Source of the DNA: a phage
Sequence record: PZ386964.1
Strand: one strand, 5' to 3'
Length of the DNA: 64,000 nucleotides
In this document: positions 1-64,000 of the stretch, piece by piece
How positions within the stretch are numbered: the first letter of the stretch is position 1
Layout: every line of letters starts with the position of its first letter
Notes under the pieces: generated by a model
The model's database searches: none
Seen by the model: the letters and a program-made list of their open reading frames with translations, nothing else
Told to the model about the DNA's origin: nothing
Position numbers and translations under genes: made by a program

Positions 1-515
1 TACATGACACCTTTGCGGTCCTTGATGTCTTCGTAGGCCGCTTGCGCACAGTCGGATAAGCGAAGGCCATAATCATGAGCTACGCCGGAAAGGTAATCGA
101 CTGCGACCATGATGGTGACATCAATATCCATGCTCTGATTTTTAGCAATGGCGTCACCAAGCCGTCCGAGAGTCTTTGCCAAGCGAAGGATAAACGAGTG
201 AGGGTGGGTACCTTTGTCAGCGCAACCGCCGCCGTTGATGTCTTCGATTTTTGCACCATTTTGCGCGGCAAGGATAGTCAATACAACAAGACAATCACCA
301 ATGTCGTCCTTGATTGCGGCCTGCAGGTCACAGATGGCCTGCTCTGTATATCCAATTTCAGGGTCAAAGAACACAAGGTCATGGAGTTGATCAACGTGGT
401 CGGTTAACTCCCCAAACTCGCTGATAAGCTTCGGGTATTGGTCCTTAAGGTCGCAACCTTGGATGATGTTACGGTCAGAAGCCCACTGGCGAATGTTTGC
501 ATAAATCTGTTTCAT
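1..515 (-). CDS. MazG-like nucleoside triphosphate pyrophosphohydrolase (partial; start codon in window, 3' end runs off window start)
   Basis: Open frame on minus strand from ATG at 515-513 to position 1 (translated by hand, no stops): MKQIYANIRQWASDRN...LISEFGELTDHV...KDDIGDCLVVL; EExxE and acidic-helix motifs typical of all-alpha MazG-type NTP-PPases. Not in the ORF track because no in-window stop. ATGA overlap with upstream gene stop. Confidence 0.5.
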   Translation of the reverse strand, partial: MKQIYANIRQWASDRNIIQGCDLKDQYPKLISEFGELTDHVDQLHDLVFFDPEIGYTEQAICDLQAAIKDDIGDCLVVLTILAAQNGAKIEDINGGGCADKGTHPHSFILRLAKTLGRLGDAIAKNQSMDIDVTIMVAVDYLSGVAHDYGLRLSDCAQAAYEDIKDRKGVM

Positions 516-1030
516 TTATTTTCCTTTGATGCATTGAATTGATCGATTTTTATTTTAGCCTGATTATAAGTATCAATCAAGCTATTAACTTTATCTTTTA
601 ATCGGTTTGTTTCTGCGGCGAACTGAACAAGAAATCTGACATCTTCTTCTGATAGTCCACAGTTTCCTTCTGGGATAGAGAGGCGTCCAGTGGTCGCAGA
701 GTCGGGCACACTCCTGAGTAACTCACGGGAGCAGCTGAGTTGCTCGCGCAACTTGATATTCCCAGACTTGTAACGAGCAATAGTGTCATCAGCAACCAGT
801 TGCGCTTCCTGGCGACCTTTCTCATATGCCGATGCCGATTCAACCTGTAAAGATGCAATTTGCTCTTCGAGTGCATTTATCTTGTCCTTACGCTCATTAA
901 GCGATGTCAGATATTGGTTATCCTTGGCCAGTGATGCGTTGGTTTGCTGCAGGTCTTCAACGTATGATCCAGCGGCAAACGCGCCAACAAGGGCCATAAT
1001 CTTCAGGAGTGGTACAATTCTTTCTATCAT
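512..1030 (-). CDS. i-spanin (Rz-like): N-terminal membrane anchor plus periplasmic coiled coil
   Basis: 172 aa; N-terminal hydrophobic segment LLKIMALVGAFAAG followed by long coiled-coil-like region; contains a fully embedded out-of-frame lipoprotein ORF, the classic Rz/Rz1 architecture. Confidence 0.6.
   Translation of the reverse strand: MIERIVPLLKIMALVGAFAAGSYVEDLQQTNASLAKDNQYLTSLNERKDKINALEEQIASLQVESASAYEKGRQEAQLVADDTIARYKSGNIKLREQLSCSRELLRSVPDSATTGRLSIPEGNCGLSEEDVRFLVQFAAETNRLKDKVNSLIDTYNQAKIKIDQFNASKENK
598..825 (-). CDS. o-spanin (Rz1-like outer-membrane lipoprotein), embedded in the i-spanin gene in another frame
   Basis: Internal Met at 825 gives MRKVARKRNWLLMTLLLVTSLGISSC...: positively charged n-region, hydrophobic core and lipobox I-S-S-C; mature part short and Pro/Ser-containing. 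Confidence 0.5.
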   Translation of the reverse strand: MRKVARKRNWLLMTLLLVTSLGISSCASNSAAPVSYSGVCPTLRPLDASLSQKETVDYQKKMSDFLFSSPQKQTD

Positions 1031-1087
1031 GATGCACCAGATAAATAAAAGGCCGCCAATCGGCAGCCTTGTTGATTTGATTGTCGA

Positions 1088-1948
1088 TTAAAACTCTTCT
1101 GCGTCGGTCGGAGTTTCATTAACAGGGCCAGCGGCACCGCTTGCTTCTTCCTGCTTGCTGCGGTCAATGTTAACGTTGCCGCCAACTACATCGTTGTGGA
1201 ATGCTTTGGCGACTTCATACAGACCTTTGTCCTGCACCAGACCTTCCAGCTCAAACTTCAGAACTGACCAGGTGTTGCCATCTTTGGACTGAGACGCAGT
1301 ACCCATGCGAACGATGTTCATGAAGGTCGGCGGAGTTTTCAGGCCCTGCGGAGTCTGAACTTTCTTCTGCTGCAGCGCGGTCATCAGCATGCGAGACGGC
1401 TTGATCATGGAAGAAGTCAGAGACAGCATTGCGCTACCAAATTCACCAGTTTCTTCGTTCAACAGAATCACGAAGTGGTTACGTGTATCTGCGTAGTAAG
1501 GTGATTTCTTCTCGTGCACCTTGCCGTTCTCGTCTGGCACAAACACCTTACCGTTGATTTCAACAGCGCGGCCTGCTGCGACTTCTGCATCAACGTGCTC
1601 TTTGGTGAATTCACCTTTAAAGCCTTTATCGTCGGACTCGCGACCGCCCCAAAGGATGAAGGTGCGTTTGAATGCGCAGGGGATGATCTGCACACCTTTC
1701 TTGCCGTCATACAATTCACCAGTAACGGTGTTGTACAACATGCCAGCTTTTGCGCCAGGAACGTGTTTTGGATCATCTTCGTCGACCATCGGAGACATCT
1801 TTTGCAGCACGACGATAAAAGGAATGGCATAAGCGTCGGCATCGGCACCTTCAAAGCCAGCGCCAAAATCGGTCATGTCGACAAAATCAGCCATAGCGGA
1901 CATCTGGGTGTTTTTCACTGCAACTTCGGTAGTTTCTTTCTTAGACAT
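1088..1948 (-). CDS. hypothetical protein; possible ssDNA-binding protein (acidic C-terminal tail ending ...TDAEEF)
   Basis: 286 aa ORF; acidic C-terminus ending in Phe resembles the tails of T7 gp2.5 and bacterial SSB; sits in replication module. Function is inference. Confidence 0.3.
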   Translation of the reverse strand: MSKKETTEVAVKNTQMSAMADFVDMTDFGAGFEGADADAYAIPFIVVLQKMSPMVDEDDPKHVPGAKAGMLYNTVTGELYDGKKGVQIIPCAFKRTFILWGGRESDDKGFKGEFTKEHVDAEVAAGRAVEINGKVFVPDENGKVHEKKSPYYADTRNHFVILLNEETGEFGSAMLSLTSSMIKPSRMLMTALQQKKVQTPQGLKTPPTFMNIVRMGTASQSKDGNTWSVLKFELEGLVQDKGLYEVAKAFHNDVVGGNVNIDRSKQEEASGAAGPVNETPTDAEEF

Positions 1949-2007
1949 TTGATGTTTTCCTATAGTATCAAGTTTCGTGGCAACCTGATTTCAAGATAAA
2001 GGTTAAA

Positions 2008-2565
2008 TTACTTTTTGCTTTTAGGCAAGGTTATTTTAGCTTCTTTATACTCAAAAACGCTAATATCTTCACTAACTGGATTACCCGCTTCCAGCTGTTC
2101 TTTTACAAATGACTTCAGTGTAGCAGAATGAATGCCTTGTTTCAACGTGGCTTCAACACCATCTTCACGCAGCGCGGCAACAATCTCTTGCGCTTGCTCG
2201 ATTTCTTCGCGACCGAACTCAGCCGTGACGCTGGACTTGATCAAGCCGCCGTAACCGTTGTTGACAAGCCAATCGAATACCTTCAATTCATTTTCTTTCT
2301 TGATTGAAGCATTTACTTTTGACTCGACCTTGATTTTGGTCTTGTCTTCAAGCTTGATTTCGGACACGCCAAGCTCATCCATAACGCCAGGAAGCAGAAC
2401 AGTTTTGATTTCACTGATGCGCTGCTTTTGCATATCAGCTTCATCTTCAAGCTCTGTCAAAGCTTCTTGGCGCTCTGCCAATTCCGATACTAAGCGCGCA
2501 AGACGCTCCTGAATGCTCTCAGGAGCAACCTGCGGCAAATCATCTTCCCAATTAATATTGCTCAT
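2008..2565 (-). CDS. hypothetical protein (coiled-coil N-terminus)
   Basis: 185 aa ORF, ATGA overlap with the upstream gene, same strand as neighbours. Confidence 0.5.
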   Translation of the reverse strand: MSNINWEDDLPQVAPESIQERLARLVSELAERQEALTELEDEADMQKQRISEIKTVLLPGVMDELGVSEIKLEDKTKIKVESKVNASIKKENELKVFDWLVNNGYGGLIKSSVTAEFGREEIEQAQEIVAALREDGVEATLKQGIHSATLKSFVKEQLEAGNPVSEDISVFEYKEAKITLPKSKK

Positions 2566-2825
2566 ATTTTACCTTCTTGCATTAGCCCTTCAACACGGGT
2601 CATTTGATAACGTTCAGGTTTCCAAGCCGCCAAAGCCTTCTCAGCGCCTTTTAAAGTCTTATATGCCTTGATGCCAGGCATAATGACGGTATTCACCCCA
2701 GCACCGTTGCCATAATCAAACTCTTTTACAACGCGGAACATGCCGTCAATTTCTTTGACCAAAAGACGTTTGAACGCGATTGCGCCAGTAGCTTCATTTT
2801 TGTAACGTTCAAGGATGCGTACCAT
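2562..2825 (-). CDS. hypothetical protein
   Basis: 87 aa ORF in operon context. Confidence 0.4.
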   Translation of the reverse strand: MVRILERYKNEATGAIAFKRLLVKEIDGMFRVVKEFDYGNGAGVNTVIMPGIKAYKTLKGAEKALAAWKPERYQMTRVEGLMQEGKI

Positions 2826-2901
2826 TTTGTATTCCTCTATTTCGTTTCGATGAAGTAATTATGACTCATCTTCCGTGACAAGTCAAATTATTTTTTTGAT
2901 A

Positions 2902-4425
2902 TTAATTCATCTTTTTGCCGTCGAGGATGTGATCAGCAAGCATTGACTTCATACTGAGTGAACGCTGAATTTCTTCGTCGATGGTATCAACACCAATAAA
3001 ATCAACATACAACACGCTTGATTTGGTGCCGATGCGGTGATTTCGGTCTTCGGATTGTTTGCGCAGCTCGTTGTCGTAGTTGCAAGAATAATAAATTGCC
3101 AAGTCAGCGGCGGTAAGCGTGATTCCGATGCCTGCCGCGGCTGCGTGACACACCAACACTTGCGTTCCACCGTTCTCGACTGTGTTTTTCTGGAAGTCAT
3201 CAATCAAGAACTCGCGCTGCTCTTTTGATGTTTCACCGTTGTACACACCAGTGACCACGCCTTCAGACTCAAGCCAGTCCTTAATCTGGTTCATCTCTTC
3301 CTTAAAGATGGCCCAAACAATGAATTTGCGCTCTGGGTCGTCTTCCAGCACCCCTTCCACATAATCCTTAAAGGCTGTGAATCGTGGGTTGTCTTCCATG
3401 TAGACCATCTCATCATACACCTTAACAAAGCCTGATGTCACCTGCTTCATCTTGGTGCGAGATGCGATCATCTCAAACTTAACGTTTTCTTCTTCGCCTT
3501 TATACTCCATCAGATAATTGTACTCATTCTTGAGTTCATCATAGACATCGCGCTGCTTAGGCGACAACTCGAAGTCGATAAACTTGTACACCTTCTCTGG
3601 AAGGTCCGGCAGGTATTCCGCTTTTGTCGCGCGGAAATAGTGCGGCTCCATCAGCCGGATAAGCTTGTCAAGGTTTTTGTACATCGGTCGGCCAAACTGG
3701 TCTTTGCGCGGCACTTGCGGAATGCCATAACCGTTGCCGCCGATTTTCTTGAGAATGGCCTGCATCTCTGGGTCGTGCGCTTCAAGCAGCACTGTAAATT
3801 CAGAGTTAAATGCGCGGAACGATTTGGTGCCAAGCAAACCTGCTTCAAGGAAGTGATACTGCATGTAAATATCAGCAGGCGAGCGCGGCAGCGGCGTACC
3901 GGAAAGGATTCGACGGGCCTTTGCCAGCCGTCCCAATTCCACAACCTTGATGGAGCGTTTGGCTGTGTTATTTTTGATACGCGTCGATTCATCAATGATC
4001 ATCAAACAGCGGTACTTCTTCAGTACGGACTCAATGTGTTGATAACCGACTGGCGTGTTCACCGTGTCAATGTTGAATGAGAAGATTCGTGCAGGCACTT
4101 CGCCTTCAGGATAGTGATCAGCAAACATCTTCTCCCAAAGTGCCTTGCCCTTTTTAGTTTTCATTTTGTCATTGCCGCGCCAGTAATGACCAATCCATTT
4201 AATGGAAAGGTGCTCTGGTGCTTCACGACGAATCCAGTTTGAGTGTACACCGTTAGGAGCGATTACAACCATGGCATCAAATGCGCCAGCGGTAAAATGC
4301 TTTTCAAACTCTGCCAAAGCGGTCCAGGTTTTGCCAAGACCCTGCTCCATGAAATAAGCAAAGTATTTTCTGCGGCCTGCTTTATCAAGCGCCAATAATT
4401 GGTGGCGCATTCCTTGTGTTTTCAT
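2902..4425 (-). CDS. SNF2-family (SF2) helicase/ATPase
   Basis: 507 aa; Walker A-like GLGKT, DEST-type motif II (MIIDESTRIKN), C-terminal helicase motifs. Confidence 0.7.
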   Translation of the reverse strand: MKTQGMRHQLLALDKAGRRKYFAYFMEQGLGKTWTALAEFEKHFTAGAFDAMVVIAPNGVHSNWIRREAPEHLSIKWIGHYWRGNDKMKTKKGKALWEKMFADHYPEGEVPARIFSFNIDTVNTPVGYQHIESVLKKYRCLMIIDESTRIKNNTAKRSIKVVELGRLAKARRILSGTPLPRSPADIYMQYHFLEAGLLGTKSFRAFNSEFTVLLEAHDPEMQAILKKIGGNGYGIPQVPRKDQFGRPMYKNLDKLIRLMEPHYFRATKAEYLPDLPEKVYKFIDFELSPKQRDVYDELKNEYNYLMEYKGEEENVKFEMIASRTKMKQVTSGFVKVYDEMVYMEDNPRFTAFKDYVEGVLEDDPERKFIVWAIFKEEMNQIKDWLESEGVVTGVYNGETSKEQREFLIDDFQKNTVENGGTQVLVCHAAAAGIGITLTAADLAIYYSCNYDNELRKQSEDRNHRIGTKSSVLYVDFIGVDTIDEEIQRSLSMKSMLADHILDGKKMN

Positions 4426-4844
4426 GACAATTCCTCTAAATACTTGATGATGTGATGAATAGTTCCCTTCACGATTATCTCACGTTGAACGTCTGCAGTA
4501 TTATAACGCTTTAATTCAATAGAAGGGTGGACTAAATAAAACATCTTCTCAGAATCAACCTTAAGCAGAACAAATGATGGGTATTTCCAATCATTCCACG
4601 AAGAAAGAAAGCTGCATTGACCTTTCTCAAATGCATTTCTGAAAGGTGCAGTGGTGACCCTTGCAGGCCACGATTCAAAGAACTTCATTTCAAGCCAAAA
4701 GCCGCGCCCTTTCCGGTTGGTGCCGATTACGTCCGGCACGCCATCACCAGTCATCGACTCGATTCGTTGAAGCTTCAATACTGACTCTGAATGCTTCTTT
4801 AAAGGTACGAATATGTATTTCTGCTCACGGTTATTTGTTGCCAT
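4422..4844 (-). CDS. VRR-NUC domain nuclease (PD-(D/E)xK)
   Basis: 140 aa; GVPDVIG...GFWLEMK matches the VRR-NUC PD..(E/D)xK signature; overlaps the SNF2 gene as in many phages. Confidence 0.55.
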   Translation of the reverse strand: MATNNREQKYIFVPLKKHSESVLKLQRIESMTGDGVPDVIGTNRKGRGFWLEMKFFESWPARVTTAPFRNAFEKGQCSFLSSWNDWKYPSFVLLKVDSEKMFYLVHPSIELKRYNTADVQREIIVKGTIHHIIKYLEELS

Positions 4845-7728
4845 CTGGATACACCTGTTTGATAACGTCGACTATGAACATGTCAATGCCTTCAAGCTTG
4901 CGACCTTTCATCAGGAAGAATGCGCCGTTCCCGACGTTTTCAGCAATGTATTTCCCGTACTTCTGGAACTTTTCTGGACGAATCCTGAAGCGCATTGGCG
5001 AGTCGGTCGAGTCGTCTTTGCACATAAGGTCGATGAACTGAGTCTCAAGCTTGTTTCCGTACTGGTCAAACTCTGCGTAGCGGCCATCAGCTTGAAGACC
5101 TTTTTTAAGCTTGCCGTGCTTTGTATAGATGCCGCGCTCAAGTCGTTTACGGATGCGTGTCGCTTCGTTCTCGTCTGCAAGCACTTTCTTTGTCAACTTG
5201 CCGATTACTATTGCACGCTCGTCATCACCGACTTCCTTCATCTGGCGTATTGAAGCGCCGGACGTCACGCCAATAAGATAAGGGTCATTATACGCCCAGC
5301 CAAACTTTGTGTGCATCTCTGTAAGGTCGCCGTATTTGACTTCAGCATTGGCCAATGCATCCTTTTGCTTTTGCGTTAAGGTTCCGGCTTCACGTGCTTC
5401 GATATACTTCATCGCCTTCACCATTCCGTATCCTTTCGCGTTCATGATGCCGCCGATTAGCTTTCCGTTCGCGATGGTCCAGTTCATCGAAGAGTGATCA
5501 GGGTCGATTGGCACATAATCCACGCCTTCTTTCGCAAGTTCACGTAGTATCGCAATCGTCTGGTCTTCGTCCTTAGCAGCGCGTAAGCAGGCAGCGGCAA
5601 ATTCCAACGGGTAGTGTCGCTTAAGCCACAAAGTCCAGTAGGTCACGACCGCGTATGACACGGAGTGTGACTTGTTAAAGCCCCATGACCCGAACGTGGC
5701 CATCGCTTGCCAAAGCTTTCTTGCATCCGCTTCCGGTACACCGTTATTTATTGCTCCTGCAACGAAGTCTTCGCCAAGCTTGTTAAAGTATTCTTCACCC
5801 TTACGGCCTGACATCGCCTTACGTACAGCGGACGTTTTCGCCCAGTCAAATGAACCAATCTCTTTAACCACGGCCATGATTTGCTCTTGGTAAAGAAACA
5901 CGCCGTAAGTCTCTTTTAAGTACGGCTCAAGCTGCGGCACGTCGTATTCAATCGGCGCACGCCCTGCCGCGCGTTCAATGTATTTCTGGGCCATACCGGA
6001 CGACAACGGGCCAGGTCGACCCAAAGCTGTCAGGTTGTCGATTTTGTTAAAGTTATCGACGTGAACAAAGTTTGTTACTGAGCGTACAGCATCACCTTCA
6101 AACTGGAAGATGCCTGACATCTTGTTTTCGTTAAGAATGTCAAGGACGCTTTGATCATCAAGCTTGATTCCGTAGAGCGTTTCAGCATCAATAACGCCTG
6201 TATCAGAAATAATGCCGAGAGTACGAAGGCCCAGCGCATCAAGCTTCAAAAGGTTTAGGTATTCGCTGTCAGGCTTATCGATTTGCGCAATCCCTTCTGC
6301 AGTTACAGTACAGTAATCAGAGATTGGGTCATTACACACAATGATTCCCGCTGCGTGAACACCTGTGTGAGACGGGTGAATCTCAAGGTCACCCATGCAA
6401 CGCGCGGCGTCAGGATATTTCGCCACGAACTCTTGACCCGTGGTCGTTGTTGCAAAGGTATCCTCCAGGCCGTGACCATAACGGGCGTCACCGGATGAGT
6501 ATTCAAGCAGTGCGTTTTTAATGTTGGCTGTTTCGTGGTATCCAATGTTGAACTTCTTACCAACTTGAGCCATTACTGAGTTGGCCTTAAGCGTGTTGAT
6601 GTTGCCAAGCTTTGCAACGTTCATTTCGCCGTATTTCTCTTTAAGATAATCAAACACCATATAGCGTTTGGTATCTTCAAAGTCGATGTCGATGTCAGGA
6701 AGGTCGGCGCGGCTTACGTCAATGAATCTGGCAAACAGCAGCTTATACGGGATTGGGTCCACTTCCGTGATGCCGAGGCAATAGCAAACAAGTGAACCGG
6801 CTGATGAGCCGCGCGCAGGACCGACGAGCATTTTTGTTTTTGCGAATCGTACAAGGTCCGCTACTACCAGAAAGTATGAGTCGAAATCTTTCAGCTGAAT
6901 CTGGTGAATTTCTTCGTTGAAGCGGTCCTCATATTCCTGAGTCCATTCTTTGATGTGACCTGCTTTTAGACGGTACTCCATCCCCTCACGCGCAAGCTTT
7001 ACCATGTCACCAGCAAGGTGAATAATCGGTGCCTTACGCAATTTCAGGTCAAGTCCGACTATGCCGTTTGCTATGTCAACAGCATTGGCCGTTGCCTGAT
7101 TGAGCTCATCTTCAGTCAAGATGCCTTTAAGCTGTTTGCGCAAGTCTTCCGCGTCAACGATGCAGTGCGGCTTGACCGTGTCGCGCACTTCCCAAGCATA
7201 AGCGAAGTCAACGTGCTCAGGAGAAGGCATGTGATTGTATCCGGTTAAAACCAGCGGCCTTCCACTGCTACGATGAGCCAATGCCTGGCGCTTTGCCAAA
7301 AGGAACGACGATGGGTTGACGTCTATATAGTCGTAGTCCTCTGGCCGCAGCAACTCCACAGCACCGCCACAGAATTTAACGACGCCATCGAGCGCACCGA
7401 ACTCTGAACGGGTAAGTCCACCGCGCTGCGTTGCAAGTGTTGTAGCATTGTAAAAAGATTTTAAGTCAAGGGCCAATATCCAAGCCTTCGGTTTGAATCC
7501 CTTTTTAGGGTCCGCATCAGGGTCGATGATTGGAATCTCCATCCCAAACATAGGCTTAATATCATTTTTCTGGCATTCCTTTTCCCAGCGAACGTGACCC
7601 CATGTATTGTTATCAACTAATGCCGCGACTTCGCAACCCAACTCTTTGAGCCGTGCTATAATTTCAGGATGCCGTCCATATACTTCTTTGAACGTGTAAC
7701 CGCTGCGAACTCTCAATTGTGGAAACAT
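4831..7728 (-). CDS. DNA polymerase III alpha-type (DnaE-like) replicative polymerase
   Basis: 965 aa; N-terminal PHP-like region; motif GSSAGSLVCYCLGITEVDP corresponds to the conserved Pol III alpha GSAAGSLVAYxLGIT region. Confidence 0.7.
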   Translation of the reverse strand: MFPQLRVRSGYTFKEVYGRHPEIIARLKELGCEVAALVDNNTWGHVRWEKECQKNDIKPMFGMEIPIIDPDADPKKGFKPKAWILALDLKSFYNATTLATQRGGLTRSEFGALDGVVKFCGGAVELLRPEDYDYIDVNPSSFLLAKRQALAHRSSGRPLVLTGYNHMPSPEHVDFAYAWEVRDTVKPHCIVDAEDLRKQLKGILTEDELNQATANAVDIANGIVGLDLKLRKAPIIHLAGDMVKLAREGMEYRLKAGHIKEWTQEYEDRFNEEIHQIQLKDFDSYFLVVADLVRFAKTKMLVGPARGSSAGSLVCYCLGITEVDPIPYKLLFARFIDVSRADLPDIDIDFEDTKRYMVFDYLKEKYGEMNVAKLGNINTLKANSVMAQVGKKFNIGYHETANIKNALLEYSSGDARYGHGLEDTFATTTTGQEFVAKYPDAARCMGDLEIHPSHTGVHAAGIIVCNDPISDYCTVTAEGIAQIDKPDSEYLNLLKLDALGLRTLGIISDTGVIDAETLYGIKLDDQSVLDILNENKMSGIFQFEGDAVRSVTNFVHVDNFNKIDNLTALGRPGPLSSGMAQKYIERAAGRAPIEYDVPQLEPYLKETYGVFLYQEQIMAVVKEIGSFDWAKTSAVRKAMSGRKGEEYFNKLGEDFVAGAINNGVPEADARKLWQAMATFGSWGFNKSHSVSYAVVTYWTLWLKRHYPLEFAAACLRAAKDEDQTIAILRELAKEGVDYVPIDPDHSSMNWTIANGKLIGGIMNAKGYGMVKAMKYIEAREAGTLTQKQKDALANAEVKYGDLTEMHTKFGWAYNDPYLIGVTSGASIRQMKEVGDDERAIVIGKLTKKVLADENEATRIRKRLERGIYTKHGKLKKGLQADGRYAEFDQYGNKLETQFIDLMCKDDSTDSPMRFRIRPEKFQKYGKYIAENVGNGAFFLMKGRKLEGIDMFIVDVIKQVYPDGNK

Positions 7729-8270
7729 TATTTACTCCATATGTCATATACGCCAATTTGCTGGCAGACTTTGTGCAGTAATATTACGTCGTCTAATGCA
7801 CGGTGCTTCTGTTCATATTTTCCGAAATATAATTCATACAACTCTTGAAGCTTAACTCTTCGACCAAAAATAGGCAAGGTTTGCTCGACCGTACAAATGT
7901 TTATATCTGGAAATGATACATCACTTAATGTAAGTCCTTCGCGCTGTAGTGCATAATCAAGAATGTTTTTATCGAACGCATGGTTGTGCGCGATAGTTGC
8001 ATCAGTCTTCTTGAAGATTTCTTTTAGCTGCGGGACGAAATTGATGAACGGTGGATTGCACTCAAGGTCTTCATTTGTTAATCCGGTAATCTTTGTGATA
8101 ATTTCTTCAATCACGATTTCAGGATTAATTATGAATTCAAACGTTTCAAGAATCTCTTTGCCGTCTGTCAACAGACCTGCAAATTCAATAGGGCGCGGCT
8201 GCATCCCAAGCGGCGCTTTCGGGTGCACGGTCAATCCGGTTGTTTCGAAGTCATAAGGGAGAAATAACAC
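7728..8270 (-). CDS. DnaQ-like 3'-5' proofreading exonuclease
   Basis: 180 aa; Exo I YDFETTGL, Exo II HNHAFD, Exo III HRALDD motifs; stop/start overlap with polymerase gene. Confidence 0.7.
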   Translation of the reverse strand: MLFLPYDFETTGLTVHPKAPLGMQPRPIEFAGLLTDGKEILETFEFIINPEIVIEEIITKITGLTNEDLECNPPFINFVPQLKEIFKKTDATIAHNHAFDKNILDYALQREGLTLSDVSFPDINICTVEQTLPIFGRRVKLQELYELYFGKYEQKHRALDDVILLHKVCQQIGVYDIWSK

Positions 8271-8282
8271 ATTAGCCTCCTA

Positions 8283-8308
8283 CAAAAAGGCCGCCCATTA
8301 GGACGGCC
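8283..8308 (-). terminator. minus-strand hairpin followed by U-run (intrinsic terminator-like)
   Basis: Plus-strand AAAAA + GGCCG...CGGCC; on the minus strand this is a 5-bp GC stem followed by UUUUU, just downstream of the VOC-like gene. Confidence 0.4.
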
Positions 8309-8324
8309 ACAGATTCACGATTCG

Positions 8325-8876
8325 TTATACAGTGTACGGAGTACCGTCTTGATTCAAGCGCACGATGAACTTCAAATCGACGCCGATGATATCGCGCGTG
8401 TCAAAGATCACGTAATTGTAGCGACGTTGACCAGCAATGTTTGGATTGGTGTGGGAGTCGGTGATGACTTCCTGCGCAACCTGAATGCCTTCTTCGCTAA
8501 AGAACTTACGCCATTCAGCAAGTTCAGCGGCAGTTACGTGCATGCCAAGATGGCTAACCTGATTGTCGTGTGCATCGATATATTCGATGTTTTCGTTGAT
8601 CCAGTTGCAGCCCATTGTGTAGTCAAGGATTTCAAGCTCAAGAGGCTTACCAGCGTCGCCATCAGTACCATTGCCAGCCTGATAGTTGAAGCGCAAGTCA
8701 GCTTCATTGGTGCAATCGTCGCGACGACCTTTAAAGTCATCAGCTTCAAATACGCGACCAGTAGCAACAACATGATCATGGAACCATTCTGTCAGGCCGA
8801 TTTTAGCCAAGAAATCCTGTGCGCGCTGAGCATCTGGAATTGACAGGGCGATTTGTTCAATTTTAAAATGTGGCAT
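8325..8876 (-). CDS. VOC-family (glyoxalase/bleomycin-resistance/dioxygenase fold) protein
   Basis: 183 aa; N-terminal MPHFKIEQIALSIPD...FLAKIGL and HLGMHV segment typical of VOC beta-alpha-beta-beta-beta modules. Confidence 0.4.
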   Translation of the reverse strand: MPHFKIEQIALSIPDAQRAQDFLAKIGLTEWFHDHVVATGRVFEADDFKGRRDDCTNEADLRFNYQAGNGTDGDAGKPLELEILDYTMGCNWINENIEYIDAHDNQVSHLGMHVTAAELAEWRKFFSEEGIQVAQEVITDSHTNPNIAGQRRYNYVIFDTRDIIGVDLKFIVRLNQDGTPYTV

Positions 8877-8896
8877 TTTGTTTCCTTAATTAAATA

Positions 8897-9067
8897 TTAT
8901 TGATTAATTACTGTGTTGCCTTCGATGGAATAAGTCTCAATGGAACCGACGCGCTCGTGGTTAATCTTTGCGTTTTCGATTCTTATTACTTCAAATCCAA
9001 CGCCTTCTTGATCAATCTTCACTTCTGCCACGTCGCCAATCACTTCTACAACAACTTTGATAGTCAT
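8897..9067 (-). CDS. small hypothetical protein (56 aa)
   Basis: ATG at 9067 immediately after the SDR gene stop; hand translation MTIKVVVEVIGDVAEVKIDQEGVGFEV...; below the ORF-track length cutoff. Confidence 0.35.
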   Translation of the reverse strand: MTIKVVVEVIGDVAEVKIDQEGVGFEVIRIENAKINHERVGSIETYSIEGNTVINQ

Positions 9068-9070
9068 GAT

Positions 9071-9754
9071 TTATTTCCCAAATGGAATATCAGTACCAGA
9101 CATAAAGCGCCATGCGCCCGTAATTAAGATATGGCGAATGAAGTCAGCAATTACTTGCGGCTCAGTTTCCAATCCATTCATCAACGCCTTTTTCTGGTAT
9201 TCAGCAGCATACTCAGGAGTCCAGCCGCGAGTCGCGCAAACAGCATCTTCAATCTGTTTGGACATGCCAGTACCGCGTAGCTTGTTAGGACTAATAGAGA
9301 ATACCGTGATCCCGTATTTAGGCGTAAGCTCGTGAGCCATCTGCTTGCTAATCATGAGCGCAGCAGCCTTGGAAGCATTATAACACAAGCTGGACGTCAT
9401 AGGAATATGCGCAGCGTTGGAAACGATATTGATCACAAAACCTTTGTTGTCAATAAGACTTTTCAGCGCGGCCTGAGTCGTGTTGACGAAAGAGAAGGCG
9501 TTGGTGTGCATAACGCGATTGAACTCTTCGTAGTTAACATCTTCGAACCAGTTGTTGGAGTTGACGCCAGCGCAGTTGATCAAGCCTTCTACATCATATG
9601 GGCTTAAAATTTCTTTCATCTGTTTAGCGTCGCGGACGTCATATCCGTATGCTGAATCGATGCCAAGCACGTTATGACCGTAAGCGCCAAGGGTGTCGAA
9701 AATAGATTTACCAAGACCGGAATTGGAACCTGTTACAACAATTACTTTTTTCAT
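9071..9754 (-). CDS. short-chain dehydrogenase/reductase (SDR) family oxidoreductase
   Basis: 227 aa; N-terminal TGSNSGLGKS (TGxxxGxG nucleotide-binding motif) and YNASK catalytic YxxxK motif. Confidence 0.7.
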   Translation of the reverse strand: MKKVIVVTGSNSGLGKSIFDTLGAYGHNVLGIDSAYGYDVRDAKQMKEILSPYDVEGLINCAGVNSNNWFEDVNYEEFNRVMHTNAFSFVNTTQAALKSLIDNKGFVINIVSNAAHIPMTSSLCYNASKAAALMISKQMAHELTPKYGITVFSISPNKLRGTGMSKQIEDAVCATRGWTPEYAAEYQKKALMNGLETEPQVIADFIRHILITGAWRFMSGTDIPFGK

Positions 9755-9819
9755 TTATTTATCCTTTTTGGACTTCGTTTCGATGAGATAAATATAACTC
9801 ATCGAAACGCACAAGTAAA

Positions 9820-10692
9820 CTATTTATTGAAATTAATATTATGGGTGTTAACAAGACGTTCACACATGGCGCTGTAAACACCATCATCGTGTATAGAGTC
9901 TTCGTGCTTCAGGCCGCTGATTGCAAAGCGTGTAAGCTTGACAATCTTAAGCTCGAACAGATGCCACATGTGGTAGTCTTCCGGCGTTTTCAACGTTACT
10001 CCATTAGGGAAAAGCACCTGCATAACCTGGCCAACCATCACGGCGTTATCGCCATAGACAGCGTTGCGCTCACGGAAGGTTGCTGCCATTGCATCAAGAA
10101 TATCGGCGGCAGTTGCCGGAGATTGTTCAACTTTCACAGCCTTAGTCTCTTCTTGCCCTGTTGCACTTGGATCAATTGCTAATTGTTGCACCACTTCACC
10201 TGCCTTGCAAAGATTAAATGTAAAAGCGATTTTATTTTGAGCAACGGAATTATAATACAATGCTTCATCTTGCATCCGCGCGAGTACGTCTTGTCGGTCG
10301 TCGAATACGTTGATGATTCGATAATCGCCGTGCCGCAATGCGTGCGATAGCCATGCAGATTTCATAATAGTTGATGGACGTTTGTCGCCATAGTCTCTCA
10401 TCTTGATTGTAAATTCATCAAAAGGAAAAACATTGTCCAGACGTTCAAAAGTCGCTTGTCTGTATTTTTCTGGCCTTGCAGTCCAATATTCAACCGCCTC
10501 ACCGCGAAGAGATGCCGACTCTACTGCTGATGCAATGTGAGGATAGAACTGATCATAACCAATACCGCTGTGATAGTCATCATAGTCTGACAACGGACCT
10601 GCCACCTTGATGCGGTCTAAGCGCCAACGGTCATCAAACAGCGTTCCGTCAAGGTCGAATACGTTTAAGATTTCGCTGTTTTTAATACTCAT
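9820..10692 (-). CDS. HAD-superfamily hydrolase/phosphatase fused to a C-terminal domain of unknown function
   Basis: 290 aa; N-terminal FDLDGTLFDD = HAD motif I (DxDGT); C-terminal 100 aa unrelated. ATGA overlap with ThyX-like gene. Confidence 0.55.
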   Translation of the reverse strand: MSIKNSEILNVFDLDGTLFDDRWRLDRIKVAGPLSDYDDYHSGIGYDQFYPHIASAVESASLRGEAVEYWTARPEKYRQATFERLDNVFPFDEFTIKMRDYGDKRPSTIMKSAWLSHALRHGDYRIINVFDDRQDVLARMQDEALYYNSVAQNKIAFTFNLCKAGEVVQQLAIDPSATGQEETKAVKVEQSPATAADILDAMAATFRERNAVYGDNAVMVGQVMQVLFPNGVTLKTPEDYHMWHLFELKIVKLTRFAISGLKHEDSIHDDGVYSAMCERLVNTHNINFNK

Positions 10693-11519
10693 CCTTTTGA
10701 TACTCCATCTTTAGCAACTGGATTGTTGGTGATTGGCATCGCACTCCAAAACTGGATGCGCAACTCTTCTTGCTGTGCCGTTGTATCCATCCAATCACGA
10801 TACCAAGGGCAATGGGCTTTGCCATGACGAGGAAACGCGCATTTACCCATACCGATGCATTGCGGCTGTAATAATGGATTTGCCCACGGGTGCACCTTGA
10901 GGACTTCCGCAACCATTGCGCGGAATACTTCTTGATACTCGCCTTGAGTGCGCGTGCACAAGCGGTTTGACGCCATCTGCTGCAGCGTGCGCAAGTTGAA
11001 CTTTGCCATGATATGCGTTTGCATATTAGAAGGCAACACGGCACGTGCATCTTGAATCTCTGCACCAGCCGCGCGAAGTTCTTGATACAAAGCATCGATA
11101 GTCGCCATCGCATCATCCCACTTCTCTGCTAAGTATTGCTTTTGAAGTAAAGATTGGTGCTCTTCATCAGTCCCAAATGCTTCACATTGATCAATCAACT
11201 CTGGATTTTGGTGTGAGAATGCCTTCGGACGAATCGCATCAAATGCAGACGACTCCTGAGCGCGGCTGGTGCGTTCTTGATATGCGCCTGTGCGTGTGCG
11301 TACCATCTGATGGGTCATGTTCTTTGATACAGCTGTGATATCAAAGATATAGTCCACAAAGTCAAAAGGAGACTTGATTGTATCAAGCATGTAGCGCCAA
11401 TGCTCTTGCTTCTCTGATTCCGTCATCTCAGAGACAGGCTTACCAGTCATGCGCGTGTTCTTTGTTTCCAGCAAAAGGTCAAGTGCATCTTGGGTGTATC
11501 GAATTAATTCAACTTTCAT
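10689..11519 (-). CDS. thyX: flavin-dependent thymidylate synthase (ThyX)-like protein, divergent
   Basis: 276 aa; ThyX-like blocks FDFVDYIFDITAVS...HQMVRTRTGAYQERTSRAQ (RHR-x7-S region, here RTR) and ARAVLPSNMQTH...NLRTL...RTQGEYQEV; extra Cys/His-rich C-terminal tail. Confidence 0.6.
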   Translation of the reverse strand: MKVELIRYTQDALDLLLETKNTRMTGKPVSEMTESEKQEHWRYMLDTIKSPFDFVDYIFDITAVSKNMTHQMVRTRTGAYQERTSRAQESSAFDAIRPKAFSHQNPELIDQCEAFGTDEEHQSLLQKQYLAEKWDDAMATIDALYQELRAAGAEIQDARAVLPSNMQTHIMAKFNLRTLQQMASNRLCTRTQGEYQEVFRAMVAEVLKVHPWANPLLQPQCIGMGKCAFPRHGKAHCPWYRDWMDTTAQQEELRIQFWSAMPITNNPVAKDGVSKG

Positions 11520-11532
11520 TTTAATTGTCCTA

Positions 11533-11979
11533 TTAACGGTAATTCACTAGTTGCTGATCACCAGAGAAGGTGCAATGATAAACGAATTGTGCGTTATAAA
11601 GCAACTGAAAACTTTTCTTTGGTTCACTATTAGAACTCATTGATGTAAAGATTTCTGCACCAGAACGGTTTTCACCAATCAGATTGATAAAGCCGCCAGT
11701 TGAACGAGGCTGGACGAAAGTGAAACGTTGCATCCACGGAGTACGGTTGGCACCTTTCCCTGTGAATCCCTGAATCTGAATATTCAAACCTTCTTGCTCA
11801 TTCACACCGATGTAAGTGGTAATCTTCGCACCAGTCGTTGCTGCGGTCTTACCGTCCATCGCTTCGCAATCATAAACAGCGATTGAATCGGAAGTGCGGA
11901 TGGCAGCTTCAGTCGCTTCCATATACATGGTGCCGAGAATAGCAGTTGCGGCAAGCGTGATTCCAGTGATTCGTTTCAT
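11533..11979 (-). CDS. secreted/periplasmic hypothetical protein (signal peptide)
   Basis: 148 aa; N-terminal MKRITGITLAATAILGTMYMEA resembles a Sec signal peptide. Confidence 0.5.
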   Translation of the reverse strand: MKRITGITLAATAILGTMYMEATEAAIRTSDSIAVYDCEAMDGKTAATTGAKITTYIGVNEQEGLNIQIQGFTGKGANRTPWMQRFTFVQPRSTGGFINLIGENRSGAEIFTSMSSNSEPKKSFQLLYNAQFVYHCTFSGDQQLVNYR

Positions 11980-12044
11980 TTTCGTTTCCTCTATGAGTTC
12001 TGCTTCAATGATTAAAGTATACGCCCATTGAAGCAGAAAGCAAA

Positions 12045-13040
12045 TTATTTATTAGCAATATAAGCAAATTTTTGATAGTTATTTGCTTTGATGAGTTTTT
12101 CAACTTCAACAAGGTCATGAGCGACGTCATCAAGCAAAATGTTGCGCCAGGTAGCAAATCGACCGACACTAAACACGTTCAAATCCATGGTCAGCTGCAG
12201 GAGTAGGGCGTGTCGCAAGTCTTTCGGAATGTCGACAATCTTGCCATATTTCTGGTCGACCTTTTCAACTTCTTCAAGAGCGATGTCGCTCCATGAGAGG
12301 CCAAATGCCGTCAGCACTTCGTCAACTTCTGCGCGCAACTTGATGTCACGGTAACGAGTGATGCCGCCAGCGGCTTCAACTGCAGCTTCACTTACGCTGA
12401 CCAAAGGAATTGTTTCAATGATAAGCGTGTCACCAGTAATTGATGCGCGGTAAGTTCTGACGGAGTAGTCAGGGAAGTAAATTGTCTGATACAAATCACA
12501 CTTACGTTTAATCTTAAAGCGGTAAACGCGAATGTTTGCTTTATCAAATGAGAAATCAAGCTTTTGATCAATTCCAGCAAGCTTCATCATGACTGGCAGC
12601 GGCGACGTGTTGATGATTGGCGTCTCGCTATAGCCGCAAAGAGTATCAACCGGAGTATTAAAGAATATGCGGTCACCCAGTTTGTCGACAAGCTGATCAT
12701 AAAAGTCATCAGGTGCAATATAACGCGTTGCAGTTTTAAGCTTCATGATTGAACGACTGCCAAACTGATTGGTGACCTTCATGGAATACATATTGGCAAG
12801 GTTGATTGGGCAATGGTCGTGATAGTAGTTGCCGCGAAAATACACAGCCTTGTCAACTGTCACGGCCTTAAAGGGGATTCCGGTAATACGGCTTACTTCT
12901 TCGCCGCGAAAGCGTAGCAGCGCCTTGTGCTGTTGCGCTCGTTCCCCTGCTTCGTACACAATAGAGTTCGGGAAGTGACACGCGGTGATAAGTCCTGCCA
13001 GTCCGCCGCCGATAATCATTACAGGTTGTTTCATGTTCAT
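12045..13040 (-). CDS. FAD/NAD(P)-binding oxidoreductase
   Basis: 331 aa; N-terminal VMIIGGGLAGL dinucleotide-binding GxGxxG motif. Confidence 0.55.
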   Translation of the reverse strand: MNMKQPVMIIGGGLAGLITACHFPNSIVYEAGERAQQHKALLRFRGEEVSRITGIPFKAVTVDKAVYFRGNYYHDHCPINLANMYSMKVTNQFGSRSIMKLKTATRYIAPDDFYDQLVDKLGDRIFFNTPVDTLCGYSETPIINTSPLPVMMKLAGIDQKLDFSFDKANIRVYRFKIKRKCDLYQTIYFPDYSVRTYRASITGDTLIIETIPLVSVSEAAVEAAGGITRYRDIKLRAEVDEVLTAFGLSWSDIALEEVEKVDQKYGKIVDIPKDLRHALLLQLTMDLNVFSVGRFATWRNILLDDVAHDLVEVEKLIKANNYQKFAYIANK

Positions 13041-13064
13041 TTGTCCTTTGTGGGTGATATGAGA

Positions 13065-13093
13065 AGTATAATAGCTAAATTATTTTACAGCAA
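13065..13093 (-). promoter_or_regulatory. sigma70-like promoter (minus strand) for the oxidoreductase/ThyX operon
   Basis: Minus-strand TTGCTG -17- TATACT about 25 nt upstream of the ATG at 13040. Confidence 0.45.
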
Positions 13094-13117
13094 CAAGTCA
13101 TTTCTATTTAGTACAGA

Positions 13118-13147
13118 CGAAAAAAAGACCCACAACAAGTGTGGGTC
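13118..13147 (-). terminator. rho-independent terminator (minus strand)
   Basis: GACCCACA / TGTGGGTC 8-bp stem, 5-nt loop, followed on the minus strand by a U7 run; directly downstream of the Lys/Ala/Glu-rich gene. Confidence 0.7.
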
Positions 13148-13175
13148 AATTACCGCTATATAACCGTCCTACAGG

Positions 13176-14021
13176 TTATTCCGCTTGATCACCGTCTTCG
13201 GCATCGTCGTTGGATTCAACATCGACAAACTCGATGTGGCCCATCTCTTCCAGCTTGCTCAGGTAGGAGCGAACGGAAGCGCCAAACAGTTGATCTTTAA
13301 CTTTCTCTCCCAGCTCATCGATAGACTGCGCCACGCCAACTTCGCCTTCTTTGATCGCCGCCAGAACGCGCCCACGGGTGGAGTGCTCTTGCGGCTGGCT
13401 CAGGCCATTGCCAGTGTAGATGAAGTGAGTAGCTTTTGCACGACGCTGACCGTTTGCCTTTTTAGCAGCCTTGCGCTCTGCGATGGCTTTGCGACGTTCT
13501 TCAGCTTCTTTCTTACGCTGTTCTTTCTGCTGTTCTGCAGCTTCTTTCGCCGCAATCTTAGCAGCTTCACGCTCTGCCTTGCGTTTCGCTTTAGCTTCTT
13601 CTTTGGCCTTCTCTTTTTCGGCCTTCGCTGCAGCACGGGCCTGATCACGTTCGGCCTTTTTCGCCGCAGCTTGTTCAGCTTTCAGGCGCTTGGCTTCTTC
13701 TTTCGCCTTTGCCTTTTCAATTTCTTTAGCGGCTTTAGCGGCTTCACGCTCTGCCTTCTTAGCGGCAGCCTTTTCTGCACGCTCTTTAGCTTTCTTAGCT
13801 GCTTCTTCAGCACGCTTCTGAGCCTTCTCATCAGCAGCTTGCTTGCGTTTCAGCGCAGCTTCTTCACGCTTGGCTTGTTTTTCCTGCTCACGCTTCTGGC
13901 GTTTTTCTTCGGCTTCTTTCTTTTTAGCCAGGCGTTTTTCTTCAGCCACGCGACGACGTTCTGCTGCGGCTGCTTGTTTTTCTTCTTTAGATAATACTTT
14001 GATTGCTTCGGCCATATTCAC
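13176..14021 (-). CDS. Lys/Ala/Glu-rich charged low-complexity protein with globular acidic C-terminal domain
   Basis: 281 aa; about 180 aa of KxEEAxKK-type charged repeats then ...HFIYTGNGL...HIEFVDVESNDDAEDGDQAE. Confidence 0.5.
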   Translation of the reverse strand: MNMAEAIKVLSKEEKQAAAAERRRVAEEKRLAKKKEAEEKRQKREQEKQAKREEAALKRKQAADEKAQKRAEEAAKKAKERAEKAAAKKAEREAAKAAKEIEKAKAKEEAKRLKAEQAAAKKAERDQARAAAKAEKEKAKEEAKAKRKAEREAAKIAAKEAAEQQKEQRKKEAEERRKAIAERKAAKKANGQRRAKATHFIYTGNGLSQPQEHSTRGRVLAAIKEGEVGVAQSIDELGEKVKDQLFGASVRSYLSKLEEMGHIEFVDVESNDDAEDGDQAE

Positions 14022-14174
14022 AGTCCTTAAATAAATTAGTTTATTTTATATTCCCCGTTTGGGATAACTTAATTATGCCTTCAGTTGCCGCCAGTAGCAA
14101 CTAAAAACTATGGCGGCAATGCCACTTTAATTAAACTGATTTTCAGTTTTATTTTTCGTAAATTTACGTCAACA

Positions 14175-15359
14175 TTAACGCGCTTTCAAATCACGGTACA
14201 CGGTCAGATTCTTCTTAGCACGGGTGATAGCGGTGTACATCATCTTGGAGTACGGAACGCCGCGCAAGATTTCTTCCAGCACGCACACATTGTCCCACTC
14301 GCTGCCTTGCGATTTGTGCACCGTGATGACATAGCCATAGTCCATGCCTCCAACAGCGCGTTGCGCTTCTTTGCGCACTTCCTGATCAGTAGAGAAGGAA
14401 AGAGGATTGATCTTCACCTTTATATCTTTACCATCAGTTAATGAACGTAAGTTGACATACATTATTTCATTCGACTCATCTTCATCCCTTTCAAAGTCCG
14501 GCACTGGCTCATAGCTAATAACAATCCCTTGCTCGCCATTACAGAATCCTGGCCCGTGTTGGTTGAAGGTGCAAATAACCTTCTCACCGATTCCTGGCAT
14601 TGGCGTTATACGTCCGCTCACTTGCCGTAATAATGAATTCCATTTATCTTTGGTGCTATTATAGGAGCAAATAATTTGATCATCTTCGCCCATGAATTTC
14701 TTCAACGCAGTAACGCGCGGCGATTCTGCCAATACTTTGACGTCATCGTATTCACGCGGAGGAAGTCGGTTGCCTTGGCGCACGAAGAAGGAGGCACGGA
14801 TGATGTTGGACTCTTTCCCTTGCCGCATGATTTCTGTTAACAGAACGTCAACGGCATCTTCAGTAAAGTAGGCGGCGGCTTTTACCGGAGGGACTTGTCC
14901 AATGTCGCCTAATGCCAGCACAGGGATGCGGTGATCAAGAAGGCGCTCTGTGTCCCACTCGCCAACCATCGACGCTTCATCGAGTACAACAAGGTGCGGC
15001 CTTTCATCCAGCTTTGACTTTCTCGAAAAGATTGGCTCATTGTCGTCATTTACGCCGCGCACGTTATAGATGAACTGGTGAAGGGTCTTAGCGCCACGAC
15101 AGCCTTTTTGCTTTAATCGGCTTGCAGCCTTTCCGGTCGGCGCAATATAGATAGCGCCGTACTCACCGACACAGCGACGCACAATCTCGCGAGCAATAGA
15201 GGTTTTACCAGTCCCTGCATAGCCAGCAATGAAAAACACACGCTTCGTCGTTTTACCGTCCTGCAATCGCTTGTACCATGCAACGGCCTTCTCGATGGCA
15301 TTGATTTGTTGCGCGTTAAACTGAATCACTGGCTCATCATTAAATTCTGGAATGTTCAT
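14175..15359 (-). CDS. SF1 helicase, Dda/RecD-like
   Basis: 394 aa; Walker A GYAGTGKTS, Walker B VVLDEASMV, C-terminal VITVHKSQGSEWDNV motif. Confidence 0.7.
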   Translation of the reverse strand: MNIPEFNDEPVIQFNAQQINAIEKAVAWYKRLQDGKTTKRVFFIAGYAGTGKTSIAREIVRRCVGEYGAIYIAPTGKAASRLKQKGCRGAKTLHQFIYNVRGVNDDNEPIFSRKSKLDERPHLVVLDEASMVGEWDTERLLDHRIPVLALGDIGQVPPVKAAAYFTEDAVDVLLTEIMRQGKESNIIRASFFVRQGNRLPPREYDDVKVLAESPRVTALKKFMGEDDQIICSYNSTKDKWNSLLRQVSGRITPMPGIGEKVICTFNQHGPGFCNGEQGIVISYEPVPDFERDEDESNEIMYVNLRSLTDGKDIKVKINPLSFSTDQEVRKEAQRAVGGMDYGYVITVHKSQGSEWDNVCVLEEILRGVPYSKMMYTAITRAKKNLTVYRDLKAR

Positions 15360-15685
15360 TATAACTCCACTACGCTGTCAAGGTCCAGATATACTGGAAT
15401 AAAATGGCAATCTTCTTTTCGTTCAAACATCTCACCATCAACATGGCTGAAGAAAACAGTTGTGTTTGGTATCTTCCATCCTTTCTCGTCGCGCACTAAG
15501 TACGCCATGGATTCAACAGGGATGTACAGCGATACCGGATTTGCGGCAAAAATAAATTTGATTCTGTCTGGTTGACCCAGGAATCGCATGATTGTTAGGC
15601 TTGAATTCAATCTTGTATTAAGGAAGGACTCAACGATTCCGACGTGTGTTGCACGTTCGCGTTGCTTCGTCTCTTTTTCGTTCAT
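15359..15685 (-). CDS. hypothetical protein
   Basis: 108 aa ORF, first gene of the leftward operon; start/stop overlap with helicase gene. Confidence 0.45.
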   Translation of the reverse strand: MNEKETKQRERATHVGIVESFLNTRLNSSLTIMRFLGQPDRIKFIFAANPVSLYIPVESMAYLVRDEKGWKIPNTTVFFSHVDGEMFERKEDCHFIPVYLDLDSVVEL

Positions 15686-15788
15686 TTCAGGCGACCTTTG
15701 TTAGTGCGGAAATATTTTCTGATAGTATAATTGCAGATATAGTATAAAGCAAAGTAAATCGAAATTGTGAACTAAATGGTAAATATTG

Positions 15789-15816
15789 TTGACTTTGTAT
15801 CACTCAATATTATACT
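15789..15816 (+). promoter_or_regulatory. sigma70-like early promoter
   Basis: TTGACT -16- TATACT in the divergent intergenic region; downstream RBS GGAAAGAAAG then ATG at 15846. Confidence 0.55.
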
Positions 15817-15845
15817 GCAGGTATTGATCACCGAAGGAAAGAAAG

Positions 15846-16928
15846 ATGGCTAGTTTAAGAGAAGAAGCAAAAATAATCGAAGAGTTTTTAACAGAACTCC
15901 AAAGAGGCATTCCAGAAGATGAGCGCGTCATGACGGTGTTTGCGCCTGAAGCAACGGTACAGACTGACGAGCGCGGCAAGAAGATTAACAGCAGCTTCTG
16001 GCCTAAGCCTTGGAAGTTGGGAAAGCCGCTGATGCAACATCAGAACGGTTACGCCTGCATAAGTTCAATGCGTAAGTCTCCCAACCCAAAGACGGGTGAG
16101 ATGCGATACTGGCGTACAGAGTCGGCCTTTGGTCACGGCATGGCGATGATGGTCGACGACATCGGTCACGGTAAAGGGTCCAAAGGCGATTTAGATTTGG
16201 AATTCTTTTTTGAGCGACTGAAGCCGACTGTCATCGTCGAGACTTCACCGAACAACCACCAGCTTTGGTACTTCTTTAAAGAACCGATTGACCATCTTAT
16301 TCAGTTCAAAGCGTTCCTTGGGTCTTTCGTTAACATGGTACTCAAGAAGGGCGGCGACAACACGATTAAAGACGTAACGCGCGTGGGCCGTGTTCCTGGG
16401 TGCATCAACAACAAGCGTGTGACTCACGACGGCCCCTATAAATATGTCGATGAGAACGGCGACCCGTTCCGCTGCCGACTTGTCCATGCAGACTACTCAT
16501 TGCGCTACACCATCGAAGACATTTGTCAGGCATTTGGCTTTCACGTCGTCATGCCGCAAAAGCGTGAGATTCAAATTGACGTCGATGAATACAAGTATGA
16601 TGCTGTTTGGTATAAAATAGCCCAGCAGATTCTATCGCGCAGCAAAATGGGTGAAGGGTCTGATGGTGACGTCATCGAGAACATGTCAGGCAAGTGCCGC
16701 ATAATCTGTCCTTGGGGTGAAGAACACACCAACGGCGACCCGTATGGCGCTTACTTTCGCGGCCCTATTCCTGGTGCAGAACATGAGTTTGTGTTCGGTT
16801 GCGCCCACGACTGTCACCGGAAAGGGGAAGGCAAGAAAGGTTGGACTGCTTTTGTTGAAGCAATCGTCATGCCTTATATTGAGAATCAACTTGACATGAT
16901 AAATCGTCGTGCAGGTGGCATAAAATAG
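15846..16928 (+). CDS. primase-polymerase (prim-pol/AEP-like) replication protein with C-terminal Cys/His cluster
   Basis: 360 aa; MVDDIGHG acidic motif and VIVETSPNNHQLWYFF (S..G.HxW-type prim-pol motif); C-terminal CRIICPWGEEH...FGCAHDCH zinc-binding-like cluster. Confidence 0.45.
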   Translation: MASLREEAKIIEEFLTELQRGIPEDERVMTVFAPEATVQTDERGKKINSSFWPKPWKLGKPLMQHQNGYACISSMRKSPNPKTGEMRYWRTESAFGHGMAMMVDDIGHGKGSKGDLDLEFFFERLKPTVIVETSPNNHQLWYFFKEPIDHLIQFKAFLGSFVNMVLKKGGDNTIKDVTRVGRVPGCINNKRVTHDGPYKYVDENGDPFRCRLVHADYSLRYTIEDICQAFGFHVVMPQKREIQIDVDEYKYDAVWYKIAQQILSRSKMGEGSDGDVIENMSGKCRIICPWGEEHTNGDPYGAYFRGPIPGAEHEFVFGCAHDCHRKGEGKKGWTAFVEAIVMPYIENQLDMINRRAGGIK

Positions 16929-16929
16929 T

Positions 16930-16957
16930 TTGCTTTTATTTTCATAGCAACTATAAT
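16930..16957 (+). promoter_or_regulatory. sigma70-like promoter
   Basis: TTGCTT -16- TATAAT, followed by RBS GAGGTGA and ATG at 16987. Confidence 0.5.
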
Positions 16958-16986
16958 CATTTTATGAACTGAAGCAGAGGTGATTC

Positions 16987-17133
16987 ATGCAAAGCGAAGA
17001 ATTGAACATCGAGGTTGAATGTCTGTTAAAGTCGTTAGAACCTAAACCAGCAGAGCTTCCGACCCTTCAAGGAGTCATGGCTCACCATCAAGCGGCTGCG
17101 GCCCAACACTACTCTGAATTTGTTAAGGAATAA
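16987..17133 (+). CDS. small hypothetical protein (48 aa)
   Basis: Strong RBS GAGGTGA; hand translation MQSEELNIEVECLLKSLEPKPAELPTLQG... Confidence 0.4.
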   Translation: MQSEELNIEVECLLKSLEPKPAELPTLQGVMAHHQAAAAQHYSEFVKE

Positions 17134-17135
17134 AA

Positions 17136-17426
17136 ATGAACGAACCAAAAATGATGACCGTTGAAGAAGCACAAAATCTTCGTGTTGAAAACGAGCTTAA
17201 GCTTGTCAACCAGATTCTTCCTTTGTTTGCGGGCTACGCAGTGGAGGAAGTTGTTGGGGCAATCCTTAACGTATCCACGCATGTCGCTATGAATCTTCAG
17301 GCCGAACGATTCAATACGCTGCTGACTATTAAAAACCTTACGGTCAGTGCAACGTTCACCGTTGAGCCAGTCAATTTTGACGAAGCTTCAGCCGCGATTC
17401 AACAGCAAAGAGATCAAGAGGTGTAG
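17136..17426 (+). CDS. hypothetical protein
   Basis: 96 aa ORF, tight spacing with neighbours. Confidence 0.5.
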   Translation: MNEPKMMTVEEAQNLRVENELKLVNQILPLFAGYAVEEVVGAILNVSTHVAMNLQAERFNTLLTIKNLTVSATFTVEPVNFDEASAAIQQQRDQEV

Positions 17427-17427
17427 C

Positions 17428-17691
17428 ATGGGTGCTTTCCGTAACGAGTTCACCTGGAACGTTACCAGCAATCTCTCGACTTGTCCTAACTGTGCGAGCG
17501 ATGTTATCAAGGTGCGGCAGCATCGCAACGCGGAGGAAGGTGCCTGGGAAGATGGCGACCTTGTAGAGTGCCAGTGCTGCTCTCATGAAGGCGTTGTGGA
17601 GCTTTACGCTGGCGAAGGTTGCCCACCAGCAGAGCGCACAGCACGCGTTGAATGGGATGCAACAGACTCCATTGGTGATCCTCAACAGTAA
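17428..17691 (+). CDS. zinc-ribbon hypothetical protein
   Basis: Start at ATG 17428 with RBS AGAGGTG; CPNC...CQCC motif pair. Confidence 0.5.
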   Translation: MGAFRNEFTWNVTSNLSTCPNCASDVIKVRQHRNAEEGAWEDGDLVECQCCSHEGVVELYAGEGCPPAERTARVEWDATDSIGDPQQ

Positions 17692-17709
17692 ATTTAGGTA
17701 TAGATACTT

Positions 17710-17814
17710 ATGAAAGCCGTAAAGAAATACACATTAATCATTTCCCTTGTCATCATCCTGGGGCTATTATACATATTGGATATGACATATTATTTGGCAG
17801 GGGTGAGTGGATGA
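17710..17814 (+). CDS. small hydrophobic peptide (34 aa), putative membrane protein
   Basis: Hand translation MKAVKKYTLIISLVIILGLLYILDMTYYLAGVSG; ATGA overlap with next gene; weak RBS. Confidence 0.3.
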   Translation: MKAVKKYTLIISLVIILGLLYILDMTYYLAGVSG

Positions 17815-18101
17815 ATATTGTAATTCTTTATGGTGAAAATATCAGCGATGACGACATCGAAGTTGCCGTTGATGTTTACGGTATCGATGAGGTGAAACGT
17901 GTTGAAGAAATTAGTGGCGCAAATCTCAATGAGATTGTCAAAGAAGCTGGCTGTCCTTCGGAAGAGATTCTGGTGGTTACTAACGATGACCTGTCTTCTA
18001 TGGATCATTTGCGCCGCATCTTCACCGATTGCCAATACCTTCATGCTGTTCAATCAGTAAACAAATTGAGAAAGGCATACGCCAACCAATTTCCTTGTTG
18101 A
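17811..18101 (+). CDS. hypothetical protein
   Basis: 96 aa ORF followed by an intrinsic terminator. Confidence 0.5.
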   Translation: MNIVILYGENISDDDIEVAVDVYGIDEVKRVEEISGANLNEIVKEAGCPSEEILVVTNDDLSSMDHLRRIFTDCQYLHAVQSVNKLRKAYANQFPC

Positions 18102-18153
18102 TAGTTCACCAGTTATATTGCTTTAAATTGAGTTTTACTATATTAATATACAA

Positions 18154-18176
18154 CGCCAGAAATCTGGCGTTTATTT
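18154..18176 (+). terminator. rho-independent terminator
   Basis: CGCCAG-AAAT-CTGGCG hairpin followed by TTTATTT. Confidence 0.65.
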
Positions 18177-18237
18177 ACCGCACCCTGAAAGGATATATCC
18201 ATGCAACAATATAACAAAGCCGTATCAGGAGGATTAA

Positions 18238-19908
18238 ATGTCAATTGAACATGACAATCTTCCAGAGGATACAGGTGATGAATTTGGTGCAATCTTTGAC
18301 GAAATTCAAGACGCTGGTGTTTCAGAAGAGATGCAAGCGGCAGAGCAGCAAGGCACCAGAGCTAAAATCAGCCTCCAGCATAAGGCTGTTGAGAAAGATG
18401 CAGAGCGCATGGAATGCTACGGTGAAGAAGACTTGGTTGAAAGAGCACGCTTGCTCGCCTCACTTCAGGTAATCAAGTTCCCTCACTACAAGCCTACCAA
18501 AGATGACTTCGTTCTACAGGCAGACCGGACGAGTGACATGAACCGTTATGCGGTTTTCGACGCGTTGTTTGATAAGGGAAGTGGCATTGTTCCATTCCCT
18601 CACAAAGATACTTTTCGTGGGCGCTTAGTCGACCATCGCGGCGAAACATTCACTGACCGTACCTTGGAAGTCACAGAGATAGTTGCCGCTGTCGACGCAG
18701 CAGGACTGTCTAACCCAAACTCACGTCAGGTCGCTCAATCCTATAAGGAATGGGCCATGCGTTATCAGCGCGACGACCTGATGGACTTCTTCTACAAGAA
18801 GCTTCCTGAATGGGACGGTACTGCGCGCATTGAAAAATACCTTATCGAGCTATTCCGACCGTTCGATACAGAGTTAAACCGACAAATCGGTGTGTATTTT
18901 TGGCTATCGCTCTACAACCGCCTGACAAACCCTGGATGTCAAGCGCCAATCTCCATCGCGCTCATCGGCGGCCAGAACGCAGGGAAGAGTTATTTTAGTA
19001 AGCTACTTTGCGAAGCTATTATGAACGACCGCCACGCAACACCGATTCCGTTGAACTTGGCCGCGCAGAACTTCAACCCGTTCTTGCGAGCTATTACGGG
19101 TCGCTCAATTATCGCGAACGTTGGCGAGATGACAGGCTTTAAAAAGGCTGACATCGAAAACATGAAAGCATTCCTGACTAAGACGGAAGATGACCTGGAC
19201 TTCAAATTTGAAGATACGCAGGTTAAACCACGCCAGTGGATTGCTATCATGGACGGCAACGAATACGCAGGTATGCAGCGTGATGACACGGGCAACCGTC
19301 GTGTGTATCCTATCTTTGTTGGCCAACTCGCCGACAAGGACGGGCAACCGAACTGGTCGAAAGATTTCCAAGCCGACCTTTCCACTTTGAAAGAAGACGT
19401 TTGGCAGTTGATGGCTGAGTGCGCTGCATGGATGGAGAAGCACGGCGAAGCAGGTTACAACGCATTTGTCGGTGAAACATCTCGCATGCTTACTGAGTTC
19501 AGCAAGAACGAAATGGAACGTGCACGCGGCGTTATCCGTGATGAGATGGTCGACAACGACCTTGTTGAAGTAGTCATCACCGCGCCTTATGACCGACATC
19601 ACAGCGGACGCTGGCACATCACCAGTGGTGCAATCGCTATGGGATTCAGAGCTAAGTGCGGCAAGTCGCCTTTCTCACGTACCCTTGCGCCGCACATGTC
19701 GAAGCTTGGATTTGAGCCTGCAACCTATCGCAACCAGCGTGGTTACTTTACGCCGCTGATTAAGAATGAAGCAGGGGAATACATTTCTGACTTGATGACC
19801 ATCTTAGCGTATCTTATTCGCGATGAGTCTGACCCTGAAGATATTGACTTCTTGAAGAAGGTTATTGAACGCAAACGTTCTTTAGGAAGAGATAAGGATG
19901 AATTCTGA
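18238..19908 (+). CDS. D5/VirE-like primase-associated SF3 helicase
   Basis: 556 aa; Walker A IALIGGQNAGKS in the central region, architecture typical of phage/plasmid D5-N / VirE-family helicases. Confidence 0.5.
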   Translation: MSIEHDNLPEDTGDEFGAIFDEIQDAGVSEEMQAAEQQGTRAKISLQHKAVEKDAERMECYGEEDLVERARLLASLQVIKFPHYKPTKDDFVLQADRTSDMNRYAVFDALFDKGSGIVPFPHKDTFRGRLVDHRGETFTDRTLEVTEIVAAVDAAGLSNPNSRQVAQSYKEWAMRYQRDDLMDFFYKKLPEWDGTARIEKYLIELFRPFDTELNRQIGVYFWLSLYNRLTNPGCQAPISIALIGGQNAGKSYFSKLLCEAIMNDRHATPIPLNLAAQNFNPFLRAITGRSIIANVGEMTGFKKADIENMKAFLTKTEDDLDFKFEDTQVKPRQWIAIMDGNEYAGMQRDDTGNRRVYPIFVGQLADKDGQPNWSKDFQADLSTLKEDVWQLMAECAAWMEKHGEAGYNAFVGETSRMLTEFSKNEMERARGVIRDEMVDNDLVEVVITAPYDRHHSGRWHITSGAIAMGFRAKCGKSPFSRTLAPHMSKLGFEPATYRNQRGYFTPLIKNEAGEYISDLMTILAYLIRDESDPEDIDFLKKVIERKRSLGRDKDEF

Positions 19909-20555
19909 TGAATAAAGCAATCAACATCGCTAAATTCTTTCAACATCTTGGTGAACTGAACAAAGAAAGTGACGTTCACGGCGAAGAAATGAACCGAATG
20001 ATCTCAACCGTGTTGCGCGGCTTTGGTTATGATAAGGACTCGATCACTTGCAAGCGTACAAAGCTTGTCGATGAGTCTTATCTTTACTATGTAGAGCTTC
20101 GCATCGGGAAAGATGTGATGATCATTGACCCTAAACTGGAAGGGGCGCACTGTTTTGGCGCTCACCCTCGTGCGAGTGAATTCAAGGGTCGCGGTCGCAA
20201 CCGAATCCAAAAGCTTGATGATGCAGGCGACTTGAACATTGCTATGTTCCTCAAAGAGTTCCTTGCTCTTCCAAAGGTTGCATCATCCACGGGTCGCGAT
20301 GACCCTTGCAAGATTGGCTTCAGAACTAAAGATTTGCGCAATGCGCTACGCAAGAAGGGATTTGTGCCTTCTTATGACAACGTCGCCGCGCTGATGGCTT
20401 CAATGGAGGAAGCTGAAGCGATGGACAAGGTGCGCGGCTATTTCCTGAATACAGGCTTCACCATGTATGAATGGCACACGAAGGGATTGACTGTCGCCGA
20501 CTTCATCTATTCATTAGAGCAGAAGTATGTACGCAATATGCAGGCCACAGGATAA
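19908..20555 (+). CDS. hypothetical protein
   Basis: 215 aa ORF; ATGA overlap with helicase gene. Confidence 0.5.
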   Translation: MNKAINIAKFFQHLGELNKESDVHGEEMNRMISTVLRGFGYDKDSITCKRTKLVDESYLYYVELRIGKDVMIIDPKLEGAHCFGAHPRASEFKGRGRNRIQKLDDAGDLNIAMFLKEFLALPKVASSTGRDDPCKIGFRTKDLRNALRKKGFVPSYDNVAALMASMEEAEAMDKVRGYFLNTGFTMYEWHTKGLTVADFIYSLEQKYVRNMQATG

Positions 20556-20594
20556 TCATCATCAAAATATTTGCTTTTCTGACGAGGTGATATT

Positions 20595-20819
20595 ATGATT
20601 AATTTAGACAGGATTGAGTTAGCACTTAGTACCTTAATCAAATATTACCAGTTTGCTTTTAAGGCTAGTTTGTTTGGCTTGTTCAATCCTCATCAAGCAG
20701 CAAAGGCGCGAAGCAATGCCAACCGCCTGCGCTGCACTGGTATAGTTATCCACGACCGGATATTGACAGAGGGTAGATTCAGCCATGAATACACAAGGGA
20801 GAATAACAAAGCAACGTAG
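20595..20819 (+). CDS. hypothetical protein
   Basis: 74 aa ORF with RBS GAGGTGA. Confidence 0.35.
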   Translation: MINLDRIELALSTLIKYYQFAFKASLFGLFNPHQAAKARSNANRLRCTGIVIHDRILTEGRFSHEYTRENNKAT

Positions 20820-20994
20820 GGCTTTACAAGTCCTCATCCACTACCTGTCACGCCTTTATCCAACGGCGCACGAGCAGAATCCAGCAACTGGTCATCTGTT
20901 TAAGCGCCGTAACCTTTCGTTAAAAACATTCGCTTTAATCCAATATGACCGCTACCTGGACGGGCGCTACTGCGGCCCGAAGGATTCTCTATGA
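20785..20994 (+). CDS. hypothetical protein
   Basis: 69 aa ORF, RBS GAGGGTAG; overlaps previous ORF by 35 nt in another frame. Confidence 0.3.
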   Translation: MNTQGRITKQRRALQVLIHYLSRLYPTAHEQNPATGHLFKRRNLSLKTFALIQYDRYLDGRYCGPKDSL

Positions 20995-21269
20995 TTACTA
21001 CATACAAAGTATTCTTTGTCAAGTGCACATCATCTATTGATGACCAATTTACTGCTGGCAAGAATTATCCCGTGATTTCTGAGTCAAAGCTAGATATAAT
21101 CTTGAACGATCACGAAATCTATGAGCCGATGCCAGCGACTGCGTTTGATGTTATCGGTCACGTTCGGATTAAGACGAATGTTGAAACGATGCACGACCCG
21201 TTGTTCAAGAAGCAAATCAAGAATGCCATGCAAGACTTTTGCGCGGCCATGTTTAAATATTATAAGTGA
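20991..21269 (+). CDS. hypothetical protein
   Basis: 92 aa ORF, ATGA overlap. Confidence 0.45.
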   Translation: MITTYKVFFVKCTSSIDDQFTAGKNYPVISESKLDIILNDHEIYEPMPATAFDVIGHVRIKTNVETMHDPLFKKQIKNAMQDFCAAMFKYYK

Positions 21270-21276
21270 GTTGAAG

Positions 21277-21498
21277 ATGAGCAAGAAAACCCTTAAGGCT
21301 GGCGACCGTATCCGTTGGGTGTCAGGACAGCACATGCGTGCGGGCACCATCCTTGAGTTGGACCAATACCTTACTGATTCACGCGGTCGCAATCACTACC
21401 GCGTTCGAATCGATACGGTAAAAGAAGATGACAAGTCACTTGTTGGTGAAGTGGTCATCGTTACTCCACGTCAAATCAAGGCGGCTTGTGAAGCATGA
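21277..21498 (+). CDS. hypothetical protein
   Basis: Internal start MSKKTLKAGDRIRWVSG... chosen to avoid overlap with upstream gene. Confidence 0.45.
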   Translation: MSKKTLKAGDRIRWVSGQHMRAGTILELDQYLTDSRGRNHYRVRIDTVKEDDKSLVGEVVIVTPRQIKAACEA

Positions 21499-21650
21499 AT
21501 AAATATCAGTTTAGCGATAATAAAATCAGTAAGGCAGATGCAATCAAGCAGCTTCGCCGCGTACTTGAAGCCAGCGGTCATACGAAAGAGCGCGCACGCG
21601 TCCTAGCCAAAGAACATTATAAACGTTTTGTGTCACAAATCAGAGGTTAA
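21495..21650 (+). CDS. small hypothetical protein (51 aa)
   Basis: ATGA overlap; hand translation MNKYQFSDNKISKADAIKQLRRVLEASGHTKERARVLAKEHYKRFVSQIRG. Confidence 0.35.
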   Translation: MNKYQFSDNKISKADAIKQLRRVLEASGHTKERARVLAKEHYKRFVSQIRG

Positions 21651-21652
21651 TT

Positions 21653-22135
21653 ATGATCATCCATCGCCCTTTAATGTTAAGTAAATCAGAAGCCGCAATT
21701 ATTTTAGCGGCAGCCAGTCAATGTGACGTTCCAATTTCATTAAGGATGAAAATAAATAAATTCATCGACAGAGAGTTTGCGGATGTTGAGTCATTCGATA
21801 TTTTGCCGCCAACCAAAAGGCATGTTGAAAGAACTGTGTATCACCAATCACGTTGCGTAAAAGTTCCTATTAAAACTTATGTAGATCAAAAGCCGCGCCT
21901 TAAGCCTGTTCCGGCTGATAAAATAGAAGTCGGTGATGTTATCGTCTGCGTATATTACGGCAGTCAGATTTTCAATGCTGTTGTAGTAAGACGATACAGC
22001 ATAAACGGCTGCCAATACATGGAAGTGACAAACGCAAAGAAAGAACCTGGCAGCTTGAACGTGGCTTACGCATTAAGGGAATTCAGCAGCCCTTCTTGCA
22101 CTCTTTATAAGGTACTCGACCATGGCTCATGTTAA
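21653..22135 (+). CDS. hypothetical protein
   Basis: 160 aa ORF. Confidence 0.5.
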   Translation: MIIHRPLMLSKSEAAIILAAASQCDVPISLRMKINKFIDREFADVESFDILPPTKRHVERTVYHQSRCVKVPIKTYVDQKPRLKPVPADKIEVGDVIVCVYYGSQIFNAVVVRRYSINGCQYMEVTNAKKEPGSLNVAYALREFSSPSCTLYKVLDHGSC

Positions 22136-22469
22136 AGACGAAGTGCTGTTTGGCGCAGAGATTAAGAAGCGTGTCAGAGAAATGGCAGGAGAAGAAAGAA
22201 TGAAACCACTGCGAAAAGGTTTTGATCACATCAATGGTGTATCCGGCACTAAGGAGATGGGCGTGTTGGTGAAAGACATCCGCGTTGGCGATGTCATGGT
22301 CATCGACCGACAAGCGCGAGTCGTTATCCAGGTGCAACCGAACGATGATGAAGGGTGTGTCCTATTGAAGCTGAAGAAGCTTTCATCCAGCCCAGCAAAA
22401 GCCGTCATCAAGAAGGTCTGGCCCAAAGGATTACGCAAACTCATTCGTCGACCCGTGGAGAATGTGTGA
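22122..22469 (+). CDS. hypothetical protein
   Basis: 115 aa ORF. Confidence 0.45.
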   Translation: MAHVKDEVLFGAEIKKRVREMAGEERMKPLRKGFDHINGVSGTKEMGVLVKDIRVGDVMVIDRQARVVIQVQPNDDEGCVLLKLKKLSSSPAKAVIKKVWPKGLRKLIRRPVENV

Positions 22470-22705
22470 TGGAAGATTATATCAATTCTATGTACATGGC
22501 ATTCTATGTCGTACAACTTCCCAATGGCGCGGTATTTTATGGCGAGTATACCTTTGACGTTCAATATGACGTATCAGAGCGTACAGTGTTAACAAGGGAG
22601 TTGATTACGGACCTTAAGGACGACATCAAGCGCGTCGCGCGGCAGCAGTTCAATTTAGATGACACCGTAATCGTTCGTATCACCGGAATAACAGAGGTGC
22701 AGTAA
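22469..22705 (+). CDS. hypothetical protein
   Basis: Start moved to MEDYINSMY... (ATG overlapping upstream stop). Confidence 0.45.
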   Translation: MEDYINSMYMAFYVVQLPNGAVFYGEYTFDVQYDVSERTVLTRELITDLKDDIKRVARQQFNLDDTVIVRITGITEVQ

Positions 22706-23034
22706 TGACCCGTGATCAGATACTCGCCGCGCATGAGCGTGGATTGATAAAAGAAGTATGGAAGAAGGCCAATGCCTTTGCTGATTCTTATTACTTCTTA
22801 AAGAAGTGCATCAAGCAAAACGCAAAGATGGATAACACTGTATTGACATTCAACCTTTTGTCTAACGGAGCGAAGCTTGATGCAATATGCGGTTGCAGAA
22901 TTGCCAGTGTGATGTTTGAACGAGGTGCTCACAAAGACTCTTTCTTCTATCAATTCTCTCACCGGACGGGTGATACAAAGATAACAAGGACAAGGCACGA
23001 GATAGAGATTGACCTACTCCACTATGTAAAATGA
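22705..23034 (+). CDS. hypothetical protein
   Basis: 109 aa ORF. Confidence 0.45.
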   Translation: MTRDQILAAHERGLIKEVWKKANAFADSYYFLKKCIKQNAKMDNTVLTFNLLSNGAKLDAICGCRIASVMFERGAHKDSFFYQFSHRTGDTKITRTRHEIEIDLLHYVK

Positions 23035-23058
23035 ATATCAAAAAGGTGAGCTAAATGC

Positions 23059-23087
23059 TTGCCTTTTCTTTTATCAATACTTATACT
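23059..23087 (+). promoter_or_regulatory. sigma70-like promoter inside a conserved about 30-bp module (copy 1)
   Basis: TTGCCT -17- TATACT; the preceding AAAAGGTGAGCTAAATGCTTGCCTTTT is repeated nearly identically at about 24294-24320; followed by RBS GTGAGGTG and ATG at 23120. Confidence 0.55.
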
Positions 23088-23119
23088 CTTTTCATCAAGA
23101 CGAACAAGTGAGGTGAATT

Positions 23120-23437
23120 ATGATTTACTTAGGCATGGACGAAGACGCGAACAAAGACCTTTCAAGGGTGCCAAACGTTAAGTTAGACACAGCTGTACAC
23201 ATCAAGCCTTGGCCAATCGCCCACCCCGACGTAGTTGTACCAGTCGCGCCTGGCACGCGTTACGTGGCCATTGATGACGACGGAGTAATTCACTGTTATT
23301 CGGAAAAACCAAAGTATATAAAGCAATATCACGGTTGGTTTTTGGACGAGCACGCAATGGCGCGTTACTGCGGCGAAGTCGGGCTGGAAGGCTGGAGCTT
23401 CAAGGCTAGTGAATCGTGTGTCGAGGTGCAATTATGA
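23120..23437 (+). CDS. hypothetical protein
   Basis: 105 aa ORF downstream of promoter copy 1. Confidence 0.5.
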   Translation: MIYLGMDEDANKDLSRVPNVKLDTAVHIKPWPIAHPDVVVPVAPGTRYVAIDDDGVIHCYSEKPKYIKQYHGWFLDEHAMARYCGEVGLEGWSFKASESCVEVQL

Positions 23438-23652
23438 ACGCCGCGCTGGGTAAGTTGCCATTCAATAAGCGTAATGAGTTGCGCATGGTATCGCGCTTTC
23501 AACAAACGCATTTATCACTAATCAAGATTGCAAACAAGGCATACTCTCTAAATTGTCCTGAAGAAGAATGGAAAGAATTGAATGAGCGTCGTAAACAATT
23601 ACAAAAGGCTGCATTTAAGCTGCAGCAATATGCTATGGAGTATGCGAAATGA
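23434..23652 (+). CDS. hypothetical protein
   Basis: Start at MNAALGKL... (ATGA overlap). Confidence 0.45.
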   Translation: MNAALGKLPFNKRNELRMVSRFQQTHLSLIKIANKAYSLNCPEEEWKELNERRKQLQKAAFKLQQYAMEYAK

Positions 23653-24032
23653 GAATGAAACGCTGTCCTTATTGTCATGACGTCATGCACCTTCCGCATG
23701 AAGAGTTTGTGCAGCACATGACTAATTGTGATAAGAATCCTAAGAGCGAAAGCCAGCTTGAAGAAAGAATGTTTCTTGTGTCATTCAAAGCTTCTGCTTA
23801 TGAAGTGCAACGGGCTTACGGCGCACCAAGTACGATTTACTGTCCAACAACATTGAGAAGTGACATCGACTCAATTCAGCTTGCGGCCTGGATTAACGTT
23901 AAGGAAGGAATCACGCCGCACTTTATTGCGCGCATCCAATCTCAGATTCTACAAATCAAGCGCGAATACAACCGTGACATTACTGAAGTGAAGGTGTTGT
24001 CTATCACGCCTATGAATAAGGAGTTGCCGTGA
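23649..24032 (+). CDS. hypothetical protein (Cys/His-containing N-terminus)
   Basis: 127 aa; CPYCHDVMHLPHEEFVQHMTNC zinc-finger-like. Confidence 0.45.
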   Translation: MRMKRCPYCHDVMHLPHEEFVQHMTNCDKNPKSESQLEERMFLVSFKASAYEVQRAYGAPSTIYCPTTLRSDIDSIQLAAWINVKEGITPHFIARIQSQILQIKREYNRDITEVKVLSITPMNKELP

Positions 24033-24289
24033 ACAAGGGTCCGATGACGAAGTTGGCTGTTGCCGCGCGGAAGCTTCGACAAGCCGTTAATGGGTCGCGG
24101 CCCGTGGCGTTAACACTCGACGACGCAAAGGCACTGGTAGAGCTACTCGACGAGCACAACCGACGCAAGAATCTGGAGAACACATTACGCTGGCGCGTTA
24201 CTCCGAAAGGGCGGGAGAGTGAAAAGAAAGCTTACTTGCGACGCAAACTAAGGTCGGTCGGCCTCCACGAAGAGGCAAAGAATATTTAA
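24029..24289 (+). CDS. hypothetical protein
   Basis: 86 aa ORF. Confidence 0.45.
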   Translation: MNKGPMTKLAVAARKLRQAVNGSRPVALTLDDAKALVELLDEHNRRKNLENTLRWRVTPKGRESEKKAYLRRKLRSVGLHEEAKNI

Positions 24290-24311
24290 TTCAAAAAGGT
24301 GAGCTATATGC

Positions 24312-24339
24312 TTGCCTTTTTATTTGCCTGTATTATACT
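24312..24339 (+). promoter_or_regulatory. sigma70-like promoter inside the conserved module (copy 2)
   Basis: TTGCCT -16- TATACT, preceded by AAAAAGGTGAGCTATATGCTTGCCTTTTT; RBS GGAGA then ATG at 24368. Confidence 0.55.
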
Positions 24340-24367
24340 TAGTTCATCAAGCAAAGGAGATTTGATT

Positions 24368-24670
24368 ATGAGTTACGACGAAAGGTTTGGCAGAAGCGGA
24401 TTATTCCACGACGCTGTATACAAAGACAGCAAAGATGTTGTCTGCGCATTCAAGGTTGATTCTTACGGTACGCTGAAACCTTTTAAGGTCGGCGAAACAT
24501 ACAAGCTGTTTCACGGCTGGTTGACGCGTCGCAACAACTTGCCTGACATGGAAGTTTGGTGGATAGAACACAAGGGTCAGGCTCATCGGTGCAAGGTTGT
24601 AGAGGTGCGCGGCGTGAACTACTATCAATCTGTTATCAGCGGATTTGTTTTTAAAGAGGGTGAGCTATGA
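24368..24670 (+). CDS. hypothetical protein (shares FKVGxTYxL motif with 25890-26231)
   Basis: Start at MSYDERFG... downstream of promoter copy 2; the ORF-track N-terminal extension would run through the promoter. Confidence 0.45.
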   Translation: MSYDERFGRSGLFHDAVYKDSKDVVCAFKVDSYGTLKPFKVGETYKLFHGWLTRRNNLPDMEVWWIEHKGQAHRCKVVEVRGVNYYQSVISGFVFKEGEL

Positions 24671-24972
24671 GTACCGAAGCAATGAAGAAAAAGATTTTGA
24701 ACGCTTTGCAAGAAGCCGTGAACTGTGGTGCCATTAAAGTATTTCATGAATTGCAATTTGGTGAAGGTGACGCGGTAGAATTTTACAGCAATAAAGACGG
24801 TCTTGCGACAATTTTCTTTTCAGAGCAAAGGGTTGGTGAGTGTATCCTGCAAATTGGTGGATATAGGCTTGTCGTCGACGATGCATTCATCACCTGCGCT
24901 GATGGCCTTGATCCGATGTTGACGCTTGAGCGTCGCGGCATCCGTGTTGCAACATTTGGAGGGAAGTTATGA
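24667..24972 (+). CDS. hypothetical protein
   Basis: 101 aa ORF. Confidence 0.45.
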   Translation: MSTEAMKKKILNALQEAVNCGAIKVFHELQFGEGDAVEFYSNKDGLATIFFSEQRVGECILQIGGYRLVVDDAFITCADGLDPMLTLERRGIRVATFGGKL

Positions 24973-25154
24973 GCACTGAAGTCCATAACGCATCAGCATT
25001 GGTCAGCTTCTACCGTAACAAAGGTGTGTCGCTCGTTAAAACGCCGCAAGGGATGTTGTTCTTTGGAACGCGATTCCTTAAGGCTTCGGAGCGTGAAACG
25101 CTGTCCAAGTTCGACCAGAAAACATTACACGCAGTATGGAGAAGACAGCAATGA
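24969..25154 (+). CDS. hypothetical protein
   Basis: 61 aa ORF. Confidence 0.35.
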   Translation: MSTEVHNASALVSFYRNKGVSLVKTPQGMLFFGTRFLKASERETLSKFDQKTLHAVWRRQQ

Positions 25155-25387
25155 CATCCAACCTTAAAGCCCGTTTGTTATTCATCAAGCCGCATGTGCC
25201 GTATAAGATTAGCAAGCGCACCTGGCTGAACATCTACAACCGCAGTGGCGACCGCTGCTTGTACAAGGCAAAGCGACGCAAGAAGGTCTATTTAAAAGCG
25301 GTAATGTCGCAGCCCGTCGATGCATTTAACATCGGCGAAAATGAATTGTCAATCGGCTATCAAATTGAACTCGGAGTAAAGAAATGA
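25151..25387 (+). CDS. hypothetical protein
   Basis: Start at MTSNLKAR... with RBS GGAGAAG. Confidence 0.4.
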   Translation: MTSNLKARLLFIKPHVPYKISKRTWLNIYNRSGDRCLYKAKRRKKVYLKAVMSQPVDAFNIGENELSIGYQIELGVKK

Positions 25388-25890
25388 AAATCGAACAACT
25401 CGAAGCAGTATTGGAAATGGCCGTAAAGGCAGGCGCAATCAAAAGCTATCGTCGCGAGAAGTCCGACGATGCTGCGCACTTTTGTCGCAACTTCTATATC
25501 GTCGGCAACCTTAACGACCACTACACTATCGAGTGGTATATAAATATAATGACGCTTAAGTCGCGCACCATGGAGCTTTGGTGTGATGACATTTGCTTAT
25601 CCAACACCCATCCATCCTACGACGTTGCGTTAGCATTCTATTACGGAAGCCGTCAACCTGTCGCCCACATCGGTGAGAAGTATGAGCACTTGAAGGAGAA
25701 GCCAACGAAAAATGACGGATGGATTGATTGGGACAGCGGCGAGAATCCGGTGCCTGGTAAGAAGGTCATGTATAAGTTGCGCGACGGCGATGAATCAAGA
25801 AAGCCTGTTCTTTCAGATGATTTGAGATGGGAGATGGTTGACGATTCTTATGCAGCTGACATCATTGCTTATCGGGTCGTGGAGGAATAA
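25384..25890 (+). CDS. hypothetical protein; C-terminal domain paralogous to 27060-27479
   Basis: C-terminus DWDSGENPVPGKKVMYKL...IIAYRVVEE matches WFGGANPVPGKMVEFEL...IIAYRVVKEG in the other gene. Confidence 0.5.
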   Translation: MKIEQLEAVLEMAVKAGAIKSYRREKSDDAAHFCRNFYIVGNLNDHYTIEWYINIMTLKSRTMELWCDDICLSNTHPSYDVALAFYYGSRQPVAHIGEKYEHLKEKPTKNDGWIDWDSGENPVPGKKVMYKLRDGDESRKPVLSDDLRWEMVDDSYAADIIAYRVVEE

Positions 25891-26231
25891 TGAAAGAGCA
25901 AGAAGGCCGTGAGCTGACATTCGATGAACAGATGGCCGAACTTCAGCGCACATCGCCGCTGCGCGGTAAGGTTGTTGACATCGAGGCAAGCGAATCCAAT
26001 CTCACCCAGTGGCGGCTCAAGTGCACCAGCACAAGCAAGGATATGTTAAGCTTCAAAGTCGGTCAGACTTATTTGCTTTATGAGGCAAAAGGACTTATTA
26101 TTGATGGAAGGCAAATTGTCTTCACAGTCGTCAACGGCACGCGTTGGTTTGTGAAGCGTGGTGTCGAGGGTCGTGACATTTTTGTCGCAGGCTTTCCAGA
26201 AACAAGATTCCAATTGGAGAAGGTTAAATGA
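25890..26231 (+). CDS. hypothetical protein
   Basis: 113 aa ORF. Confidence 0.45.
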   Translation: MKEQEGRELTFDEQMAELQRTSPLRGKVVDIEASESNLTQWRLKCTSTSKDMLSFKVGQTYLLYEAKGLIIDGRQIVFTVVNGTRWFVKRGVEGRDIFVAGFPETRFQLEKVK

Positions 26232-26560
26232 AATTGAAATGGTACGTGGACCCTGAGCCGACAGGCTCATACAGGTCATTCCAACGTCGCGGCTGGCCGA
26301 TTTGTTACAGCGGCAATCCCGATAAAGAAGATTGCGAGATGATCGCCGCGATAGTAAGTCTTAACCATGACGGCTATGAAGGCCACTACGCGAGAGCAAC
26401 CAACCTTCGGCTCAAGGTGCGCATTCATTTCAAGGTCGCAGGCGAGGACCGCACCGGACTCTCCAAGGAAGAGTTCAGCAGCATCGCTGAAGCAAAGGCA
26501 TGGCTCAAGGCGTTCTATAAGAACAACCCTAAATTCTATCCAACTAAGGGTGCATCATGA
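26228..26560 (+). CDS. hypothetical protein
   Basis: 110 aa ORF. Confidence 0.45.
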   Translation: MKLKWYVDPEPTGSYRSFQRRGWPICYSGNPDKEDCEMIAAIVSLNHDGYEGHYARATNLRLKVRIHFKVAGEDRTGLSKEEFSSIAEAKAWLKAFYKNNPKFYPTKGAS

Positions 26561-27063
26561 CTAACAAAACGCAACGCATCAATTTTGAAGGCAAAGAATA
26601 TGAAATAGATGCTCGTGCAAAGTTTATCGCACGGGATTCTAACGGCACCGTCTGGACGTATGAAGAGAAGCCTGCATGGAACGAGCGACATGGCCAGTGG
26701 GTTGGCCAGTGGGGATATGCAATCGGCGATTCACTTTGGTGCAAGCAAATTGGCGATGGTAAAATTTTCGAAGAAAACAGACCAGCGTCACGTGATTCAT
26801 TAAAAGAAGTCGCAACAATCAAGGTGCAAGAACGAATGGCATCGACCAACCAATACTACGCAGTCGGGCAGCGTGACATCGAGCAACTCGACGAGGGCGG
26901 CTATTATACGCGCCACATCTATGCCATAACGCATGAAGGACTCTACAGCAAGTCGGACATCGCCGCTGAACTGGCCCATCGTGACTTGCAAATTGACATG
27001 TTGCGTCTAGCTCTTGAGAAGCAAACACAAATCGCTATTGGAATTTTGGAGAAGTTAAAATGA
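26557..27063 (+). CDS. hypothetical protein
   Basis: 168 aa ORF. Confidence 0.45.
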   Translation: MTNKTQRINFEGKEYEIDARAKFIARDSNGTVWTYEEKPAWNERHGQWVGQWGYAIGDSLWCKQIGDGKIFEENRPASRDSLKEVATIKVQERMASTNQYYAVGQRDIEQLDEGGYYTRHIYAITHEGLYSKSDIAAELAHRDLQIDMLRLALEKQTQIAIGILEKLK

Positions 27064-27479
27064 TCCAACGTTATGATGTAGACTATTGCACGCAGCACGC
27101 CTGCACTTGTGAAATGGAAAAGGATGATGAAGGCGGTTACGTTGAGTATGAAGCTTATGCCGCGCTGGAAGCGAAATACAGTGAAGCGCAACGCGAGTTG
27201 GTTGCATTACGCTCACAGGTCCGTGATGCGTCGGCGCTCGTTAAGCAGTTGCACGACGTTGTTGCTACTATAGGCGTGGATGATGATGCGCCGAAGGAGG
27301 AAGCGTGGACCGTGTGGTTTGGTGGCGCGAATCCGGTGCCTGGGAAGATGGTTGAGTTTGAATTACTCAACGGTTATAAATCAAAAGAGGCCGTTCCTTC
27401 GGATAGTTTGACATGGGATAAAGTCACAAGCCCGACTGGTGCAAAGATCATTGCTTATCGGGTCGTTAAGGAGGGGTGA
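27060..27479 (+). CDS. hypothetical protein; C-terminal domain paralogous to 25384-25890
   Basis: Shared NPVPGK...IIAYRVV C-terminal motif. Confidence 0.5.
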   Translation: MIQRYDVDYCTQHACTCEMEKDDEGGYVEYEAYAALEAKYSEAQRELVALRSQVRDASALVKQLHDVVATIGVDDDAPKEEAWTVWFGGANPVPGKMVEFELLNGYKSKEAVPSDSLTWDKVTSPTGAKIIAYRVVKEG

Positions 27480-28015
27480 TGGGCGGCTTTTGGCGTAAAG
27501 CGAAATACTCTAAAGAGTTGCATTACTTCTTAAAAGATGAAGGCATAAGCATTTGCGGCAGGTATAAAAGGGATGGCAATTCAACTTTGCAAATTGACAA
27601 GAAGGCCGATTGGTTGCTCAAGGAAGAGTGCACCGTTTGCCGCGAGCGTTTAGATAGAAAAGTGAAAACGGTTGACTACATAAAGGAGCTTCAAAGCAGG
27701 TGCAAAAGTCCGCAGGAGTTCGCCATTGCTCTTTGGGGTGATCACCCTGAATTAAGAAAGGAATGGTTAAAGACTGATGCGATCAACTCTATTTTTAAAA
27801 TGAAGTATATGACTACCGCCAGATATAAAATGGAAAAATCAGTCATTAAGAAGGTATTATCTTATTGGAGGGATACGGTTGACATTGTAAAAATAAAGAA
27901 ATACCAAAAGGAAGTATTGCTGGAATTGGAAAGGATTGGTTATAAAGTCACCAATAAAATGATAGAGGAAGAGATAAAAAGACGGACTGACAAAGGATTG
28001 ATGCCTAAATTGTAG
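27476..28015 (+). CDS. hypothetical protein (Cys-containing, Lys-rich)
   Basis: 179 aa ORF, last gene of the rightward early block. Confidence 0.45.
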   Translation: MMGGFWRKAKYSKELHYFLKDEGISICGRYKRDGNSTLQIDKKADWLLKEECTVCRERLDRKVKTVDYIKELQSRCKSPQEFAIALWGDHPELRKEWLKTDAINSIFKMKYMTTARYKMEKSVIKKVLSYWRDTVDIVKIKKYQKEVLLELERIGYKVTNKMIEEEIKRRTDKGLMPKL

Positions 28016-28119
28016 CTAATAAACGGACGCTGCTTTACGTGTTTTGAATAATGGGATGTGTACAATGGGTCGCTTTATGCGGCCTTTTGTCGTTTTTGTT
28101 GGAAATTTTGAAGTGAGTG

Positions 28120-28710
28120 GCGTGGACCGTGGTGGTTTGAGGCTTGGTTGATACGTATGGAATTTAGGATATTGTGGATGAAAATAATAAATAAAATGGA
28201 AATTTGTATTTATTTTTGGAGTATGAGCATTTGATTTTGGATTTTAGTGTGCGGATTTTGGAGAGTGAACCGTGGTGTGTGGTGGCGAAAGCCGCGCCGT
28301 GCCTGGATTCTATGGTTGAAGAGTACACTCTTACGGATAGGTTTTTATCCGTATCATGGCGCTAGGGTGCGCCGCGCCTGGATTTGTACACTGAATCTTA
28401 CGGATGATACGGATGATACGCCATTTTTCCTTATTGTAACCAGAATTATTTCAAAAATTAATTAACTCCATTTTGAATTAATTTAAATTAATTTTTTCTA
28501 CATCCTCATACTTATGTTAATTTATATATTTAACGTATTATCCGTAAGATATAAGTAAAAACAAAGACTTGCGGCAATACGGATGATACGTCATGATACG
28601 CTTCAACCAGCCAACTGCGGCTAAGTCATTGATTTGCATAACAAGCGGCGAAAGGGATGGATTTCTTTTATACGTATCAAACAGTACACCACGCACCACG
28701 GTCCGTTATC
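28120..28710. repeat. iteron-rich, AT-rich noncoding region 1
   Basis: Multiple copies of ACGGATGATACG / CGTATCATCCGTA in both orientations (about 28329-28358, 28396-28422, 28545-28557, 28575-28601); GATTTTGGA x3 at about 28241-28260; GGACCGTGGTG at 28124/28267 and its reverse complement at about 28687-28704; AT-rich core 28440-28540. Confidence 0.6.
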
Positions 28711-28765
28711 CATTCAGCACTATGATTTGTGTACGTTTATAGCCATAATGAACATCAATCTGCAC

Positions 28766-28794
28766 TTGAATATAATGTCCATCCATTGTATAAT
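28766..28794 (+). promoter_or_regulatory. sigma70-like promoter
   Basis: TTGAAT -17- TATAAT upstream of the gene starting at 28830. Confidence 0.4.
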
Positions 28795-28829
28795 TCACAC
28801 TATTAATTTGCACTATGGGATTTTGCACT

Positions 28830-29303
28830 ATGAGTCAAGATTATGTAGCGATGCCTGAAGACTTTGAAGACCCGCGATTTGCAGAGCACAATCAGGCTTT
28901 ATTCGATGAGTTCATTGACCTTGTTATTCAGGGCCATGACATGCGCGCAGCTTTTGCACTAGTATTTGGAATGGAAGTTGCAACGGATAACTACACTGGC
29001 CAGCGAATCCTTTGCGCGCAACGCAATCCATACTACAAGATGCGCTTCAAAAAGCGTATGGAAGAGATGCCACTCAAGGATTTGTGGAGCGTAAAAGGTG
29101 CAATTCACAATTTGGTCAAGCTTGTGCGTGATCCAGAAGTCGCGGCATCAGCCAAGCTTAATGCTATTCGTGAACTGAATATCATCTACGGCATCACGAT
29201 GATTGATGAAAACGGCAATAGTAAAATGGGCCGTTCTATGGACGATTTCTACAAGGATTTTGGAGAGGCGGCCAAAGAAGGTGAGCAATTCTCCCGCCAC
29301 TAG
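28830..29303 (+). CDS. hypothetical helix-rich protein; candidate DNA-binding protein (small-terminase-like or regulator)
   Basis: 157 aa from ATG 28830; start codon lies inside a copy of the TTTGCACTATG motif; helix-rich sequence FIDLVIQGHDMRAAFALVFG, KLNAIRELNIIYGI. Function is inference. Confidence 0.45.
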   Translation: MSQDYVAMPEDFEDPRFAEHNQALFDEFIDLVIQGHDMRAAFALVFGMEVATDNYTGQRILCAQRNPYYKMRFKKRMEEMPLKDLWSVKGAIHNLVKLVRDPEVAASAKLNAIRELNIIYGITMIDENGNSKMGRSMDDFYKDFGEAAKEGEQFSRH

Positions 29304-29417
29304 CCAATTTGCACTATAAAACGGCCCTAGAACACATTTTCTCCACTTCTAGGGCCATCGGTAATACGACGGGGAAGGTTACAACCATAAACGCGTTAGA
29401 AAGTGTATTATTATAAG

Positions 29418-29681
29418 TCATCTTTTAGTCACTTTCCGTAACAATTTACGACCTTCAACCGTCCAATCGAACGACTCCACCAGCAGATTTGCACCATAAC
29501 CCAAGACGATGCGCCCTTTCTCGTTATCGACCCGCCAACAAGTCTCGAATAGCATTCGATTTGCACTATTAACTATTGCCGCAACGCGCGTTGGGTAAGC
29601 GCAATTTGCACTATGGTCATAAAGGGATAAGGTGCGACCACTTCCGATGGACAACGTAGCAATGAGAATAAGCGTATTCAT
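29418..29681 (-). CDS. hypothetical protein
   Basis: 87 aa ORF; contains three antisense copies of the 11-mer motif, so coding status is uncertain. Confidence 0.3.
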   Translation of the reverse strand: MNTLILIATLSIGSGRTLSLYDHSANCAYPTRVAAIVNSANRMLFETCWRVDNEKGRIVLGYGANLLVESFDWTVEGRKLLRKVTKR

Positions 29682-29731
29682 AAGCCACCAATTTGCACTA
29701 TGAAAAGCGACCCCGAAGGGCCGCCATTCAA

Positions 29732-30358
29732 TTAGATGATTTGGAATGTGTAGGATTTATTACCGAACTCGAAGTTCAAGCGCCCAGCTTCCTTAAGCTT
29801 CATGCGGAAGCGAATATGCTTGCTATCCGGTAGGCCCAGCGCGGCGAACGCTACGCGGACCGATTTGAACTCTCCTACACCCTCGACCATAACGCCGTTA
29901 CGGGTGAGACGCTTTTGCGCCACTTCCTTATTGTCCCAACTTTTTGCAATGCCTTCGCTATTCGAACGGCGATGGGAAGGAGTTCCATTTTGCACTACGC
30001 AATTTGCACTATCGTTTAAACCGCTCTTAACGAAGGCTTCATACTCTTCGTCGGTCATCGCGTCGAGTTCTTCCTGAGTCGGCTCGGCCTTTTTAACTAC
30101 CGCACGCGCCTTATGCGTTTTTACATCGCTGGACACTTCCTCGCGCGGCTTCGCGTCGGGGATGGGCGATTCGTTGGACGGCTCATCGAGCGCGTTTAAG
30201 GACTCGATTAACGCGATTACGCGAGTCTCGGCGGTCCGGCGGTCCGCAAACTTCTTAATCGGCTTCGAACCGGAATTTGCATTATAAAATGCAACGAGGT
30301 CGGCGGTCTTAGTTGCGATAACGTCGCCGCTAGTCGAGAAACGATTTAAGCTAACCAT
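29732..30358 (-). CDS. hypothetical protein
   Basis: 208 aa ORF with protein-like composition; contains three antisense copies of the motif. Confidence 0.4.
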   Translation of the reverse strand: MVSLNRFSTSGDVIATKTADLVAFYNANSGSKPIKKFADRRTAETRVIALIESLNALDEPSNESPIPDAKPREEVSSDVKTHKARAVVKKAEPTQEELDAMTDEEYEAFVKSGLNDSANCVVQNGTPSHRRSNSEGIAKSWDNKEVAQKRLTRNGVMVEGVGEFKSVRVAFAALGLPDSKHIRFRMKLKEAGRLNFEFGNKSYTFQII

Positions 30359-30438
30359 AATAAACTCCTATTTGTTAGGGCGCTAGGCGCGAAAGAATTT
30401 TATTAAAGCGCCGCGCACGACGCTCTAAAAATCCTCTC

Positions 30439-30723
30439 TTACGCTTCGACGAGGGAGAAGGTCTCAAATTCTTCTTCGCCCATAACGAGTAAGATATTAC
30501 CGATTTCGACCGCTTCGAAGAAGTATCCGTTAACGTTTACTTCGAAGGCTTCGCGGTCCGATTCCGGTAGCGCCGCGTAAAGTTTAAAAGCCTCGGCGAC
30601 CGTTACCCCACCCGCCTCGATAGTTTGGTCTACGTTCGCGGCGTAGACTTCGGATAAATTTTGTTTAACGCCGTAGTTCTCGACGATAGCGTTACGAATA
30701 GAAGAAACGTTAAGAATAGCCAT
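30439..30723 (-). CDS. small acidic hypothetical protein (cassette A; paralog of 31358-31648)
   Basis: 94 aa; N-terminus AILNVSSIRNAIVE..VYAANVDQTIE aligns with ITLAAIRNARAE..VYLFNVDATIEE of cassette B; homologous promoter, 5'-UTR hairpin and RBS. Confidence 0.5.
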   Translation of the reverse strand: MAILNVSSIRNAIVENYGVKQNLSEVYAANVDQTIEAGGVTVAEAFKLYAALPESDREAFEVNVNGYFFEAVEIGNILLVMGEEEFETFSLVEA

Positions 30724-30740
30724 TTTAAACTCCTAGTTGG

Positions 30741-30770
30741 GAGAGGCGTTAACGACCTATTCGTTAACTC
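30741..30770 (-). promoter_or_regulatory. 5'-UTR stem-loop of cassette A (GUUAACGA-AUAGG-UCGUUAAC)
   Basis: Minus-strand reading gagTTAACGAataggTCGTTAAcgcctc; homologous to the cassette B hairpin with two compensatory base-pair changes; followed by CCAACTAGGAG RBS. Confidence 0.55.
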
Positions 30771-30791
30771 ATCCCGTCCCGATATGAGTAC

Positions 30792-30819
30792 ATTATAATA
30801 TAGTGTAGAAAAAAGTAAA
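30792..30819 (-). promoter_or_regulatory. sigma70-like promoter of cassette A (minus strand)
   Basis: Minus-strand TTTACT -16- TATAAT, preceded by CGAAAAAGTGCTTTACT shared with cassette B. Confidence 0.45.
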
Positions 30820-30862
30820 GCACTTTTTCGATAAAAATGAGATAAATTATTTTATCTTTTTC

Positions 30863-30890
30863 TTTACTTCTTCGTACACTCGCATATACT
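30863..30890 (+). promoter_or_regulatory. sigma70-like promoter of middle gene (cassette C), divergent from cassette A promoter
   Basis: TTTACT -16- TATACT with shared TTTACTTCTTCGTACACT and TTTATATCGAGA elements. Confidence 0.45.
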
Positions 30891-30946
30891 TGTTTATATC
30901 GAGACGGGCGATGTCCCTTCCTTCTACTAGCATCGGGAGCTTTATT

Positions 30947-31249
30947 ATGACTACTTTAATCTCTTCCATCCTTACTTACGACGAAGACCGCTTAACCGTT
31001 CGCTCTCTTATCGCCGCCGTTAACGCGGAACTAGAATCTAGCGCCATTAAGGTCCGCGCGGTCGCCTTCATCGGCCTTTCCTTCGACGATATGAAGTATG
31101 CCGAACGTAGCGCTATCCGCTTCGCGAAGACCGACGACGAAGCCGTTACCCTTATCGAGACGGTTACGCCGCGCGGCGAAGCGTTAATTATCGTCGAGTA
31201 TATCGACGTAGAAGGCGATAAGGCTTATAAATATTTTATCGCAGAATAA
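30947..31249 (+). CDS. small acidic hypothetical protein (cassette C)
   Basis: Start at MTTLISSILTYDEDRL... with RBS GGGAG; the ORF-track N-terminal extension overlaps the promoter. Confidence 0.45.
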   Translation: MTTLISSILTYDEDRLTVRSLIAAVNAELESSAIKVRAVAFIGLSFDDMKYAERSAIRFAKTDDEAVTLIETVTPRGEALIIVEYIDVEGDKAYKYFIAE

Positions 31250-31260
31250 CGAAAAAGTGC

Positions 31261-31289
31261 TTTACTTCTTCGTACACTAAGACTATAAT
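31261..31289 (+). promoter_or_regulatory. sigma70-like promoter of cassette B
   Basis: TTTACT -17- TATAAT; upstream CGAAAAAGTGCTTTACT is the reverse complement of 30812-30830. Confidence 0.45.
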
Positions 31290-31310
31290 GTTTTATATCG
31301 AGAGGGGGAT

Positions 31311-31336
31311 GAGGTAGCGAATAGGTCGCTACCCTC
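31311..31336 (+). promoter_or_regulatory. 5'-UTR stem-loop of cassette B (GGUAGCGA-AUAGG-UCGCUACC)
   Basis: gagGTAGCGAataggTCGCTACcctc; same loop AUAGG as cassette A, stem differs at two positions with compensatory partner changes; followed by CCAACTAGGAG RBS and ATG 31358. Confidence 0.55.
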
Positions 31337-31357
31337 CCGACCAACTAGGAGATTATT

Positions 31358-31648
31358 ATGATTACTTTAGCCGCTATCCGTAACGCTCGCGCCGAAACTT
31401 CCGAAAACTCTAACGTATTTGGCGAAAAACTTAAAAACGTTTATCTCTTTAACGTAGATGCGACTATCGAGGAGCTTCATAGTCCTATCGATTTTAGCGA
31501 ATTTACGGAACTCGAAGAGGAAGATATTTCTACCTTCCGCGTTACTATCGAAGGCAAGGTTTATTTTGCTACGGAGTTCGGCGGCGAATATCTCGCGGTA
31601 TCCGAAGGCGAAGGCCGTTACTCTTTCTTTAAAATCGTCTCCTTATAA
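31358..31648 (+). CDS. small acidic hypothetical protein (cassette B; paralog of 30439-30723)
   Basis: 96 aa; paralogous to cassette A protein; followed by a strong terminator. Confidence 0.5.
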   Translation: MITLAAIRNARAETSENSNVFGEKLKNVYLFNVDATIEELHSPIDFSEFTELEEEDISTFRVTIEGKVYFATEFGGEYLAVSEGEGRYSFFKIVSL

Positions 31649-31668
31649 TACCCTTCCGTTATTAATAG

Positions 31669-31693
31669 GCCGCGCTTAGTCGCGGCTTTTCTT
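31669..31693 (+). terminator. rho-independent terminator
   Basis: GCCGCG-CTTAGT-CGCGGC hairpin followed by TTTTCTT. Confidence 0.65.
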
Positions 31694-31813
31694 CGTCCCT
31701 ATCTCGATGCGCTTCTCCGCGAAAACTCCTTTATCCTTCCCTTCTTCGTCGCATAATCTTCATCGAGATGCGCCTTAGTTCGCATAACAGGTATTACGTT
31801 AAATGGAGAACAT

Positions 31814-32078
31814 CGCGTAAGTCCTTGTTTTATATAGACACCTATATCGGACCGTTAGGGCGGGTCGCGTAAGTCGTTGTTTTATAAAGGCGCAAAACTT
31901 TCCCTTCGTTCCGAACTAAAACGAGAAATATGCCGACCCTTCGCCGGAAAATAGTACGCATGCGAAATTACATGCATCTAGAATAATCCCCACCGATATT
32001 ATCCTACACGCAATCATTCGCTTTCGAATCATTATGCTTCATATTATTATGCGTCGAATCATTCGCTTTCGAATTGTA
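31814..32078. repeat. noncoding repeat block: 23-bp direct repeats and two copies of an imperfect palindrome
   Basis: CGCGTAAGTC(C/G)TTGTTTTATA at about 31814 and 31866; AATCATTCGCTTTCGAAT at about 32012 and 32057; further GAATTTGCAGTACACT copies at about 32164 and 32261. Confidence 0.5.
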
Positions 32079-32347
32079 ACGCTGGAAACTGTAACGTCGA
32101 TTGATTATTGCGTTCGTGTGGTTTTTATGGCATGGGTCTTTTGGTGCGTTTTGCTACTTGATGGAATTTGCAGTACACTAATCAAAATACGACACATTTG
32201 GTCCACTAACTTTTCAAAGAAAAAGTCCTAGACAGTACCGTACTATTTTGTACCCACAGGAAATTTGCAGTACACTCCTGTGCGGCAGGCAAAATAAAGG
32301 GCCGCACCAAGCGACCCACGATTCACGGTTAAATCAACAAGCACCCA

Positions 32348-32728
32348 CTATTCACTCTTATGGGCATCACCAAAGCCATCCGCAATCTGGCTGATCAGCG
32401 ATTCAATGGACACAGTTTTACCAATTGATCGAGCGGTAATAGCAAGCATATTATCAATCAAACCGCGATTGACTTCACATGTTCCAGGCTTTGATTCATC
32501 TCCAGGACAACCAAAAAGCTGGTCGCGCAAACTTTCGAGGGAACGCTCAATATTTTCCAGCTTCTCTTCTAAATCGGATTGGCGACGTAAAACCCATGTT
32601 AAGTCGCGGTTGCCGACTTCCAATCCATTATAATCGCAAGATGGAACGTCAATTTTGATACTGGAACCAAAAGCAGTACCGCTGCCTTTAGTATATGTGT
32701 GGCTAATAGAATCATTTTTATTTGACAT
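32348..32728 (-). CDS. hypothetical protein (last gene of tail-fibre operon)
   Basis: Start at internal MSNKNDSISHTY... (RBS AAAGGT); the longer ORF-track start would include a small hairpin. Confidence 0.4.
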   Translation of the reverse strand: MSNKNDSISHTYTKGSGTAFGSSIKIDVPSCDYNGLEVGNRDLTWVLRRQSDLEEKLENIERSLESLRDQLFGCPGDESKPGTCEVNRGLIDNMLAITARSIGKTVSIESLISQIADGFGDAHKSE

Positions 32729-32822
32729 ATCATTACCTTTAATATTTGGGTGATTAACAATAACTATAATAAAGCCGCATAGCGCGGCATTCAAATCGAT
32801 TTATTAATCGTGACGATTGGAT

Positions 32823-32918
32823 TTACTTATCCAACCAATCAATAAGCGCAATCATGGCTACAACAAATACTGCACTTATTGCTAATATGATCAAAAACAT
32901 CACGAAATCAACGTTCAT
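32823..32918 (-). CDS. small single-pass hydrophobic peptide (31 aa)
   Basis: MNVDFVMFLIILAISAVFVVAMIALIDWLDK; its ATG overlaps the stop of the upstream gene in another frame. Confidence 0.3.
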   Translation of the reverse strand: MNVDFVMFLIILAISAVFVVAMIALIDWLDK

Positions 32919-33144
32919 CAATCGATACCAATTGTGCAGGGTCGCCGGATACCGTTGCGCCGATGATACCCATCTGAGAGAAAAATTCTGAATAAACTTC
33001 CTTCCAGTACTTGCGCGCAGCTTTCTGGGCTTGACCTTTTCGCTTGTAGCTTTTACCTTGAAAGATGAAGCGGTCTTTTGGAGCGTAATACTCCACCACA
33101 CCTTCCAGCCATTGTAAGAATGCTACTGATTCATTTTGATTCAT
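32908..33144 (-). CDS. hypothetical protein
   Basis: 78 aa ORF with protein-like composition (MNQNESVAFLQWLEGVVEYYAPKDRF...). Confidence 0.4.
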   Translation of the reverse strand: MNQNESVAFLQWLEGVVEYYAPKDRFIFQGKSYKRKGQAQKAARKYWKEVYSEFFSQMGIIGATVSGDPAQLVSIDER

Positions 33145-33151
33145 GTCAACC

Positions 33152-33607
33152 TCAATATTTTAATAAGAAAGCACCCAACCAACTTTCCTCAACCTCGCGA
33201 CCAGTAGCCACACGGTCGGTCTTGGCTATGGGTCTGGATTCGCCGCAGGGCAATCCGTCTTGTAGCTGTGTACTATTGCCAATTCTCACCATGACCTTTC
33301 CATCAGGGTCGATATAAGCGCGACAACCCATTATTTCGAGACGTTGTAGACACTGGCGAATCGTTTTCAGCCTTTCACCGGACCGGATAGAGCGTGGTCG
33401 CGACCGCTGACCGTTCTTATTCACTGTCCGCTTCACAACCGGAATCTCATTGGTGCGTTGCGCTTTCGGTCGGTAGTAGGCTTCTTCTCCAGGAGTCGCA
33501 CCTGGTGTCAATTCGCGCTTGAGAGCCTTTTCAATATCGATGATCATAATTATGCCGCTGCAGCGTAAACAATTGCATAAGCGATTCCAAACAGCGCGAC
33601 GATGCAT
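33152..33607 (-). CDS. hypothetical protein (start uncertain)
   Basis: ORF-track start is a TTG; first ATG at 33607, alternative ATG at 33547; Arg/Lys-rich central region. Confidence 0.35.
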   Translation of the reverse strand: MHRRAVWNRLCNCLRCSGIIMIIDIEKALKRELTPGATPGEEAYYRPKAQRTNEIPVVKRTVNKNGQRSRPRSIRSGERLKTIRQCLQRLEIMGCRAYIDPDGKVMVRIGNSTQLQDGLPCGESRPIAKTDRVATGREVEESWLGAFLLKY

Positions 33608-33640
33608 ACCGTGCCCCAAAATGCAAAGCGTCGTGATTCT

Positions 33641-33850
33641 TTATCCATTGTCCACCGCCCCAATATCAATTAAGAACTTGTGCAAGTCGCCTTTCTTATT
33701 AAGCTTTTGCATAGTTTTGATATCATCAAGTGATATGCCTTGATTGCTTTGTTGTTTGTCAATGCAGACAATGCCGCCTTTCTTAGCCTTGATTGTCATG
33801 CCTTTGGCTTCAATACTTTTTACAAAATCGGACAACACTTTAATTTCCAT
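33641..33850 (-). CDS. hypothetical protein
   Basis: Start at MEIKVLSDF... with RBS GTGAGGTG. Confidence 0.4.
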   Translation of the reverse strand: MEIKVLSDFVKSIEAKGMTIKAKKGGIVCIDKQQSNQGISLDDIKTMQKLNKKGDLHKFLIDIGAVDNG

Positions 33851-33931
33851 AAAACACCTCACTTGTTAACGTATAATGAGTATAACTTAATAGCGCATAA
33901 AGTAAAGGCGCTTTTCAGCGCCTTGAGTGAA

Positions 33932-36214
33932 TTATTTTGCTGCTTTCAGCGCGGCTATCTCTGCCTTGAGTTCATCAATCTGATCCATCAATGCGAGAAT
34001 AGCCTCGTGGTGCAATGCCGCTGCCACTCCGTAAGTGTCGACTGACTTGACATCCTTGACCACGGTCCCATCAGCCAGTTCCATATCACCTGAAACAGAA
34101 ACGGCTTCTGGGAAATCAACCTCAACATCTTGAGCCACGAATCCAAAACCTACTTTCGCGCCGTCAGTTTTCAATCGCCATGACACGCCATTAATCCTTT
34201 TCATCTTGGTCAATGGGTCTTGAATCTTGACAATCTCATCCTTGATTCTGACGTCTGAAGAAGTACCCCAACCGCCAGCGCAAACAGCATTACCTGCTTG
34301 CAGGAATTGGAAATACTTGTTGGTGCCTGCACCGCCAGCAGTAGTGGTCATTATGGTTACATCGCCATTACGCTCAGAATATACCCGACCATACGTTGCT
34401 GTGTTGGCACTGTTCTTAAAATCGATGAACGATTGGTTGTTGGTGTTCCCAATGAACGTCGCTTGACCACCACGCGATATAAGCTGCCCTCTTGCATCAA
34501 CGTTTCCAGAGCTAGTGATCAAGTTACTTGGAACAATCAAGTTGCCGTTGTCGACAAAATCGAATGCCTGGCTGGCGGCAGTAGTTAAATTGGTAACTGT
34601 CAATCGCATATAATAATTGCCACCGATAACAGCGCGAATGCGCATGCGACCTTCAGCCTCGACAGCAGTCCCCACTCGATACTCCGACATGACGCTGCCG
34701 CCGTCAGCGGTCGTGCCTGGACCCGGAATTGCCGCATCACCGTTTATAACAGACCATTGCGTATTCGCGGCAACAAACCCACCCGATGCACGAATAACCC
34801 AAACGCCAACAAAGTTACGCGGAAGTATGTTGTCAGTTATTGAGTTGCGACCGTAAACAGGACTTGATCTTGAAGCCCTAAAATTTATGTCGAATGACGC
34901 GCTTACTCCAGGGTGACTTGAGTTCCATTGGTTCATAGGAGTTGATTCAGACTTGCCATTCATCCCTAATGCGCCTGACGCATTGTCATATGCAGCGGCT
35001 TGGAATCCATAAAAACTAGGGATTTCACCAATTATGTTAGGTGCCGCTGCAGCGAATATCAGCCCATCGTCACCAGAGTTGCCGCCATCACCTCTTCCAA
35101 ACAATGCTTGGATAGAACCAGTTTGAACGCCGTTCTTATCAGGCACGCGAAATGTCGTTGTGCCGTTACCCAGAGAATACTTGCCGCGCTTTGTAGGGTC
35201 CGCAAGCCAGTCAGAATCGGCAATAGGGGAAAGCATTTGAGCATATGCCCAAAGCTCAGGCCAGTCTGCACGGTTAAGCAATTGCCCATCGGCAACAACT
35301 TCGTATGGTTGAATATAAGCGCGACTGTCACGCAGATGGAAATCACCTACACCATAGTTCATGACGCCGTTCATGCTTGGTCCAACGGTGCCTGTGTTTA
35401 CTAAGTTCTCAACCCAACGCTTGGTTGCAGCATCATAATCGTTAACAGGATCACCAGCCAGCGGAGTTGAACCTTGTGGACGAATGTTTAACCATGCTTG
35501 AGCATTATCCGCCGAACCAGTGCCGCCCATGGAAGTTGGAACGATGTTTTGATCAGCGACAGAACCAAACCCAAATGTTGTTTTCATTCCCTGAACTGTC
35601 GTTTGCCCTGTTCCGCCGTTGGCAATTGGAATTACATCCTTATCTGTATATATTTTGCGCCACTGAAACCAAGTCTGAGATTCGGCAGAGTATGCGCGCG
35701 CATATATTATTCCACTATCCCAAACGGAATATCTTTGAACGCAAGATTCAGTCAACACTCCTGTTTGTAACACTTCTAAAACGCCAGCCTTCTGAACAGG
35801 ATAATTTAAAGAAGGTGAAGCATTCGCATTGCCCTCCTGAAAATACTTACCGAACCATGAACCAGTCAAAGCATTAAGGTTTATCCCAGATGGAATTGCT
35901 CCAAAATTCCTCTCAGTATTAGTAAGAGTTGCGGCAGTGGTTCGAATAGAAAGCAAATCGCCAGCCGCCCATGCACGCGCTGCAGTACCTTCCTGTGCAC
36001 GCTGCACGGTTAGAACGTTCCCAACCACGGCTGTTACTGTGACGATTTCGAATTGGAGGCCTGTTGCAGCGTCGACAATTGTCGCCACTACACGCTCGTT
36101 TGCGCCCAAAGTCGGAAAGCCCGACCCTGAGCGAATTGTGATTGTGGTGTCTGAAGTCGTCGTTGGTTGAGCCAGCGCGACCTCAAAGTTGTTTTTGAAT
36201 ATTAGCCTTGGCAT
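33932..36214 (-). CDS. tail fibre/tailspike protein with C-terminal intramolecular chaperone (peptidase S74-like) domain
   Basis: 760 aa; Gly/Thr/Ser/Asn-rich beta-type sequence; C-terminal ...SSDVRIKDE...GVSWRLKTD...VAQDVE... and terminal coiled coil ELKAEIAALKAAK match the auto-cleaving chaperone domain of endosialidase-type fibres. Confidence 0.65.
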   Translation of the reverse strand: MPRLIFKNNFEVALAQPTTTSDTTITIRSGSGFPTLGANERVVATIVDAATGLQFEIVTVTAVVGNVLTVQRAQEGTAARAWAAGDLLSIRTTAATLTNTERNFGAIPSGINLNALTGSWFGKYFQEGNANASPSLNYPVQKAGVLEVLQTGVLTESCVQRYSVWDSGIIYARAYSAESQTWFQWRKIYTDKDVIPIANGGTGQTTVQGMKTTFGFGSVADQNIVPTSMGGTGSADNAQAWLNIRPQGSTPLAGDPVNDYDAATKRWVENLVNTGTVGPSMNGVMNYGVGDFHLRDSRAYIQPYEVVADGQLLNRADWPELWAYAQMLSPIADSDWLADPTKRGKYSLGNGTTTFRVPDKNGVQTGSIQALFGRGDGGNSGDDGLIFAAAAPNIIGEIPSFYGFQAAAYDNASGALGMNGKSESTPMNQWNSSHPGVSASFDINFRASRSSPVYGRNSITDNILPRNFVGVWVIRASGGFVAANTQWSVINGDAAIPGPGTTADGGSVMSEYRVGTAVEAEGRMRIRAVIGGNYYMRLTVTNLTTAASQAFDFVDNGNLIVPSNLITSSGNVDARGQLISRGGQATFIGNTNNQSFIDFKNSANTATYGRVYSERNGDVTIMTTTAGGAGTNKYFQFLQAGNAVCAGGWGTSSDVRIKDEIVKIQDPLTKMKRINGVSWRLKTDGAKVGFGFVAQDVEVDFPEAVSVSGDMELADGTVVKDVKSVDTYGVAAALHHEAILALMDQIDELKAEIAALKAAK

Positions 36215-36252
36215 TTTACGGTCCTCGTTTTGTCGACAACCGTATTATAACC

Positions 36253-36594
36253 TTAATTTCTTTTGAGAGGAATATGACGGTGGCTGCCATTATTTGGTTT
36301 AATAATGAGCATAAAAACGATTAGAAAGATGATGGCTGATATACTTAATTCAATCAGCGCGGCTTGAGATATAGATTGATCTTCATGATACTGCTTTTGC
36401 ATTTCTGCTTTCTTCTGAGCGCAAACTTCAGGCGATATATAATCACCTTTTGAGTTGCCATAATAAATTTCGCCGTTTTCAGAAATCAGTCTGCCACAAA
36501 TATCCGTTTCAGCCTGTGCGCTTGACATCATAATAACAGTTCCGATGATAGCGGCGATAGTCCAGATTAACAGTTGTGATAAAGTGTCGTTCAT
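36253..36594 (-). CDS. secreted/membrane hypothetical protein
   Basis: Start at MNDTLSQLLIWTIAAIIGTVIMMSSAQA (signal-peptide-like), C-terminal hydrophobic segment AIIFLIVFMLII. Confidence 0.4.
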   Translation of the reverse strand: MNDTLSQLLIWTIAAIIGTVIMMSSAQAETDICGRLISENGEIYYGNSKGDYISPEVCAQKKAEMQKQYHEDQSISQAALIELSISAIIFLIVFMLIIKPNNGSHRHIPLKRN

Positions 36595-36790
36595 AATAAC
36601 CTCTTTAAATTCCCTTCCCATTTCGGGAAGGGTGATGATTATTTTACGCGAAAGAATAGGCGCGTGCCACACAGCGAGTCCCAACGGCCCTCACCATCCC
36701 ATATCGACCCAACACCAGCAGCGATTGGGCCAGCAGAATTGGCGGCATTGGCCCAAGCAAGACGTTTCAACTTCCAACTGCACCAACGAT

Positions 36791-37024
36791 TCACAGTTCA
36801 TCTCCAGATTGCAGAACAAGTCCCGCATAGAGGATTGCCAAGGCCAAAGGTGCACCACCACCAGCCTCTCTATTCTCTTTGATTTGAAGAGTATCCTTAA
36901 GGAATTGCAACTGAACGTTGAATTCATTTTCAATTCCAAGAACCCCAGCCAATTCTTTTACAGAATCTGCACATGCCTTATCTAGCACTTCTTTTGGTAC
37001 TTTTAAAGTTAATTCACTTACCAT
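36791..37024 (-). CDS. hypothetical protein
   Basis: Start at MVSELTLKVPK...; C-terminal hydrophobic stretch. Confidence 0.35.
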   Translation of the reverse strand: MVSELTLKVPKEVLDKACADSVKELAGVLGIENEFNVQLQFLKDTLQIKENREAGGGAPLALAILYAGLVLQSGDEL

Positions 37025-37235
37025 TTTCTTTCCACTCCACAAATGTGCTGCCGCTCGCTTCTCTGTTTAGCAGGTATCTGCCGCGCATACCATGAAGGCT
37101 GAATTCAGCCGTCGATGGATTAGATTTTGAAAGCCATATAGGCTGCCCGTCGAATGGACCGCCTACGCATGTATATTTCGCTTTTGGCTCACTCCTTTTG
37201 GGCCGTTTTGCCCTCTCTTTTATTGATAGTCTCAT
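37014..37235 (-). CDS. hypothetical protein
   Basis: 73 aa ORF. Confidence 0.35.
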   Translation of the reverse strand: MRLSIKERAKRPKRSEPKAKYTCVGGPFDGQPIWLSKSNPSTAEFSLHGMRGRYLLNREASGSTFVEWKENGK

Positions 37236-37450
37236 CAGTCTTCACCTTGAGATTCCAGACAAGTAAGGACAAGCCACGTCATCGGAAGAATCAAAACCAG
37301 AGAAATGAGGGACCAGATAGACCAGCACAAGATGACAGACTTGAATGTGTGAACGTCGCCAAACGCAGCAGTAAAACAGAATCCCATTACAAATGCAATA
37401 GCTGTGGAATGGTTATCTATGGCTTTGATGGCACGGTCGATGAGTTTCAT
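37235..37450 (-). CDS. small membrane protein (two predicted TM segments); holin-like candidate
   Basis: 71 aa; hydrophobic segments AIAFVMGFCFTAAF and SIWSLISLVLILPMTWLVLT; RBS GGAAGGT; first gene after the minus-strand promoter. Confidence 0.4.
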   Translation of the reverse strand: MKLIDRAIKAIDNHSTAIAFVMGFCFTAAFGDVHTFKSVILCWSIWSLISLVLILPMTWLVLTCLESQGED

Positions 37451-37476
37451 ATTACCTCCGGTTTTGAGTTAATATG

Positions 37477-37504
37477 ATTATAACGCAGACTTTCAGAAAG
37501 GCAA
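37477..37504 (-). promoter_or_regulatory. sigma70-like promoter for the leftward tail-fibre operon
   Basis: Minus-strand TTGCCT -16- TATAAT about 27 nt upstream of ATG 37450. Confidence 0.5.
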
Positions 37505-37520
37505 ACTTTTTGTGAATTTT

Positions 37521-37551
37521 AATCAAAAAAATGGCCAGAAAAAATCTGGCC
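37521..37551 (-). terminator. hairpin with U-run on the minus strand (terminator-like)
   Basis: GGCCAGA-AAAAA-TCTGGCC stem-loop; plus-strand A7 precedes it, so on the minus strand it is followed by U7. Confidence 0.4.
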
Positions 37552-37627
37552 GAAAGATCACCCTTTATCCACTACTAAGCTGGAATCATAATTTTACTTG
37601 ATATAGCTTGTACAAGCAAACTATAAT

Positions 37628-39088
37628 ATGAATAAAATATTAACACATAATTGGAAATTCATGTACCAGTTGAATCCTGCTTTAAAAGAAGTCTGGAAGA
37701 CAAAAGCGCGATACAAAGTAATATACGGCGGTCGTGCATCTTCCAAATCGCACGATGCCGCTGGTTTTGCTATTTATTTGGCGGCAAACTTCAAATTAAA
37801 ATTCCTTTGCGTTCGACAATTCCAGAACAAGATTTCTGAATCTGTATATACTCTATTAAAAGATAAAATAGAGATTTCTGATTTTAAAGATGAGTTCAAT
37901 TTATTAAAGAACTCTATCGAGCATAAAAGAACTAAATCTGAATTTCTATTTTACGGTATCGCACGTAACGTTGATGAAATTAAATCAACGGAAGGCGTTG
38001 ATGTTCTTTGGCTGGAAGAAGCGCACGCACTTACTGAAGAACAGTGGGACATTATTGAGCCGACAATCCGTAAAGAAGGGTCAGAAATATGGATCATCTT
38101 TAACCCTGATGAAGAGGCCGATTTCGTCTACCAAAACTTTGTTATGCGACCGCCGAAGAATGCCATAGTTAAAAAGATAAACTGGCAAGACAACCCATTC
38201 TTGTCGCAAACAATGCTGGATGTTATCGCAGGCATGTACGAGCGCGACCCGAAAAAGGCAGAGCACGTTTATGGCGGCGTGCCGAAGACTGGTGGCGATA
38301 AATCTGTAATCAACCGTGCATTCGTTAAGGCCGCGCTAAATCTCCACAAACATCCTACGCTGGGGTGGAGTTTGTCAGGGTCCAACCGTATAGGCTTTGA
38401 CGTAGCGGACGATGGCGACGACCTTAACGCCACTGCATTCGTCACAGGAAACGTATTGCGCGGCATCAAGACGTGGGAAGGTCTGGAAGATGAATTGTTG
38501 AAATCGGCAAGCGGAGTTTGGAAAGATGCGCTTACATTTGGCGCTTCTATAACTTATGACGCCATCGGTGTCGGCGCTTTTGCTGGTTCAAAATTTGATG
38601 AACTGAACGAGTATGCAATACATGAAAATCCATCATTTCCAAGAATCGAATTTAATGCGTTCAATGCGCAAGGGTCTGTTGATGATCCTGATGACGTTTT
38701 TCTTGAATTACCACACGTTGAAATACTCAATAAAGACCATTTCGCAAACATAAAAGCGCAAAAGTGGACTGAAATTGCAGAGAGATTCAGAAAGACATAC
38801 GAATATGCAACTGGGCAAGCCGTATATCCGACTGATGAATTGATTTCAATCGACACCGATGGCATACCGGAACTTGGGATTCCAGCTTGGACTACTGAAG
38901 AGATTGAGACGTTTCTTTTTGAGATGTCAGCGCCGCGCAAAGACACTTCTGTTCTTGGCAAGTTCAAAGTTGAATCCAAAAAGGATATGGCAAAGCGTGG
39001 AGTCAAATCACCTAACAAAGCGGACGCAGCAATCATGGCATTGATGAAACCAATCGTTGCAGCATCCGGCTTCTTCTCTAACCTTTAA
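37628..39088 (+). CDS. terL: terminase large subunit
   Basis: 486 aa; Walker A VIYGGRASSKSH, Walker B-like DVLWLEEAH, C-terminal nuclease-like region with acidic residues. No obvious RBS before ATG 37628, so start is uncertain. Confidence 0.7.
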   Translation: MNKILTHNWKFMYQLNPALKEVWKTKARYKVIYGGRASSKSHDAAGFAIYLAANFKLKFLCVRQFQNKISESVYTLLKDKIEISDFKDEFNLLKNSIEHKRTKSEFLFYGIARNVDEIKSTEGVDVLWLEEAHALTEEQWDIIEPTIRKEGSEIWIIFNPDEEADFVYQNFVMRPPKNAIVKKINWQDNPFLSQTMLDVIAGMYERDPKKAEHVYGGVPKTGGDKSVINRAFVKAALNLHKHPTLGWSLSGSNRIGFDVADDGDDLNATAFVTGNVLRGIKTWEGLEDELLKSASGVWKDALTFGASITYDAIGVGAFAGSKFDELNEYAIHENPSFPRIEFNAFNAQGSVDDPDDVFLELPHVEILNKDHFANIKAQKWTEIAERFRKTYEYATGQAVYPTDELISIDTDGIPELGIPAWTTEEIETFLFEMSAPRKDTSVLGKFKVESKKDMAKRGVKSPNKADAAIMALMKPIVAASGFFSNL

Positions 39089-39091
39089 CAA

Positions 39092-39331
39092 TCAAAGCAT
39101 TCCGTGCTGAAGGTCAAGCTTTCTTGCGGCAAACGACCTGGCACGGAATCGCTTACCCGCTCTTACCGCCTGCCGAATCTTCTTTTGCATACACTTACGG
39201 TCAAAATCGTTGCGGTCAACGGCTTCGAGTAAATCCCGACGCAAAGCACCTAGTGTCGCCTTTTCGGATAATTCTACGCCCAGCGCGGCTGCAACGTCTT
39301 TCAAAACATCGAGTTCGGTTAACGTTCTCAC
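39092..39331 (-). CDS. hypothetical small basic protein
   Basis: 79 aa; Arg-rich C-terminus; second gene of an opposite-strand two-gene unit. Confidence 0.4.
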   Translation of the reverse strand: MRTLTELDVLKDVAAALGVELSEKATLGALRRDLLEAVDRNDFDRKCMQKKIRQAVRAGKRFRARSFAARKLDLQHGML

Positions 39332-39744
39332 TTGATAATCCCCTTGATGTCTGATTCTGCCATAAAGATTGGAGTGCCGCCGCCAGGAACAATCGAGCGC
39401 GTTACTTTGTCGAACATATCGTTTTCTTCAACTTGAATACGATAAAATTTATTCTTGGATGAAGATGGGCACAATCCCATGAATTTACCAATGCCGCGAA
39501 CGCATTCATCTTCAAAGTATACTGTTTCACCTTGAATGGATTCGATGTTTTCAACCGGATACACCTTGCGACCTAAAAGCCACTCATCCATGGTCGCCTG
39601 CAACACGTTTCGCGCATCCAAAATCCAAGGGTCAACTGTGGCACCTTCATATCGCGCAGCAGTGGCTTTTGCCAGCTCTTCATATTCGCATACGTTTACT
39701 ACTTCGCCTTGATGAAGGACGACAAATACAATTGTTGTGCTCAT
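39328..39744 (-). CDS. hypothetical protein
   Basis: 138 aa; strong RBS AAAGGAG; own minus-strand promoter. Confidence 0.45.
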   Translation of the reverse strand: MSTTIVFVVLHQGEVVNVCEYEELAKATAARYEGATVDPWILDARNVLQATMDEWLLGRKVYPVENIESIQGETVYFEDECVRGIGKFMGLCPSSSKNKFYRIQVEENDMFDKVTRSIVPGGGTPIFMAESDIKGIIK

Positions 39745-39771
39745 TTCAATCTCCTTTCGTTTGGTTAACTA

Positions 39772-39800
39772 AAATATAACTCAAAATGATACAAAAGCAA
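39772..39800 (-). promoter_or_regulatory. sigma70-like promoter (minus strand) for 39744-39092 unit
   Basis: Minus-strand TTGCTT -17- TATATT. Confidence 0.4.
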
Positions 39801-39839
39801 AATATTTTATGAACTATTTATGATTACTATACATATCAT

Positions 39840-39868
39840 TTGCTTACAAACACATGAATATTTATAAT
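39840..39868 (+). promoter_or_regulatory. sigma70-like promoter upstream of portal gene
   Basis: TTGCTT -17- TATAAT; RBS AGGTGG then ATG 39907. Confidence 0.5.
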
Positions 39869-39906
39869 ATAGATTGATTCCCTTTCACTGTCAGGTGGCG
39901 TTAACA

Positions 39907-42282
39907 ATGAAAATTCTTGGCATAAAACTCTGGGAGAAGACGCAACCAGAAGCCGAACCAGCGGAGATGCCGCCAGGCGACCCATTGGCACCGTTTGAAC
40001 GCCTTGAAAGGCGCGGCAGCGGTCAACGCTGGGAAAAGACTGAAAGCAATCGACCGACCTTTAAAACGGTTGATGACTTCCCTTTATATGAGCCTGATAT
40101 TAACGGGGACGGTGTTGCAATCATCAAAGGTCGCTCAGTAGATTCAGCAACCGTATCCAAAAAAGTTATGGATAATGCCTTAAAGAACATCAGTTCAGAA
40201 GGGCAGGTGAATCCATACACAGTGCCTATTCAGTTGCAAAACTGGTACTTATCGCAATCATTTATCGGATATCAAGCTTGCGCAATTATCGCGCAGCACT
40301 GGCTGGTGAACAAGGCTTGTTCCATGGTAGGCCGCGATGCGGTCCGTAAAGGCTGGGAAGTCAAATCCAGTTCTGAGTCGGAATTGTCAGTACAGGCCAG
40401 CGAACGCCTAAAGCAAATTGATAAAGAATTTAATATCAAAGAGCACTTAGTTGAAGCCGAACGATTCAAGAATATTTTTGGCATTCGCGTCATCATATTT
40501 GACGTGCGCAGCGATGACCCAGAATATTATAGCAAACCTTTTAACATCGATGGTGTGACAAAAGGGTCTTATAAGGGAATTATTCAGGTTGACCCTTATT
40601 GGATGATGCCATTCTTGACGTCTGAAAACACCGCCGACCCTGCATCACAGCACTTCTATGATCCAGAATACTGGGTGATCAGCGGACAACGTTATCACCG
40701 CAGCCACCTCATCATCTTGCGCAATGATGAGCCAGCTGATATTCTCAAGCCGACTTATATTTACGGCGGCATTCCTCTGACTCAGCAGATTTATGAACGC
40801 ATCTATGCCGCTGAGCGTACCGCCAACGAAGCGCCATTGCTGGCGATGTCCAAGCGTACAACCACGCTGCGGACCGACGTTGACAAGGCGATTGCCAATG
40901 AGAGGTCTTTTGCTGAACGTCTGATGATGTGGATTAAGTACCGCGACAACTATGCAGTCAAAGTGCTTGGTCAAAAAGAAGAGATGGACCAGTTCGACAT
41001 CAACTTGTCAGACTTCGATAGCATCATCATGAACCAGTACCAGCTGGTGGCTGCAATCGCAAAAGTTCCGTCAACCAAACTGCTTGGGACTTCGCCAAAA
41101 GGCTTTAACGCCACTGGTGAATTTGAGATGGTCAGCTATCACGAAGAGTTGGAAACGTGCCAGCAACATGACCTGACAAAAATTCTCGACCGCCATTATA
41201 AAATCCTTCTCAAATCAGAAGGGGTGGAAGTCGATGTTAAGGTTGCATGGGAACCAGTTGGCTCACTTACTGCCACTCAACTTGCAGAAATCAACGACAA
41301 GCGAGCTAACACTGGCAAAACTCTCATTGATGCTGGAGTCATTTCTCCTGATGAAGAGCGCGACCGCATCAAAGACGACAAAAACAGCGGCTACAACCGT
41401 CTGCCGGAAGACGCAGCAGAAGAAACCCCAGGGATGTCTCCAGAGAATATGGCATTGCTTGGCAAGTCTGCTGGTGAAGTCTTGCAAGGTAAGGCCGATA
41501 TTGAACAGGCGAAAGCTGATGTCGTTAAGATGGGCGGCCAGTTCTATAGCGAAACAGGTATCATGCCAGAAGGTGCCGCGCGTGGTGAGTTGGCGGAAAA
41601 CCCTGACAGAGCGCCTGTCGAAATCAACATGGACGATACCGATGATGAATCAAGCCATCAGGTTGATGTCCTAATGCAGTTGAAAGAAGGTCTGGAGGGT
41701 ATTGCTGATTACTACCTAAAAGAAGGTCAGGATGTGGATTTTGACCCTCAAAAAGATTCAAGGTCGGTGCAACCGTCTACCCTTCCAAGCGTCAAAGGTA
41801 ATGTCGTTAACTTACGACACAACGTTGGAAAGATGGACGCAGCATCATTACCTAAGATGAAGTTGCACGGGCTGATTCTTGGCATTGAGAATCCTCGCAA
41901 CAGCATTCGTAGAGGTAACAGTCTTGACGGTGAATGGGCCGTGAAGATGCCGCACCATTACGGATTCATCAAGGGCACCAAGGGCGCGGACGGCGATGAA
42001 GTAGACTGCTTTGTGGGTCCAAATATGAAGTCGCCGAAAGTCTTTATCGTTAACCAGAACGATAACTACTCTGGCGAGTTTGATGAACACAAGTGCATGC
42101 TTGGATTCGATTCAGCAGAAGAAGCGAAAGAAGCTTATCAAGCATCATTTGGTAACGGTTGGAACGGATTCGACTCAATCCACGAATTGGATGTTAACTC
42201 ATTCAAAGAGTGGTTGAAGGGTGATTGCTCTCAAGCATACGGAGCACTCAATAATCCTACTAATTCACCGAAGCAAGGTTGA
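39907..42282 (+). CDS. portal protein (putative) with C-terminal extension
   Basis: 791 aa from ATG 39907 (the ORF-track start is a TTG inside the RBS); position between terL and the Mu-F-like gene; C-terminal about 150 aa contains HHYGFIKGTKGADGDEVDCFVGP. Confidence 0.5.
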   Translation: MKILGIKLWEKTQPEAEPAEMPPGDPLAPFERLERRGSGQRWEKTESNRPTFKTVDDFPLYEPDINGDGVAIIKGRSVDSATVSKKVMDNALKNISSEGQVNPYTVPIQLQNWYLSQSFIGYQACAIIAQHWLVNKACSMVGRDAVRKGWEVKSSSESELSVQASERLKQIDKEFNIKEHLVEAERFKNIFGIRVIIFDVRSDDPEYYSKPFNIDGVTKGSYKGIIQVDPYWMMPFLTSENTADPASQHFYDPEYWVISGQRYHRSHLIILRNDEPADILKPTYIYGGIPLTQQIYERIYAAERTANEAPLLAMSKRTTTLRTDVDKAIANERSFAERLMMWIKYRDNYAVKVLGQKEEMDQFDINLSDFDSIIMNQYQLVAAIAKVPSTKLLGTSPKGFNATGEFEMVSYHEELETCQQHDLTKILDRHYKILLKSEGVEVDVKVAWEPVGSLTATQLAEINDKRANTGKTLIDAGVISPDEERDRIKDDKNSGYNRLPEDAAEETPGMSPENMALLGKSAGEVLQGKADIEQAKADVVKMGGQFYSETGIMPEGAARGELAENPDRAPVEINMDDTDDESSHQVDVLMQLKEGLEGIADYYLKEGQDVDFDPQKDSRSVQPSTLPSVKGNVVNLRHNVGKMDAASLPKMKLHGLILGIENPRNSIRRGNSLDGEWAVKMPHHYGFIKGTKGADGDEVDCFVGPNMKSPKVFIVNQNDNYSGEFDEHKCMLGFDSAEEAKEAYQASFGNGWNGFDSIHELDVNSFKEWLKGDCSQAYGALNNPTNSPKQG

Positions 42283-42283
42283 T

Positions 42284-43135
42284 ATGGCTTTTAAAGCTTC
42301 GAGAAAACGTGAACGCCGCTCACCCGATAGAATCGGGCGCGGCAGTCCGATAGTACCATCAAATGCTATTGCGATGGCCTACCGTCGTGAGATGAAAGGT
42401 CTTTGCTATGCGATGATTGATGACTATCAGGAAGGCATTTCAGAATGGCTTGACAAGAAGCAGGTGCAAAAGTTTTTTGCGCAAGACTCTGCTGATTCGA
42501 CATTCCAGACCCTTATGAAAAGGCTGCAGCTGAAATGGGCAAAGGCTTTTGCACGTGTTGGGTCAAAGATTGCCGCCGATTTTATCAAATCGGTCGAAAA
42601 GGGCGCTACTTCTGCTACATTCGCCAGCCTTAAGTCAGCAGGCATAGAAGCGCCAAAGGCCACATATAACAAATTCGTTGAGAACACTCTTAGAACAAGC
42701 GAGACGTTCAACACGACTCTAGTGACTAAGGTCGGCGAGGACATTCACAACAGAGTGTACGAAGCAGTCATGCTTTCGTTGACTTCGCCCGACCCAGCCC
42801 AGCAAGGAACGTCAGGCATTCAGGCGGCGTTGCGAAACGTAAAACACTTCTCTGCAAAGAGAGTCGACTTAATCGCTAAAGACCAAACGAGCAAATTGTA
42901 TTGCGTTCTAAGCGATGAAAGGATGCGCCAGAATGGAGTCGAAGAATTTGAGTGGGCGCACTCAGGAGCAGGAAAGGAGCCGCGAATCTCTCATGAGCAC
43001 GTCGACGGAATGAGATTCAAACTTGATGACAAGCGCCTATGGGAAGTTGGCGGCGAATTGAAGTTCAAAAAGGGTGACATCGGTCCTCCTGGATGGGCAA
43101 TACACTGCAAGTGCAGAAAAATACCAATCATTTGA
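42284..43135 (+). CDS. head morphogenesis protein (Mu gpF / SPP1 gp7 family)
   Basis: C-terminal GPPGWAIHCKCRKIP matches the conserved H-x-x-C-R-C motif of this family; start at MAFKASRKR. Confidence 0.6.
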   Translation: MAFKASRKRERRSPDRIGRGSPIVPSNAIAMAYRREMKGLCYAMIDDYQEGISEWLDKKQVQKFFAQDSADSTFQTLMKRLQLKWAKAFARVGSKIAADFIKSVEKGATSATFASLKSAGIEAPKATYNKFVENTLRTSETFNTTLVTKVGEDIHNRVYEAVMLSLTSPDPAQQGTSGIQAALRNVKHFSAKRVDLIAKDQTSKLYCVLSDERMRQNGVEEFEWAHSGAGKEPRISHEHVDGMRFKLDDKRLWEVGGELKFKKGDIGPPGWAIHCKCRKIPII

Positions 43136-43142
43136 GGTCATT

Positions 43143-44063
43143 ATGACGATACCAATCAGCACGTTTCCTCTATCTGGACAAACGCCAGTATTGCCTGCTG
43201 TATATGCTAACGGTTTGGCGATTGTTTCAGATTTTACATCCGACAAAAACTTGATTGTTCCATTGAGTCCGCCATTGGCGTCTGGATACAATTCAGTTGG
43301 TCAATTCTTTATGATCGGTAATGACGGCGATTCTACCAGCAAGCCGAATCTGACACTTTCAGTTCCCAAAATGAACATAACAGACGTGCAGAGTGGTTTA
43401 ACTGCATCTACAATCACCATCGCTTTTGGCGAAGCAGTGATTATAGGCATGGAGTCTGGAGGGTCCAAGAATGCTGTCGCCGTTAAGGTAGTCAAATCCA
43501 GTGGAAACCAATACACGCTACCAGCGGCAACGGCTTCTGTTCTTGGAGGCGTCAAAATAGGAAGTGGCATAAGCGTTGCAGGTGACGGCACAATTAGCGT
43601 GACTCAATACTCGTTACCGATTGCATCAGCGTCAACCTTGGGCGGCGTAAAGGTAGGTACGACACTATCAATTGATGGTTCTGGTGTTCTTAATGCAGCA
43701 GCAAGCAACGTCCAGAATGCCACTAATGGTGTCAGCAATCCTCCAACAACTTTGGTAAATCTGGCAACCTTAAACCTTCCTGCAGGAAAGTGGCTGGTCA
43801 CGGCAAGTCAGTTGACTGTCGCGACAGCAGGAATTCAAGCGAATACCGGAATTACAGTCAAATTGTCAACAAGTAATTCAGATATTACGGATGATGCATT
43901 TACGATGTCGGCTGGCATTCGGGCTGCAGGTCGTTTCGGCGGCAATATTCCAACAAAGATAATTACTCTTGCCGCGCCTGGCAACGTGTATCTAAACTAT
44001 CAATGCACAGACGCATTGACATCTACCGTTTACGGACAGATCACTGCAATTAAGTTGAACTAA
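43143..44063 (+). CDS. structural protein with tandem LGGVK(I/V)G repeats (fibre-like)
   Basis: TLPAATASVLGGVKIGSGISVAGDGTISV and SLPIASASTLGGVKVGTTLSIDGSGVL repeats; Thr/Ser/Gly-rich. Confidence 0.4.
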   Translation: MTIPISTFPLSGQTPVLPAVYANGLAIVSDFTSDKNLIVPLSPPLASGYNSVGQFFMIGNDGDSTSKPNLTLSVPKMNITDVQSGLTASTITIAFGEAVIIGMESGGSKNAVAVKVVKSSGNQYTLPAATASVLGGVKIGSGISVAGDGTISVTQYSLPIASASTLGGVKVGTTLSIDGSGVLNAAASNVQNATNGVSNPPTTLVNLATLNLPAGKWLVTASQLTVATAGIQANTGITVKLSTSNSDITDDAFTMSAGIRAAGRFGGNIPTKIITLAAPGNVYLNYQCTDALTSTVYGQITAIKLN

Positions 44064-44073
44064 AGAGGAAGTT

Positions 44074-44211
44074 ATGCAAAAGATTATTCAGTCACGTTAC
44101 GTTAAAGTGCGAAATATTAATTGCAACTCTTTGCTTTCTTGGAAATGGGCTGTTTACGACTCGATGCTGATTGGCGTTTTAGTTGCTGGAGTGCTTTTTA
44201 ATATTCACTGA
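44074..44211 (+). CDS. small hypothetical membrane peptide (45 aa)
   Basis: Strong RBS AGAGGAAG; C-terminal hydrophobic LIGVLVAGVLF. Confidence 0.3.
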   Translation: MQKIIQSRYVKVRNINCNSLLSWKWAVYDSMLIGVLVAGVLFNIH

Positions 44212-44253
44212 ATCGCCTGGCAATGGATTGCCGCAGGATTTTACGCGTATAAT

Positions 44254-44521
44254 GACGTATCATCCGTATCAAGTAAGTAGTTGTTTTCGAAAGAATCTTA
44301 CGGGTGATACGGATGATACGCGTTGCCGCGATACTTTATAGGAATTCAAATAAATTAATTTAAAATTATATATCTAATTTAATTTTATTTTTTTATAAAC
44401 TCTTATATATGAAAAGTATCCGTATCATCCGTATCATCCGTAGCACACCAGTGATAGCGCGGCTTATACACCGATACGGATAAAAATACGCCTCATTTTA
44501 TCCGTATCATCCGTATCACAC
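44254..44521. repeat. iteron-rich, AT-rich noncoding region 2 (same 9-bp unit as region 1)
   Basis: CCGTATCAT units: 44254-44273, 44297-44322 (inverted), tandem copies 44416-44444 and 44496-44521, degenerate copy 44471-44492; AT-rich core 44340-44410. Confidence 0.6.
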
Positions 44522-44575
44522 TAATTAAGTCGCGGCTATATCGGTTGTTATACATATTCAAACCATAATTATTGT

Positions 44576-44604
44576 TTGCCTAAGTTTTTTTCATTAGATA
44601 TAAT
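44576..44604 (+). promoter_or_regulatory. sigma70-like promoter for the head/tail structural operon
   Basis: TTGCCT -17- TATAAT, about 25 nt upstream of the protease/scaffold gene. Confidence 0.55.
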
Positions 44605-44633
44605 ACACAATACTTATTTGAGGGTGGATGCGA

Positions 44634-46049
44634 ATGCAAACGGCACGCGAAATTGACAAAAATGGATTCTTGACGATTGTGGGTTGTCCCATTTCGTCAT
44701 TTGGCATTTTTGATTATTCTGCAGGTCAGGTTGGACTTGATGGTGATCCGAATCGCATCGTAAAAGTTTATCGCCCAGAGTCAGCGGTGAAAGACCCCGA
44801 AGCGATAGATTCATTCAAAAATATCCCTTTCATCGACAATCACGAAATGCTTTCTGGATTCGAAGGTGATGAGGATAACACAGCACCCGAAGAGTATGGC
44901 GTTGATGGCGTTCTAACTGGCAATGTTTATTATGACAAGCCATGGATGCGCGGCGACCTTAAAGTGTTTAGCCGTCGTCTTAAGAAGGCCATTGATTCTG
45001 GAAAGGCTGATTTGTCTTTGGGCTATGACTGTGAATTCATCATACAGTCTGGAGAGTTTGACGGGCAGCCGTATGAAGTGGTACAAACAACTCTTCGCGG
45101 CAACCATATTGCTCTCGTGGACGTTGGTCGAGTACCAGGTGCACGGGTGCTGGATGGTCGTTGCTTTGACCATCTTTGTTTGACGACTGTAACACCATCC
45201 AACGAGGATTTAGACATGCCAAAACCGTTAAAAGGTAAAGCGCGTGATAATGCTGTTGAACAGCTGAAATCACTGATCCCTGCGCTCGAACAATTTCTGA
45301 ATGAAGAGAGCACCGAAGCTGCTCATCAGGACGAAGTTGAAGTGAAAGCAGAAGAGAAGGATTCAACCGAAGAACGTGAAGAAGTGATGGTTGATCCAGA
45401 AGTTAAAGCAGAAGCTGAAGAGACTCCAGAAGGTGAAGAGAAGTTTGAAGTTGAAACTGAATCTCACGCTGGCGGCGAACTTCCGCAACTGATCAGCCAA
45501 ATCGAAGCACTTATTGCAAAACTGAAAGGTGGCGCGGTAGGTGATGAAGAAGAAGTTGAAGCCGAAGTCAAAGACGAAGAAGAAATTGAAGTCAAGGCTG
45601 AAGATGTATCACCTTGCGACAAAGCTGAAGATGTGGTTAGCGGCCTGCAAAACAGCAACGTAAAGGGGGCTTCGGTCGAAAAAGATGACAAACCGACAAA
45701 AGCGGCGAAAGCGTCGCCAGGTCCAGCAAAAGGGGAACACTCAATGGCATCTGATTCAGCAGTTGCTGCTTTCTACGCTGATTCTGCTCGTAAGAATAGC
45801 CTCTACCAGCGCCTGTCTAAAGTTGTTGGTGCCTTTGATCATGCAACTATGGACTCCAAGTCCGTAGCGAAATATGGCGCTAAAAAGTTAGGCTTGAAGT
45901 GCGTTGATGGTGCTGAGTTTGACGTTGTGGATAATTATCTGCGCGGCGTTGAACACGGTCAAAAACAGCGTGTAGTCGCAAAACAAAAGGCCGCTGCGGA
46001 TTCTGCAGCAACTGACGAAGCATTTGAAGCTTGGTTGAAAGGGGAATAA
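44634..46049 (+). CDS. prohead protease / scaffolding protein (putative fusion)
   Basis: N-terminal globular domain followed by a long Glu/Lys-rich acidic region typical of scaffold proteins; sits between portal/F-like genes and the capsid gene. Alternative start at 44628. Confidence 0.45.
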   Translation: MQTAREIDKNGFLTIVGCPISSFGIFDYSAGQVGLDGDPNRIVKVYRPESAVKDPEAIDSFKNIPFIDNHEMLSGFEGDEDNTAPEEYGVDGVLTGNVYYDKPWMRGDLKVFSRRLKKAIDSGKADLSLGYDCEFIIQSGEFDGQPYEVVQTTLRGNHIALVDVGRVPGARVLDGRCFDHLCLTTVTPSNEDLDMPKPLKGKARDNAVEQLKSLIPALEQFLNEESTEAAHQDEVEVKAEEKDSTEEREEVMVDPEVKAEAEETPEGEEKFEVETESHAGGELPQLISQIEALIAKLKGGAVGDEEEVEAEVKDEEEIEVKAEDVSPCDKAEDVVSGLQNSNVKGASVEKDDKPTKAAKASPGPAKGEHSMASDSAVAAFYADSARKNSLYQRLSKVVGAFDHATMDSKSVAKYGAKKLGLKCVDGAEFDVVDNYLRGVEHGQKQRVVAKQKAAADSAATDEAFEAWLKGE

Positions 46050-46051
46050 AC

Positions 46052-46669
46052 ATGACTTTCCAAACTAGTGTAGGCCGTCAATATACAACTGGCTTTCCTG
46101 GCGACATCGTTCGCGACGGCCCACAGCGTGGGAAGCCAGGTCGAATCGTTAGCGCCAACGAAGGGGCAAACGTAAACGCCATCAGCCGTGTGTTCGGTTT
46201 TAAGGCTGACGTATCTTTAATGGGTACTGGTCAAACCAAAACCTTGGGCGCGCAGGACTTTGAAGTTGAACTGGGCGGCACCAATTACTACGGCGTCCTC
46301 GGCAACAGCAAGCGTTACGCTCTGTATGGCAACTCTACTGGTCCTTTGGGCGCCAGCATGGTTCTGCCTCAATATAGCGAAGGCGAGTTCTACGACATGT
46401 GCACGGGCCTCGTAGTTGAAGTATTCAACCCAAGCACCAGCCCGCAGACGCTTAACTATGGCGATTTGCTCGCTTATGTACCTAAAGGCATCTCCAGCAC
46501 GGATAACCCGAACAACTTGCCTATCGGTGCAATTATCGCCTATACTGGCTCACTGCCAACTGGCATGGTTGCCATTCCAGGCGGTATCGTGATTGACCCG
46601 ACTGCTATTGCCCTTTCCGGCCCAAGCGTCCAGTCTTCCACTTATACCATTGTACAATTGACTCGTTAA
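46052..46669 (+). CDS. head-associated structural protein (hypothetical)
   Basis: 205 aa, between scaffold and major capsid genes. Confidence 0.4.
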   Translation: MTFQTSVGRQYTTGFPGDIVRDGPQRGKPGRIVSANEGANVNAISRVFGFKADVSLMGTGQTKTLGAQDFEVELGGTNYYGVLGNSKRYALYGNSTGPLGASMVLPQYSEGEFYDMCTGLVVEVFNPSTSPQTLNYGDLLAYVPKGISSTDNPNNLPIGAIIAYTGSLPTGMVAIPGGIVIDPTAIALSGPSVQSSTYTIVQLTR

Positions 46670-46683
46670 TAGGCAGGTGAATA

Positions 46684-47823
46684 ATGACTCGCATTAGCCA
46701 AACACACTCTCGCCTCCCAGCGAGCAAGGTGCGCCCTTTTGATATGCAATCCGTTACCGACGCGGCTGTTTCCCAGCTTGCTCGTATCGGTATTGTGTTT
46801 GATTCCGCGATTGTGCGTGATCAGATTGAGCACTTAAACCGTGCAGGCGCTTTCCGCGTAGGTGACGCCGCGTTTACCGCGCCGCAGACCACGCCATCAA
46901 TCCCGACCCCGCTGCAGTTCCTGCAACAGTGGCTGCCTGGCTTCGTCAAAATCATGACCGCTGCCCGTAAAATTGACGAGCTGGTTGGTATTGACACCGT
47001 TGGTCAGTGGGAAGATGCAGAAATCGTTCAGGGCATCGTTGAACCAGCTGGCACCGCAGTTGAATATGGTGATTTCACCTCTATTCCTCTGGCAAGTTGG
47101 AACGTGAACTTTGAACGTCGTTCCATCGTTCGCGGTGAAATGGGCATGGCAGTCGGCATGCTGGAAGAAGGCCGCGCGTCTGCGATGCGTCTGAACTCCG
47201 CAGAGACCAAGCGCCAGCAGGCTGCTGTATCTCTGGAAATCATGCGTAACGCAATCGGCTTCTATGGTTGGTACAACGGGAACAACCGCACGTTCGGCTT
47301 CCTGAATGATCCAAACCTGCCAGCGGCGATGACTTCAAACACCACTTCCGGCTGGGCTACTGCGACCTTCCAACAGGTGACTGCAGACATCCGTTTGATG
47401 GTTCGTCAAATTCGTGTAAACTCTCAGGATCAGATTGATCCAGAGAAGGTTGACATGACTCTGGCGTTGCCGACCAACTCTATTGATTGGCTGTCAAACA
47501 CCACCGACTTCGGTATTTCTGTACGTGACTGGATCACCCAGACTTATCCGAAGATGAAGATCAAATCTGCACCGGAACTCAACGGCGCACTTGGCAGTGA
47601 CCCGACTTTCCTGAACGTGGCATATCTGTACGCTGATCACATCGATTCCTCAATTGATGGCTCAAGCGATGATGGTTCCGTATTCAGTCAGCTGGTCCAG
47701 ACTAAGTTCATGACTCTGGGCGTTGAGAAACGTGCCAAGAGCTACGTTGAAGACTACGCAAACGCAACAGCAGGCGTTCTGCTCAAGCGTCCTTTCGCAG
47801 TCGTCCGTATGACTGGTATCTAA
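46684..47823 (+). CDS. major capsid protein (putative)
   Basis: 379 aa; position after protease/scaffold; followed by strong hairpin at 47849-47878. Confidence 0.5.
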
Positions 47824-47848
47824 TTGCTGTGATTACACAGTAAAACAC

Positions 47849-47878
47849 ATGGGGCGTGGTCGAAAGGCTTCGCCCCAT
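47849..47878 (+). terminator. strong hairpin after capsid gene (no clear U-run)
   Basis: ATGGGGCG...CGCCCCAT 8-bp stem with 14-nt loop. Confidence 0.4.
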
Positions 47879-47938
47879 ATCAATAGACCTCAAGGGCTGT
47901 AGGGGCTTATCTGAGGCTTATATAAATAGGACTACAAA

Positions 47939-48403
47939 ATGCCAAAATACATCGTTTCAACTATGTCTATGTCAGTCAACTACACTTTCTATACGGAAGT
48001 GAAAGAAAACCCGAACGCAAAAGCTGGTTCAGGCGCTCTTCCAAACATTCGCAAACAGATTCTGATTAAAGGCGGCGCTGGCCTTACTTCGGCAACCTCC
48101 GGCTTTGGTGAAATGGCAAAAGGCGCTGATGGTGCACCTTTGTGGACTCCTGAAGGAATCGTCACCGTTGTAAGCGATGCTGATTTTGAACATTTAAAAG
48201 ATCATCACGTATTCAAGCAACACCTTGAAAAAGGTCTGGTTAAAGTCGTGAACCACGACATTGTTGGCAATCACAAAGCTGTCGCTAAAGAAGTGCGCGG
48301 CATGTCAGATGACCCATTCGCACCTATGACGCGTGAGACGGCTGACAAGCGCATTAAGGTTAAATTGAGCGGCGACCAAGAAGATGATTTGTTCCGCGTT
48401 TAA
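47939..48403 (+). CDS. hypothetical structural protein
   Basis: 154 aa; TATAAATA sequence at 47921-47928 upstream. Confidence 0.45.
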   Translation: MPKYIVSTMSMSVNYTFYTEVKENPNAKAGSGALPNIRKQILIKGGAGLTSATSGFGEMAKGADGAPLWTPEGIVTVVSDADFEHLKDHHVFKQHLEKGLVKVVNHDIVGNHKAVAKEVRGMSDDPFAPMTRETADKRIKVKLSGDQEDDLFRV

Positions 48404-48417
48404 ATAAGGTGAATGCC

Positions 48418-48873
48418 ATGTCATTAGATTACGAAAAGTTCAGAATAAAATTTCCACAGTTTGCTGATCAGGTGAAATTCCCTGACGCAACGCTTCAAGT
48501 ATTCTATGACATGGCATGTGAATTTATTGAATCACAAGACAGTCCTTGTCGTGTTTTAAATGGCAGTAAATTGGAGCTGGCATTGGAATATATGACGGCT
48601 CATCTTTTATGCATAGCCGCAGACCAACAGGTGTCTGTGTCTTCTGGCGACGGAGTTGAACAAGGCGGCTTCGTGACTGGTGCAACAATCGGTGACATCA
48701 CCGTGAATAAGGTAGCGCCGCCTGCGAGTGATGGTTGGGAATACTGGCTGTCAAGCACTCCTTATGGTATGGCGCTTTGGGCGCTTCTGCAAGCACTGGC
48801 TGTCGGCGGCTTGTCGTTTGGCGGTCTTCCAGAGCGCGAAGGATTCCGTAAAATTGGTGGGGTATTCTGGTGA
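48418..48873 (+). CDS. hypothetical structural protein (head-tail joining region)
   Basis: Start at MSLDYEKF... with RBS AAGGTGA. Confidence 0.45.
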   Translation: MSLDYEKFRIKFPQFADQVKFPDATLQVFYDMACEFIESQDSPCRVLNGSKLELALEYMTAHLLCIAADQQVSVSSGDGVEQGGFVTGATIGDITVNKVAPPASDGWEYWLSSTPYGMALWALLQALAVGGLSFGGLPEREGFRKIGGVFW

Positions 48874-49256
48874 GGATTCCTGGCGTAAACTTATATCGAG
48901 TTGCGACAAAGGTCATCGGTCGCCAACCGATTCAATATTACATGTACAAGGGGCGCACTCTTGATAAAATGCGCAACTACGTTACCACTTATGAAGAACC
49001 AATCACCCTGCTTGCTTCGGTGCAGGCTGTACTTCGAAATCAATACGTTGAGCTTGGATTAGAGCTTCAAAAGAACTATGTCAAAATCTGGGTAGACAAA
49101 GACATTGTTGACCTTGACCGCGACGCTTCCGGCGACTATTTTGTGTTTGGTGGGAAAACGTATAAAATGGAAGATGAAACGACATGGTTTGACCAAGATG
49201 GTTGGACGTCTTGCCTTGCCGTGGAAGTAAAACAAAGCTTTCCAGTGTCTACTTGA
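48870..49256 (+). CDS. hypothetical structural protein
   Basis: 128 aa, overlapping start/stop. Confidence 0.45.
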   Translation: MRIPGVNLYRVATKVIGRQPIQYYMYKGRTLDKMRNYVTTYEEPITLLASVQAVLRNQYVELGLELQKNYVKIWVDKDIVDLDRDASGDYFVFGGKTYKMEDETTWFDQDGWTSCLAVEVKQSFPVST

Positions 49257-49263
49257 GGTGCAT

Positions 49264-49839
49264 ATGACAGATGTCGACCTGATTGACATGCTGGCAACGC
49301 GAATTGAAGAAGGTCTGGCGGCGTATAGTCGTGCAGACCTTTCTGCTGTTCCGGTCCAGAAAAAGTATCAACCGACTCAACAGGGTATTCCGACTGGTGA
49401 CCAAATTTGGTTTAACCTTTTATTCTCAGTTCCGTTTGGATGGTCCATGAGGAAAAGTGAATTTGTCAATGATGAGTCTCAATTTGTAAACGGAAAATTC
49501 AAAGATATTGAAGATCAAATATACGCTACACGTTTTCAAATCAGCGGCTTATTTCCAGAAGTTCCTGGCAATCCAGAAAAGCCTACTGCTAATGACGTGT
49601 TGACTTATTTGGCAAGATTTATAACTCATAAAGCTAATCTGAGAGATTGGTTCAAAAAGCACCAAGCTTCAGTATATCGAATCGACATGAATAATAATGA
49701 AAAGTTTTATGATGACATGTCTCAATTCGAATCATTCCCTTCTTTTGATTTAGTAATACTTCACAGAAACGCAATTTCAATTGATACTCCTGCAGTGGCA
49801 AGAGCTGTTAATAATGATTTGGGTGACGTTCCGGTGTAA
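49264..49839 (+). CDS. hypothetical structural protein
   Basis: 191 aa; alternative GTG start at 49258. Confidence 0.45.
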   Translation: MTDVDLIDMLATRIEEGLAAYSRADLSAVPVQKKYQPTQQGIPTGDQIWFNLLFSVPFGWSMRKSEFVNDESQFVNGKFKDIEDQIYATRFQISGLFPEVPGNPEKPTANDVLTYLARFITHKANLRDWFKKHQASVYRIDMNNNEKFYDDMSQFESFPSFDLVILHRNAISIDTPAVARAVNNDLGDVPV

Positions 49840-49840
49840 T

Positions 49841-50326
49841 ATGACAAAATCAAAAATGATAGAAAAACAGATTAAGGCACTTCAATCTATGAAGGGTCTT
49901 ACTGTTGAGGCAGGATGGTTTGATTCTACCAGATACCCTTCAGAAACTGGTGGAGAAGGCATACTGGTGTCAGAAGTCGCGCGGCTTAACGAGTTTGGTC
50001 ACATAGCCGTTTTGAACTTTGGACAAGGCCCAGTCAGGGTAGAAGTGCCACCCAGACCATTCATGAGATATGCCTATGAATTATTCGTTAGTGAGCGCAG
50101 TGAAATAGAGAATAAAATTGCTAAAAAAATTTTTTCCGGTAAAATAGACGCTAGACAGGCATTGGGTCAAATTGGGCTTGCGATGGAAGCAAAGATTGTC
50201 GAATCAATTAAAAACGGACCGTGGCAACCAAACGCCAGATATACTGTCCGTGTGAAGGGATTCGACAAGCCTTTGATTCACACTAGCCTCATGTGGCAAT
50301 CTGTCAGCAGCCAAGTCATTAAATAA
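49841..50326 (+). CDS. virion morphogenesis / tail completion-like protein
   Basis: 161 aa immediately upstream of the sheath gene. Confidence 0.4.
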   Translation: MTKSKMIEKQIKALQSMKGLTVEAGWFDSTRYPSETGGEGILVSEVARLNEFGHIAVLNFGQGPVRVEVPPRPFMRYAYELFVSERSEIENKIAKKIFSGKIDARQALGQIGLAMEAKIVESIKNGPWQPNARYTVRVKGFDKPLIHTSLMWQSVSSQVIK

Positions 50327-50338
50327 GAGGACACCGAC

Positions 50339-51877
50339 GTGATCAGTCAATCTCGTTATATTAAAATTGTATCAGGGGTCGGAGCAGGCGCGGCTGTTGC
50401 AGTTCGCAAACTGTCGCTTCGCGTCATGACTTCTAATACAGTTCTGCCGCCCGGCATTGTAGCAGAATTTTCAACGGCTGATGCTGTTGGATCATATTTC
50501 GGTTATTCTTCCGAGGAATATAAGCGCGCAGCATTATATTTTGGATTCATCAGCAAGCAAATTAACTCGCCTGATTCAATCAGCTTCTCGCGTATTGTTT
50601 CAACTGCGATTCCAGCAATGGTAATCGGTGATACTGAGCCTAAAGTGCTTGCTACGTTTCAAGCATTCACTGGCGCTATCTTAAGCATCACTTACGATGG
50701 CACAGACTACCTGACTGACGCAATTAACCTTTCAGCGGCGACAAGTCTGGCGAATGTTGCTGAACTTCTGGAGACGGCAATCAATACTAAATTTGCAGCA
50801 GAAGGTGGCACATCGGTGCCTGCACTTGCTGATGCAGAAGTGTATTGGAACGCTAACACTCAGCAGTTCACGCTGGAAGCAGCGCCGTCGACCGCTGGTG
50901 CAGGAAATCTGTCTATCAACGTCACAGGCCAACCGACCGACCCGTCTCAAGCATTGGGTTGGACCACCACTGGAACCGTAACTGTTGCAGGCCAGGGCGT
51001 TTCAAGTCCGGTAGAAGCAATCGCAGCATCTGTGGAAATCTCCAACAACTTTGGCTCATTCCTTTTTGCTGGGGCTGACCGAACTCTGGAAGAAATTACC
51101 GCTGTGGCAGCGTGGACTCATTCGCAGAATAATATGTACATGTATTTATTCTCGACTTCGTTCGCCAATATCGGGTCATACTACACCGCTCTGAAAGGGT
51201 ACTCAGGTGTTGGCATGATGATTCGCGCAACTAACCTTGCCAACGATTACATCGACCAAGCGCCTGCTGAAATCCTCGCGGCAACAAACTATAATACTGT
51301 GAATGCAACTCAAAACTACATGTATTATCAGTTTGACACTCGCAACGTGACTGTTTCAACTGACTCTCGCGCAGATACTGCTGATCAAAACCGTGCCAAC
51401 TACATCGGCGCTACTCAGCAGGCCGGACAAACATTGGCGTTCTTCCAGCGCGGTGTATTGATGGGCGGGTCAACTGCAGCAGTTGATATGAACACTTATG
51501 CCAACGAAATGTGGCTCAAGTCTGCTATTACATCTCAGCTGTTTAGCATGTTCTTGAATCTGGGTCGCGTGCCTGCTAACGAAGAAGGGAAAGCGACTGT
51601 ACAAGCCATGATTCAGGTTGCTGTGGATAACGCAAAAGTAAACGGCACCATCTCTGTTGGCAAGGCGCTGACTGAGATTCAGAAACAATACATCACGCAA
51701 ACTTCCGGTGACAACACTGCTTGGCGACAGGTTGAAACTATCGGTTACTGGCTGACTGTAGATTTTGATACTGAAACCACTTCCGATGGGCGCACCGAAT
51801 ACTATGCAACATACACGCTAATCTACTCTAAAGATGATGCTGTGCGTCGCGTTGAAGGTCGTGACGTTCTTATCTAA
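50339..51877 (+). CDS. tail sheath protein (putative)
   Basis: 512 aa; GTG start with RBS AAGAGGA; size and position upstream of tube-like genes. Confidence 0.5.
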   Translation: MISQSRYIKIVSGVGAGAAVAVRKLSLRVMTSNTVLPPGIVAEFSTADAVGSYFGYSSEEYKRAALYFGFISKQINSPDSISFSRIVSTAIPAMVIGDTEPKVLATFQAFTGAILSITYDGTDYLTDAINLSAATSLANVAELLETAINTKFAAEGGTSVPALADAEVYWNANTQQFTLEAAPSTAGAGNLSINVTGQPTDPSQALGWTTTGTVTVAGQGVSSPVEAIAASVEISNNFGSFLFAGADRTLEEITAVAAWTHSQNNMYMYLFSTSFANIGSYYTALKGYSGVGMMIRATNLANDYIDQAPAEILAATNYNTVNATQNYMYYQFDTRNVTVSTDSRADTADQNRANYIGATQQAGQTLAFFQRGVLMGGSTAAVDMNTYANEMWLKSAITSQLFSMFLNLGRVPANEEGKATVQAMIQVAVDNAKVNGTISVGKALTEIQKQYITQTSGDNTAWRQVETIGYWLTVDFDTETTSDGRTEYYATYTLIYSKDDAVRRVEGRDVLI

Positions 51878-51883
51878 ATAATT

Positions 51884-51901
51884 GCCGCCGTCACTGGCGG
51901 C
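51884..51901 (+). terminator. hairpin after sheath gene (weak terminator/attenuator)
   Basis: GCCGCC-GTCACT-GGCGGC; no U-run. Confidence 0.3.
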
Positions 51902-51924
51902 CATCTCTCTGAGAGGAATCTGTA

Positions 51925-52392
51925 ATGATTAACGTTTCCGGTTTTGGCGCTTCGATTCGTTTAGTGGCATCAAACACTTTTCCAAATGGTGTAACTCTTT
52001 CTGATTTCGCAGATGATGCTGATCCGATTGACGCGCCTGATCTTCAAATCTCTGAAGCAGCAATGGGATTGAACGGTGACCTGGTAGTCTGGAACCGTGC
52101 CAACCCTCTTGAAGTAGGCGTCAACATCATCCCTACTTCTGAAAGCGATGTGAACTTAGATGTTCTGGCAGCGGCTAACCGTGTAGGCAAGCGCAAGAAC
52201 TCTGCGAAAGACGTGATCACCCTTATTCTGACCTATCCTTCTGGCATGGTCATCACACTGAACAAGGGCACTTTGACGACTGGTTCAGTGATTCCTGGCA
52301 TCCAGTCTCAGGGTCGTGTAAAAACACGTCAATATCGCTTTAAGTTTGAGAACGTAGTCAAAACTGGCGTGAGCAACCAAGAGATTTTATAA
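51925..52392 (+). CDS. tail tube protein (putative), paralog 1
   Basis: 155 aa; N-terminus MINVSGFGASIRLVA nearly identical to that of 53343-53840. Confidence 0.45.
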   Translation: MINVSGFGASIRLVASNTFPNGVTLSDFADDADPIDAPDLQISEAAMGLNGDLVVWNRANPLEVGVNIIPTSESDVNLDVLAAANRVGKRKNSAKDVITLILTYPSGMVITLNKGTLTTGSVIPGIQSQGRVKTRQYRFKFENVVKTGVSNQEIL

Positions 52393-52721
52393 TGTATCAA
52401 ATACCACTTGACAGCGTACCTAACCAGAATATCAGCTTTAACGTTGACGGTGCTTATTGGCAGCTGCACATATTCGCCGCAATTGAGCACATGTGCGCAG
52501 ATGTTTACCGCAATGGCGAACTGTTGATTCAGGGGGTGCGTTGTTTTGGTGGTATACCAATGGTGCCTTATAAATATCTCATGATTGGGTACGGCAACTT
52601 TATTTTTGACAGCGTACCCGATTATGAGAATTTTAACTCTGGCGGCTGTAATTTATATTACATGTCAGAATCTGAGTTGGCTGAATTCCAGAAGACTGCT
52701 GAAGCGGAGTTTGCAATTTGA
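52392..52721 (+). CDS. hypothetical tail protein
   Basis: 109 aa. Confidence 0.4.
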   Translation: MYQIPLDSVPNQNISFNVDGAYWQLHIFAAIEHMCADVYRNGELLIQGVRCFGGIPMVPYKYLMIGYGNFIFDSVPDYENFNSGGCNLYYMSESELAEFQKTAEAEFAI

Positions 52722-53074
52722 CAACTCTAACGATTGAAGTTAATGATAACAACGACCTGTTTCTGCCTGATGGAAGAAATTTGAATATTCTGTCAGGAGA
52801 GAAGGCTATGGTACAAGTCATCAAGGCGGCGCATCAAATGCGACTTGGTGAAGACTTGTACGATGTTGAAAACGGAGTCGATTATTTAGGCACTGTTTTC
52901 AAATCGCCCGTTGATGAAGACGGTGCGAGAAAGTCGATTGCAGATGCTATTCTGAAGAAAGCAGACGTTGCCGGAATCGACTCATTGACTGTCACCATCC
53001 AAAACGGTATTCTTGGATTCACCGCTGAAGTGGTGACTATTTATGGCGAACGTATAAAGGTGAGTAATCAATAA
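52718..53074 (+). CDS. hypothetical tail protein
   Basis: 118 aa. Confidence 0.4.
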   Translation: MTTLTIEVNDNNDLFLPDGRNLNILSGEKAMVQVIKAAHQMRLGEDLYDVENGVDYLGTVFKSPVDEDGARKSIADAILKKADVAGIDSLTVTIQNGILGFTAEVVTIYGERIKVSNQ

Positions 53075-53340
53075 TGGCACAAGTAATTCATTTTGCTAAT
53101 GGCGTCATGAAATTTGGCGAAAAATTTGAAGACGCATCGGAATTATTCAACAAGACTTCAAAGCCTGTTGCGGAGAAGAAAGAACAGGTCGAAGAGAAGA
53201 CATTAGAGTCAAAAGTTGATTTTGATTCAATGAGCGTCTCTGAATTGAAGGCTTATGCAAAGGAACATGAGATTGACATCAAAGGTCTTTCTTATAAGGA
53301 TGAAATTCTTGCGGCAGTTAAATCTGCATCTGCGGAGTAA
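53074..53340 (+). CDS. hypothetical protein with C-terminal HeH/SAP-like motif
   Basis: 88 aa; MSVSELKAYAKEHEIDIKGLSYKDEILAAV. Confidence 0.4.
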   Translation: MAQVIHFANGVMKFGEKFEDASELFNKTSKPVAEKKEQVEEKTLESKVDFDSMSVSELKAYAKEHEIDIKGLSYKDEILAAVKSASAE

Positions 53341-53342
53341 AT

Positions 53343-53840
53343 ATGGTCAATATTAGTGGATTTGGCACAAGCATTAGAATTGTCGCTCTTCAATCTTTTC
53401 CTGTTGGGCTGAATATCAGTTCTTTGTCTGATGACCAGGATTCGCTAATTATTGAGGAAGTTGAATCAGTAGGCTATCAACTTACTTATGACGGCGGCAT
53501 TTGTATTTACGACAAGGCCGCCGTCGTTCGCGTATCCATTGCGGTGATCCCAAACACTGAAGACGACATAAACCTAAAGCTTTTGCTTTCCGCTCGTAAA
53601 GGCGGATTCAAGTGGCTTCCTATACAGGATGTCACGTCAATGCTTATTACATATCCTGATGGCGGCAGAGTGGCATTCTCTAACGGAACGATAATCAGCG
53701 GTCCGCTTGGCGACTCCATTGAGCAATCAGGCCGTCGCAAGACAAACCGATACACATTTGTGTTTGCCAGCTACGGCGGCGCACAGAGCACATCGCAAAT
53801 TGCAAAAGGCGTGGTGCAGAGCATATTGGGGTCAATTTAA
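53343..53840 (+). CDS. tail tube protein (putative), paralog 2
   Basis: 165 aa; MVNISGFGTSIRIVA...; shared internal blocks with 51925-52392. Confidence 0.45.
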   Translation: MVNISGFGTSIRIVALQSFPVGLNISSLSDDQDSLIIEEVESVGYQLTYDGGICIYDKAAVVRVSIAVIPNTEDDINLKLLLSARKGGFKWLPIQDVTSMLITYPDGGRVAFSNGTIISGPLGDSIEQSGRRKTNRYTFVFASYGGAQSTSQIAKGVVQSILGSI

Positions 53841-54373
53841 TGGCTATCGATTTATTGTCATATAGTCTTTCCAACAGAAGCTTCACAATAAGAAGCTTCA
53901 ACCTTGGGGAAGTGTCAACGCTTGGTTGGGCAATTGTTAACGTTAAAATAAGACTCCAAGCAAAGATATTCAAGAACCAAAGGGAAGATGGAAGCTATAT
54001 TGTCGATGGCAGAGTCAAAATGCCTAGAATATTGACTGTGACTGTAATAGCACAGACAAAAAGCGCATCCGACGCAATCGCAAAGATGTTGCAGAACAGG
54101 TCCACGATATACACAATAAATTCTCGTGGGCTAATATTTGAACGTATGGTGCTGCAAAATAACAATTTCAGCCAAGATGCTGACAATATAACTTCACAAC
54201 CCATACAACTGGTATTCCACGAGATATTAACACAGCAGGATGTGTCTATTCAAACAGCGCAAGCAGCCGACTCTACTGTCATTGAGCGCGGCATCGCTTA
54301 TATAAAAGAAACTACTGCCAGCGTCACTGGCGTTGCAACAAAGGTGATGAATGGCATCAAGGGGATGTTCTGA
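53840..54373 (+). CDS. hypothetical tail protein
   Basis: 177 aa. Confidence 0.4.
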   Translation: MAIDLLSYSLSNRSFTIRSFNLGEVSTLGWAIVNVKIRLQAKIFKNQREDGSYIVDGRVKMPRILTVTVIAQTKSASDAIAKMLQNRSTIYTINSRGLIFERMVLQNNNFSQDADNITSQPIQLVFHEILTQQDVSIQTAQAADSTVIERGIAYIKETTASVTGVATKVMNGIKGMF

Positions 54374-54933
54374 TGGACTTTGTTTCGATTCTGCTTTCTG
54401 GTCAATCTCTGACCATAACGAATGAGTCGACAGGGCTTCCTGTCTGGACAAGGCTTTCTCCAGTGTCTGCAGAAATAACATCACCAGCAGAAACTACTCA
54501 ATTTCCACTTGCTGGAACGGCGATGCAGGTGGTGGAAGTATCAAGCACATCCTCAGTAAGCAATTTACAGGCGGCAAAAGTTATTATGCCAGCGCACATG
54601 GCGCTAAACGTAATTTGCAATGACCAATCGACTATTGAAAACATAATTAATGCATTCGACAATGATGAAGTTACATTTTCAATAACTTCTCGAAGCATAA
54701 TTGCAAGCAAAATGTCGATGTCTGATGTTGAAATAACTCAGTCAGAAGAAAACCTGAATGGAGTCTCAATTGTAATAACATTTGAACAGACGTCATTTAG
54801 TATTCAAGGAAGCTTTGACCCTAAACAGTCCGCAGACGAATCGTCAAATGGAGTTGCTATTAAAGAACCAGTCAGTTTGACTACAACTGTGAGTTCGTTA
54901 TATAATAAAATAAAATCAACGGTAGGAATATAA
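54373..54933 (+). CDS. hypothetical tail protein
   Basis: 186 aa. Confidence 0.4.
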   Translation: MDFVSILLSGQSLTITNESTGLPVWTRLSPVSAEITSPAETTQFPLAGTAMQVVEVSSTSSVSNLQAAKVIMPAHMALNVICNDQSTIENIINAFDNDEVTFSITSRSIIASKMSMSDVEITQSEENLNGVSIVITFEQTSFSIQGSFDPKQSADESSNGVAIKEPVSLTTTVSSLYNKIKSTVGI

Positions 54934-54934
54934 A

Positions 54935-55351
54935 ATGAAGATCACCAATAAACAAACTGGTCGTAAAGTAGAAATTAAAATCAGCAAAATGACTGCGATG
55001 GAAGGTTGGAACATACAGCGCCGATTCATCGAATTTGCGATGTCAAAAGACCCTGCCTTTCGTTCAGAATACACAATGGAAGTATTAAGCTTTGCGAAGG
55101 TTGAACTTGATGTCGGGCAAGAAATTCCTCTGAGCACTGGCGCACTTATTGACAACCATCTTGGCGACTGGGAAAACTTAAAATTGGTTTTCGAAGCAGT
55201 GTTGATGGAAAACGGAATCAACCCAGAGACTCACGCTGAACGTGAAGGATACTGGGAACAAGCCGGCGGCGAAATGGCTGCAGCATTTATTGGCGAATCG
55301 ATGCGATTAATCGCGCCATTCCTCAGCGGCGAGACTCCAAACAAGGGGTAA
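54935..55351 (+). CDS. tail assembly chaperone-like protein
   Basis: 138 aa directly upstream of the tape-measure gene. Confidence 0.35.
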   Translation: MKITNKQTGRKVEIKISKMTAMEGWNIQRRFIEFAMSKDPAFRSEYTMEVLSFAKVELDVGQEIPLSTGALIDNHLGDWENLKLVFEAVLMENGINPETHAEREGYWEQAGGEMAAAFIGESMRLIAPFLSGETPNKG

Positions 55352-55354
55352 ACT

Positions 55355-57535
55355 GTGTCTGACTCATTAGAAAAATTTGTTCTTCAATATACGGTGGACT
55401 TGAAAGAGTCCATCAATCGTCTTGAGCAATTGCAAGATAAGGTTGATCAGACAAACAAAAAGGCAAAGGCCGCTGGTAAGGACTTCACCGGAGCATTCAA
55501 AGATGTGTTTGGTGAGTTGAAGCCTCTCACAGCTGAACTGGGGTCTATTGACGGAATCCTTGCGCGGCTTACTTATCGCTTTGCCGCGCTTGTGCCTGTT
55601 GTCGCAGGATTGGCTGTCGTTGTCAAATCCATTGTTGATGTTCGAAAAGAATATGAAGCGCAAAGGAAGCTGGGATTTGAAGCAGGTCTTTCACCAATCG
55701 GAGTGGAACAACTACAGCGACAATTGAATGAAAGTTCAGGCGGAGTTCTTGGTGCGCAAGGGTCAAGGGATTTGATCAGCAAAGCTTCTAATCTCGCATT
55801 CAACGCATACACCAACCCAGATGTGATGAACAAGGACAACTTGTTGCTGAACAAGATGGGCACCAGTCCTTTCAACAGTAACGGCGGCATCAAAGACACA
55901 AACCAGCTTCTTGATGAAATTGGCACAAAGCTGAGAAGTGTGAATGAGCAAACCGCTCGTGCTATTGGTGCTCTGGCAGGTTTTACCGCCGATGAAGTCC
56001 GTGCGCTTCGTGAGCGAAATCAATCAGTCAAAGAAAGTACCCGTATAAGCGACGAAGAAACCGCGAAGCTGCAAAGACAGCAGGCCGCGCTTGAAACGAT
56101 ACGAAACAGCATGGGCCAAATTCAAGAAGACTGGCGACGCATTGAACTGGTAATCGGTGAGAACGTGATGCCTGCATTCTCGACGCTTGTCAGCAAAACC
56201 GCCGATACAGTCGAAGGATTCCAGATGATGTTCCAAAGAATGTCTGATGGATGGTCCGAATTTGTCGACAATTTCATTGCTGACTTGAAGCACCCGTTTG
56301 ATAAACAGGCGGCTGTCAACGAGCGCCACGAGCGTGCCGTTGACAGATGGATCACACAGATGGCAGACGGCGATGTGAAACGTCAGAGGAACCAGGAGCA
56401 AAACGCGGCTGAACAACGTTCTGCGCAAGCACTTTTCACTCGCGACATCAACCTGTTTTCAAGTGCTGTTTCAACTTTTGCTGGCGTCATTGATGAGCGA
56501 CAAGCGTGGGCTGCATGGGCTGGTGAGATAGGACGAAGTGCAGGCCAATCCGCGATGCCTGGAACGCCAGCACTAAGCACTGGTGCGACCGTAGGCAACA
56601 ACTTGGGGTCAGGCAATCCGACTGCATATGACTCAATCTATGAGGAAGCCTCCAAGCGTTATGGAATCCCTGTTGCAATGATGAAGGCCGTCACAGAAGT
56701 CGAATCTGGATTCAACCCTAATGCTGTGAGCGGAGCAGGCGCGACCGGATTGATGCAGATAATGCCTTCCAACTTCAAGGGACTTGGCATCACAGACGGT
56801 AACGACCCAAGGCAAAACATTATGGGCGGCGCTCAACTTCTCAAGGAATATTTAACCGCTGCCAATGGCGATTGGAATCTTGCTCTGACTATGTATCACG
56901 GTGGATATGACCGAAGCGGATGGGGAAAGAACACTCGTGCATATCCTGGCAAGGTGATGGCCGCTCTCGACCGACAGGCGAATGGAGAATACGCCACGGG
57001 AGCGCCGCAAGGTGCACCAGTGACTCCAGTCCTTAGCGGTAGCGGAGCAGAAGTGCCGAAAGGCAGCTACGCACCAGTACAAGGCCAATCCCGCCAAACG
57101 GTGCAATACCGACAGTTGCAAGAAGCAATTGCAGGATACCTCAACGTGCCAGTTGAGCAGTTGATGCAAGGGCAAGTTAACAAAGGTGATATTGACTTTG
57201 CTCAAACTTACCTTAAACTTGGAACGCAAAGGGATTATATTAAAAACATGCAGCTGGCTTCAACCCCAGGTGTAAGACCGAACATTCAGGCCGAAGCGAT
57301 GAAGAACGCTCGTCTTGCGGCGTTCCAGCTTGAGGCATTCCAAAAATACGGCGGCGACCTTTCCGCGAATAGTCGACCTGGTGGGCGTGATATTACTATG
57401 GGTCAGAAAAACGTTGTCATCAACGTCAACGGCGCTCAAGACCCACGCAGCACGGCATTCGAGACAAAACGAGTGCTTGAACAAGATGATATCAACGACA
57501 TAAACAACCTTACTGCTACACCTTTGAAGTGGTGA
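55355..57535 (+). CDS. tail tape measure protein with lytic transglycosylase (SLT) domain
   Basis: 726 aa; GTG start; coiled-coil-rich N-terminal half; C-terminal EVESGFNPNAVSGAGATGLMQIMPSNF matches the SLT catalytic ES...GLMQ motif. Confidence 0.6.
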   Translation: MSDSLEKFVLQYTVDLKESINRLEQLQDKVDQTNKKAKAAGKDFTGAFKDVFGELKPLTAELGSIDGILARLTYRFAALVPVVAGLAVVVKSIVDVRKEYEAQRKLGFEAGLSPIGVEQLQRQLNESSGGVLGAQGSRDLISKASNLAFNAYTNPDVMNKDNLLLNKMGTSPFNSNGGIKDTNQLLDEIGTKLRSVNEQTARAIGALAGFTADEVRALRERNQSVKESTRISDEETAKLQRQQAALETIRNSMGQIQEDWRRIELVIGENVMPAFSTLVSKTADTVEGFQMMFQRMSDGWSEFVDNFIADLKHPFDKQAAVNERHERAVDRWITQMADGDVKRQRNQEQNAAEQRSAQALFTRDINLFSSAVSTFAGVIDERQAWAAWAGEIGRSAGQSAMPGTPALSTGATVGNNLGSGNPTAYDSIYEEASKRYGIPVAMMKAVTEVESGFNPNAVSGAGATGLMQIMPSNFKGLGITDGNDPRQNIMGGAQLLKEYLTAANGDWNLALTMYHGGYDRSGWGKNTRAYPGKVMAALDRQANGEYATGAPQGAPVTPVLSGSGAEVPKGSYAPVQGQSRQTVQYRQLQEAIAGYLNVPVEQLMQGQVNKGDIDFAQTYLKLGTQRDYIKNMQLASTPGVRPNIQAEAMKNARLAAFQLEAFQKYGGDLSANSRPGGRDITMGQKNVVINVNGAQDPRSTAFETKRVLEQDDINDINNLTATPLKW

Positions 57536-57539
57536 TAAT

Positions 57540-58412
57540 TTGAAAAAGAGAATCCTTAAAGTCACCTTATCTATGCCGGATGGCACAAGCCAAGTGCTTG
57601 ATGAAGGATTGATGCTTAGGTGCCGAATCAAAAAGGCAGCACTTTCCGTTCAGAATAAGGCCACGATTGAAGTCGCAGGATTGACAGGGTACTTGAGAGA
57701 GTACCTGCTTTCCAACTTTACGGCATTCAACAAACGTCTGCGTGATCAAGGTCAGCTGGAGGCGAACTACGTCAATGTGACTATTGAAGCTGGATACAGA
57801 GAGGGGAACGTAATCAGCAGCAACTTGGTATACAAGGGACAGGTGACGACAGTTGAGATAACAGCGCCGCCGCCGAATATAGTCATCAGAATCACTTGTT
57901 ACACCAACCAAATAAACAGAACTAAGTTCATTACTCAAGCTGCACCATCCAACCCGACTTTCAAAGAGTTCGTGGAGTGGTCGGCAAAGCAAATGGATAT
58001 TGATACTGTTATATGCGATACTTCGATTAACAATCAGCGTCTTGTTAACCCAGGCCGCACAACATATGTTGCAGCAGCGTTGCTTCTTGAGATTCAGAAC
58101 TATCAAAGGAACTCTATTGCGGCATATATCGATGATGATACGCTCATCGTTAAGGATAAAGACAAAATTCTTAATCCAGAACAGATCACGGTCATTGAGG
58201 AATTTGTCGGAATACCGATGTGGAACGAGTGGGGTGCAGACTTCACTTGTATGTATAACGCAGATTTGAAGCTTGCACAAGGTGTTAAATTCAAATCAGT
58301 CTTAAACCCAAGCTTGAACGACACCACATTTGTCATCATGCAACTTGAATATGATTTAGCAAGTCGTGATGATATATTTACGGTGACGGGCGGCGTTGCA
58401 CCATCGGCATAA
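57540..58412 (+). CDS. tail/baseplate protein (hypothetical)
   Basis: 290 aa; probable TTG start. Confidence 0.4.
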   Translation: MKKRILKVTLSMPDGTSQVLDEGLMLRCRIKKAALSVQNKATIEVAGLTGYLREYLLSNFTAFNKRLRDQGQLEANYVNVTIEAGYREGNVISSNLVYKGQVTTVEITAPPPNIVIRITCYTNQINRTKFITQAAPSNPTFKEFVEWSAKQMDIDTVICDTSINNQRLVNPGRTTYVAAALLLEIQNYQRNSIAAYIDDDTLIVKDKDKILNPEQITVIEEFVGIPMWNEWGADFTCMYNADLKLAQGVKFKSVLNPSLNDTTFVIMQLEYDLASRDDIFTVTGGVAPSA

Positions 58413-58414
58413 AT

Positions 58415-58936
58415 ATGAGAAAGAATAAAATAATCGACTTGTTTGGCGTGACTTATGAAATTCATCAATTCAGCGCAATAGACGCGTTTGAAATGGTTGA
58501 TGCTATAAGCATATTAACTCCACTTGAATTATTAAGTGAATGTCATGTTATTAAATATGACGGAACTAAAGTCAGATTAAACTCTGAGAAGGCCATCAGT
58601 GAAGAAGTGAAAAGTGTGCCAAATCACTTGCCGCCAAACCTTGTATTGAAAGTTCTAATGGAAGCGGTAAAGAAGCACAATTTTGGATTCCTCAGTGATT
58701 GGAAAGGCACTAAGATTCCGAATAGATTCTTGGCTGACGTTCCGACCGTAGAGCCTAATTATCTTGAGCCGATGGTTGCAAGCCTAATAAACAATGGTCT
58801 TGCTTCGTTAAAAGAATTGGAAGAATATTATTCATTGCGTGATGCATTCGCTATGTTTGATGGACTAATAGCAAAATCACTTAATGAAGCCTACTCAAAC
58901 GAAGCTGCCATTAAAGAATCAAAGTCAAATCGCTAA
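58415..58936 (+). CDS. hypothetical tail protein
   Basis: 173 aa. Confidence 0.4.
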   Translation: MRKNKIIDLFGVTYEIHQFSAIDAFEMVDAISILTPLELLSECHVIKYDGTKVRLNSEKAISEEVKSVPNHLPPNLVLKVLMEAVKKHNFGFLSDWKGTKIPNRFLADVPTVEPNYLEPMVASLINNGLASLKELEEYYSLRDAFAMFDGLIAKSLNEAYSNEAAIKESKSNR

Positions 58937-58993
58937 AATATTGCTTATAGACTCCTTATAGATTATAATTTGTTGATCAGATATAAGGAGTCT

Positions 58994-59722
58994 ATGATGG
59001 CAGAAAAGTTAACCCAACTTACAAGCCCCAACCAAACTGACAAATCAAGTATGTTTGCCGCGCTGCAGGGAATGCTGGACCGTGGCAAGTATACCACTGA
59101 CGGCATGATTCCTGCACAAGTAATATCTTATGACCGCAAACAGAATTTAGCAGTCATAAAGCCTGTTATTCATTTCGTAAGTCTTGATGATAAACCAATA
59201 GAACGTCAACCATTGGTGTCAATTCCTGTATTGGCAATCGGCGGCGGCGGCTTCGTAATCAACTTCCCTTTGAAAGAAGGTGATTTGGGCTGGATATTCG
59301 CTGGCGACCGCGAGTTGTCGACATTCCTTGAAGAATTGAAGCCGACCGCGCCTACCAATGGTCGCGTGAAAACTTTCGCTGATGGACTGTTCATACCAGA
59401 TGTATTCCGAAAATACACCATAAGCGGAGAGGATGCAGACTCAATGGTAATCCAGTCACTCAGCGGCGCTGTCCGAATCGCATTAAGTGATGACTCGATA
59501 AACATAACCGCATCAGCTGGGGTAAACGTGAAAACACCAATTACCACTATCGACCAACAATTGATAGTGAATGGAAAGGCAACATTTAATGGTGGTATAG
59601 AAGGGAAAGAAGGAACGACGGCAACGCTTCCGACTGGCACAACAATCGGCGGCACAAATGTATCCACTCACGGTCACATAGGTAACGGACCTGGAAACAG
59701 AACTGGGGATATGATAGAATGA
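58994..59722 (+). CDS. baseplate central spike / gpV-like protein
   Basis: Start after RBS AAGGAG; Gly-rich beta region and C-terminal STHGHIGNG apex-like motif. Confidence 0.45.
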   Translation: MMAEKLTQLTSPNQTDKSSMFAALQGMLDRGKYTTDGMIPAQVISYDRKQNLAVIKPVIHFVSLDDKPIERQPLVSIPVLAIGGGGFVINFPLKEGDLGWIFAGDRELSTFLEELKPTAPTNGRVKTFADGLFIPDVFRKYTISGEDADSMVIQSLSGAVRIALSDDSINITASAGVNVKTPITTIDQQLIVNGKATFNGGIEGKEGTTATLPTGTTIGGTNVSTHGHIGNGPGNRTGDMIE

Positions 59723-60990
59723 GTGCACAATATTCTTACATAGTAAGCACTGGTGTAATAACCATCGACACAGCCGATTTGCTGGCTGATGTTCAAAGTG
59801 AATGGATTGAGTCATTAGGGGTCGGGCTTGACGTTGATGCCTCGACACCGCAAGGCACCCTAATCGCAACAGAGACTTTGGCAAGGACTTCAGTCATGAA
59901 GAATAATGCCGAGCTGGGAAGTCTCATCAACCCAAATTATTCGTATGGCGTATACCTTGATGCCATCGCGGCATTGCTTGGGATTGAGCGAACTAAAAAC
60001 ATCAGCACGATGCTGAAAGGAATTACAGCAGAAGGAACGCCGCTGTTGGAGATTCCTGCTGGAAGTTTGCTGACGGATTCAAACGGTACATACTGGTATG
60101 TTCTGGAAGACGTTCAAATCACTTCGACTGGCAAGACAAGCAACATGACTCTTGCATCAAAAGAGTATGGCTCATTTACTGTTGCGCCTGATGAAGAGTT
60201 TACCGTGGTGCAAGGTTATGACGTAATCGGATGGTCAAGAACGTATTCAACGTCAGCAACGACGACTGTGCCAGGCACCCAATACATGGGCGACGGAGCG
60301 TTAAAGGCCGCTCGCGTTAAGCGTCTTTACCAACAGGGCATTGCATCGCTTGGTGCCATTCGCGCTCGTGCCATGTCGGTCGACGGCGTGGAATCGGTGA
60401 TGGTCGTGGAGAACGACACGGGATTACCTGGAACGGTACGCGGTATCACCTTTTCAACGCCTAACGGTGTATGGGTGTGCGCAAGCGGGACGTTTGATAA
60501 GCAAGTTTTTGCTGAGACTATTTTCAAAGCGAAGATGGGCGGCCAGCCGTGGGACTTTGGTGCGACAAATCAGGGCAATCCAGTCAACTCTCCTGATGGA
60601 ATAGAAGTTGTAGACGAAGAATCACAACTGTCTTATTTTGTGAAGTTCAACACTGCAGTAATATATGACTTGTATGTTGACATTACTGTTTCAAGAGGCA
60701 CAGCAACCGCCGATGCGGAATCTATTATTGCCGCTGTGTTGAATTACGGCAATGGCAATTTTAACGGTGAGCAAGGATATGCAGTAGGTCAATCTCAATC
60801 TTCTTTTGAAATTGCTTCAGCAGTGTCTTGCGAGTATCCAGGCTTGTATATTAAAGATTGCAAAATTGCAGCAGTGAAAAGCGGACAGGCAGCGCCAAAT
60901 TATCCATCCGATTACGGCAGCGAGTGGATTGCCAATCCTTGGGATAAGGCGAATACTATGCGCGGCTTCATCAACGTTAAATTTGTGTGA
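59719..60990 (+). CDS. baseplate J-like protein
   Basis: 423 aa; size and position after the spike gene. Confidence 0.45.
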   Translation: MSAQYSYIVSTGVITIDTADLLADVQSEWIESLGVGLDVDASTPQGTLIATETLARTSVMKNNAELGSLINPNYSYGVYLDAIAALLGIERTKNISTMLKGITAEGTPLLEIPAGSLLTDSNGTYWYVLEDVQITSTGKTSNMTLASKEYGSFTVAPDEEFTVVQGYDVIGWSRTYSTSATTTVPGTQYMGDGALKAARVKRLYQQGIASLGAIRARAMSVDGVESVMVVENDTGLPGTVRGITFSTPNGVWVCASGTFDKQVFAETIFKAKMGGQPWDFGATNQGNPVNSPDGIEVVDEESQLSYFVKFNTAVIYDLYVDITVSRGTATADAESIIAAVLNYGNGNFNGEQGYAVGQSQSSFEIASAVSCEYPGLYIKDCKIAAVKSGQAAPNYPSDYGSEWIANPWDKANTMRGFINVKFV

Positions 60991-60996
60991 GGAACT

Positions 60997-63735
60997 ATGC
61001 AAAAGTTTGACACAAACCTGTTGCAAAACCTTAAGTGGATGCAGAACAATGCACCAAACATCACGTCTTTGGTGCAAAAGAAAAGTGACTGGTATGAAAG
61101 ATACCAAGATCAGTTTTGGACTGACTGGTACAACAACATTTTCAACATTGACACTTGTGATGCAATGGGCATTTATATTTGGTGCGACATTCTTTGCATA
61201 CCAAGAGACTTTGTGGACTTAAGCAATTATGAGCACAACTGGGCGTTTGGACCGACGCGTGACAACTTTGAAGGTGCGGACAACATCGGCGGCAACTTCT
61301 TTGGTGCTGGCGGTAAGGTTGTAAAGAATATCGAAGAAGCGCGCATACTTCTTAAGCTTCGTTATCTGACGCTCACAAGTGATGGCCGCATCGAAAGTAT
61401 CAACCGCATGCTTAAGTGGATTTTCAACCGTGGAGAGGCTTGGGATTACTCTTCATCACGCTACGCATATGTGACCGACAATACTCAAGGCGCGGTGTCT
61501 TCGTCTGAATCAACCAATGGTTCATTCCTTCTGTACGACTGGCAAGGGTCAACTGAGATTCAGCACGATTATAAGCAGATACTTTTAAGCCATGGCAACA
61601 ACGCCGGACTGACCATAAGCGGAGTGTCAGGCACAGTGTCACGTATGGCTCACCCAGATTGGTACTCATGGGGGAACGGTTCCGGCACAGGTCTTGTAGG
61701 CGGCGACGCAAGACAGTATGGTGGGCCTGATTACTATGGACAGTTGTGTGGTGATTACCCAGGCGAGGCCATAGAGAATTTCGCGAACGCAGTAAGGGTC
61801 GTAAAGACGGCTTCAAGCGGTGAGCCTGTGTATTCTTTGGCCAATAATCCAAGCGCCAAATCAATTCCGCTTCCTTCGCAGGCTGGCGTAAACGTTTGCT
61901 ATAGCTTCTACATAAAGGTGCTTTCTGAAAACGTCGCTTCTGTTTCTGTCACAGAGAATAGTGATGCATCGAGTAATGGAAAGCTGTTTGACCCCGTTAC
62001 TGGACAGTTCAACTTGGACCCGTCTTTGAGCTACTTCATTACAGGCAAGTTTGATGGAGTGAGAAGGGAATCAAGCCGTGGTGGCATAAAAGCAATCGGC
62101 GGCGATTGGTATCGAATCTGGATTGTAGAGCAGACGGCAACCGCTGCTTCTGGAGTAAGTACCAGCTTTTCAATAGAGTTGAAGGCAACTGCCGCTGGAT
62201 CAACTCAAACTCGTGAATTGCCTGAAGGGTCTGATGCTCTTTTGTTTGGATACTCGATTTGCGTCTGCGACCCTGTTCAGAATCCAAATGGACCTGAGCC
62301 TTATTTTTATGGAACGCAAAACCCTCCTTCTGACGGAACAGCAATCCTGTCTGTAACGGCGGGAACGCTCAACAACATCTCCTGTGCAAACGGACCGCTG
62401 ACGACAAGAAACGGTGTGGTTGGCGAGTCATTCATGCAACCTGGCTCATCACTTGCATACTCTGGCTCAATCGGCGGCTACCCGTACCCAGGGAACGCCA
62501 CATTGATTGCAGAGACTGACGGCATCAGACGCTCATGGAACGTTAGCAGGCTTGATGGAGTACCGCCGCCGCCGACCGCTGACTATTACATGGAATACGT
62601 CATCGGACCTTATTTCGCCAACAACCTGTCAGACAACTTTAAGACGCTAGTTGGCGACAGGAATGAAGGATTCTTGCCAGCAAATGCCGGAATACGCTGG
62701 CAGCTTTACCAAGAAGTCGCAGACTTATCTGATATTGATTTGACTGTCAGCGACATAACGGACACGCGAGTAGGATTTGAAACGGAAGGTGTTGCATGGA
62801 TCAATACTGATGGCATCATCAGAGTTGGCGGCATTAACGAGTGGCCACTGAACAATTTCAACGGTGTGATACGCCAGCTTGAATCTTTGAAAGGTGTGAA
62901 CCAAGTCGTCGATGGCGCCCTTGTCAACGACTATTCAATCTCAAAAGCATCAAGAGATGACTTTGGCCGTGAAATACCGCGCGCAGCCATCACAAACTAT
63001 TGGCGATATACTCAGCCTAATGATGGAACTTCATTTGGCAATATCGTTAAGGACGGCGCAAACACAGTTACGGCAACGCCAATAAGCGGAGCACCCAACC
63101 AGTTCCCATCATTCAAGCTTTCCGCTACAATAGGGACTGTGCCAACGTCCGGTTATGCACGCGCCGTTCTCGCAACAAAATATACTGGAACGCTTACTGG
63201 TCCTTTATCATTCATTGCGATAGTCAAAAACAACACGGTTAACGGTCAAAAACTTTTCGTAACTGTACCGGATGGGATGGGCGGCTATATCCCTAAATTC
63301 TACAACATAGGCGCAGGTGATTTGCAACGTATCGAAATTGACCTTGCCGCTGAGATTGTTGAAGGCGCTACCTGGGATGGATCAACTGGCGGCATCAGCA
63401 TCGGCTTGATATCAGGAAAAGATTTGCCGACCGAAGTTGGTACGACTCTTGACCTTGATATTTTGAGCTTAATGCTTGTGTCTGGCGATACGATGAATGC
63501 GCTTGCAATTTCAACAAGCGAAGATTTCGCAAAGAAAACTGCGACTTCTATATACATCAAAAACCCAGGATCACTTGCCACTGGAGTTCAATTGATTGCT
63601 TCTAATGGTGATGTTGTAGCAACAGTAAACTTTCCGAGAAGTGCTGCTGGCGGTTATGTTTCAAGCATGAACATAACTGACTTAACTGGTGATTGGGCAT
63701 CGACCCTTTTATCAAAAATTAAATACATCGTGTAG
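60997..63735 (+). CDS. baseplate wedge / tail fibre protein (large)
   Basis: 912 aa; Gly/Ser/Thr/Asn-rich. Confidence 0.45.
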   Translation: MQKFDTNLLQNLKWMQNNAPNITSLVQKKSDWYERYQDQFWTDWYNNIFNIDTCDAMGIYIWCDILCIPRDFVDLSNYEHNWAFGPTRDNFEGADNIGGNFFGAGGKVVKNIEEARILLKLRYLTLTSDGRIESINRMLKWIFNRGEAWDYSSSRYAYVTDNTQGAVSSSESTNGSFLLYDWQGSTEIQHDYKQILLSHGNNAGLTISGVSGTVSRMAHPDWYSWGNGSGTGLVGGDARQYGGPDYYGQLCGDYPGEAIENFANAVRVVKTASSGEPVYSLANNPSAKSIPLPSQAGVNVCYSFYIKVLSENVASVSVTENSDASSNGKLFDPVTGQFNLDPSLSYFITGKFDGVRRESSRGGIKAIGGDWYRIWIVEQTATAASGVSTSFSIELKATAAGSTQTRELPEGSDALLFGYSICVCDPVQNPNGPEPYFYGTQNPPSDGTAILSVTAGTLNNISCANGPLTTRNGVVGESFMQPGSSLAYSGSIGGYPYPGNATLIAETDGIRRSWNVSRLDGVPPPPTADYYMEYVIGPYFANNLSDNFKTLVGDRNEGFLPANAGIRWQLYQEVADLSDIDLTVSDITDTRVGFETEGVAWINTDGIIRVGGINEWPLNNFNGVIRQLESLKGVNQVVDGALVNDYSISKASRDDFGREIPRAAITNYWRYTQPNDGTSFGNIVKDGANTVTATPISGAPNQFPSFKLSATIGTVPTSGYARAVLATKYTGTLTGPLSFIAIVKNNTVNGQKLFVTVPDGMGGYIPKFYNIGAGDLQRIEIDLAAEIVEGATWDGSTGGISIGLISGKDLPTEVGTTLDLDILSLMLVSGDTMNALAISTSEDFAKKTATSIYIKNPGSLATGVQLIASNGDVVATVNFPRSAAGGYVSSMNITDLTGDWASTLLSKIKYIV

Positions 63736-63745
63736 AGGAACGGCA

Positions 63746-64000
63746 ATGCCAACACTTATTAACAGACCTTTCGCGCAAAGCGGTGATGTATCCGTGGTGC
63801 CGGATGCAAGCCCAAGCGGTTATGTGAACTTCCAGCGCGGCTACACCCCTGACTATGCACTTGCTCTGGAAGCTGGAAACGTCGCCGCGAAAGCGGTTGA
63901 ACGTGAGTCGATGAACTGGTTGTTGAATCTGATCACCGACAACCTGATGTTCATCCAGGACCACGGCGCTCAACAGTATTTCTCGTCTGACTTGAAGCCA
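63746..64000 (+). CDS. tail fibre-like protein (partial, runs off window end)
   Basis: ATG at 63746; open frame to window end (MPTLINRPFAQSGDVSVVPDASPSGYVNFQRGY...). Confidence 0.35.
   Translation, partial: MPTLINRPFAQSGDVSVVPDASPSGYVNFQRGYTPDYALALEAGNVAAKAVERESMNWLLNLITDNLMFIQDHGAQQYFSSDLKP

What the first reader, a model, noticed from the sequence alone, without database searches (positions are those of the whole stretch)
30439..31693. Inverted duplication of a promoter / 5'-UTR hairpin / small-gene cassette with compensatory stem changes
Two roughly 95-aa paralogous ORFs (30439-30723 minus; 31358-31648 plus) are each preceded by the same promoter (CGAAAAAGTGCTTTACT...TATAAT), a 5'-UTR stem-loop, and CCAACTAGGAG-N7-ATG. 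The stems differ at two positions (GUUAACGA/UCGUUAAC versus GGUAGCGA/UCGCUACC) and both changes are matched by the pairing partner, while the AUAGG loop is identical. That covariation argues for selection on RNA structure: a translational operator, processing site or protein-binding element. A third gene (30947-31249) between them reuses the promoter without the hairpin. The divergent arrangement around a shared control region resembles small regulatory or toxin-antitoxin-like modules, but function is unknown.
Basis: seen in the sequence. Interest (0 to 1): 0.75.

Follow-up and report, generated by a model that had tools for sequence, protein, structure and literature searches.

The report
Portable early promoter–hairpin cassette in phage terminal repeat
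Two copies of a host-type promoter followed by a conserved RNA hairpin drive small acidic orphan genes in the terminal repeat of an E. coli Wifcevirus; the hairpin is conserved into a second phage genus, and the block lies in a 2-kb stretch almost free of TG and CA dinucleotides.

Summary
The window is a Wifcevirus (PB1-like E. coli myovirus). The finding lies inside its direct terminal repeat (window 28470-~32141).

- **Cassettes.** Three sigma70-type promoters (CTTTACT-N16/17-TATAAT or TATACT) each drive a small acidic gene. Two leaders carry a two-tier hairpin with core CGA-AUAGG-UCG.
- **Hairpin.** Across 25+ Wifcevirus copies and Serratia Myosmarvirus, the loop and three closing pairs never change, bar one AUGGG loop variant. 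Five of eight stem pairs change compensatorily (96% paired; 0/500 shuffles). Wobble intermediates and re-made outer helices also occur. Rfam has no match.
- **Portability.** The cassette heads different genes in different isolates. It marks deletion, duplication and replacement junctions, as T4-type PeSL cassettes do.
- **Proteins.** They form an orphan family with no informative fold. No toxin-antitoxin or shared-operator features appeared.

Best reading: PeSL-like portable early-expression cassettes for fast-evolving host-takeover or anti-defence genes. The leader hairpin is under RNA-level selection. Its exact role is inferred, not shown.

Unexpected extra: the cassettes sit in a ~2-kb island where TG/CA is 0.35 of expectation. 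This is enforced at synonymous sites (z about -7) and shared by Wifcevirus, Myosmarvirus and Kylevirus. It is absent from PB1, T5 and T7, and unexplained.

The parts
28470..32141 (.). Direct terminal repeat (one collapsed copy) of the Wifcevirus genome; contains everything below.
   Evidence: Mansfield positions 1-3852 align to window 28470-32321. Mansfield DTR 1-3673 was defined by PhageTerm (PMC6753283).
30000..31950 (.). TG/CA-poor compositional island: TG/CA o/e 0.35, CG 1.94, TA 1.19, GC unchanged. It fades in gradually from ~29700 and ends ~190 bp before the DTR boundary.
   Evidence: There are 12-20 TG+CA per 500 nt against 72.9 +/- 7.3 elsewhere. Synonymous resampling gives z -6.4 to -7.4.
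30792..30830 (-). Promoter of cassette A: A-tract/GTG upstream element, -35 TTTACT (30819-30814), 16-nt spacer, -10 TATAAT (30797-30792).
30739..30780 (-). Leader hairpin A. Inner stem GUUAACGA/UCGUUAAC with loop AUAGG (30748-30768). Outer helix GGGAcGGG/CCuCUCCC.
   Evidence: CM hit 30745-30773, 43.3 bits, E 3e-9.
30721..30738 (-). CCAACUAGGAG Shine-Dalgarno block, 6-nt spacer and ATG of the 94-aa gene.
30439..30723 (-). 94-aa acidic protein (pI 4.05), paralog of the 96-aa protein. It is replaced by a 104/105-aa paralog or absent in other isolates.
29732..30358 (-). 208-aa gene (phrog_4730) downstream in the same transcription direction. It is conserved in PB1-like phages. In ECML-117 and RCIP0319 it is fused directly to cassette A. 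Its 5' part shares the TG/CA depletion.
30862..30946 (+). Middle cassette: -35 TTTACT 30863-30868, -10 TATACT 30885-30890, same initial transcribed AUAUCGAGA, short stem GGG(C)/CCC 30906-30917, SD GGGAG 30934-30938.
30947..31249 (+). 100-aa acidic protein (pI 4.55). It is not detectably related to the other two and is deleted in one relative (L024).
31250..31289 (+). Promoter of cassette B: CGAAAAAGTG, -35 TTTACT 31261-31266, 17-nt spacer, -10 TATAAT 31284-31289.
31304..31338 (+). Leader hairpin B. Inner stem GGUAGCGA (31313-31320), loop AUAGG (31321-31325), UCGCUACC (31326-31333). Outer helix GGGG/CCCUCCC.
   Evidence: CM hit 31308-31336, 46.5 bits, E 4e-10.
31341..31360 (+). CCAACUAGGAG Shine-Dalgarno block, 6-nt spacer, ATG.
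31358..31648 (+). 96-aa acidic protein (pI 4.40). It belongs to an orphan family and is 61-98% identical among otherwise ~94%-identical phages.
31667..31697 (+). Intrinsic terminator after the 96-aa gene.
   Evidence: annotated in Mansfield and WFC.

Best explanation
These are portable immediate-early expression cassettes of a PB1-like enterobacterial myovirus.

**Anatomy (shown).** Each cassette has these parts in order:
- an A-rich upstream element;
- a host sigma70-type promoter (CTTTACT-N16/17-TATAAT);
- a conserved initial transcribed sequence (AUAUCG..);
- a self-contained leader stem-loop;
- a strong Shine-Dalgarno block, then ATG.

**Role as a genetic module (shown by comparison).** The cassettes sit in the direct terminal repeat. 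They drive small, acidic, fast-diverging orphan genes. Because the cassette is repeated, recombination between copies swaps, deletes and duplicates the genes behind it. T4-type phages do the same with PeSL cassettes.

**Gene function (inferred).** The genes are probably host-takeover or anti-defence functions.

**Hairpin (structure shown, role inferred).** The hairpin is selected as RNA. The stem needs only to pair. The loop AUAGG and its three closing pairs are sequence-constrained across two genera, which implies recognition by a conserved partner. My best guess at its role has two parts. First, it is a leader module that protects the 5' end of the mRNA. Second, it locks away the CCUCC-like anti-SD tract, so the SD stays open whatever gene follows. 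The conserved loop may additionally be bound by a host or phage factor.
For: **Identity and location.**
- The region is 93-97% identical to Wifcevirus genomes.
- It lies inside the PhageTerm-defined DTR (PMC6753283).

**Promoters.**
- The promoter is unique to this block and far above chance.
- Nearly the same promoter and initial transcribed sequence occur in Pantoea phage Kyle and Serratia phage Spe5P4.

**Hairpin structure.**
- Folds have z -3.4 and -4.5.
- Over 19 distinct Wifcevirus leaders, 98% of stem cells pair.
- With Myosmarvirus added, 5/8 pairs change on both sides. 96% of cells pair, and 0/500 shuffles reach the covariation score. Slid controls pair at only 16-52%.
- G.U and U.G intermediates lie on the sense strand.
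- Outer helices are re-made as GACGGG/CCCGUC in TH35 and AAGGAG/CUCCUU in type C.
- The 11-nt core CGAAUAGGUCG is identical in Myosmarvirus. That genus shares only ~17% genome nucleotide identity with ECML-117 (PMC6753285).
- A covariance model finds it only in these leaders.

**Modularity.**
- The same cassette is fused at the ATG to a 94-aa gene, a 104/105-aa gene or the 208-aa gene.
- The cassette is duplicated in F13.
- The middle gene is deleted in L024, leaving a hybrid promoter.
- An extra 50-aa ORF is present in some isolates.

**Cassette versus genes.**
- The cassette is 76% identical between copies, against 52% for the CDS.

**Gene products.**
- pI is 4.0-4.6.
- The family is found only in Wifcevirus, plus Kyle gp6 by hhalign at 87%.
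- There are no Pfam or PHROG families.

**Published concepts.**
- PeSL: PMC2839356 and PMC4122927.
- Leading regions are variable and anti-defence-rich: PMC12455610.
Against: - No transcription data exist for these phages, so start sites and timing are inferred from consensus only.
- With the likely start site, 4-9 nt stay unpaired upstream of the hairpin. From memory of the E. coli RNase E literature, that is marginal for 5'-end protection.
- Two lineages carry a stem mismatch (A x A in kaset/L020; A.C in L025/L026), and one has loop AUGGG. The element therefore tolerates some damage.
- The middle cassette and two Kyle cassettes work without the AUAGG hairpin, so it is not essential for expression as such.
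- Most sequences are closely related. The number of independent compensatory events is small: about 3 within the genus plus 4-5 between genera.
Confidence: 0.6

Rival explanations
1. The hairpin is a binding site (translational operator or decay signal) for a specific protein. That protein is either a conserved phage early/middle product that shuts off these early mRNAs, or a host RNA-binding protein common to Escherichia and Serratia. The stem is only a scaffold, and the AAUAGGU loop with its CGA/UCG closing pairs is the recognition surface.
For: - The loop and three closing pairs are invariant across two genera, while five distal stem pairs covary.
- Only 1 of 21 distinct copies has a loop change.
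- The element sits between the promoter and the SD.
- This pattern matches what I recall for protein-bound hairpins such as the MS2 operator or lambda boxB (from memory, not tested here).
Against: - No candidate binding protein was identified.
- The cassette proteins themselves are acidic.
- Sibling cassettes with the same promoter lack the element.
- No Rfam family matches.
Confidence: 0.25
2. The covariation is not due to selection on RNA. The inverted repeat may be kept perfect by DNA-level processes, such as template-switch 'quasipalindrome correction' or gene conversion between cassettes. Alternatively it acts as a double-stranded DNA operator for a dimeric regulator.
For: - The element is an inverted repeat in DNA.
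- The cassettes clearly recombine with each other.
- From memory, palindrome correction can create 'compensatory' changes in one step.
Against: - Single-sided changes are mostly G.U/U.G on the transcribed sense strand, which would be A.C mismatches on the other strand (3 versus 1).
- The half-site sequences differ between copies (GTTAAC, GGTAGC, GCTAAC, TCGGGC), which a sequence-specific dimeric DNA binder would not tolerate.
- The asymmetric 5-nt loop keeps its orientation relative to transcription on both strands and in both genera.
- The outer helix shifts register, which fits RNA folding rather than a DNA site.
Confidence: 0.08
3. The hairpin is an RNase III-type (or other endonuclease) processing site. 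It would resemble the sites upstream of T7 early genes, for example before the acidic anti-restriction gene 0.3. Processing would release a defined, stable and better-translated mRNA.
For: - The arrangement is the same: host promoter, then hairpin, then SD, then a small acidic first gene in a leading or terminal region. This rests on the T7 annotation and on my memory of T7 R0.3.
- The two-tier helix has an internal loop.
Against: - The total helix is only ~12-15 bp, shorter than typical E. coli RNase III substrates (from memory).
- The transcripts appear monocistronic with their own promoters, so processing is not needed to separate cistrons.
Confidence: 0.05

Closest known systems
PeSL (promoter-early stem-loop) regulatory cassettes of T4-type phages (Arbiol et al. 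2010, PMC2839356; Comeau et al. 2014, PMC4122927)
   Same: - Both are repeated composite motifs. The order is AT-rich upstream region, strong sigma70-like early promoter, stem-loop, SD and start codon.
- Both sit mostly upstream of small ORFan genes in hyperplastic regions.
- In both, recombination between copies produces insertions, deletions and replacements between close relatives.
   Different: - The phage lineage differs: PB1-like Lindbergviridae rather than T4-like.
- There are 2-4 copies, confined to the terminal repeat, rather than ~50 genome-wide.
- The stem-loop lies downstream of the start site in the transcribed leader and has no U-tract, so it is not a terminator or attenuator for upstream transcription.
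- The loop sequence is conserved across genera, which is not described for PeSLs.
- PeSL mini-circles were not examined here.
Leading-end or terminal-repeat early modules: T7 A1-A3/gene 0.3 (Ocr), T5 first-step-transfer region, SPO1 host-takeover module
   Same: - All are host-RNAP promoters at a genome terminus or terminal repeat that drive small early genes.
- T7 Ocr is likewise a small, very acidic first gene product.
- The leading region is variable and anti-defence-rich, and its restriction-site content can decide RM sensitivity (PMC12455610).
   Different: - There is no sequence or fold similarity to Ocr, A1/A2 or the SPO1 proteins.
- Which end of a Wifcevirus genome enters first is unknown.
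- The T5 and T7 leading regions show no TG/CA depletion.
Protein-bound or antitermination leader hairpins downstream of divergent early promoters (lambda nutL/nutR boxB, HK022 put)
   Same: - Divergent early promoters are each followed by a short hairpin.
- The pentaloop is conserved while the stem is free to vary.
   Different: - There is no boxA-like element and no N-like arginine-rich protein.
- The loop is AUAGG, not GNRA-like.
- The B transcript ends at a strong terminator right after one gene, so antitermination has no obvious purpose there.
- This comparison rests on memory and was not tested.
Fungal RIP (repeat-induced point mutation), as a comparator for the composition only
   Same: Both show depletion of CpA/TpG with a gain of TpA in a delimited block. 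A chance metagenome hit, L204, illustrates the RIP pattern (RIPCAL paper abstract, PMC2621366, seen).
   Different: - The phage islands keep intact, conserved genes and unchanged GC.
- They show a real 2-3-fold gain in CpG.
- They show codon-junction-level avoidance.
- This indicates selection rather than gene-destroying hypermutation.

Membership tests
PeSL-type mobile early regulatory cassette | Repeated composite motif containing a sigma70-consensus-like early promoter with an AT-rich upstream region. | tested here: met
   CGAAAAAGTG-CTTTACT-N16/17-TATAAT occurs 3 times in the window against 0.03-0.04 expected. It is conserved in all relatives and in Kyle and Spe5P4. Promoter activity itself was not tested.
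PeSL-type mobile early regulatory cassette | Stable stem-loop as part of the motif, ending in the SD and start codon of the downstream gene. | tested here: met
   All three leaders carry a stem-loop followed by SD and ATG.
PeSL-type mobile early regulatory cassette | The stem-loop acts as a terminator or attenuator for transcription coming from upstream. In PeSLs it lies upstream of, within, or just before the start site of the promoter. | tested here: not met
   The hairpin lies ~10-45 nt downstream of the -10 box, inside the transcript, and has no U-run. The separate terminator is at 31667-31688.
PeSL-type mobile early regulatory cassette | Preferential location upstream of ORFans in plastic regions, with indels and replacements between close relatives bounded by the cassettes. 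| tested here: met
   - Three different genes sit behind cassette A.
- The middle gene is deleted in L024, leaving a hybrid promoter.
- The cassette is duplicated in F13.
- The gene in ECML-117 is deleted between SD-ATG repeats.
   - There are no Pfam or PHROG hits. PADLOC was not scanned.
- Each gene has its own promoter.
- All products are acidic.
- Genes are gained and lost singly.
- Two of them are paralogs of each other.
Known RNA family (Rfam) | Match to a curated covariance model. | tested here: not met
   cmscan of 28000-33000 on both strands at E <= 1 gave 0 matches.
Ocr/ArdA-type DNA-mimic anti-restriction proteins | Sequence or fold similarity to Ocr/ArdA, with an elongated, highly acidic helical DNA-mimic surface. 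| tested here: inconclusive
   - In favour: the proteins are acidic (pI 4.0-4.6) and sit in an early, terminal location.
- Against: there is no family hit.
- The AF2 model is alpha/beta with pLDDT 68.
- There is no meaningful structural neighbour.
lambda-type nut / HK022 put antitermination RNA | A boxA plus boxB hairpin bound by an N-like protein, or a two-hairpin put RNA, allowing read-through of downstream terminators. | not tested
   Only the anatomy was compared from memory. There is a single hairpin, a non-GNRA loop, and no N-like basic protein among the DTR genes.

The most novel reading that the evidence does not exclude
The cassettes are the control elements of a previously undescribed kind of 'stealth' leading-end module.

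**What is seen.**
- About 2 kb of the terminal repeat, starting 150-350 bp from one physical genome end, has been purged of TG/CA dinucleotides. This holds on both strands, in coding and non-coding DNA.
- The purge reaches synonymous sites, codon junctions, amino-acid content and even the -35 box, which reads TTTACT instead of TTGACA.
- Three enterobacterial genera show it (Wifcevirus, Myosmarvirus, Kylevirus). PB1, T5 and T7 do not.

**Proposed reading.** This first-exposed, first-transcribed DNA evades a TG/CA-dependent attack or modification. The agent could be a host nuclease or deaminase, a broad set of restriction motifs, or the phage's own DNA-directed activity. Meanwhile the island expresses acidic anti-defence proteins from hairpin-stabilised mRNAs.

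**What it would explain.** Wifceviruses resist EcoKI, EcoCFT_I, EcoRI, EcoRV and EcoCFT_II, yet EcoP1_I destroys them. AGACC, the EcoP1_I site, contains no TG/CA and is the only one of these sites abundant in the repeat.
Probability: 0.3. Interest if true: 0.85.

Novelty: new variant of a known kind. Interest (0 to 1): 0.66.

Why it matters
**A clean small RNA element.** It has real covariation, cross-genus conservation and no Rfam entry. It sits in the earliest transcripts of an understudied phage group related to therapeutic Pbunaviruses.

**Wider reach of cassette shuffling.** PeSL-style, cassette-mediated gene shuffling is not confined to T4-like phages. The cassettes also point to a small set of orphan acidic proteins as the likely variable host-takeover or anti-defence arsenal.

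**An unexplained compositional island.**
- I found no published description of anything like the TG/CA-poor island.
- It is large in effect (more than 7 SD), conserved and selection-driven.
- It offers a concrete, testable handle on an open question from the BASEL study. [quoted passage not shown]

Tried and rejected
- **Rfam scan of 28-33 kb at E <= 1:** nothing.
- **Pfam and PHROGs for the three small proteins:** nothing. Only the 208-aa and 162-aa neighbours hit PHROGs of unknown function.
- **Deep protein search with a paralog profile:** only Wifcevirus-sized contigs.
- **Middle gene as a third paralog:** rejected by BLASTP and hhalign.
- **Spe5P4 island proteins as homologs of the family:** not detectable.
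- **Collection scans for TATAAT-N(8-34)-CGAATAGGTCG:** 180 matches across the loci fetched. Only the Wifcevirus and Myosmarvirus ones are real.
  - L175 has a promoter, ACCCCGA-AUAGG-UCGGGGU and an SD in a normal-composition contig. I treat it as probable chance.
  - L204 is a fungal-looking RIP relic.
- **Covariance model search of Kyle, PB1, Salmonella PCSE1 and Aeromonas Gekk3-15 loci:** no further copies.
- **TG/CA island near the g208 homolog in PB1, PCSE1 and Gekk3-15, and in the T5 FST and T7 left end:** absent.
- **Toxin-antitoxin reading:** rejected (see membership test).
- **Foreign origin of the island as a sufficient explanation:** judged unlikely. The same bias is kept across three genera and across non-homologous genes, and it grades into the ancestral 208-aa gene.
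- **EcoCFT_II motif:** I could not find it in text. CACAG is from memory, supported only by matching site counts.
Full report
**1. What the window is.**
The 2.5 kb around the finding is 93-97% identical to about 29 Escherichia/Shigella phages of the genus Wifcevirus, such as WFC, WFH, ECML-117, Mansfield and Bas98-101. These are ~68-kb PB1-like myoviruses. One record places them in Lindbergviridae.

In Mansfield the homologous stretch lies inside a 3,673-bp direct terminal repeat (DTR) defined by PhageTerm (PMC6753283). Mansfield position 1 maps to window 28470 and the DTR end to about 32141. The finding is therefore part of the terminal repeat, collapsed to one copy in this assembly.

**2.
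- The three ORFs exist as given.
- The inverted-repeat arms 30721-30775/31306-31360 and 30801-30833/31247-31279 are found independently.
- TTTACT-N16/17-TATAAT occurs only at these two places in 64 kb, against 0.04 expected. The 19-nt promoter core has three copies here, against 0.03 expected window-wide.
- Both leaders fold into the stated 8-bp stem with loop AUAGG, plus an outer G-run/C-run helix. Energies are -12.6 and -20.2 kcal/mol, with z -3.4 and -4.5.
- The 94- and 96-aa proteins are paralogs (33% identity, E 9e-8).

Three corrections apply. The SD-ATG spacer is 6 nt. The middle gene's product is not a detectable paralog. Its leader is not simply 'hairpin-less': it keeps a short stem at the position of the outer helix.

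That middle-leader stem takes several forms. It is GGGC/GCCC in most isolates, AGAGGC/GCCUCU in Mansfield and GGGAG/CUCCC in ECO71P1 and L020. Only GGG/CCC remains in this window.

**3. Structure is conserved as RNA.**
I collected the cassette from 25+ Wifcevirus genomes and contigs. The inner stem occurs in three main versions:
- type A: GUUAACGA/UCGUUAAC;
- type B: GGUAGCGA/UCGCUACC;
- type C: GCUAACGA/UCGUUAGC, newly found in L020 and L023.

Position 2 is therefore U-A, G-C or C-G. Position 5 is A-U, G-C or the intermediate G.U (L008, L009, L010, L024). Bas99 has a U.G at position 3.

Over 19 distinct leaders, 98% of cells pair. The outer helix is re-made several times: GACGGG/CCCGUC in TH35 and AAGGAG/CUCCUU in type C.

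Disruptions exist but are rare. There is an A x A mismatch in kaset and L020, the latter also with loop AUGGG. There is an A.C mismatch in L025 and L026.

Decisively, Serratia phages of the genus Myosmarvirus (Spe5P4, MTx, MyoSmar) carry the same element. MyoSmar shares only ~17% nucleotide identity with ECML-117 (PMC6753285). Their sequence reads TATAAT-N14-UCGGGCGA-AUAGG-UCGCCCGG-...-SD-ATG.

The loop and the three closing pairs (CGA/UCG) are identical, while all five distal pairs differ and still pair. On the combined set:
- 5 of 8 pairs change on both sides;
- 96% of cells pair;
- no shuffle of 500 reaches the covariation score;
- slid controls pair at 16-52%.

A covariance model built from these finds exactly the two window copies and one per Myosmarvirus, and nothing else in 129 kb of related DNA. 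Rfam has no match. Single-sided changes are mostly wobble pairs on the sense strand, which favours RNA over a DNA palindrome.

**4. The cassette is a portable unit.**
The same promoter-hairpin-SD block is fused at the ATG to different genes:
- the 94-aa gene in this window and most isolates;
- a 104/105-aa paralog in WFC, WFH, Bas101 and L020-L027;
- the 208-aa gene directly in ECML-117 and RCIP0319. There the small gene has been lost between two TAGGAGTTTATTATG repeats.

Other rearrangements also map to the cassettes:
- F13 has the B cassette twice, the first copy joined to an internal fragment of the middle gene.
- RCIP0363, AV128, ECO71P1 and L027 have an extra 50-aa ORF.
- In L024 the middle gene is gone. 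A hybrid promoter remains, exactly as expected from recombination between the two identical 19-bp promoter cores at 30862-30880 and 31260-31278.

Between the two window copies the cassette is 76% identical, while the coding sequences are 52%. Shuffled sequence gives 47%. This rules out 'recent duplication with drift only'.

The behaviour matches PeSL cassettes of T4-type phages: an early sigma70 promoter, a stem-loop, an SD and a start codon upstream of ORFans, mediating modular shuffling (PMC2839356; PMC4122927). One defining PeSL feature is not met. Here the stem-loop is transcribed leader RNA without a U-tract, not a terminator for upstream transcription.

**5. The proteins.**
All three are small and acidic, with pI 4.05, 4.55 and 4.40. 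There are no Pfam or PHROG families.

The 94/96/104-aa family is confined to Wifcevirus-sized contigs. It diverges fast, at 61-98% identity among phages that are ~94% identical in DNA. Kyle gp6, a 94-aa acidic protein behind the same promoter, aligns full-length by hhalign (87%, E 4e-6).

The AF2 model is moderate (pLDDT 68): N-terminal helices plus a four- to five-stranded sheet. It has no informative neighbour.

An early host-takeover or anti-defence role is inferred from three things: location, charge and turnover. It also fits the general finding that leading regions are variable and anti-defence-rich (PMC12455610). Nothing supports a toxin-antitoxin module.

**6. An unexpected compositional island.**
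From about 30000 to 31950, TG/CA is at 0.35 of expectation, against 1.18 in the rest of the window. CG is at 1.94 (rest 1.09) and TA at 1.19 (rest 0.65), with unchanged GC. The bias fades in from ~29700 through the 5' part of the 208-aa gene.

Per 500 nt there are 12-20 TG+CA, against 72.9 +/- 7.3 elsewhere (minimum 46). It is the only such block in 64 kb, and it is strand-symmetric.

The three small genes show the avoidance at codon level:
- They use no CTG, TTG, GTG, TCA, ACA or CCA codons.
- Codon junctions are C|G 76 versus C|A 4, and T|A 46 versus T|G 6.
- CTAG, normally avoided, is strongly enriched.

Resampling synonymous codons with the phage's own usage predicts 31-37 TG+CA per gene, against 6-7 observed (z -6.4 to -7.4). 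The 208-aa gene gives z -5.3. The other DTR genes are normal. His, Gln, Cys, Trp and Met are depleted.

The surviving TG/CA cluster in the promoter, the hairpin flank, CCAAC and the start codons. The -35 box TTTACT is TTGACA without its TG and CA.

The island is present in every Wifcevirus copy, whatever genes it carries. It is also present, more strongly (o/e 0.14-0.29), in Myosmarvirus and in Pantoea phage Kyle (0.24).

It is absent near the homologous gene of PB1, Salmonella PCSE1 and Aeromonas Gekk3-15. It is also absent from the T5 FST repeat and the T7 left end.

In the three phages with defined termini it starts 150-350 bp from a DTR boundary, that is, from one physical end.

A chance hit to a fungal-looking contig (L204) shows what mutational CpA-to-TpA decay (RIP) looks like: no genes and TA near 2. 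The phage islands differ in three ways: intact conserved genes, constant GC, and two- to three-fold more CpG. I conclude selection, with the agent unknown.

**7. A link to published phenotypes (inference).**
[quoted passage not shown] They are nonetheless very sensitive to EcoP1_I, although site numbers for the two type III systems are similar (PMC11990801).

In this window the DTR contains:
- no GAATTC, no GATATC and no CACAG;
- one EcoKI site;
- seven AGACC, five of them in the island and in both orientations.

CACAG as the EcoCFT_II site is from my memory of REBASE. Its count of 87 in 64 kb agrees with the 87-93 listed in the BASEL table, but this is not proof.

Autographiviridae provide a precedent, in which restriction motifs in the first-injected region alone decide sensitivity (PMC12455610). 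If the same holds here, this site distribution would explain the phenotype.

**8. Mechanism, and what is shown versus inferred.**

Shown:
- the anatomy;
- conservation and covariation of the hairpin;
- cassette-bounded gene turnover;
- the DTR location;
- the compositional island and its synonymous-site basis.

Inferred:
- that the promoters are immediate-early host-RNAP promoters;
- that the hairpin acts in the mRNA;
- that the proteins are takeover or anti-defence factors;
- that this part of the DTR is exposed first.

For the hairpin, my best guess is a leader module that stabilises the mRNA and insulates the SD. The 3' arm of the outer helix is a CCUCC-like anti-SD tract, which the G-run keeps paired. 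The invariant loop implies an additional specific partner.

Rivals are a protein operator or decay signal (0.25), DNA-level palindrome maintenance or a dsDNA operator (0.08), and an RNase III-type site (0.05).

**9. Verdict.**
The finding is real and more interesting than a two-copy coincidence. It is a cross-genus conserved leader hairpin inside PeSL-like portable early cassettes, which makes it a new variant of a known kind. It is embedded in a strongly selected TG/CA-poor terminal island, for which I found no published description and no explanation.

Noticed in passing
window ~30000-31950 (fading in from ~29700); also L030 1-1900 plus L028 8000-8534 (Serratia phage Spe5P4), L210 ~2800-4600 (MTx), L209 ~3500-5250 (Pantoea phage Kyle): A ~2-kb island inside the terminal repeat is almost free of TG/CA dinucleotides (o/e 0.14-0.35). 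CG is about 2x and TA is raised, while GC is unchanged. The bias is enforced at synonymous sites and codon junctions (z about -7) and depletes His, Gln, Cys, Trp and Met. Three enterobacterial PB1-like genera share it. PB1, Salmonella PCSE1, Aeromonas Gekk3-15, T5 and T7 lack it. The cause is unknown.
   Followed up: partly
window 28792-30285 (+ strand), plus 32165 and 32262: The motif AATTTGCACTAT occurs 11 times at <=2 mismatches, five of them exact, all on the same strand and only inside the terminal repeat. It lies in coding (antisense) and non-coding DNA alike. Two AATTTGCAGTAC variants sit just inside and beyond the inner DTR boundary. Possible roles are terminase or packaging sites, iterons, or a phage-specific promoter.
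   Followed up: partly
window 28470-32141 (DTR) versus the rest: The repeat has no EcoRI, EcoRV or CACAG sites, no Dcm sites, one Dam site and one EcoKI site. It has 7 EcoP1_I sites (AGACC), 5 of them in the island in both orientations. This mirrors the published phenotype that only EcoP1_I restricts Wifceviruses. The CACAG = EcoCFT_II assignment is from memory.
   Followed up: partly
window 28000-28800: The region around the physical genome end (~28470) has low GC (0.39), no convincing ORFs and several inverted repeats: 28124-28158/28670-28704, 28259-28284/28687-28712 and 28395-28411/28534-28550. It may be packaging- or terminus-related.
   Followed up: no
window 31813-31837 and 31865-31889; 31996-32083: Direct repeats lie in the ~190 bp and adjoining DNA between the island and the DTR boundary. 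One is TCGCGTAAGTC(C/G)TTGTTTTATA(T/A)AG, present twice. The other is a 43-nt imperfect tandem pair.
   Followed up: no
window 31248-31260: The upstream element of promoter B (AACGAAAAAGTGC) happens to form the only EcoKI site (AAC-N6-GTGC) in the terminal repeat. Cassette A and several relatives have ATC or ACG there instead, so it is probably incidental.
   Followed up: no
L175 1830-1900 (2,220-bp metagenome contig): An unrelated contig carries TTGACT-N17-TATAAT, then ACCCCGA-AUAGG-UCGGGGU, AAGGAGG and ATG. That is the same loop and closing pairs in a leader-like context, but with normal base composition. About 1-2 such matches are expected by chance among the 180 hits.
   Followed up: partly
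L204 1-2500 (metagenome contig): This chance pattern hit is a fungal-looking contig. Its terminal 2.5 kb has TG/CA o/e 0.00-0.19, TA near 2 and no ORFs, the classic RIP signature. It served only as a comparator.
   Followed up: yes
L009 2697-2906 and L010 5064-5273 (ECML-117, F13, Eco4M-7): Some Wifceviruses carry an extra ~70-aa gene right after the 96-aa gene, annotated 'transcriptional regulator' in two records. It is absent from this window, which is further evidence of gene turnover at this locus.
   Followed up: no

What the first reader, a model, noticed from the sequence alone, without database searches (positions are those of the whole stretch)
31694..32347. 650-bp noncoding stretch with direct repeats and paired imperfect palindromes
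No convincing ORF on either strand, yet the region holds two 23-bp direct repeats (CGCGTAAGTC(C/G)TTGTTTTATA, about 31814 and 31866), two copies of the imperfect palindrome AATCATTCGCTTTCGAAT (about 32012 and 32057), and two GAATTTGCAGTACACT copies (about 32164 and 32261) sharing TTTGCA/GTACACT with the neighbouring motifs and promoters. This is consistent with operator sites for a dimeric regulator and/or one or more small noncoding RNAs, between the terminator at 31669-31693 and the end of the tail-fibre operon.
Basis: seen in the sequence. Interest (0 to 1): 0.5.

Follow-up and report, generated by a model that had tools for sequence, protein, structure and literature searches.

The report
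Phage terminal-repeat boundary and cutting signal
This noncoding stretch straddles the right edge of the phage's 3.7-kb direct terminal repeat, the point where packaged DNA ends, and it carries a sequence next to that cut that is shared by three phage genera, so it is most likely the DNA signal that tells the packaging machinery where to cut, not a source of small RNAs.

Summary
The repeats are real and non-random. The window is a Wifcevirus, an E. coli myovirus related to WFC, WFH and Mansfield. Four independent GenBank records end at that base. The cut sits in a 24-nt block that is invariant in 14 Wifcevirus genomes. The same element lies at the same distance from the experimentally called DTR end of Pantoea phage Kyle. 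From the alignment I predicted the terminus of Serratia phage MyoSmar, and its PhageTerm-defined end matched the predicted column. A profile built without any Wifcevirus sequence finds only this site in the 64-kb window (E=1.2e-7). The "palindromes" are better read as AAT(G/C)(A/G)TT heptamers phased every ~15 bp upstream of the cut in all three genomes examined. There is no Rfam hit, no unusual RNA folding, no conserved ORF and no DnaA box. Best reading (0.65): a cis-acting terminus-forming/packaging signal, analogous in logic to T7 PacB/PacC. The operator idea survives in part, because GTACACT also occurs in early-promoter spacers. This is a new member of a known kind, of moderate interest.

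The parts
28470..32141 (+). Direct terminal repeat (3,672 bp), present once in this collapsed assembly. It holds TerS and small early-type genes.
   Evidence: The boundaries are identical in sequence to the DTR ends of Mansfield (PhageTerm, 1-3673), WFH, SP13 and Ro157lw. A terminal repeat of about 3.7 kb is published for WFC and WFH and one of 3,673 bp for Mansfield.
28815..29303 (+). Small terminase (TerS) gene, 345 nt inside the left genome end.
   Evidence: E=6e-34 to PDB 7uxe, 'Small terminase' of phage E217.
31667..31693 (+). Intrinsic terminator that closes the rightward early genes; left border of the noncoding block.
   Evidence: Only 1 of 34 columns varies across 14 genomes. The homologous terminator is present in Kyle and PA1.
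31813..31889 (+). Two 25-nt direct repeats (31813-31837 and 31865-31889, spacing 52). Genus-specific; role unknown.
   Evidence: This is the best-conserved 100-nt bin (98.5%), with 2 and 1 variable columns per copy. No counterpart in Kyle, PA1, TropicalSun or MTx.
32012..32063 (.). AATCATT heptamers at 32012, 32027 and 32057 (spacings 15 and 30).
   Evidence: 3 of the 22 AAT[GC][AG]TT-type heptamers in 64 kb fall here. Kyle has 5 and PA1 has 9 in the equivalent place, and all spacings fit only a 15-nt period. The heptamers at 32012 and 32057 are invariant in 14 genomes while their flanks vary.
32072..32096 (+). AAYTGTAACG x2 at 32072 and 32087, continuing the 15-nt register.
   Evidence: family D13. 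Invariant within the genus.
32112..32141 (+). Conserved block just inside the DTR end (TTCGTGTGGTTTTTATGGCATGGGTCTTT).
   Evidence: Alignable with Kyle and PA1. It is part of the leave-one-out nhmmer hit at 32112-32193, E=1.2e-7.
32141..32142 (.). Right physical end of virion DNA (DTR right boundary), ...GGGTCTTT | TGGTGCG...
   Evidence: Same base in Mansfield, WFH, SP13 and Ro157lw. Same alignment column as Kyle's DTR end and as MyoSmar's PhageTerm end, which I predicted before checking. The 24 nt GCATGGGTCTTTTGGTGCGTTTTG are invariant in 14 genomes.
32165..32188 (+). Box 1: AATTTGCAGTACACTAATCAAAAT, starting 23 nt outside the cut, with GTACACTAA starting 31 nt after it.
   Evidence: Kyle has AATTTCACAGTACACTAATCAGAAT, also 23 nt outside its cut. 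PA1 and TropicalSun/MyoSmar have GTACACTAA at the matching place, 31-32 nt after the cut.
32262..32276 (+). Box 2: second AATTTGCAGTACACT, 97 nt after box 1.
   Evidence: A second GTACACT box downstream of box 1 is present in Kyle, PA1, TropicalSun and MTx. It is the next-best profile hit in the window and in PA1.
32299..32317 (-). Intrinsic terminator of the leftward operon of small genes and tail fibres; right border of the noncoding block.
   Evidence: The stem is conserved and the loop is variable in relatives.
28469..28470 (.). Left physical end of virion DNA, ...AATTAACTCC | ATTTTGAATT..., in an AT-rich core.
   Evidence: Kyle's left end lies in a similar context...ATAAATTC | ACTT.

Best explanation
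The stretch is the junction between the phage's direct terminal repeat and its unique DNA. It carries the cis-acting signal that fixes the right end of the packaged genome.

Shown: the virion DNA ends at 32141|32142. The cut lies in an invariant block. Box 1, a GTACACTAA-containing element, starts at a fixed distance outside the cut in three genera. An array of AAT(G/C)(A/G)TT heptamers phased about 15 bp apart lies 20-230 bp inside the cut. Convergent terminators keep read-through transcription out of the region.

Inferred: the terminase (TerS 28815-29303, TerL 37628-39088), possibly with a further DNA-binding factor, assembles on these elements in replicated concatemeric or circular DNA and cuts at the fixed position.

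More tentative (about 0.4): this site is where packaging starts, and DNA is reeled in leftwards. The heptamer-bearing end would then enter the capsid first. The left end, made at the less conserved site 28469|28470, would be packaged last and injected first, as in T7/T3. As in T7, the single DTR copy between genome units must be duplicated by replication for both neighbouring genomes to mature.

The 25-nt direct repeats at 31813-31889 are genus-specific and not explained by this model.
For: 1. Position. Four records with independently determined ends (Mansfield by PhageTerm; WFH, SP13 and Ro157lw deposited with both DTR copies) place the right DTR end at the base equivalent to 32141|32142.

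2. Cross-genus conservation with fixed geometry. Pantoea phage Kyle (TerS 43% identical, DTR 3,603 bp) ends at the same alignment column and has AATTTCACAGTACACTAATCAGAAT starting 23 nt outside the cut, exactly as in the window.

3. Prediction test. From the alignment I predicted a Myosmarvirus end at ...GGGCAAGGGC|TGGTGCG. MyoSmar's PhageTerm-opened record begins with the reverse complement of GGGCAAGGGC.

4. Specificity. A profile built only from Kyle, PA1 and TropicalSun finds one significant site in the 64-kb window, 32112-32193 (E=1.2e-7). The next-best hit is box 2.

5. Within-genus constraint. The noncoding block is 95-98.5% identical across 13 relatives, against 74-93% for adjacent coding DNA. 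The 24 nt around the cut and two of the three heptamers are invariant.

6. Heptamer array. Density peaks just upstream of the cut in the window, Kyle and PA1, and only a 15-nt period fits. For PA1, 45 of 200,000 random placements fit any period from 8 to 20.

7. Direction. Relatives carry 4-9 Chi sites in the left ~2 kb of the DTR, all oriented to act on RecBCD entering from the left end. This suggests the left end enters first and is therefore packaged last, on the textbook rule that the last DNA packaged is the first ejected.

8. Precedent. T7 Pac consists of PacB, bound by TerS, and PacC, cut by TerL, at the concatemer junction.
Against: - No experiment links these motifs to terminase.
- TerS of the distant relative E217 showed no appreciable DNA binding in vitro.
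- Two records disagree on the end. WFC's lies 81 nt further out, although its local sequence is nearly identical. MTx's PhageTerm ends lie 14 nt inside the aligned column at both ends.
- The window's own termini are inferred from sequence identity with relatives, not measured.
- GTACACT is not exclusive to the right boundary. It also occurs in two early-promoter spacers and near the left end, so it may be a regulator site.
- The heptamer phasing has no statistical power in the window alone: 75% of random placements fit some period.
- Pbunavirus E217 and Salmonella phage PCSE1 have homologous TerS genes but show no such element.
- A different oriented array, T(T/C)(T/C)GCACTA in 10-12 copies around and after the TerS gene, is an equally good candidate for the TerS recognition site.
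- The window has only one Chi site in its DTR, so the direction argument rests mainly on relatives.
Confidence: 0.65

Rival explanations
1. The GTACACT boxes, and perhaps the heptamers, are operators for a phage transcription regulator, for example one that shuts off early promoters. Their closeness to the DTR end would then be incidental or secondary.
For: GTACACT sits in the spacer of both duplicated early promoters, TTTACT-N5-GTACACT-N4/5-TATA(C/A)T, at 30874 and 31272. It is retained in the homologous PA1 promoter although the neighbouring spacer bases differ. Six of the nine copies in the window are on the + strand in or around the DTR (only 2 of 100 shuffles reach 9 copies). The ECML-117 subgroup encodes an extra annotated 'transcriptional regulator' directly upstream of the block.
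Against: The boundary boxes lack any -10 or -35 partner and lie between convergent terminators with no gene to control. The conservation covers far more than the heptamer: 82 nt in the leave-one-out hit, with a fixed 31-32 nt from the cut to GTACACTAA in three genera. A pure operator would not need that. The window lacks the extra regulator gene yet keeps every motif.
Confidence: 0.15
2. It is a T5-like injection-control region. DNA entry pauses at this repeat-rich noncoding block at the inner edge of the terminal repeat until DTR-encoded early proteins have acted.
For: The anatomy parallels T5 Repeat Region 3. That region is 1.2 kb, untranslated, full of direct repeats and palindromes, lies mostly inside the LTR, overruns 270 bp into unique DNA, and is better conserved than the LTR ORFs. 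Here about 450 bp lie inside the DTR and about 200 bp outside. The DTR carries small genes with sigma70-like promoters. Chi orientation suggests left-end-first entry.
Against: There are no DnaA boxes in the DTR: 3 in the whole window against 7.7 expected, none nearby. No homologues of T5 pre-early proteins were detected, because the DTR proteins match only two PHROG families of unknown function and no Pfam family. Two-step injection has not been reported for this group. The tight coupling of the conserved core to the cut position is not required by this model.
Confidence: 0.07
3. It is a replication origin, with the repeats acting as iterons.
For: Direct repeats, a phased array and a transcription-free setting are origin-like features.
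Against: No DnaA boxes. GC content is ordinary (0.38-0.47), with no AT-rich unwinding element inside the block. A much better origin-like structure, an AT-rich core between inverted TACGGATGATACG iterons, exists at the left terminus and at 44.25-44.52 kb. The fixed relation to the cut is not explained.
Confidence: 0.05
4. One or more small noncoding RNAs are made from the block.
For: Four weak sigma70-like matches lie on the - strand at 31998-32133, and two terminator-like hairpins lie on the - strand at 31933-31977.
Against: No Rfam match at gathering score or at E<=1. Folding z-scores are 0.55 and 0.02. The promoter-like hits are by-products of the TCGAA/AATCATT repeats. The 31956-31977 hairpin loses 2 of its 8 pairs in 7 of 13 relatives. 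Across genera, sequence and spacing to a DNA cut are conserved, not helices.
Confidence: 0.03
5. Outside the immediate cut site, the block is non-functional filler or the decayed remains of duplicated early-gene cassettes.
For: The DTR contains duplicated promoter-gene cassettes. Short words such as TGTTTTATAT are shared between the 25-nt repeats and the early promoters. The DTR as a whole is well conserved, so within-genus identity alone is weak evidence of function.
Against: No significant similarity between the block and the rest of the DTR (all E>=0.47). Neutral DNA would be expected to diverge faster than the neighbouring genes, yet it is at least as conserved. The heptamer cores are invariant while their flanks vary.
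Confidence: 0.05

Closest known systems
T7/T3 packaging signal at the concatemer junction (PacB recognised by TerS gp18, PacC cut by TerL gp19)
   Same: An exact direct terminal repeat. Sequence-specific cuts at its boundaries. Recognition DNA next to the cut. Short repeat arrays adjoining the repeat (T7 SRL/SRR; this point is from my own knowledge of Dunn and Studier 1983, not checked here). The single inter-genome repeat copy has to be duplicated.
   Different: There is no sequence similarity. The repeat is 3.7 kb and carries genes, including TerS, against 160 bp of noncoding DNA in T7. These are myoviruses with an Sf6/E217-type TerL, not T7-type. There is no phage RNA polymerase, so the T7 requirement for transcription or pausing at the junction cannot apply.
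Phage T5 Repeat Region 3 / injection stop signal at the inner end of the long terminal repeat
   Same: A long untranslated block at the inner edge of a gene-bearing terminal repeat that overruns into unique DNA, is dense in direct repeats and palindromes, and is better conserved than the neighbouring ORFs.
   Different: There are no paired DnaA boxes, no detectable A1/A2-like genes, no sequence similarity, and no known two-step injection. In T5 the proposed role is stopping injection, not defining the cut.
Lambda cos (cosQ - cosN - cosB)
   Same: A composite site with conserved elements on both sides of the cut at fixed distances, and a multi-site protein-binding array on the side that stays with the packaged end. 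This is established textbook knowledge and was not tested here.
   Different: Lambda makes 12-nt cohesive ends and has no terminal repeat. The two ends here are 3.7 kb apart and specified by different sequences; the profile of the right end finds nothing at the left end.
Terminal-repeat boundary marks of SPO1-like and Kayvirus phages (short inverted repeats bracketing the long terminal repeat; from memory, Lobocka et al. 2012)
   Same: Conserved short sequence marks at the boundaries of a multi-kb terminal repeat, thought to guide site-specific nicking.
   Different: Here the marks are same-strand GTACACT boxes, not inverted repeats, and only the right boundary has a conserved geometry across genera.

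Membership tests
DTR-boundary terminus/packaging signal (functional class; T7 Pac as type) | Lies at an experimentally determined end of virion DNA | tested here: met
   The ends of four Wifcevirus records map to 32141|32142. The window's own ends are inferred from identical sequence.
DTR-boundary terminus/packaging signal (functional class; T7 Pac as type) | Sequence around the cut is conserved among relatives that cut at the homologous place | tested here: met
   A 24-nt invariant block within the genus. Kyle and MyoSmar ends fall at the same alignment column. The leave-one-out profile gives E=1.2e-7. WFC (+81 nt) and MTx (-14 nt) are discordant.
DTR-boundary terminus/packaging signal (functional class; T7 Pac as type) | Bound by the small terminase and cut by the large terminase; necessary and sufficient for packaging | not testable with these tools
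   Needs EMSA or footprinting, in vitro cleavage, and plasmid-transduction assays. E217 TerS did not bind DNA in vitro.
T7 Pac (homology) | Sequence similarity to T7/T3 PacB/PacC; T7-type terminase | tested here: not met
   TerL matches E217 and Sf6 TerL. TerS matches E217 TerS. The noncoding block has no homologue outside Wifcevirus by blastn.
T5 injection stop signal / Repeat Region 3 | Untranslated repeat-rich block at the inner end of the terminal repeat, overrunning into unique DNA, better conserved than the ORFs | tested here: met
   compared.
T5 injection stop signal / Repeat Region 3 | Eight DnaA or DnaA* boxes arranged in pairs | tested here: not met
   TTWTNCACA is absent from 28000-33000. 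There are 3 in 64 kb against 7.7 expected.
T5 injection stop signal / Repeat Region 3 | A1/A2-type pre-early genes in the repeat; two-step DNA transfer | tested here: inconclusive
   The DTR proteins match only PHROG families of unknown function and no Pfam family. Two-step transfer itself cannot be tested here.
Structured small RNA | Match to a known RNA family, or folding stability or covariation above background | tested here: not met
   The internal hairpin is not conserved.
Iteron-type replication origin | Iterons plus an AT-rich unwinding element, with or without DnaA boxes | tested here: not met
   Repeats are present, but there is no AT-rich element (GC 0.38-0.47) and no DnaA box.
Operator sites of a transcription regulator | Same motif overlapping promoters elsewhere in the genome | tested here: met
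   GTACACT is in the spacers of the early promoters at 30874 and 31272 and in the PA1 homologue.
Operator sites of a transcription regulator | Motif positioned to control a promoter at this locus | tested here: not met
   No credible -35/-10 pair accompanies box 1 or box 2, and the locus lies between convergent terminators.

The most novel reading that the evidence does not exclude
A single GTACACT-binding phage factor ties gene expression to genome maturation. It would occupy the early-promoter spacers, shutting them off, and the paired boxes just outside the DTR, marking where terminase cuts. Meanwhile the 15-bp-phased heptamer array would wrap the decameric TerS ring at the end that enters the capsid first. 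This would be a composite, three-part end-recognition system shared by Wifcevirus, Kylevirus and Myosmarvirus and unlike the T7, T5, lambda or P22 paradigms.
Probability: 0.15. Interest if true: 0.6.

Novelty: new member of a known kind. Interest (0 to 1): 0.4.

Why it matters
How phages with long, exact, gene-bearing terminal repeats define their ends is understood in detail only for T7/T3, whose repeats are short. For the PB1-related myoviruses the terminase structures are solved (E217), but no recognition DNA is known, and E217 TerS did not bind DNA in vitro. A cut-adjacent element that is conserved with base-pair geometry across three genera gives a concrete substrate for binding and cleavage assays. 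It also gives a rule for opening and annotating these genomes correctly; many records are deposited as arbitrarily opened circles. Finally, it marks a region that must be kept intact, and present once, when these phages are rebooted or engineered from assembled fragments, as has already been done for vB_Eco4M-7.

Tried and rejected
- **Known RNA families, tRNAs and RNA folding:** nothing.
- **Small ORFs as genes, including the two that Mansfield annotates:** no protein-level constraint.
- **Motif 3 as a genome-wide promoter motif:** the 15-mer is unique to this spot.
- **More distant DNA homologues:** blastn finds only the 29 Wifcevirus records. IMG/VR scans with the 21-mer repeat and with the neighbouring 127-aa protein return only the same genus.
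- **14-mer CAGTACACTAATCA in IMG/VR:** swamped by chance hits. After context filtering, only Wifcevirus and Kyle remain.
- **Composite pattern GGTGCGNTTT-N17-22-GTACACTAA in IMG/VR:** finds Wifcevirus and MyoSmar, plus two chance hits inside unrelated coding DNA.
- **Inverted repeat 32133-32148 / 32303-32318 (cut site against terminator):** the similarity lies in the terminator loop, which varies among relatives, so I treat it as chance.
- **Shared core between the left and right cut sites:** none.
- **DnaA boxes:** none.
- **Noncoding block as decayed early-promoter cassettes:** no significant similarity.
- **25-nt direct repeats in other genera:** absent.
- **The element in E217 (Pbunavirus) and Salmonella phage PCSE1:** not found.
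- **The E217 terminase paper (PMC10026623):** not available.

Full report
**Observation.** The three repeat pairs are present as described.
- A 25-nt direct repeat lies at 31813 and 31865 (92% identical).
- The exact 18-mer AATCATTCGCTTTCGAAT lies at 32012 and 32057, inside a 43-nt repeat with 45-nt spacing.
- The exact 15-mer AATTTGCAGTACACT lies at 32165 and 32262.

None of them occurs elsewhere in the window, even with three mismatches. Shuffles never give two copies of the first two motifs. The block lies between a + strand terminator (31667-31688) and a - strand terminator (32317-32299). It has no ORF longer than 65 aa. Across 13 relatives the small ORFs change almost only by nonsynonymous substitutions, and some lose start codons or gain stops or frameshifts.

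The window is a Wifcevirus, up to 95.8% identical to the best-matching phage record; 29 records match. Mansfield's record is opened at a PhageTerm-predicted direct terminal repeat of 3,673 bp. WFC and WFH were published with terminal repeats of about 3.7 kb. Mapping the record ends onto the window shows two things:
- Mansfield, WFH, SP13 and Ro157lw all end the repeat at ...GGCATGGGTCTTT|T(T)GGTGCG, which is window 32141|32142.
- All of them start it at ...AATTAACTCC|ATTTT, which is window 28469|28470.

So about 450 bp of the finding is the last part of the DTR and about 200 bp is the first unique DNA. The physical right end of the virion chromosome lies in the middle of the finding. WFC's record alone ends 81 nt further on.

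**Conservation within the genus.** The block is found in all 29 records at 89.5-97.6% identity. In 100-nt bins across 13 relatives it is 95-98.5% identical, while the coding DNA on either side drops to 74-93%. Other parts of the DTR are similarly well conserved, so this is suggestive only. Base by base:
- The 24 nt around the cut are invariant.
- The AATCATT heptamers at 32012 and 32057 are invariant.
- Box 1 (GTACACTAATCAAAAT) is almost invariant.

**Conservation across genera.** TerS (28815-29303, E=6e-34 to the E217 small terminase structure 7uxe) has homologues in 359 phage records.
- *Pantoea phage Kyle* (TerS 43% identical) is deposited with both copies of a 3,603-bp DTR in the same gene order. 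Its right end reads ...GTGCCCTT|GACCGCGATTTAGTACCTGGTCC-AATTTCACAGTACACTAATCAGAAT. The window reads ...GGGTCTTT|TGGTGCGTTTTGCTACTTGATGG-AATTTGCAGTACACTAATCAAAAT. The spacer is 23 nt in both, and they share the 14-mer CAGTACACTAATCA.
- *PA1*, a second Kylevirus, aligns through the same region.
- *Erwinia phage TropicalSun* (Myosmarvirus) has GGTGCGATTT...GTACACTAA with the same 30-nt distance from GGTGCG to the box, in a 480-bp intergenic gap about 3.2 kb downstream of the start of its TerS gene.

From the alignment I predicted the Myosmarvirus end to be ...GGGCAAGGGC|TGGTGCG. The MyoSmar record was opened at a PhageTerm DTR of 3,559 bp and is in the reverse orientation. It begins GCCCTTGCCC, the reverse complement of GGGCAAGGGC, so its terminus falls on the predicted column. 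MTx's PhageTerm ends lie 14 nt inside that column at both ends.

A leave-one-out profile built only from Kyle, PA1 and TropicalSun finds one significant site in the whole window, 32112-32193 (E=1.2e-7), followed by box 2 (E=0.42). The reverse tests were mixed. TropicalSun was recovered as top hit at the right place but only at E=0.44. Kyle was not recovered from window plus TropicalSun, whereas PA1 was (E=4.7e-7).

**The 'palindromes' reinterpreted.** Upstream of the cut, all three genomes examined carry AAT(G/C)(A/G)TT heptamers, and the density peaks there:
- window: 3 of 22 copies in 64 kb
- Kyle: 5 of 8 copies in 9 kb
- PA1: 9 of 15 copies in 11.5 kb

Spacings are 15, 30 or 45 nt (occasionally 31 or 46), and 15 is the only period between 8 and 20 that fits. 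This is significant in PA1 (45 of 200,000 random placements), marginal in Kyle (6%), and carries no power in the window alone. The window's TCGAATCATTCG units are members of this family, and the AAYTGTAACG pair at 32072 and 32087 continues the register.

**What it is not.**
- *Not a structured RNA:* no Rfam match at gathering score or at E<=1, and no excess RNA folding (z = 0.55 and 0.02).
- *Not DnaA-box DNA:* no DnaA boxes.
- *Not decayed promoter cassettes:* no significant similarity to the early-promoter cassettes.
- *The 25-nt direct repeats:* they have no counterpart in other genera and remain unexplained.

**Mechanism.** The evidence best fits a cis-acting terminus-forming signal: an invariant cut site, a conserved box at a fixed distance outside it, and a phased binding array inside it, all shielded from transcription by convergent terminators. 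By analogy with T7 Pac (PacB bound by TerS, PacC cut by TerL), I infer that the terminase acts here (TerL 37628-39088, E=6e-84 to PDB 8dkr 'Large terminase protein' and 3e-64 to 4ife/4idh 'Gene 2 protein', which I take to be Sf6 TerL).

A tentative argument gives the direction. In Kyle, PA1, TropicalSun, MTx and MyoSmar the left ~2 kb of the DTR holds 4-9 Chi sites, all oriented to act on RecBCD entering from the left end. That suggests the left end enters first. It would then be packaged last, which makes the conserved right boundary the likely start site. The window itself has only one exact Chi in its DTR.

**Caveats and the main rival.** GTACACT also lies in the spacers of the two early promoters (30874, 31272), in the PA1 homologue, and near the left end (28323 and 28386 in the window; inside the DTR in Kyle and Myosmarvirus). 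So the box may be bound by a regulator rather than, or as well as, the terminase. E217 TerS did not bind DNA in vitro. An oriented T(T/C)(T/C)GCACTA array around the TerS gene is an alternative TerS recognition site.

T5's Repeat Region 3 is the closest anatomical parallel. However, its defining DnaA boxes are absent, and its A1/A2-type genes were not detected.

**Verdict.** The feature is the DTR/unique junction with a conserved end-defining element. The DTR itself is published, but I found no description of the cis-element. I class it as a new member of a known kind, of moderate interest.

Noticed in passing
window 28806-30285 (+ strand); also Kyle L027 579-1483 and PA1 L145 5436-6651: An oriented array of T(T/C)(T/C)GCACTA (ATTTGCACTAT in the window). 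There are 9-11 copies in the window, all on the + strand and all within the left 1.8 kb of the DTR, starting just before the TerS start codon and running antisense through the - strand genes. None of 100 shuffles reaches 9 copies. Kyle has 10 and PA1 has 12, also all on the + strand. The function is unknown. It could be the TerS recognition array. It shares AATTTGCA with box 1 and box 2.
   Followed up: partly
Kyle L027 255-1972; PA1 L145 5361-6933; TropicalSun L147 5987-6492; MTx L150 179-1276; window 29477: Chi sites (GCTGGTGG, present as CCACCAGC on the + strand) are packed into the left ~2 kb of the DTR in relatives (9, 7, 5 and 4 copies, plus 4 in MyoSmar). All are oriented to be recognised by RecBCD entering from the left genome end. 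The window keeps only one exact Chi there, plus near-matches such as CCACTAGC at 29297.
   Followed up: partly
window 28343-28601 and 44245-44518: TACGGATGATACG occurs 12 times (<=2 mismatches; no shuffle reaches 12), in two clusters. Four copies flank the AT-rich left DTR cut. Seven more, in both orientations, flank another AT-rich core in the intergenic region upstream of the head-protease gene (44628). The two regions share HSPs of up to 29 nt at 97% identity. This looks like an iteron/origin or a regulated-promoter structure. The copy near 44.3 kb is not a known terminus.
   Followed up: partly
window 28323, 28386, 30874, 31272, 32173, 32270: Six + strand GTACACT boxes lie in and around the DTR: two outside the left cut, two in the spacers of the duplicated early promoters (exact 19-mer CTTTACTTCTTCGTACACT), and two outside the right cut. 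The promoter-spacer box is conserved in Pantoea phage PA1.
   Followed up: yes
window 32318-32325, compared with relatives (alignment): A 7-nt unit ACCCACG next to the - strand terminator varies in copy number: 1 in the window, 2 in Bas99, F13 and SP13, and 6 in Mansfield. It behaves like a slippage-prone microsatellite at the end of the leftward operon.
   Followed up: no
between window 31648 and 31667 (insertion in relatives L010-L012 and L014): The ECML-117, F13, SP13 and Ro157lw subgroup carries an extra 69-aa gene, annotated 'transcriptional regulator' in some records, between the 96-aa gene and the terminator. The window lacks it. The 3' end of the 96-aa gene is also a divergent allele in several relatives (74-87% identity).
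   Followed up: no
window 30439-30723 (-), 30947-31249 (+), 31358-31648 (+), with 30721-30833 against 31247-31360: The DTR carries duplicated small-gene cassettes (promoter, leader, gene) in inverted orientation, with inverted repeats of 33-55 nt at 78-88% complementarity. None of the proteins has a Pfam or PHROG match.
   Followed up: no
GenBank records MK373777 (WFC) and MK618717 (MTx): The deposited DTR ends disagree with the consensus column. WFC's right end is 81 nt further out, despite nearly identical local sequence. MTx is 14 nt inside at both ends. These are probably end-calling or library artefacts, but real heterogeneity is not excluded.
   Followed up: partly

What the first reader, a model, noticed from the sequence alone, without database searches (positions are those of the whole stretch)
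44254..44521. Second iteron/AT-rich region with the same 9-bp unit, directly upstream of the structural operon promoter
The CCGTATCAT unit recurs 3.5-16 kb away from region 1 (44254-44273, 44297-44322, tandem at 44416-44444 and 44496-44521) around an AT-rich core, immediately upstream of a strong TTGCCT-17-TATAAT promoter for the head/tail operon. Two spaced copies of the same iteron family suggest binding sites for one phage protein that could couple replication to late transcription, or two origins.
Basis: seen in the sequence. Interest (0 to 1): 0.6.

Follow-up and report, generated by a model that had tools for sequence, protein, structure and literature searches.

The report
Twin iteron modules: origin and genome end
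The repeat cluster in front of the head genes is real. It is the internal twin of a second cluster that contains the spot where this phage family's DNA is cut to start packaging, and both look like origin-type sites bound by one lineage-specific phage protein.

Summary
Window 44245-44519 holds 12 copies of a 9-bp unit (core CGTATCA) in opposed arrays around a 77-bp, 91% AT core. A TTGCCT-17-TATAAT promoter and the head protease gene follow. The only other cluster (28148-28680) has the same anatomy. The window is a Wifcevirus (PB1-like E. coli myophage).

Three findings are new:
- The left physical end of the genome (direct terminal repeat start, window 28469|28470) lies inside the AT core of the sister module, just upstream of terS. 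In Pbunavirus the equivalent nucleotide is the experimentally mapped pac start.
- Wifcevirus, Kylevirus, Myosmarvirus and Pbunavirus all carry both modules at the same two places. Each genus has its own heptamer, shared by its two modules. This implies one co-evolving DNA-binding protein.
- The phage encodes a full-length structural homologue of SaPI Rep, a self-loading SF3 initiator helicase with a predicted winged helix. Its known origins have exactly this anatomy.

My best reading (0.45) is that region 2 is an internal Rep-type replication origin whose twin also marks the packaging start. The main rival (0.3) is a terminase (pac-like) site paralogue. None of the papers or GenBank annotations I checked describes the modules. 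Interest 0.6.

The parts
44074..44211 (+). Small 45-aa ORF ending just before the module. It equals Mansfield gp27. The vB_Eco4M-7 record annotates a transmembrane domain for it.
   Evidence: Sequence; annotations. Small ORFs occupy the same position in MTx, Kyle and Pa193.
44245..44272 (+). Left outer array: 3 tandem 9-bp units (GCGTATAAT, ACGTATCAT, CCGTATCAA).
44295..44321 (-). Left inner array: 3 tandem units read on the minus strand (GCGTATCAT, CCGTATCAC, CCGTAAGAT), pointing away from the core.
   Evidence: It forms a 22-nt inverted repeat with 44421-44442 (I1). The block is nearly identical to 28393-28423 of the sister module.
44336..44412 (.). AT-rich core, 77 bp and 90.9% AT. Putative unwinding element. 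It is homologous to the core that holds the genome end in the sister module.
   Evidence: most AT-rich 80-mer of the window; invariant in 6 Wifcevirus genomes.
44420..44446 (+). Right inner array: 3 tandem units (CCGTATCAT x2, CCGTAGCAC), pointing away from the core.
44471..44479 (-). Single inverted unit (CCGTATCGG on the minus strand).
44502..44519 (+). Right outer array: 2 tandem units (CCGTATCAT, CCGTATCAC).
44576..44604 (+). Sigma-70-like promoter TTGCCT-17-TATAAT, invariant within the genus.
   Evidence: By my reading of the sequences, equivalent consensus promoters precede the orthologous gene in MTx, Kyle and Pa193.
44628..46049 (+). Head maturation protease/scaffold-type gene (DUF2213), first gene of the head operon. 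The major capsid gene is at 46684-47823.
   Evidence: Pfam PF09979, 4e-35; PHROG head maturation protease; annotations.
28148..28680 (.). Sister module: units at -28148, +28349 | -28395, -28404, -28413 | AT core 28424-28532 | +28533, +28542 | -28583, -28593 | +28672.
   Evidence: The two modules align collinearly.
28469..28470 (.). Left physical genome end, i.e. the start of the direct terminal repeat (...AATTAACTCC|ATTTTGAATT...), inside the core of the sister module.
   Evidence: The record starts of WFH, WFC, Ro157lw, SP13 and Mansfield map here. The Mansfield repeat was predicted with PhageTerm. Korf 2019 (PMC6563267) reports a terminal repeat of about 3.7 kb.
28470..32141 (.). Direct terminal repeat, mapped from relatives (3672 bp in this window).
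28766..28794 (+). Sigma-70-like promoter TTGAAT-17-TATAAT upstream of terS.
28830..29303 (+). Terminase small subunit (terS).
   Evidence: PDB 7UXE (E217 small terminase), E=7e-34; Mansfield gp2 annotation.
18238..19908 (+). Rep-like SF3 initiator helicase (VapE-like domain). Predicted winged helix at residues ~436-505. The C-terminal part is hypervariable between genera. This is the candidate iteron-binding protein.
   Evidence: Pfam PF05272, 1.6e-28; PDB 7PDS (SaPI1 Rep1-DNA), E=1.5e-19 by sequence; Foldseek E=2.8e-16 over ~480 columns; alignment A4.
15846..16928 (+). RepB'-type primase, upstream of the helicase gene.
   Evidence: Pfam PF16793, 4.7e-36.

Best explanation
Region 2 is the internal copy of a two-copy 'iterons - AT-rich core - iterons' module.

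Shown: each module has arrays of 2-3 tandem 9-bp units (core CGTATCA) that point away from a ~80-110-bp AT-rich core, plus further units outside them. Both modules of a genome use the same genus-specific heptamer. The AT core of the sister module contains the left genome end and packaging start.

Inferred: the repeats are bound by the phage's SaPI-Rep-like SF3 initiator helicase (window 18238-19908) through its fast-evolving C-terminal part, which contains a predicted winged helix. The helicase loads on both sides and melts the AT core, and the RepB'-type primase and the phage Pol III start synthesis. On this reading region 2 is an internal replication origin sitting just upstream of the head-operon promoter, comparable to SPP1 oriR or P4 crr.

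The sister copy would be an origin too. In addition, the same nucleoprotein complex or its melted core marks where terminase makes the first cut.

I put the claim that one lineage-specific protein binds both modules at ~0.85. I put the claim that this protein is the Rep-like helicase, and the modules therefore origins, at ~0.45.
For: (1) Anatomy. There are 10-12 short repeats per module, with opposed arrays flanking the two most AT-rich stretches of the window. SaPI origins are described the same way: 6-12 penta/hexanucleotide iterons, an AT-rich centre, and at least two iterons on each side pointing in opposite directions, bound by the winged helix of Rep (PMC9371898).

(2) The window's 556-aa protein matches SaPI1 Rep1 (7PDS) by sequence (E=1.5e-19). 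The AF2 model (pLDDT 89) matches it by fold over almost its whole length (E=2.8e-16). The model shows a helix-strand-helix-helix-hairpin pattern, i.e. a winged helix, at residues 436-505.

(3) A RepB'-type primase gene lies upstream of it, as in SaPI pri-rep.

(4) In Pbunavirus and Myosmarvirus the sister module lies directly downstream of this helicase gene, which is the SaPI position of ori.

(5) The heptamers are genus-specific and shared by both modules. In the cross-table each genus's words are abundant in its own modules (16-38 counts), and all but two off-diagonal cells are zero (counts 2 and 3). Within-genome P values range from 1e-5 to 1e-17. The helicase core is conserved between genera but its C-terminal ~110 residues are not.

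(6) No other iteron-like cluster exists in the window.

(7) E217 TerS, a 41%-identical homologue, is reported to show no appreciable DNA binding in vitro (PMC9611059).
Against: No binding or replication data exist. The only physical fact about either module is a packaging cut in the sister copy, next to terS in all four genera. That fits a terminase site at least as well.

In this window the helicase gene is 8.4 kb from module 1 and 24 kb from module 2. The 77-bp AT core is invariant within the genus, which a mere unwinding element would not need, although the flanking DNA is also 95-100% conserved. Divergent C-termini are common and prove little. GC skew follows gene orientation and says nothing about origins.
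Confidence: 0.45

Rival explanations
1. Both modules are terminase recognition sites of the SPP1 pacL-pacC-pacR type. TerS rings bind the repeat arrays and TerL cuts in the core. Region 2 is then a pac-like paralogue that is not, or only rarely, cut. It could act as an auxiliary TerS loading, synapsis or titration site, as proposed for the gene 16 / gene 19 pac-like sequences of T4 (recalled from memory). It could also let TerS tune the adjacent head-operon promoter.
For: The left genome end lies in the core of module 1 in Wifcevirus, Kylevirus and Myosmarvirus. The same homologous nucleotide is the long-read-mapped pac start of JG024 (36 of 161 reads, plus a pac fragment; PMC10913387). It is also the first nucleotide of the Ab28 and Pa193 records.

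The terS gene follows module 1 in all four genera, whereas the position of the helicase gene varies. In Kyle the sequence around the cut is nearly the same in module 2. One Pbunavirus record (E215) opens inside the module 2 core. TerS overexpression is reported to lower E217 infectivity, so dosage matters.
Against: E217 TerS reportedly lacks appreciable DNA binding in vitro, although the probe used is unknown to me. I know of no precedent for a conserved second pac module 16-20 kb inside a genome. A fully functional second site would give aberrant genomes in the phages with exact terminal repeats, and no end at module 2 has been reported. The TerS N-terminal region is moderately conserved between genera while the heptamers are completely different.
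Confidence: 0.3
2. The repeats are operator arrays for a phage transcription regulator that controls the consensus sigma-70 promoters of terS and of the head operon. The genome end falls in module 1 for unrelated reasons.
For: Both modules are followed by a strong rightward sigma-70-like promoter in this window, and by my reading also in MTx, Kyle and Pa193. terS and the head genes are both morphogenesis functions. The LMA2 and LBL3 records annotate predicted promoters inside module 2.
Against: The repeats do not overlap the promoters. The last repeat lies 56 nt upstream of the head promoter here and about 75 nt upstream in MTx and Kyle. In module 1 the nearest unit (28672-28680) ends 85 nt upstream of the terS promoter here (the last tandem pair, 164 nt), and the repeat-to-promoter distance reaches several hundred nt in other genera. 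This reading does not explain the AT core, the opposed arrays, or why the cut lies in the core in four genera.
Confidence: 0.1
3. Region 2 is a non-functional duplicate, a recombination scar or a MITE-like insertion of the terminus region.
For: The modules are flanked by inverted repeats and partly alike (73% column identity).
Against: The same two positions are occupied in four genera whose repeat words have diverged completely yet stay matched within each genome. The core and right arm are invariant across Wifcevirus.
Confidence: 0.05

Closest known systems
SaPI replication origins with Rep self-loading helicases (PMC9371898)
   Same: Short iterons on both sides of an AT-rich centre, pointing in opposite directions. 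An SF3 Rep homologue with a winged helix is encoded by the element, with a primase gene upstream. In Pbunavirus and Myosmarvirus one module lies directly downstream of the helicase gene.
   Different: There are two copies per genome. The units are heptamers on an 8-9-bp period. In this window neither copy adjoins the helicase gene. One copy contains the packaging cut. The element is a 68-kb virulent myophage, not a satellite.
Two-site iteron systems bound by one initiator: P4 ori plus crr, and SPP1 oriL plus oriR (recalled from memory, not checked here)
   Same: Two distant clusters of the same repeat family in one phage genome. One of them (SPP1 oriR) lies in the late region.
   Different: Neither of those coincides with a genome end. 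The initiators are different proteins: P4 alpha is the nearer one, while SPP1 G38P is unrelated.
pac sites with repeats flanking the cut: SPP1 pacL-pacC-pacR, and the P1 pac hexamers (from memory)
   Same: Repeat boxes on both sides of the cleavage region, next to or inside terS. A relative's record notes that the TerL is SPP1-like.
   Different: Those phages have a single pac site. Here a conserved second copy sits 16-20 kb inside the genome, and the centre is an AT-rich unwinding-type core.
T7 origin-like elements: the primary origin plus phiOL and phiOR near the terminal repeats (from memory)
   Same: One kind of origin-type element occurs both internally at ~15-25% of the genome and next to the end of a genome with direct terminal repeats. 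In T7 it is implicated in end formation.
   Different: The T7 elements are phage RNA polymerase promoters plus AT-rich DNA, not iteron arrays. No homology.
T4 gp16 pac-like sequences in genes 16 and 19, the synapsis model (from memory)
   Same: Two related sites near packaging and head genes that may be bridged by TerS.
   Different: The T4 sites are short coding-sequence homologies without an AT core or iteron arrays.

Membership tests
SaPI/P4-type iteron origin served by an SF3 initiator helicase | The element encodes an SF3 helicase with a C-terminal winged-helix origin-binding domain. | tested here: met
   PF05272; 7PDS by sequence, E=1.5e-19. The AF2 model (pLDDT 89) has a winged-helix secondary-structure pattern at 436-505. 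Foldseek top hit is 7PDS, E=2.8e-16, ~480 columns of a 451-residue chain. DNA binding by that domain is inferred.
SaPI/P4-type iteron origin served by an SF3 initiator helicase | Several short iterons on both sides of an AT-rich centre, at least two per side, in opposite directions. | tested here: met
   Module 2: minus-strand units at 44295/44304/44313, then the 91% AT core, then plus-strand units at 44420/44429/44438, plus outer arrays. Module 1 has the same layout.
SaPI/P4-type iteron origin served by an SF3 initiator helicase | The origin lies immediately downstream of the rep/helicase gene. | tested here: not met
   In this window the helicase gene ends at 19908 and the modules are at 28.4 and 44.4 kb. 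The feature is met for module 1 only in Pa193, JG024 and MTx, and never for module 2.
SaPI/P4-type iteron origin served by an SF3 initiator helicase | The initiator binds the iterons specifically and the site supports replication. | not testable with these tools
   Only indirect evidence: genus-specific heptamers alongside a hypervariable helicase C-terminus.
Terminase recognition/cleavage site (pac, SPP1 type) | A virion DNA end is generated inside the site. | tested here: inconclusive
   Met for the sister module (PMC10913387, PMC4482731, PMC6563267). For region 2 itself no end is reported. The only hint is that the E215 record opens in its core, which has a ~0.15-0.35 probability by chance.
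Terminase recognition/cleavage site (pac, SPP1 type) | The site lies next to or inside the terS gene. | tested here: not met
   Region 2 precedes the head protease gene, and terS is 15.3 kb away. The sister module does meet this feature in all four genera.
Terminase recognition/cleavage site (pac, SPP1 type) | TerS binds the flanking repeats. | not testable with these tools
   The literature reports no appreciable in vitro DNA binding for the E217 homologue (PMC9611059). The primary paper was not available to me.

The most novel reading that the evidence does not exclude
One nucleoprotein complex serves as both replication origin and packaging signal in PB1-like phages. The Rep-like helicase bound to the iterons, rather than TerS, would supply the sequence specificity. 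The genome's left end would be cut inside the melted origin core. The internal twin (region 2) would also be nicked or occasionally cut. This would explain why E217-type TerS shows no DNA binding and why every genome keeps two matched modules.
Probability: 0.2. Interest if true: 0.8.

Novelty: new variant of a known kind. Interest (0 to 1): 0.6.

Why it matters
PB1-like phages (Pbunavirus) are among the Pseudomonas phages most used for personalised therapy (PMC11990801). Wifceviruses are being rebooted synthetically. In the papers I could read, neither the replication origin nor the packaging signal of this group is defined, and the solved small terminase of E217 shows no DNA binding.

The twin modules give concrete, short DNA targets for both questions: genus-specific heptamers, an AT core and a mapped cut. 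They also supply a natural control, because the two copies are alike but only one is known to become a genome end. Knowing these sites matters for genome design. It tells where a rebooted or engineered genome may be opened, what must not be deleted, and what makes a plasmid replicate or be packaged by the phage.

Tried and rejected
- Rfam on both modules: only sub-threshold noise caused by the inverted repeat. No RNA family.
- Cumulative GC skew: follows gene orientation, with its minimum at the divergent point near 15.5 kb. Uninformative for origins.
- Conservation within the genus: the core and right arm are 98-100% identical, but neighbouring coding DNA is often as conserved, so this does not prove selection.
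- DnaA box idea: TTATCCGTA differs from TTATCCACA at two core positions. Dropped (sequence inspection only).
- The single CGTATCA 10 nt upstream of the helicase start codon (18221): an isolated copy overlapping the ribosome-binding region, probably chance.
- GCGGC/GCCGC boxes: not enriched overall (4.7 per kb genome-wide). Only their polarity is striking, so I kept them as a side note.
- Xanthomonas phage XcP1 (Carpasinavirus) and two metagenomic relatives at 41% identity: no clear twin modules. The design is shown only for four genera.
- Single-sequence AF2 model of the helicase C-terminus: pLDDT 44, unusable. Replaced by a full-length model built on 56 sequences.
- The E217 terminase paper and the supplement of the 14-1 transcriptome paper are not held. 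I could therefore not check which DNA was tested with TerS, or whether transcription starts map inside the modules.
- MITE or mobile-element reading: rejected because the positions are conserved across genera.

Full report
**What the window is.** The DNA around the finding is 94-98% identical to about 29 Escherichia/Shigella phages of the genus Wifcevirus, such as WFH, WFC, FEC19, ECML-117 and Mansfield. These are 66-72-kb myophages and distant relatives of the Pseudomonas PB1-like phages (Pbunavirus) (PMC11990801).

The finding lies in a 416-bp gap between a 45-aa ORF (44074-44211) and a 473-aa DUF2213 'head maturation protease' gene (44628-46049). The major capsid gene follows at 46684-47823.

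- Exact CCGTATCAT occurs 5 times against 0.43 expected, and no shuffle reaches 5.
- With up to 2 mismatches, region 2 has 12 units. They lie on the + strand at 44245/44255/44264, the - strand at 44295/44304/44313, the + strand at 44420/44429/44438, the - strand at 44471, and the + strand at 44502/44511.
- The heptamer core CGTATCA occurs 15 times in the 1.2 kb of the two intergenic regions that hold the modules, and 6 times in the remaining 62.8 kb.
- The two modules are the two strongest heptamer clusters in the window.
- The core 44336-44412 is 90.9% AT and contains the most AT-rich 80-mer of the window. The core of the other module is second.
- TTGCCT-17-TATAAT lies at 44576-44604.

**Anatomy.** Both modules share one plan.
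- Immediately left of the core is an array of three units read on the minus strand. Immediately right of it is an array of two or three units on the plus strand. Both arrays therefore point away from the core.
- The inner arrays form inverted repeats: 22 nt with 100 nt between the arms in module 2, and 17 nt with 122 nt between the arms in module 1.
- Further units lie outside the inner arrays.
- The block gaatcttacgg[a/g]tgatacggatgatacgc is nearly identical in the two modules, and they align collinearly.

**The sister module contains the genome end.**
- Korf et al. report a terminal repeat of about 3.7 kb for WFC and WFH (PMC6563267).
- In the WFH record, bases 1-3701 equal 67583-71283, and base 1 maps to window 28470, in the middle of the AT core of module 1.
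- WFC, Ro157lw and SP13 start at the same nucleotide (...AATTAACTCC|ATTTT...).
- Mansfield also starts there, and its record says 'direct terminal repeat predicted by PhageTerm' (PMC6753283).
- Some of these records may have been oriented after earlier ones, so they are not all independent. At least two methods and several laboratories are involved.
- The right boundary of the repeat maps to window 32141.
- The gene just right of the module (28830-29303) is the small terminase. It matches the solved E217 TerS (7UXE) at E=7e-34.

**The same design in four genera, with co-varying repeats.**
- Serratia phage MTx (Myosmarvirus; repeat 1-3566 by PhageTerm) and Pantoea phage Kyle (Kylevirus; 3603-bp repeat in the record) have terS about 360 nt from the left end. 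Each has a large gap upstream of the orthologous head gene.
- Pbunavirus Pa193 has the same two gaps.
- In each genome the two gaps are collinear paralogues with their own repeat word. The words are CGTATCA (Wifcevirus), ACTTTTC/CGAAAAG (MTx), AATAACC plus GAATATCC (Kyle) and GTAATTTG (Pa193), on an 8-9-bp period.
- I took the three most over-represented heptamers of module 2 in each genome and counted them in module 1 of the same genome. That gave 3-7 hits against 0.01-0.06 expected (P from 1e-5 to 1e-17).
- In the cross-genus table each genus's words are abundant in its own modules (16-38 counts). All but two off-diagonal cells are zero, with counts of 2 and 3.
- This concerted change is strong evidence that one lineage-specific DNA-binding protein reads both modules.
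- Xanthomonas phage XcP1 and two more distant metagenomic relatives show no clear twin modules.

**The cut is experimentally supported in Pbunavirus.**
- Ipoutcha et al. found JG024 to be circularly permuted. 36 of 161 long reads started at 59,376 +/- 5, and a matching pac fragment was seen (PMC10913387).
- That position is exactly the first base of the Pa193 record (...cagcgaaaat|CGATTGC...).
- It is also the first base of Ab28, whose ends Essoh et al. placed from reads with a fixed termination (PMC4482731).
- It lies in the core of module 1, 601 nt upstream of terS.
- So in all four genera the packaging start or left end lies inside the AT core of module 1.

**Which protein reads the repeats?** There are two candidates.

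*(a) TerS.* Its gene follows module 1 everywhere, and repeats flanking a cut recall the SPP1 and P1 pac sites (from memory). Against this, a review from the laboratory that solved E217 TerS states that it showed no appreciable DNA binding in vitro (PMC9611059). I could not read the primary paper.

*(b) The 556-aa protein at 18238-19908.*
- It has a VapE-like domain and matches SaPI1 Rep1 bound to DNA (7PDS) at E=1.5e-19.
- A model built on 56 homologues (pLDDT 89) shows a winged-helix pattern at residues 436-505.
- Its best structural match is 7PDS over ~480 columns, E=2.8e-16.
- SaPI Reps are self-loading initiator helicases. Their winged helix binds 6-12 short iterons that flank an AT-rich centre and point in opposite directions, directly downstream of rep, with a primase gene upstream (PMC9371898).
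- The modules have this anatomy, and a RepB'-type primase gene lies upstream of the helicase gene.
- In Pa193, JG024 and MTx, module 1 lies directly downstream of the helicase gene.
- The helicase core is well conserved between genera, while its last ~110 residues are not.
- No other iteron-like cluster exists in the window.

**Weighing.** The anatomy, the encoded initiator, the presence of two copies and the TerS report favour origins. The mapped cut and the terS adjacency favour a terminase site for module 1.

I therefore rank the readings as follows:
- 0.45 — both modules are Rep-type origins, region 2 is the internal one, and the complex or melted core at module 1 also directs the first packaging cut.
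- 0.3 — region 2 is a pac-type site paralogue.
- 0.1 — the repeats are an operator array for the two sigma-70-like promoters.
- 0.05 — region 2 is a non-functional duplicate.

The claim that does not depend on this choice is that one protein reads both modules and that region 2 is a functional twin of the terminus module. I hold that at about 0.85.

**Known or new?** Relatives' records annotate only predicted promoters (LMA2, LBL3) or an unexplained 24-nt repeat_region (goonie) in module 2. None of the papers I could search describes the modules, an origin or a defined pac sequence for these phages. The kind of element is known: an iteron origin, or a pac site with flanking repeats. The paired, co-evolving copies, one of which contains the genome end, are a new variant.

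Noticed in passing
window 28470-32141; right boundary region 32012-32280: The direct terminal repeat mapped from relatives ends at ...GGCATGGGTCTTT|T (32141). This right end has none of the CGTATCA units. It sits among other repeats: about 4 copies of a 15-nt unit (AATCATTCGCTTTCG-like, 32012-32074) and GAATTTGCAGTACAC twice (about 32164 and 32262). The two ends must therefore be recognised differently.
   Followed up: partly
window 44230, 44325 (GCCGC) and 44459, 44532 (GCGGC); 28291, 28371 and 28571, 28617, 28645; same in L025-L032: In both modules of all four genera, GCCGC boxes lie left of the core and GCGGC boxes lie right of it, never the reverse. GCGGCAA occurs 5 times between the cut and terS against 0.3 expected. 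Unlike the heptamers, this short motif is conserved across genera. It could be the site of a conserved protein such as TerS or the primase.
   Followed up: partly
window 28124-28135, 28267-28278, 28694-28704 (inverted): A second repeat, G[GA]ACCGTGGTG, flanks module 1 only. In all four genera the flank right of the cut is rich in CACCA/CACCAC. In Wifcevirus, MTx and Pa193 the left flank carries the complement (GTGGTG-type); Kyle has almost none on the left. Module 2 lacks this, so it is a candidate for what makes module 1 the one that is cut.
   Followed up: partly
window 27000-28450 versus 28470-29900: DNA left of the cut is hypervariable between Wifcevirus genomes (20-70% identity between the window and WFC). 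DNA right of the cut is 93-100% identical. The genome end sits at a sharp boundary of conservation.
   Followed up: no
L040/L041 (Pseudomonas phage E215, NC_042080): This record opens inside the core of its module 2 (...GTAACGTTC|CAATAGAATTC...). This could be an arbitrary assembly break; I estimate the chance that one of ~300 records does so at roughly 0.15-0.35. It could also hint that module 2 is sometimes cut.
   Followed up: partly
L036 (Bas101), equivalent to window 44299-44307: Bas101 lacks exactly one 9-nt unit of the left inner array. So the copy number can change by whole units.
   Followed up: no
window 30350-31400 (inside the terminal repeat): Repeated promoter/leader cassettes precede the small divergent genes of the terminal repeat. 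Direct copies lie at 30862-30908 and 31260-31307, and a 55-nt inverted pair at 30721-30775 and 31306-31360. The palindrome CGTTAACG occurs three times (30528, 30747, 31018). CGTTAAC has 18 sites against 6.3 expected in the window.
   Followed up: partly
window 28830-29303 versus 37628-39088: terS and terL are 8.3 kb apart in separate transcription units, with minus-strand genes including a tail fibre gene between them. In E217 the separation is described as about 58 kb on the conventional map.
   Followed up: no
window 44290-44450: As a single strand, the inner arrays plus the core fold into one long hairpin (-29.5 kcal/mol, z = -7.2 against shuffles). This is a simple consequence of the inverted repeat, but it matters if the core is melted or extruded as a cruciform.
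   Followed up: no
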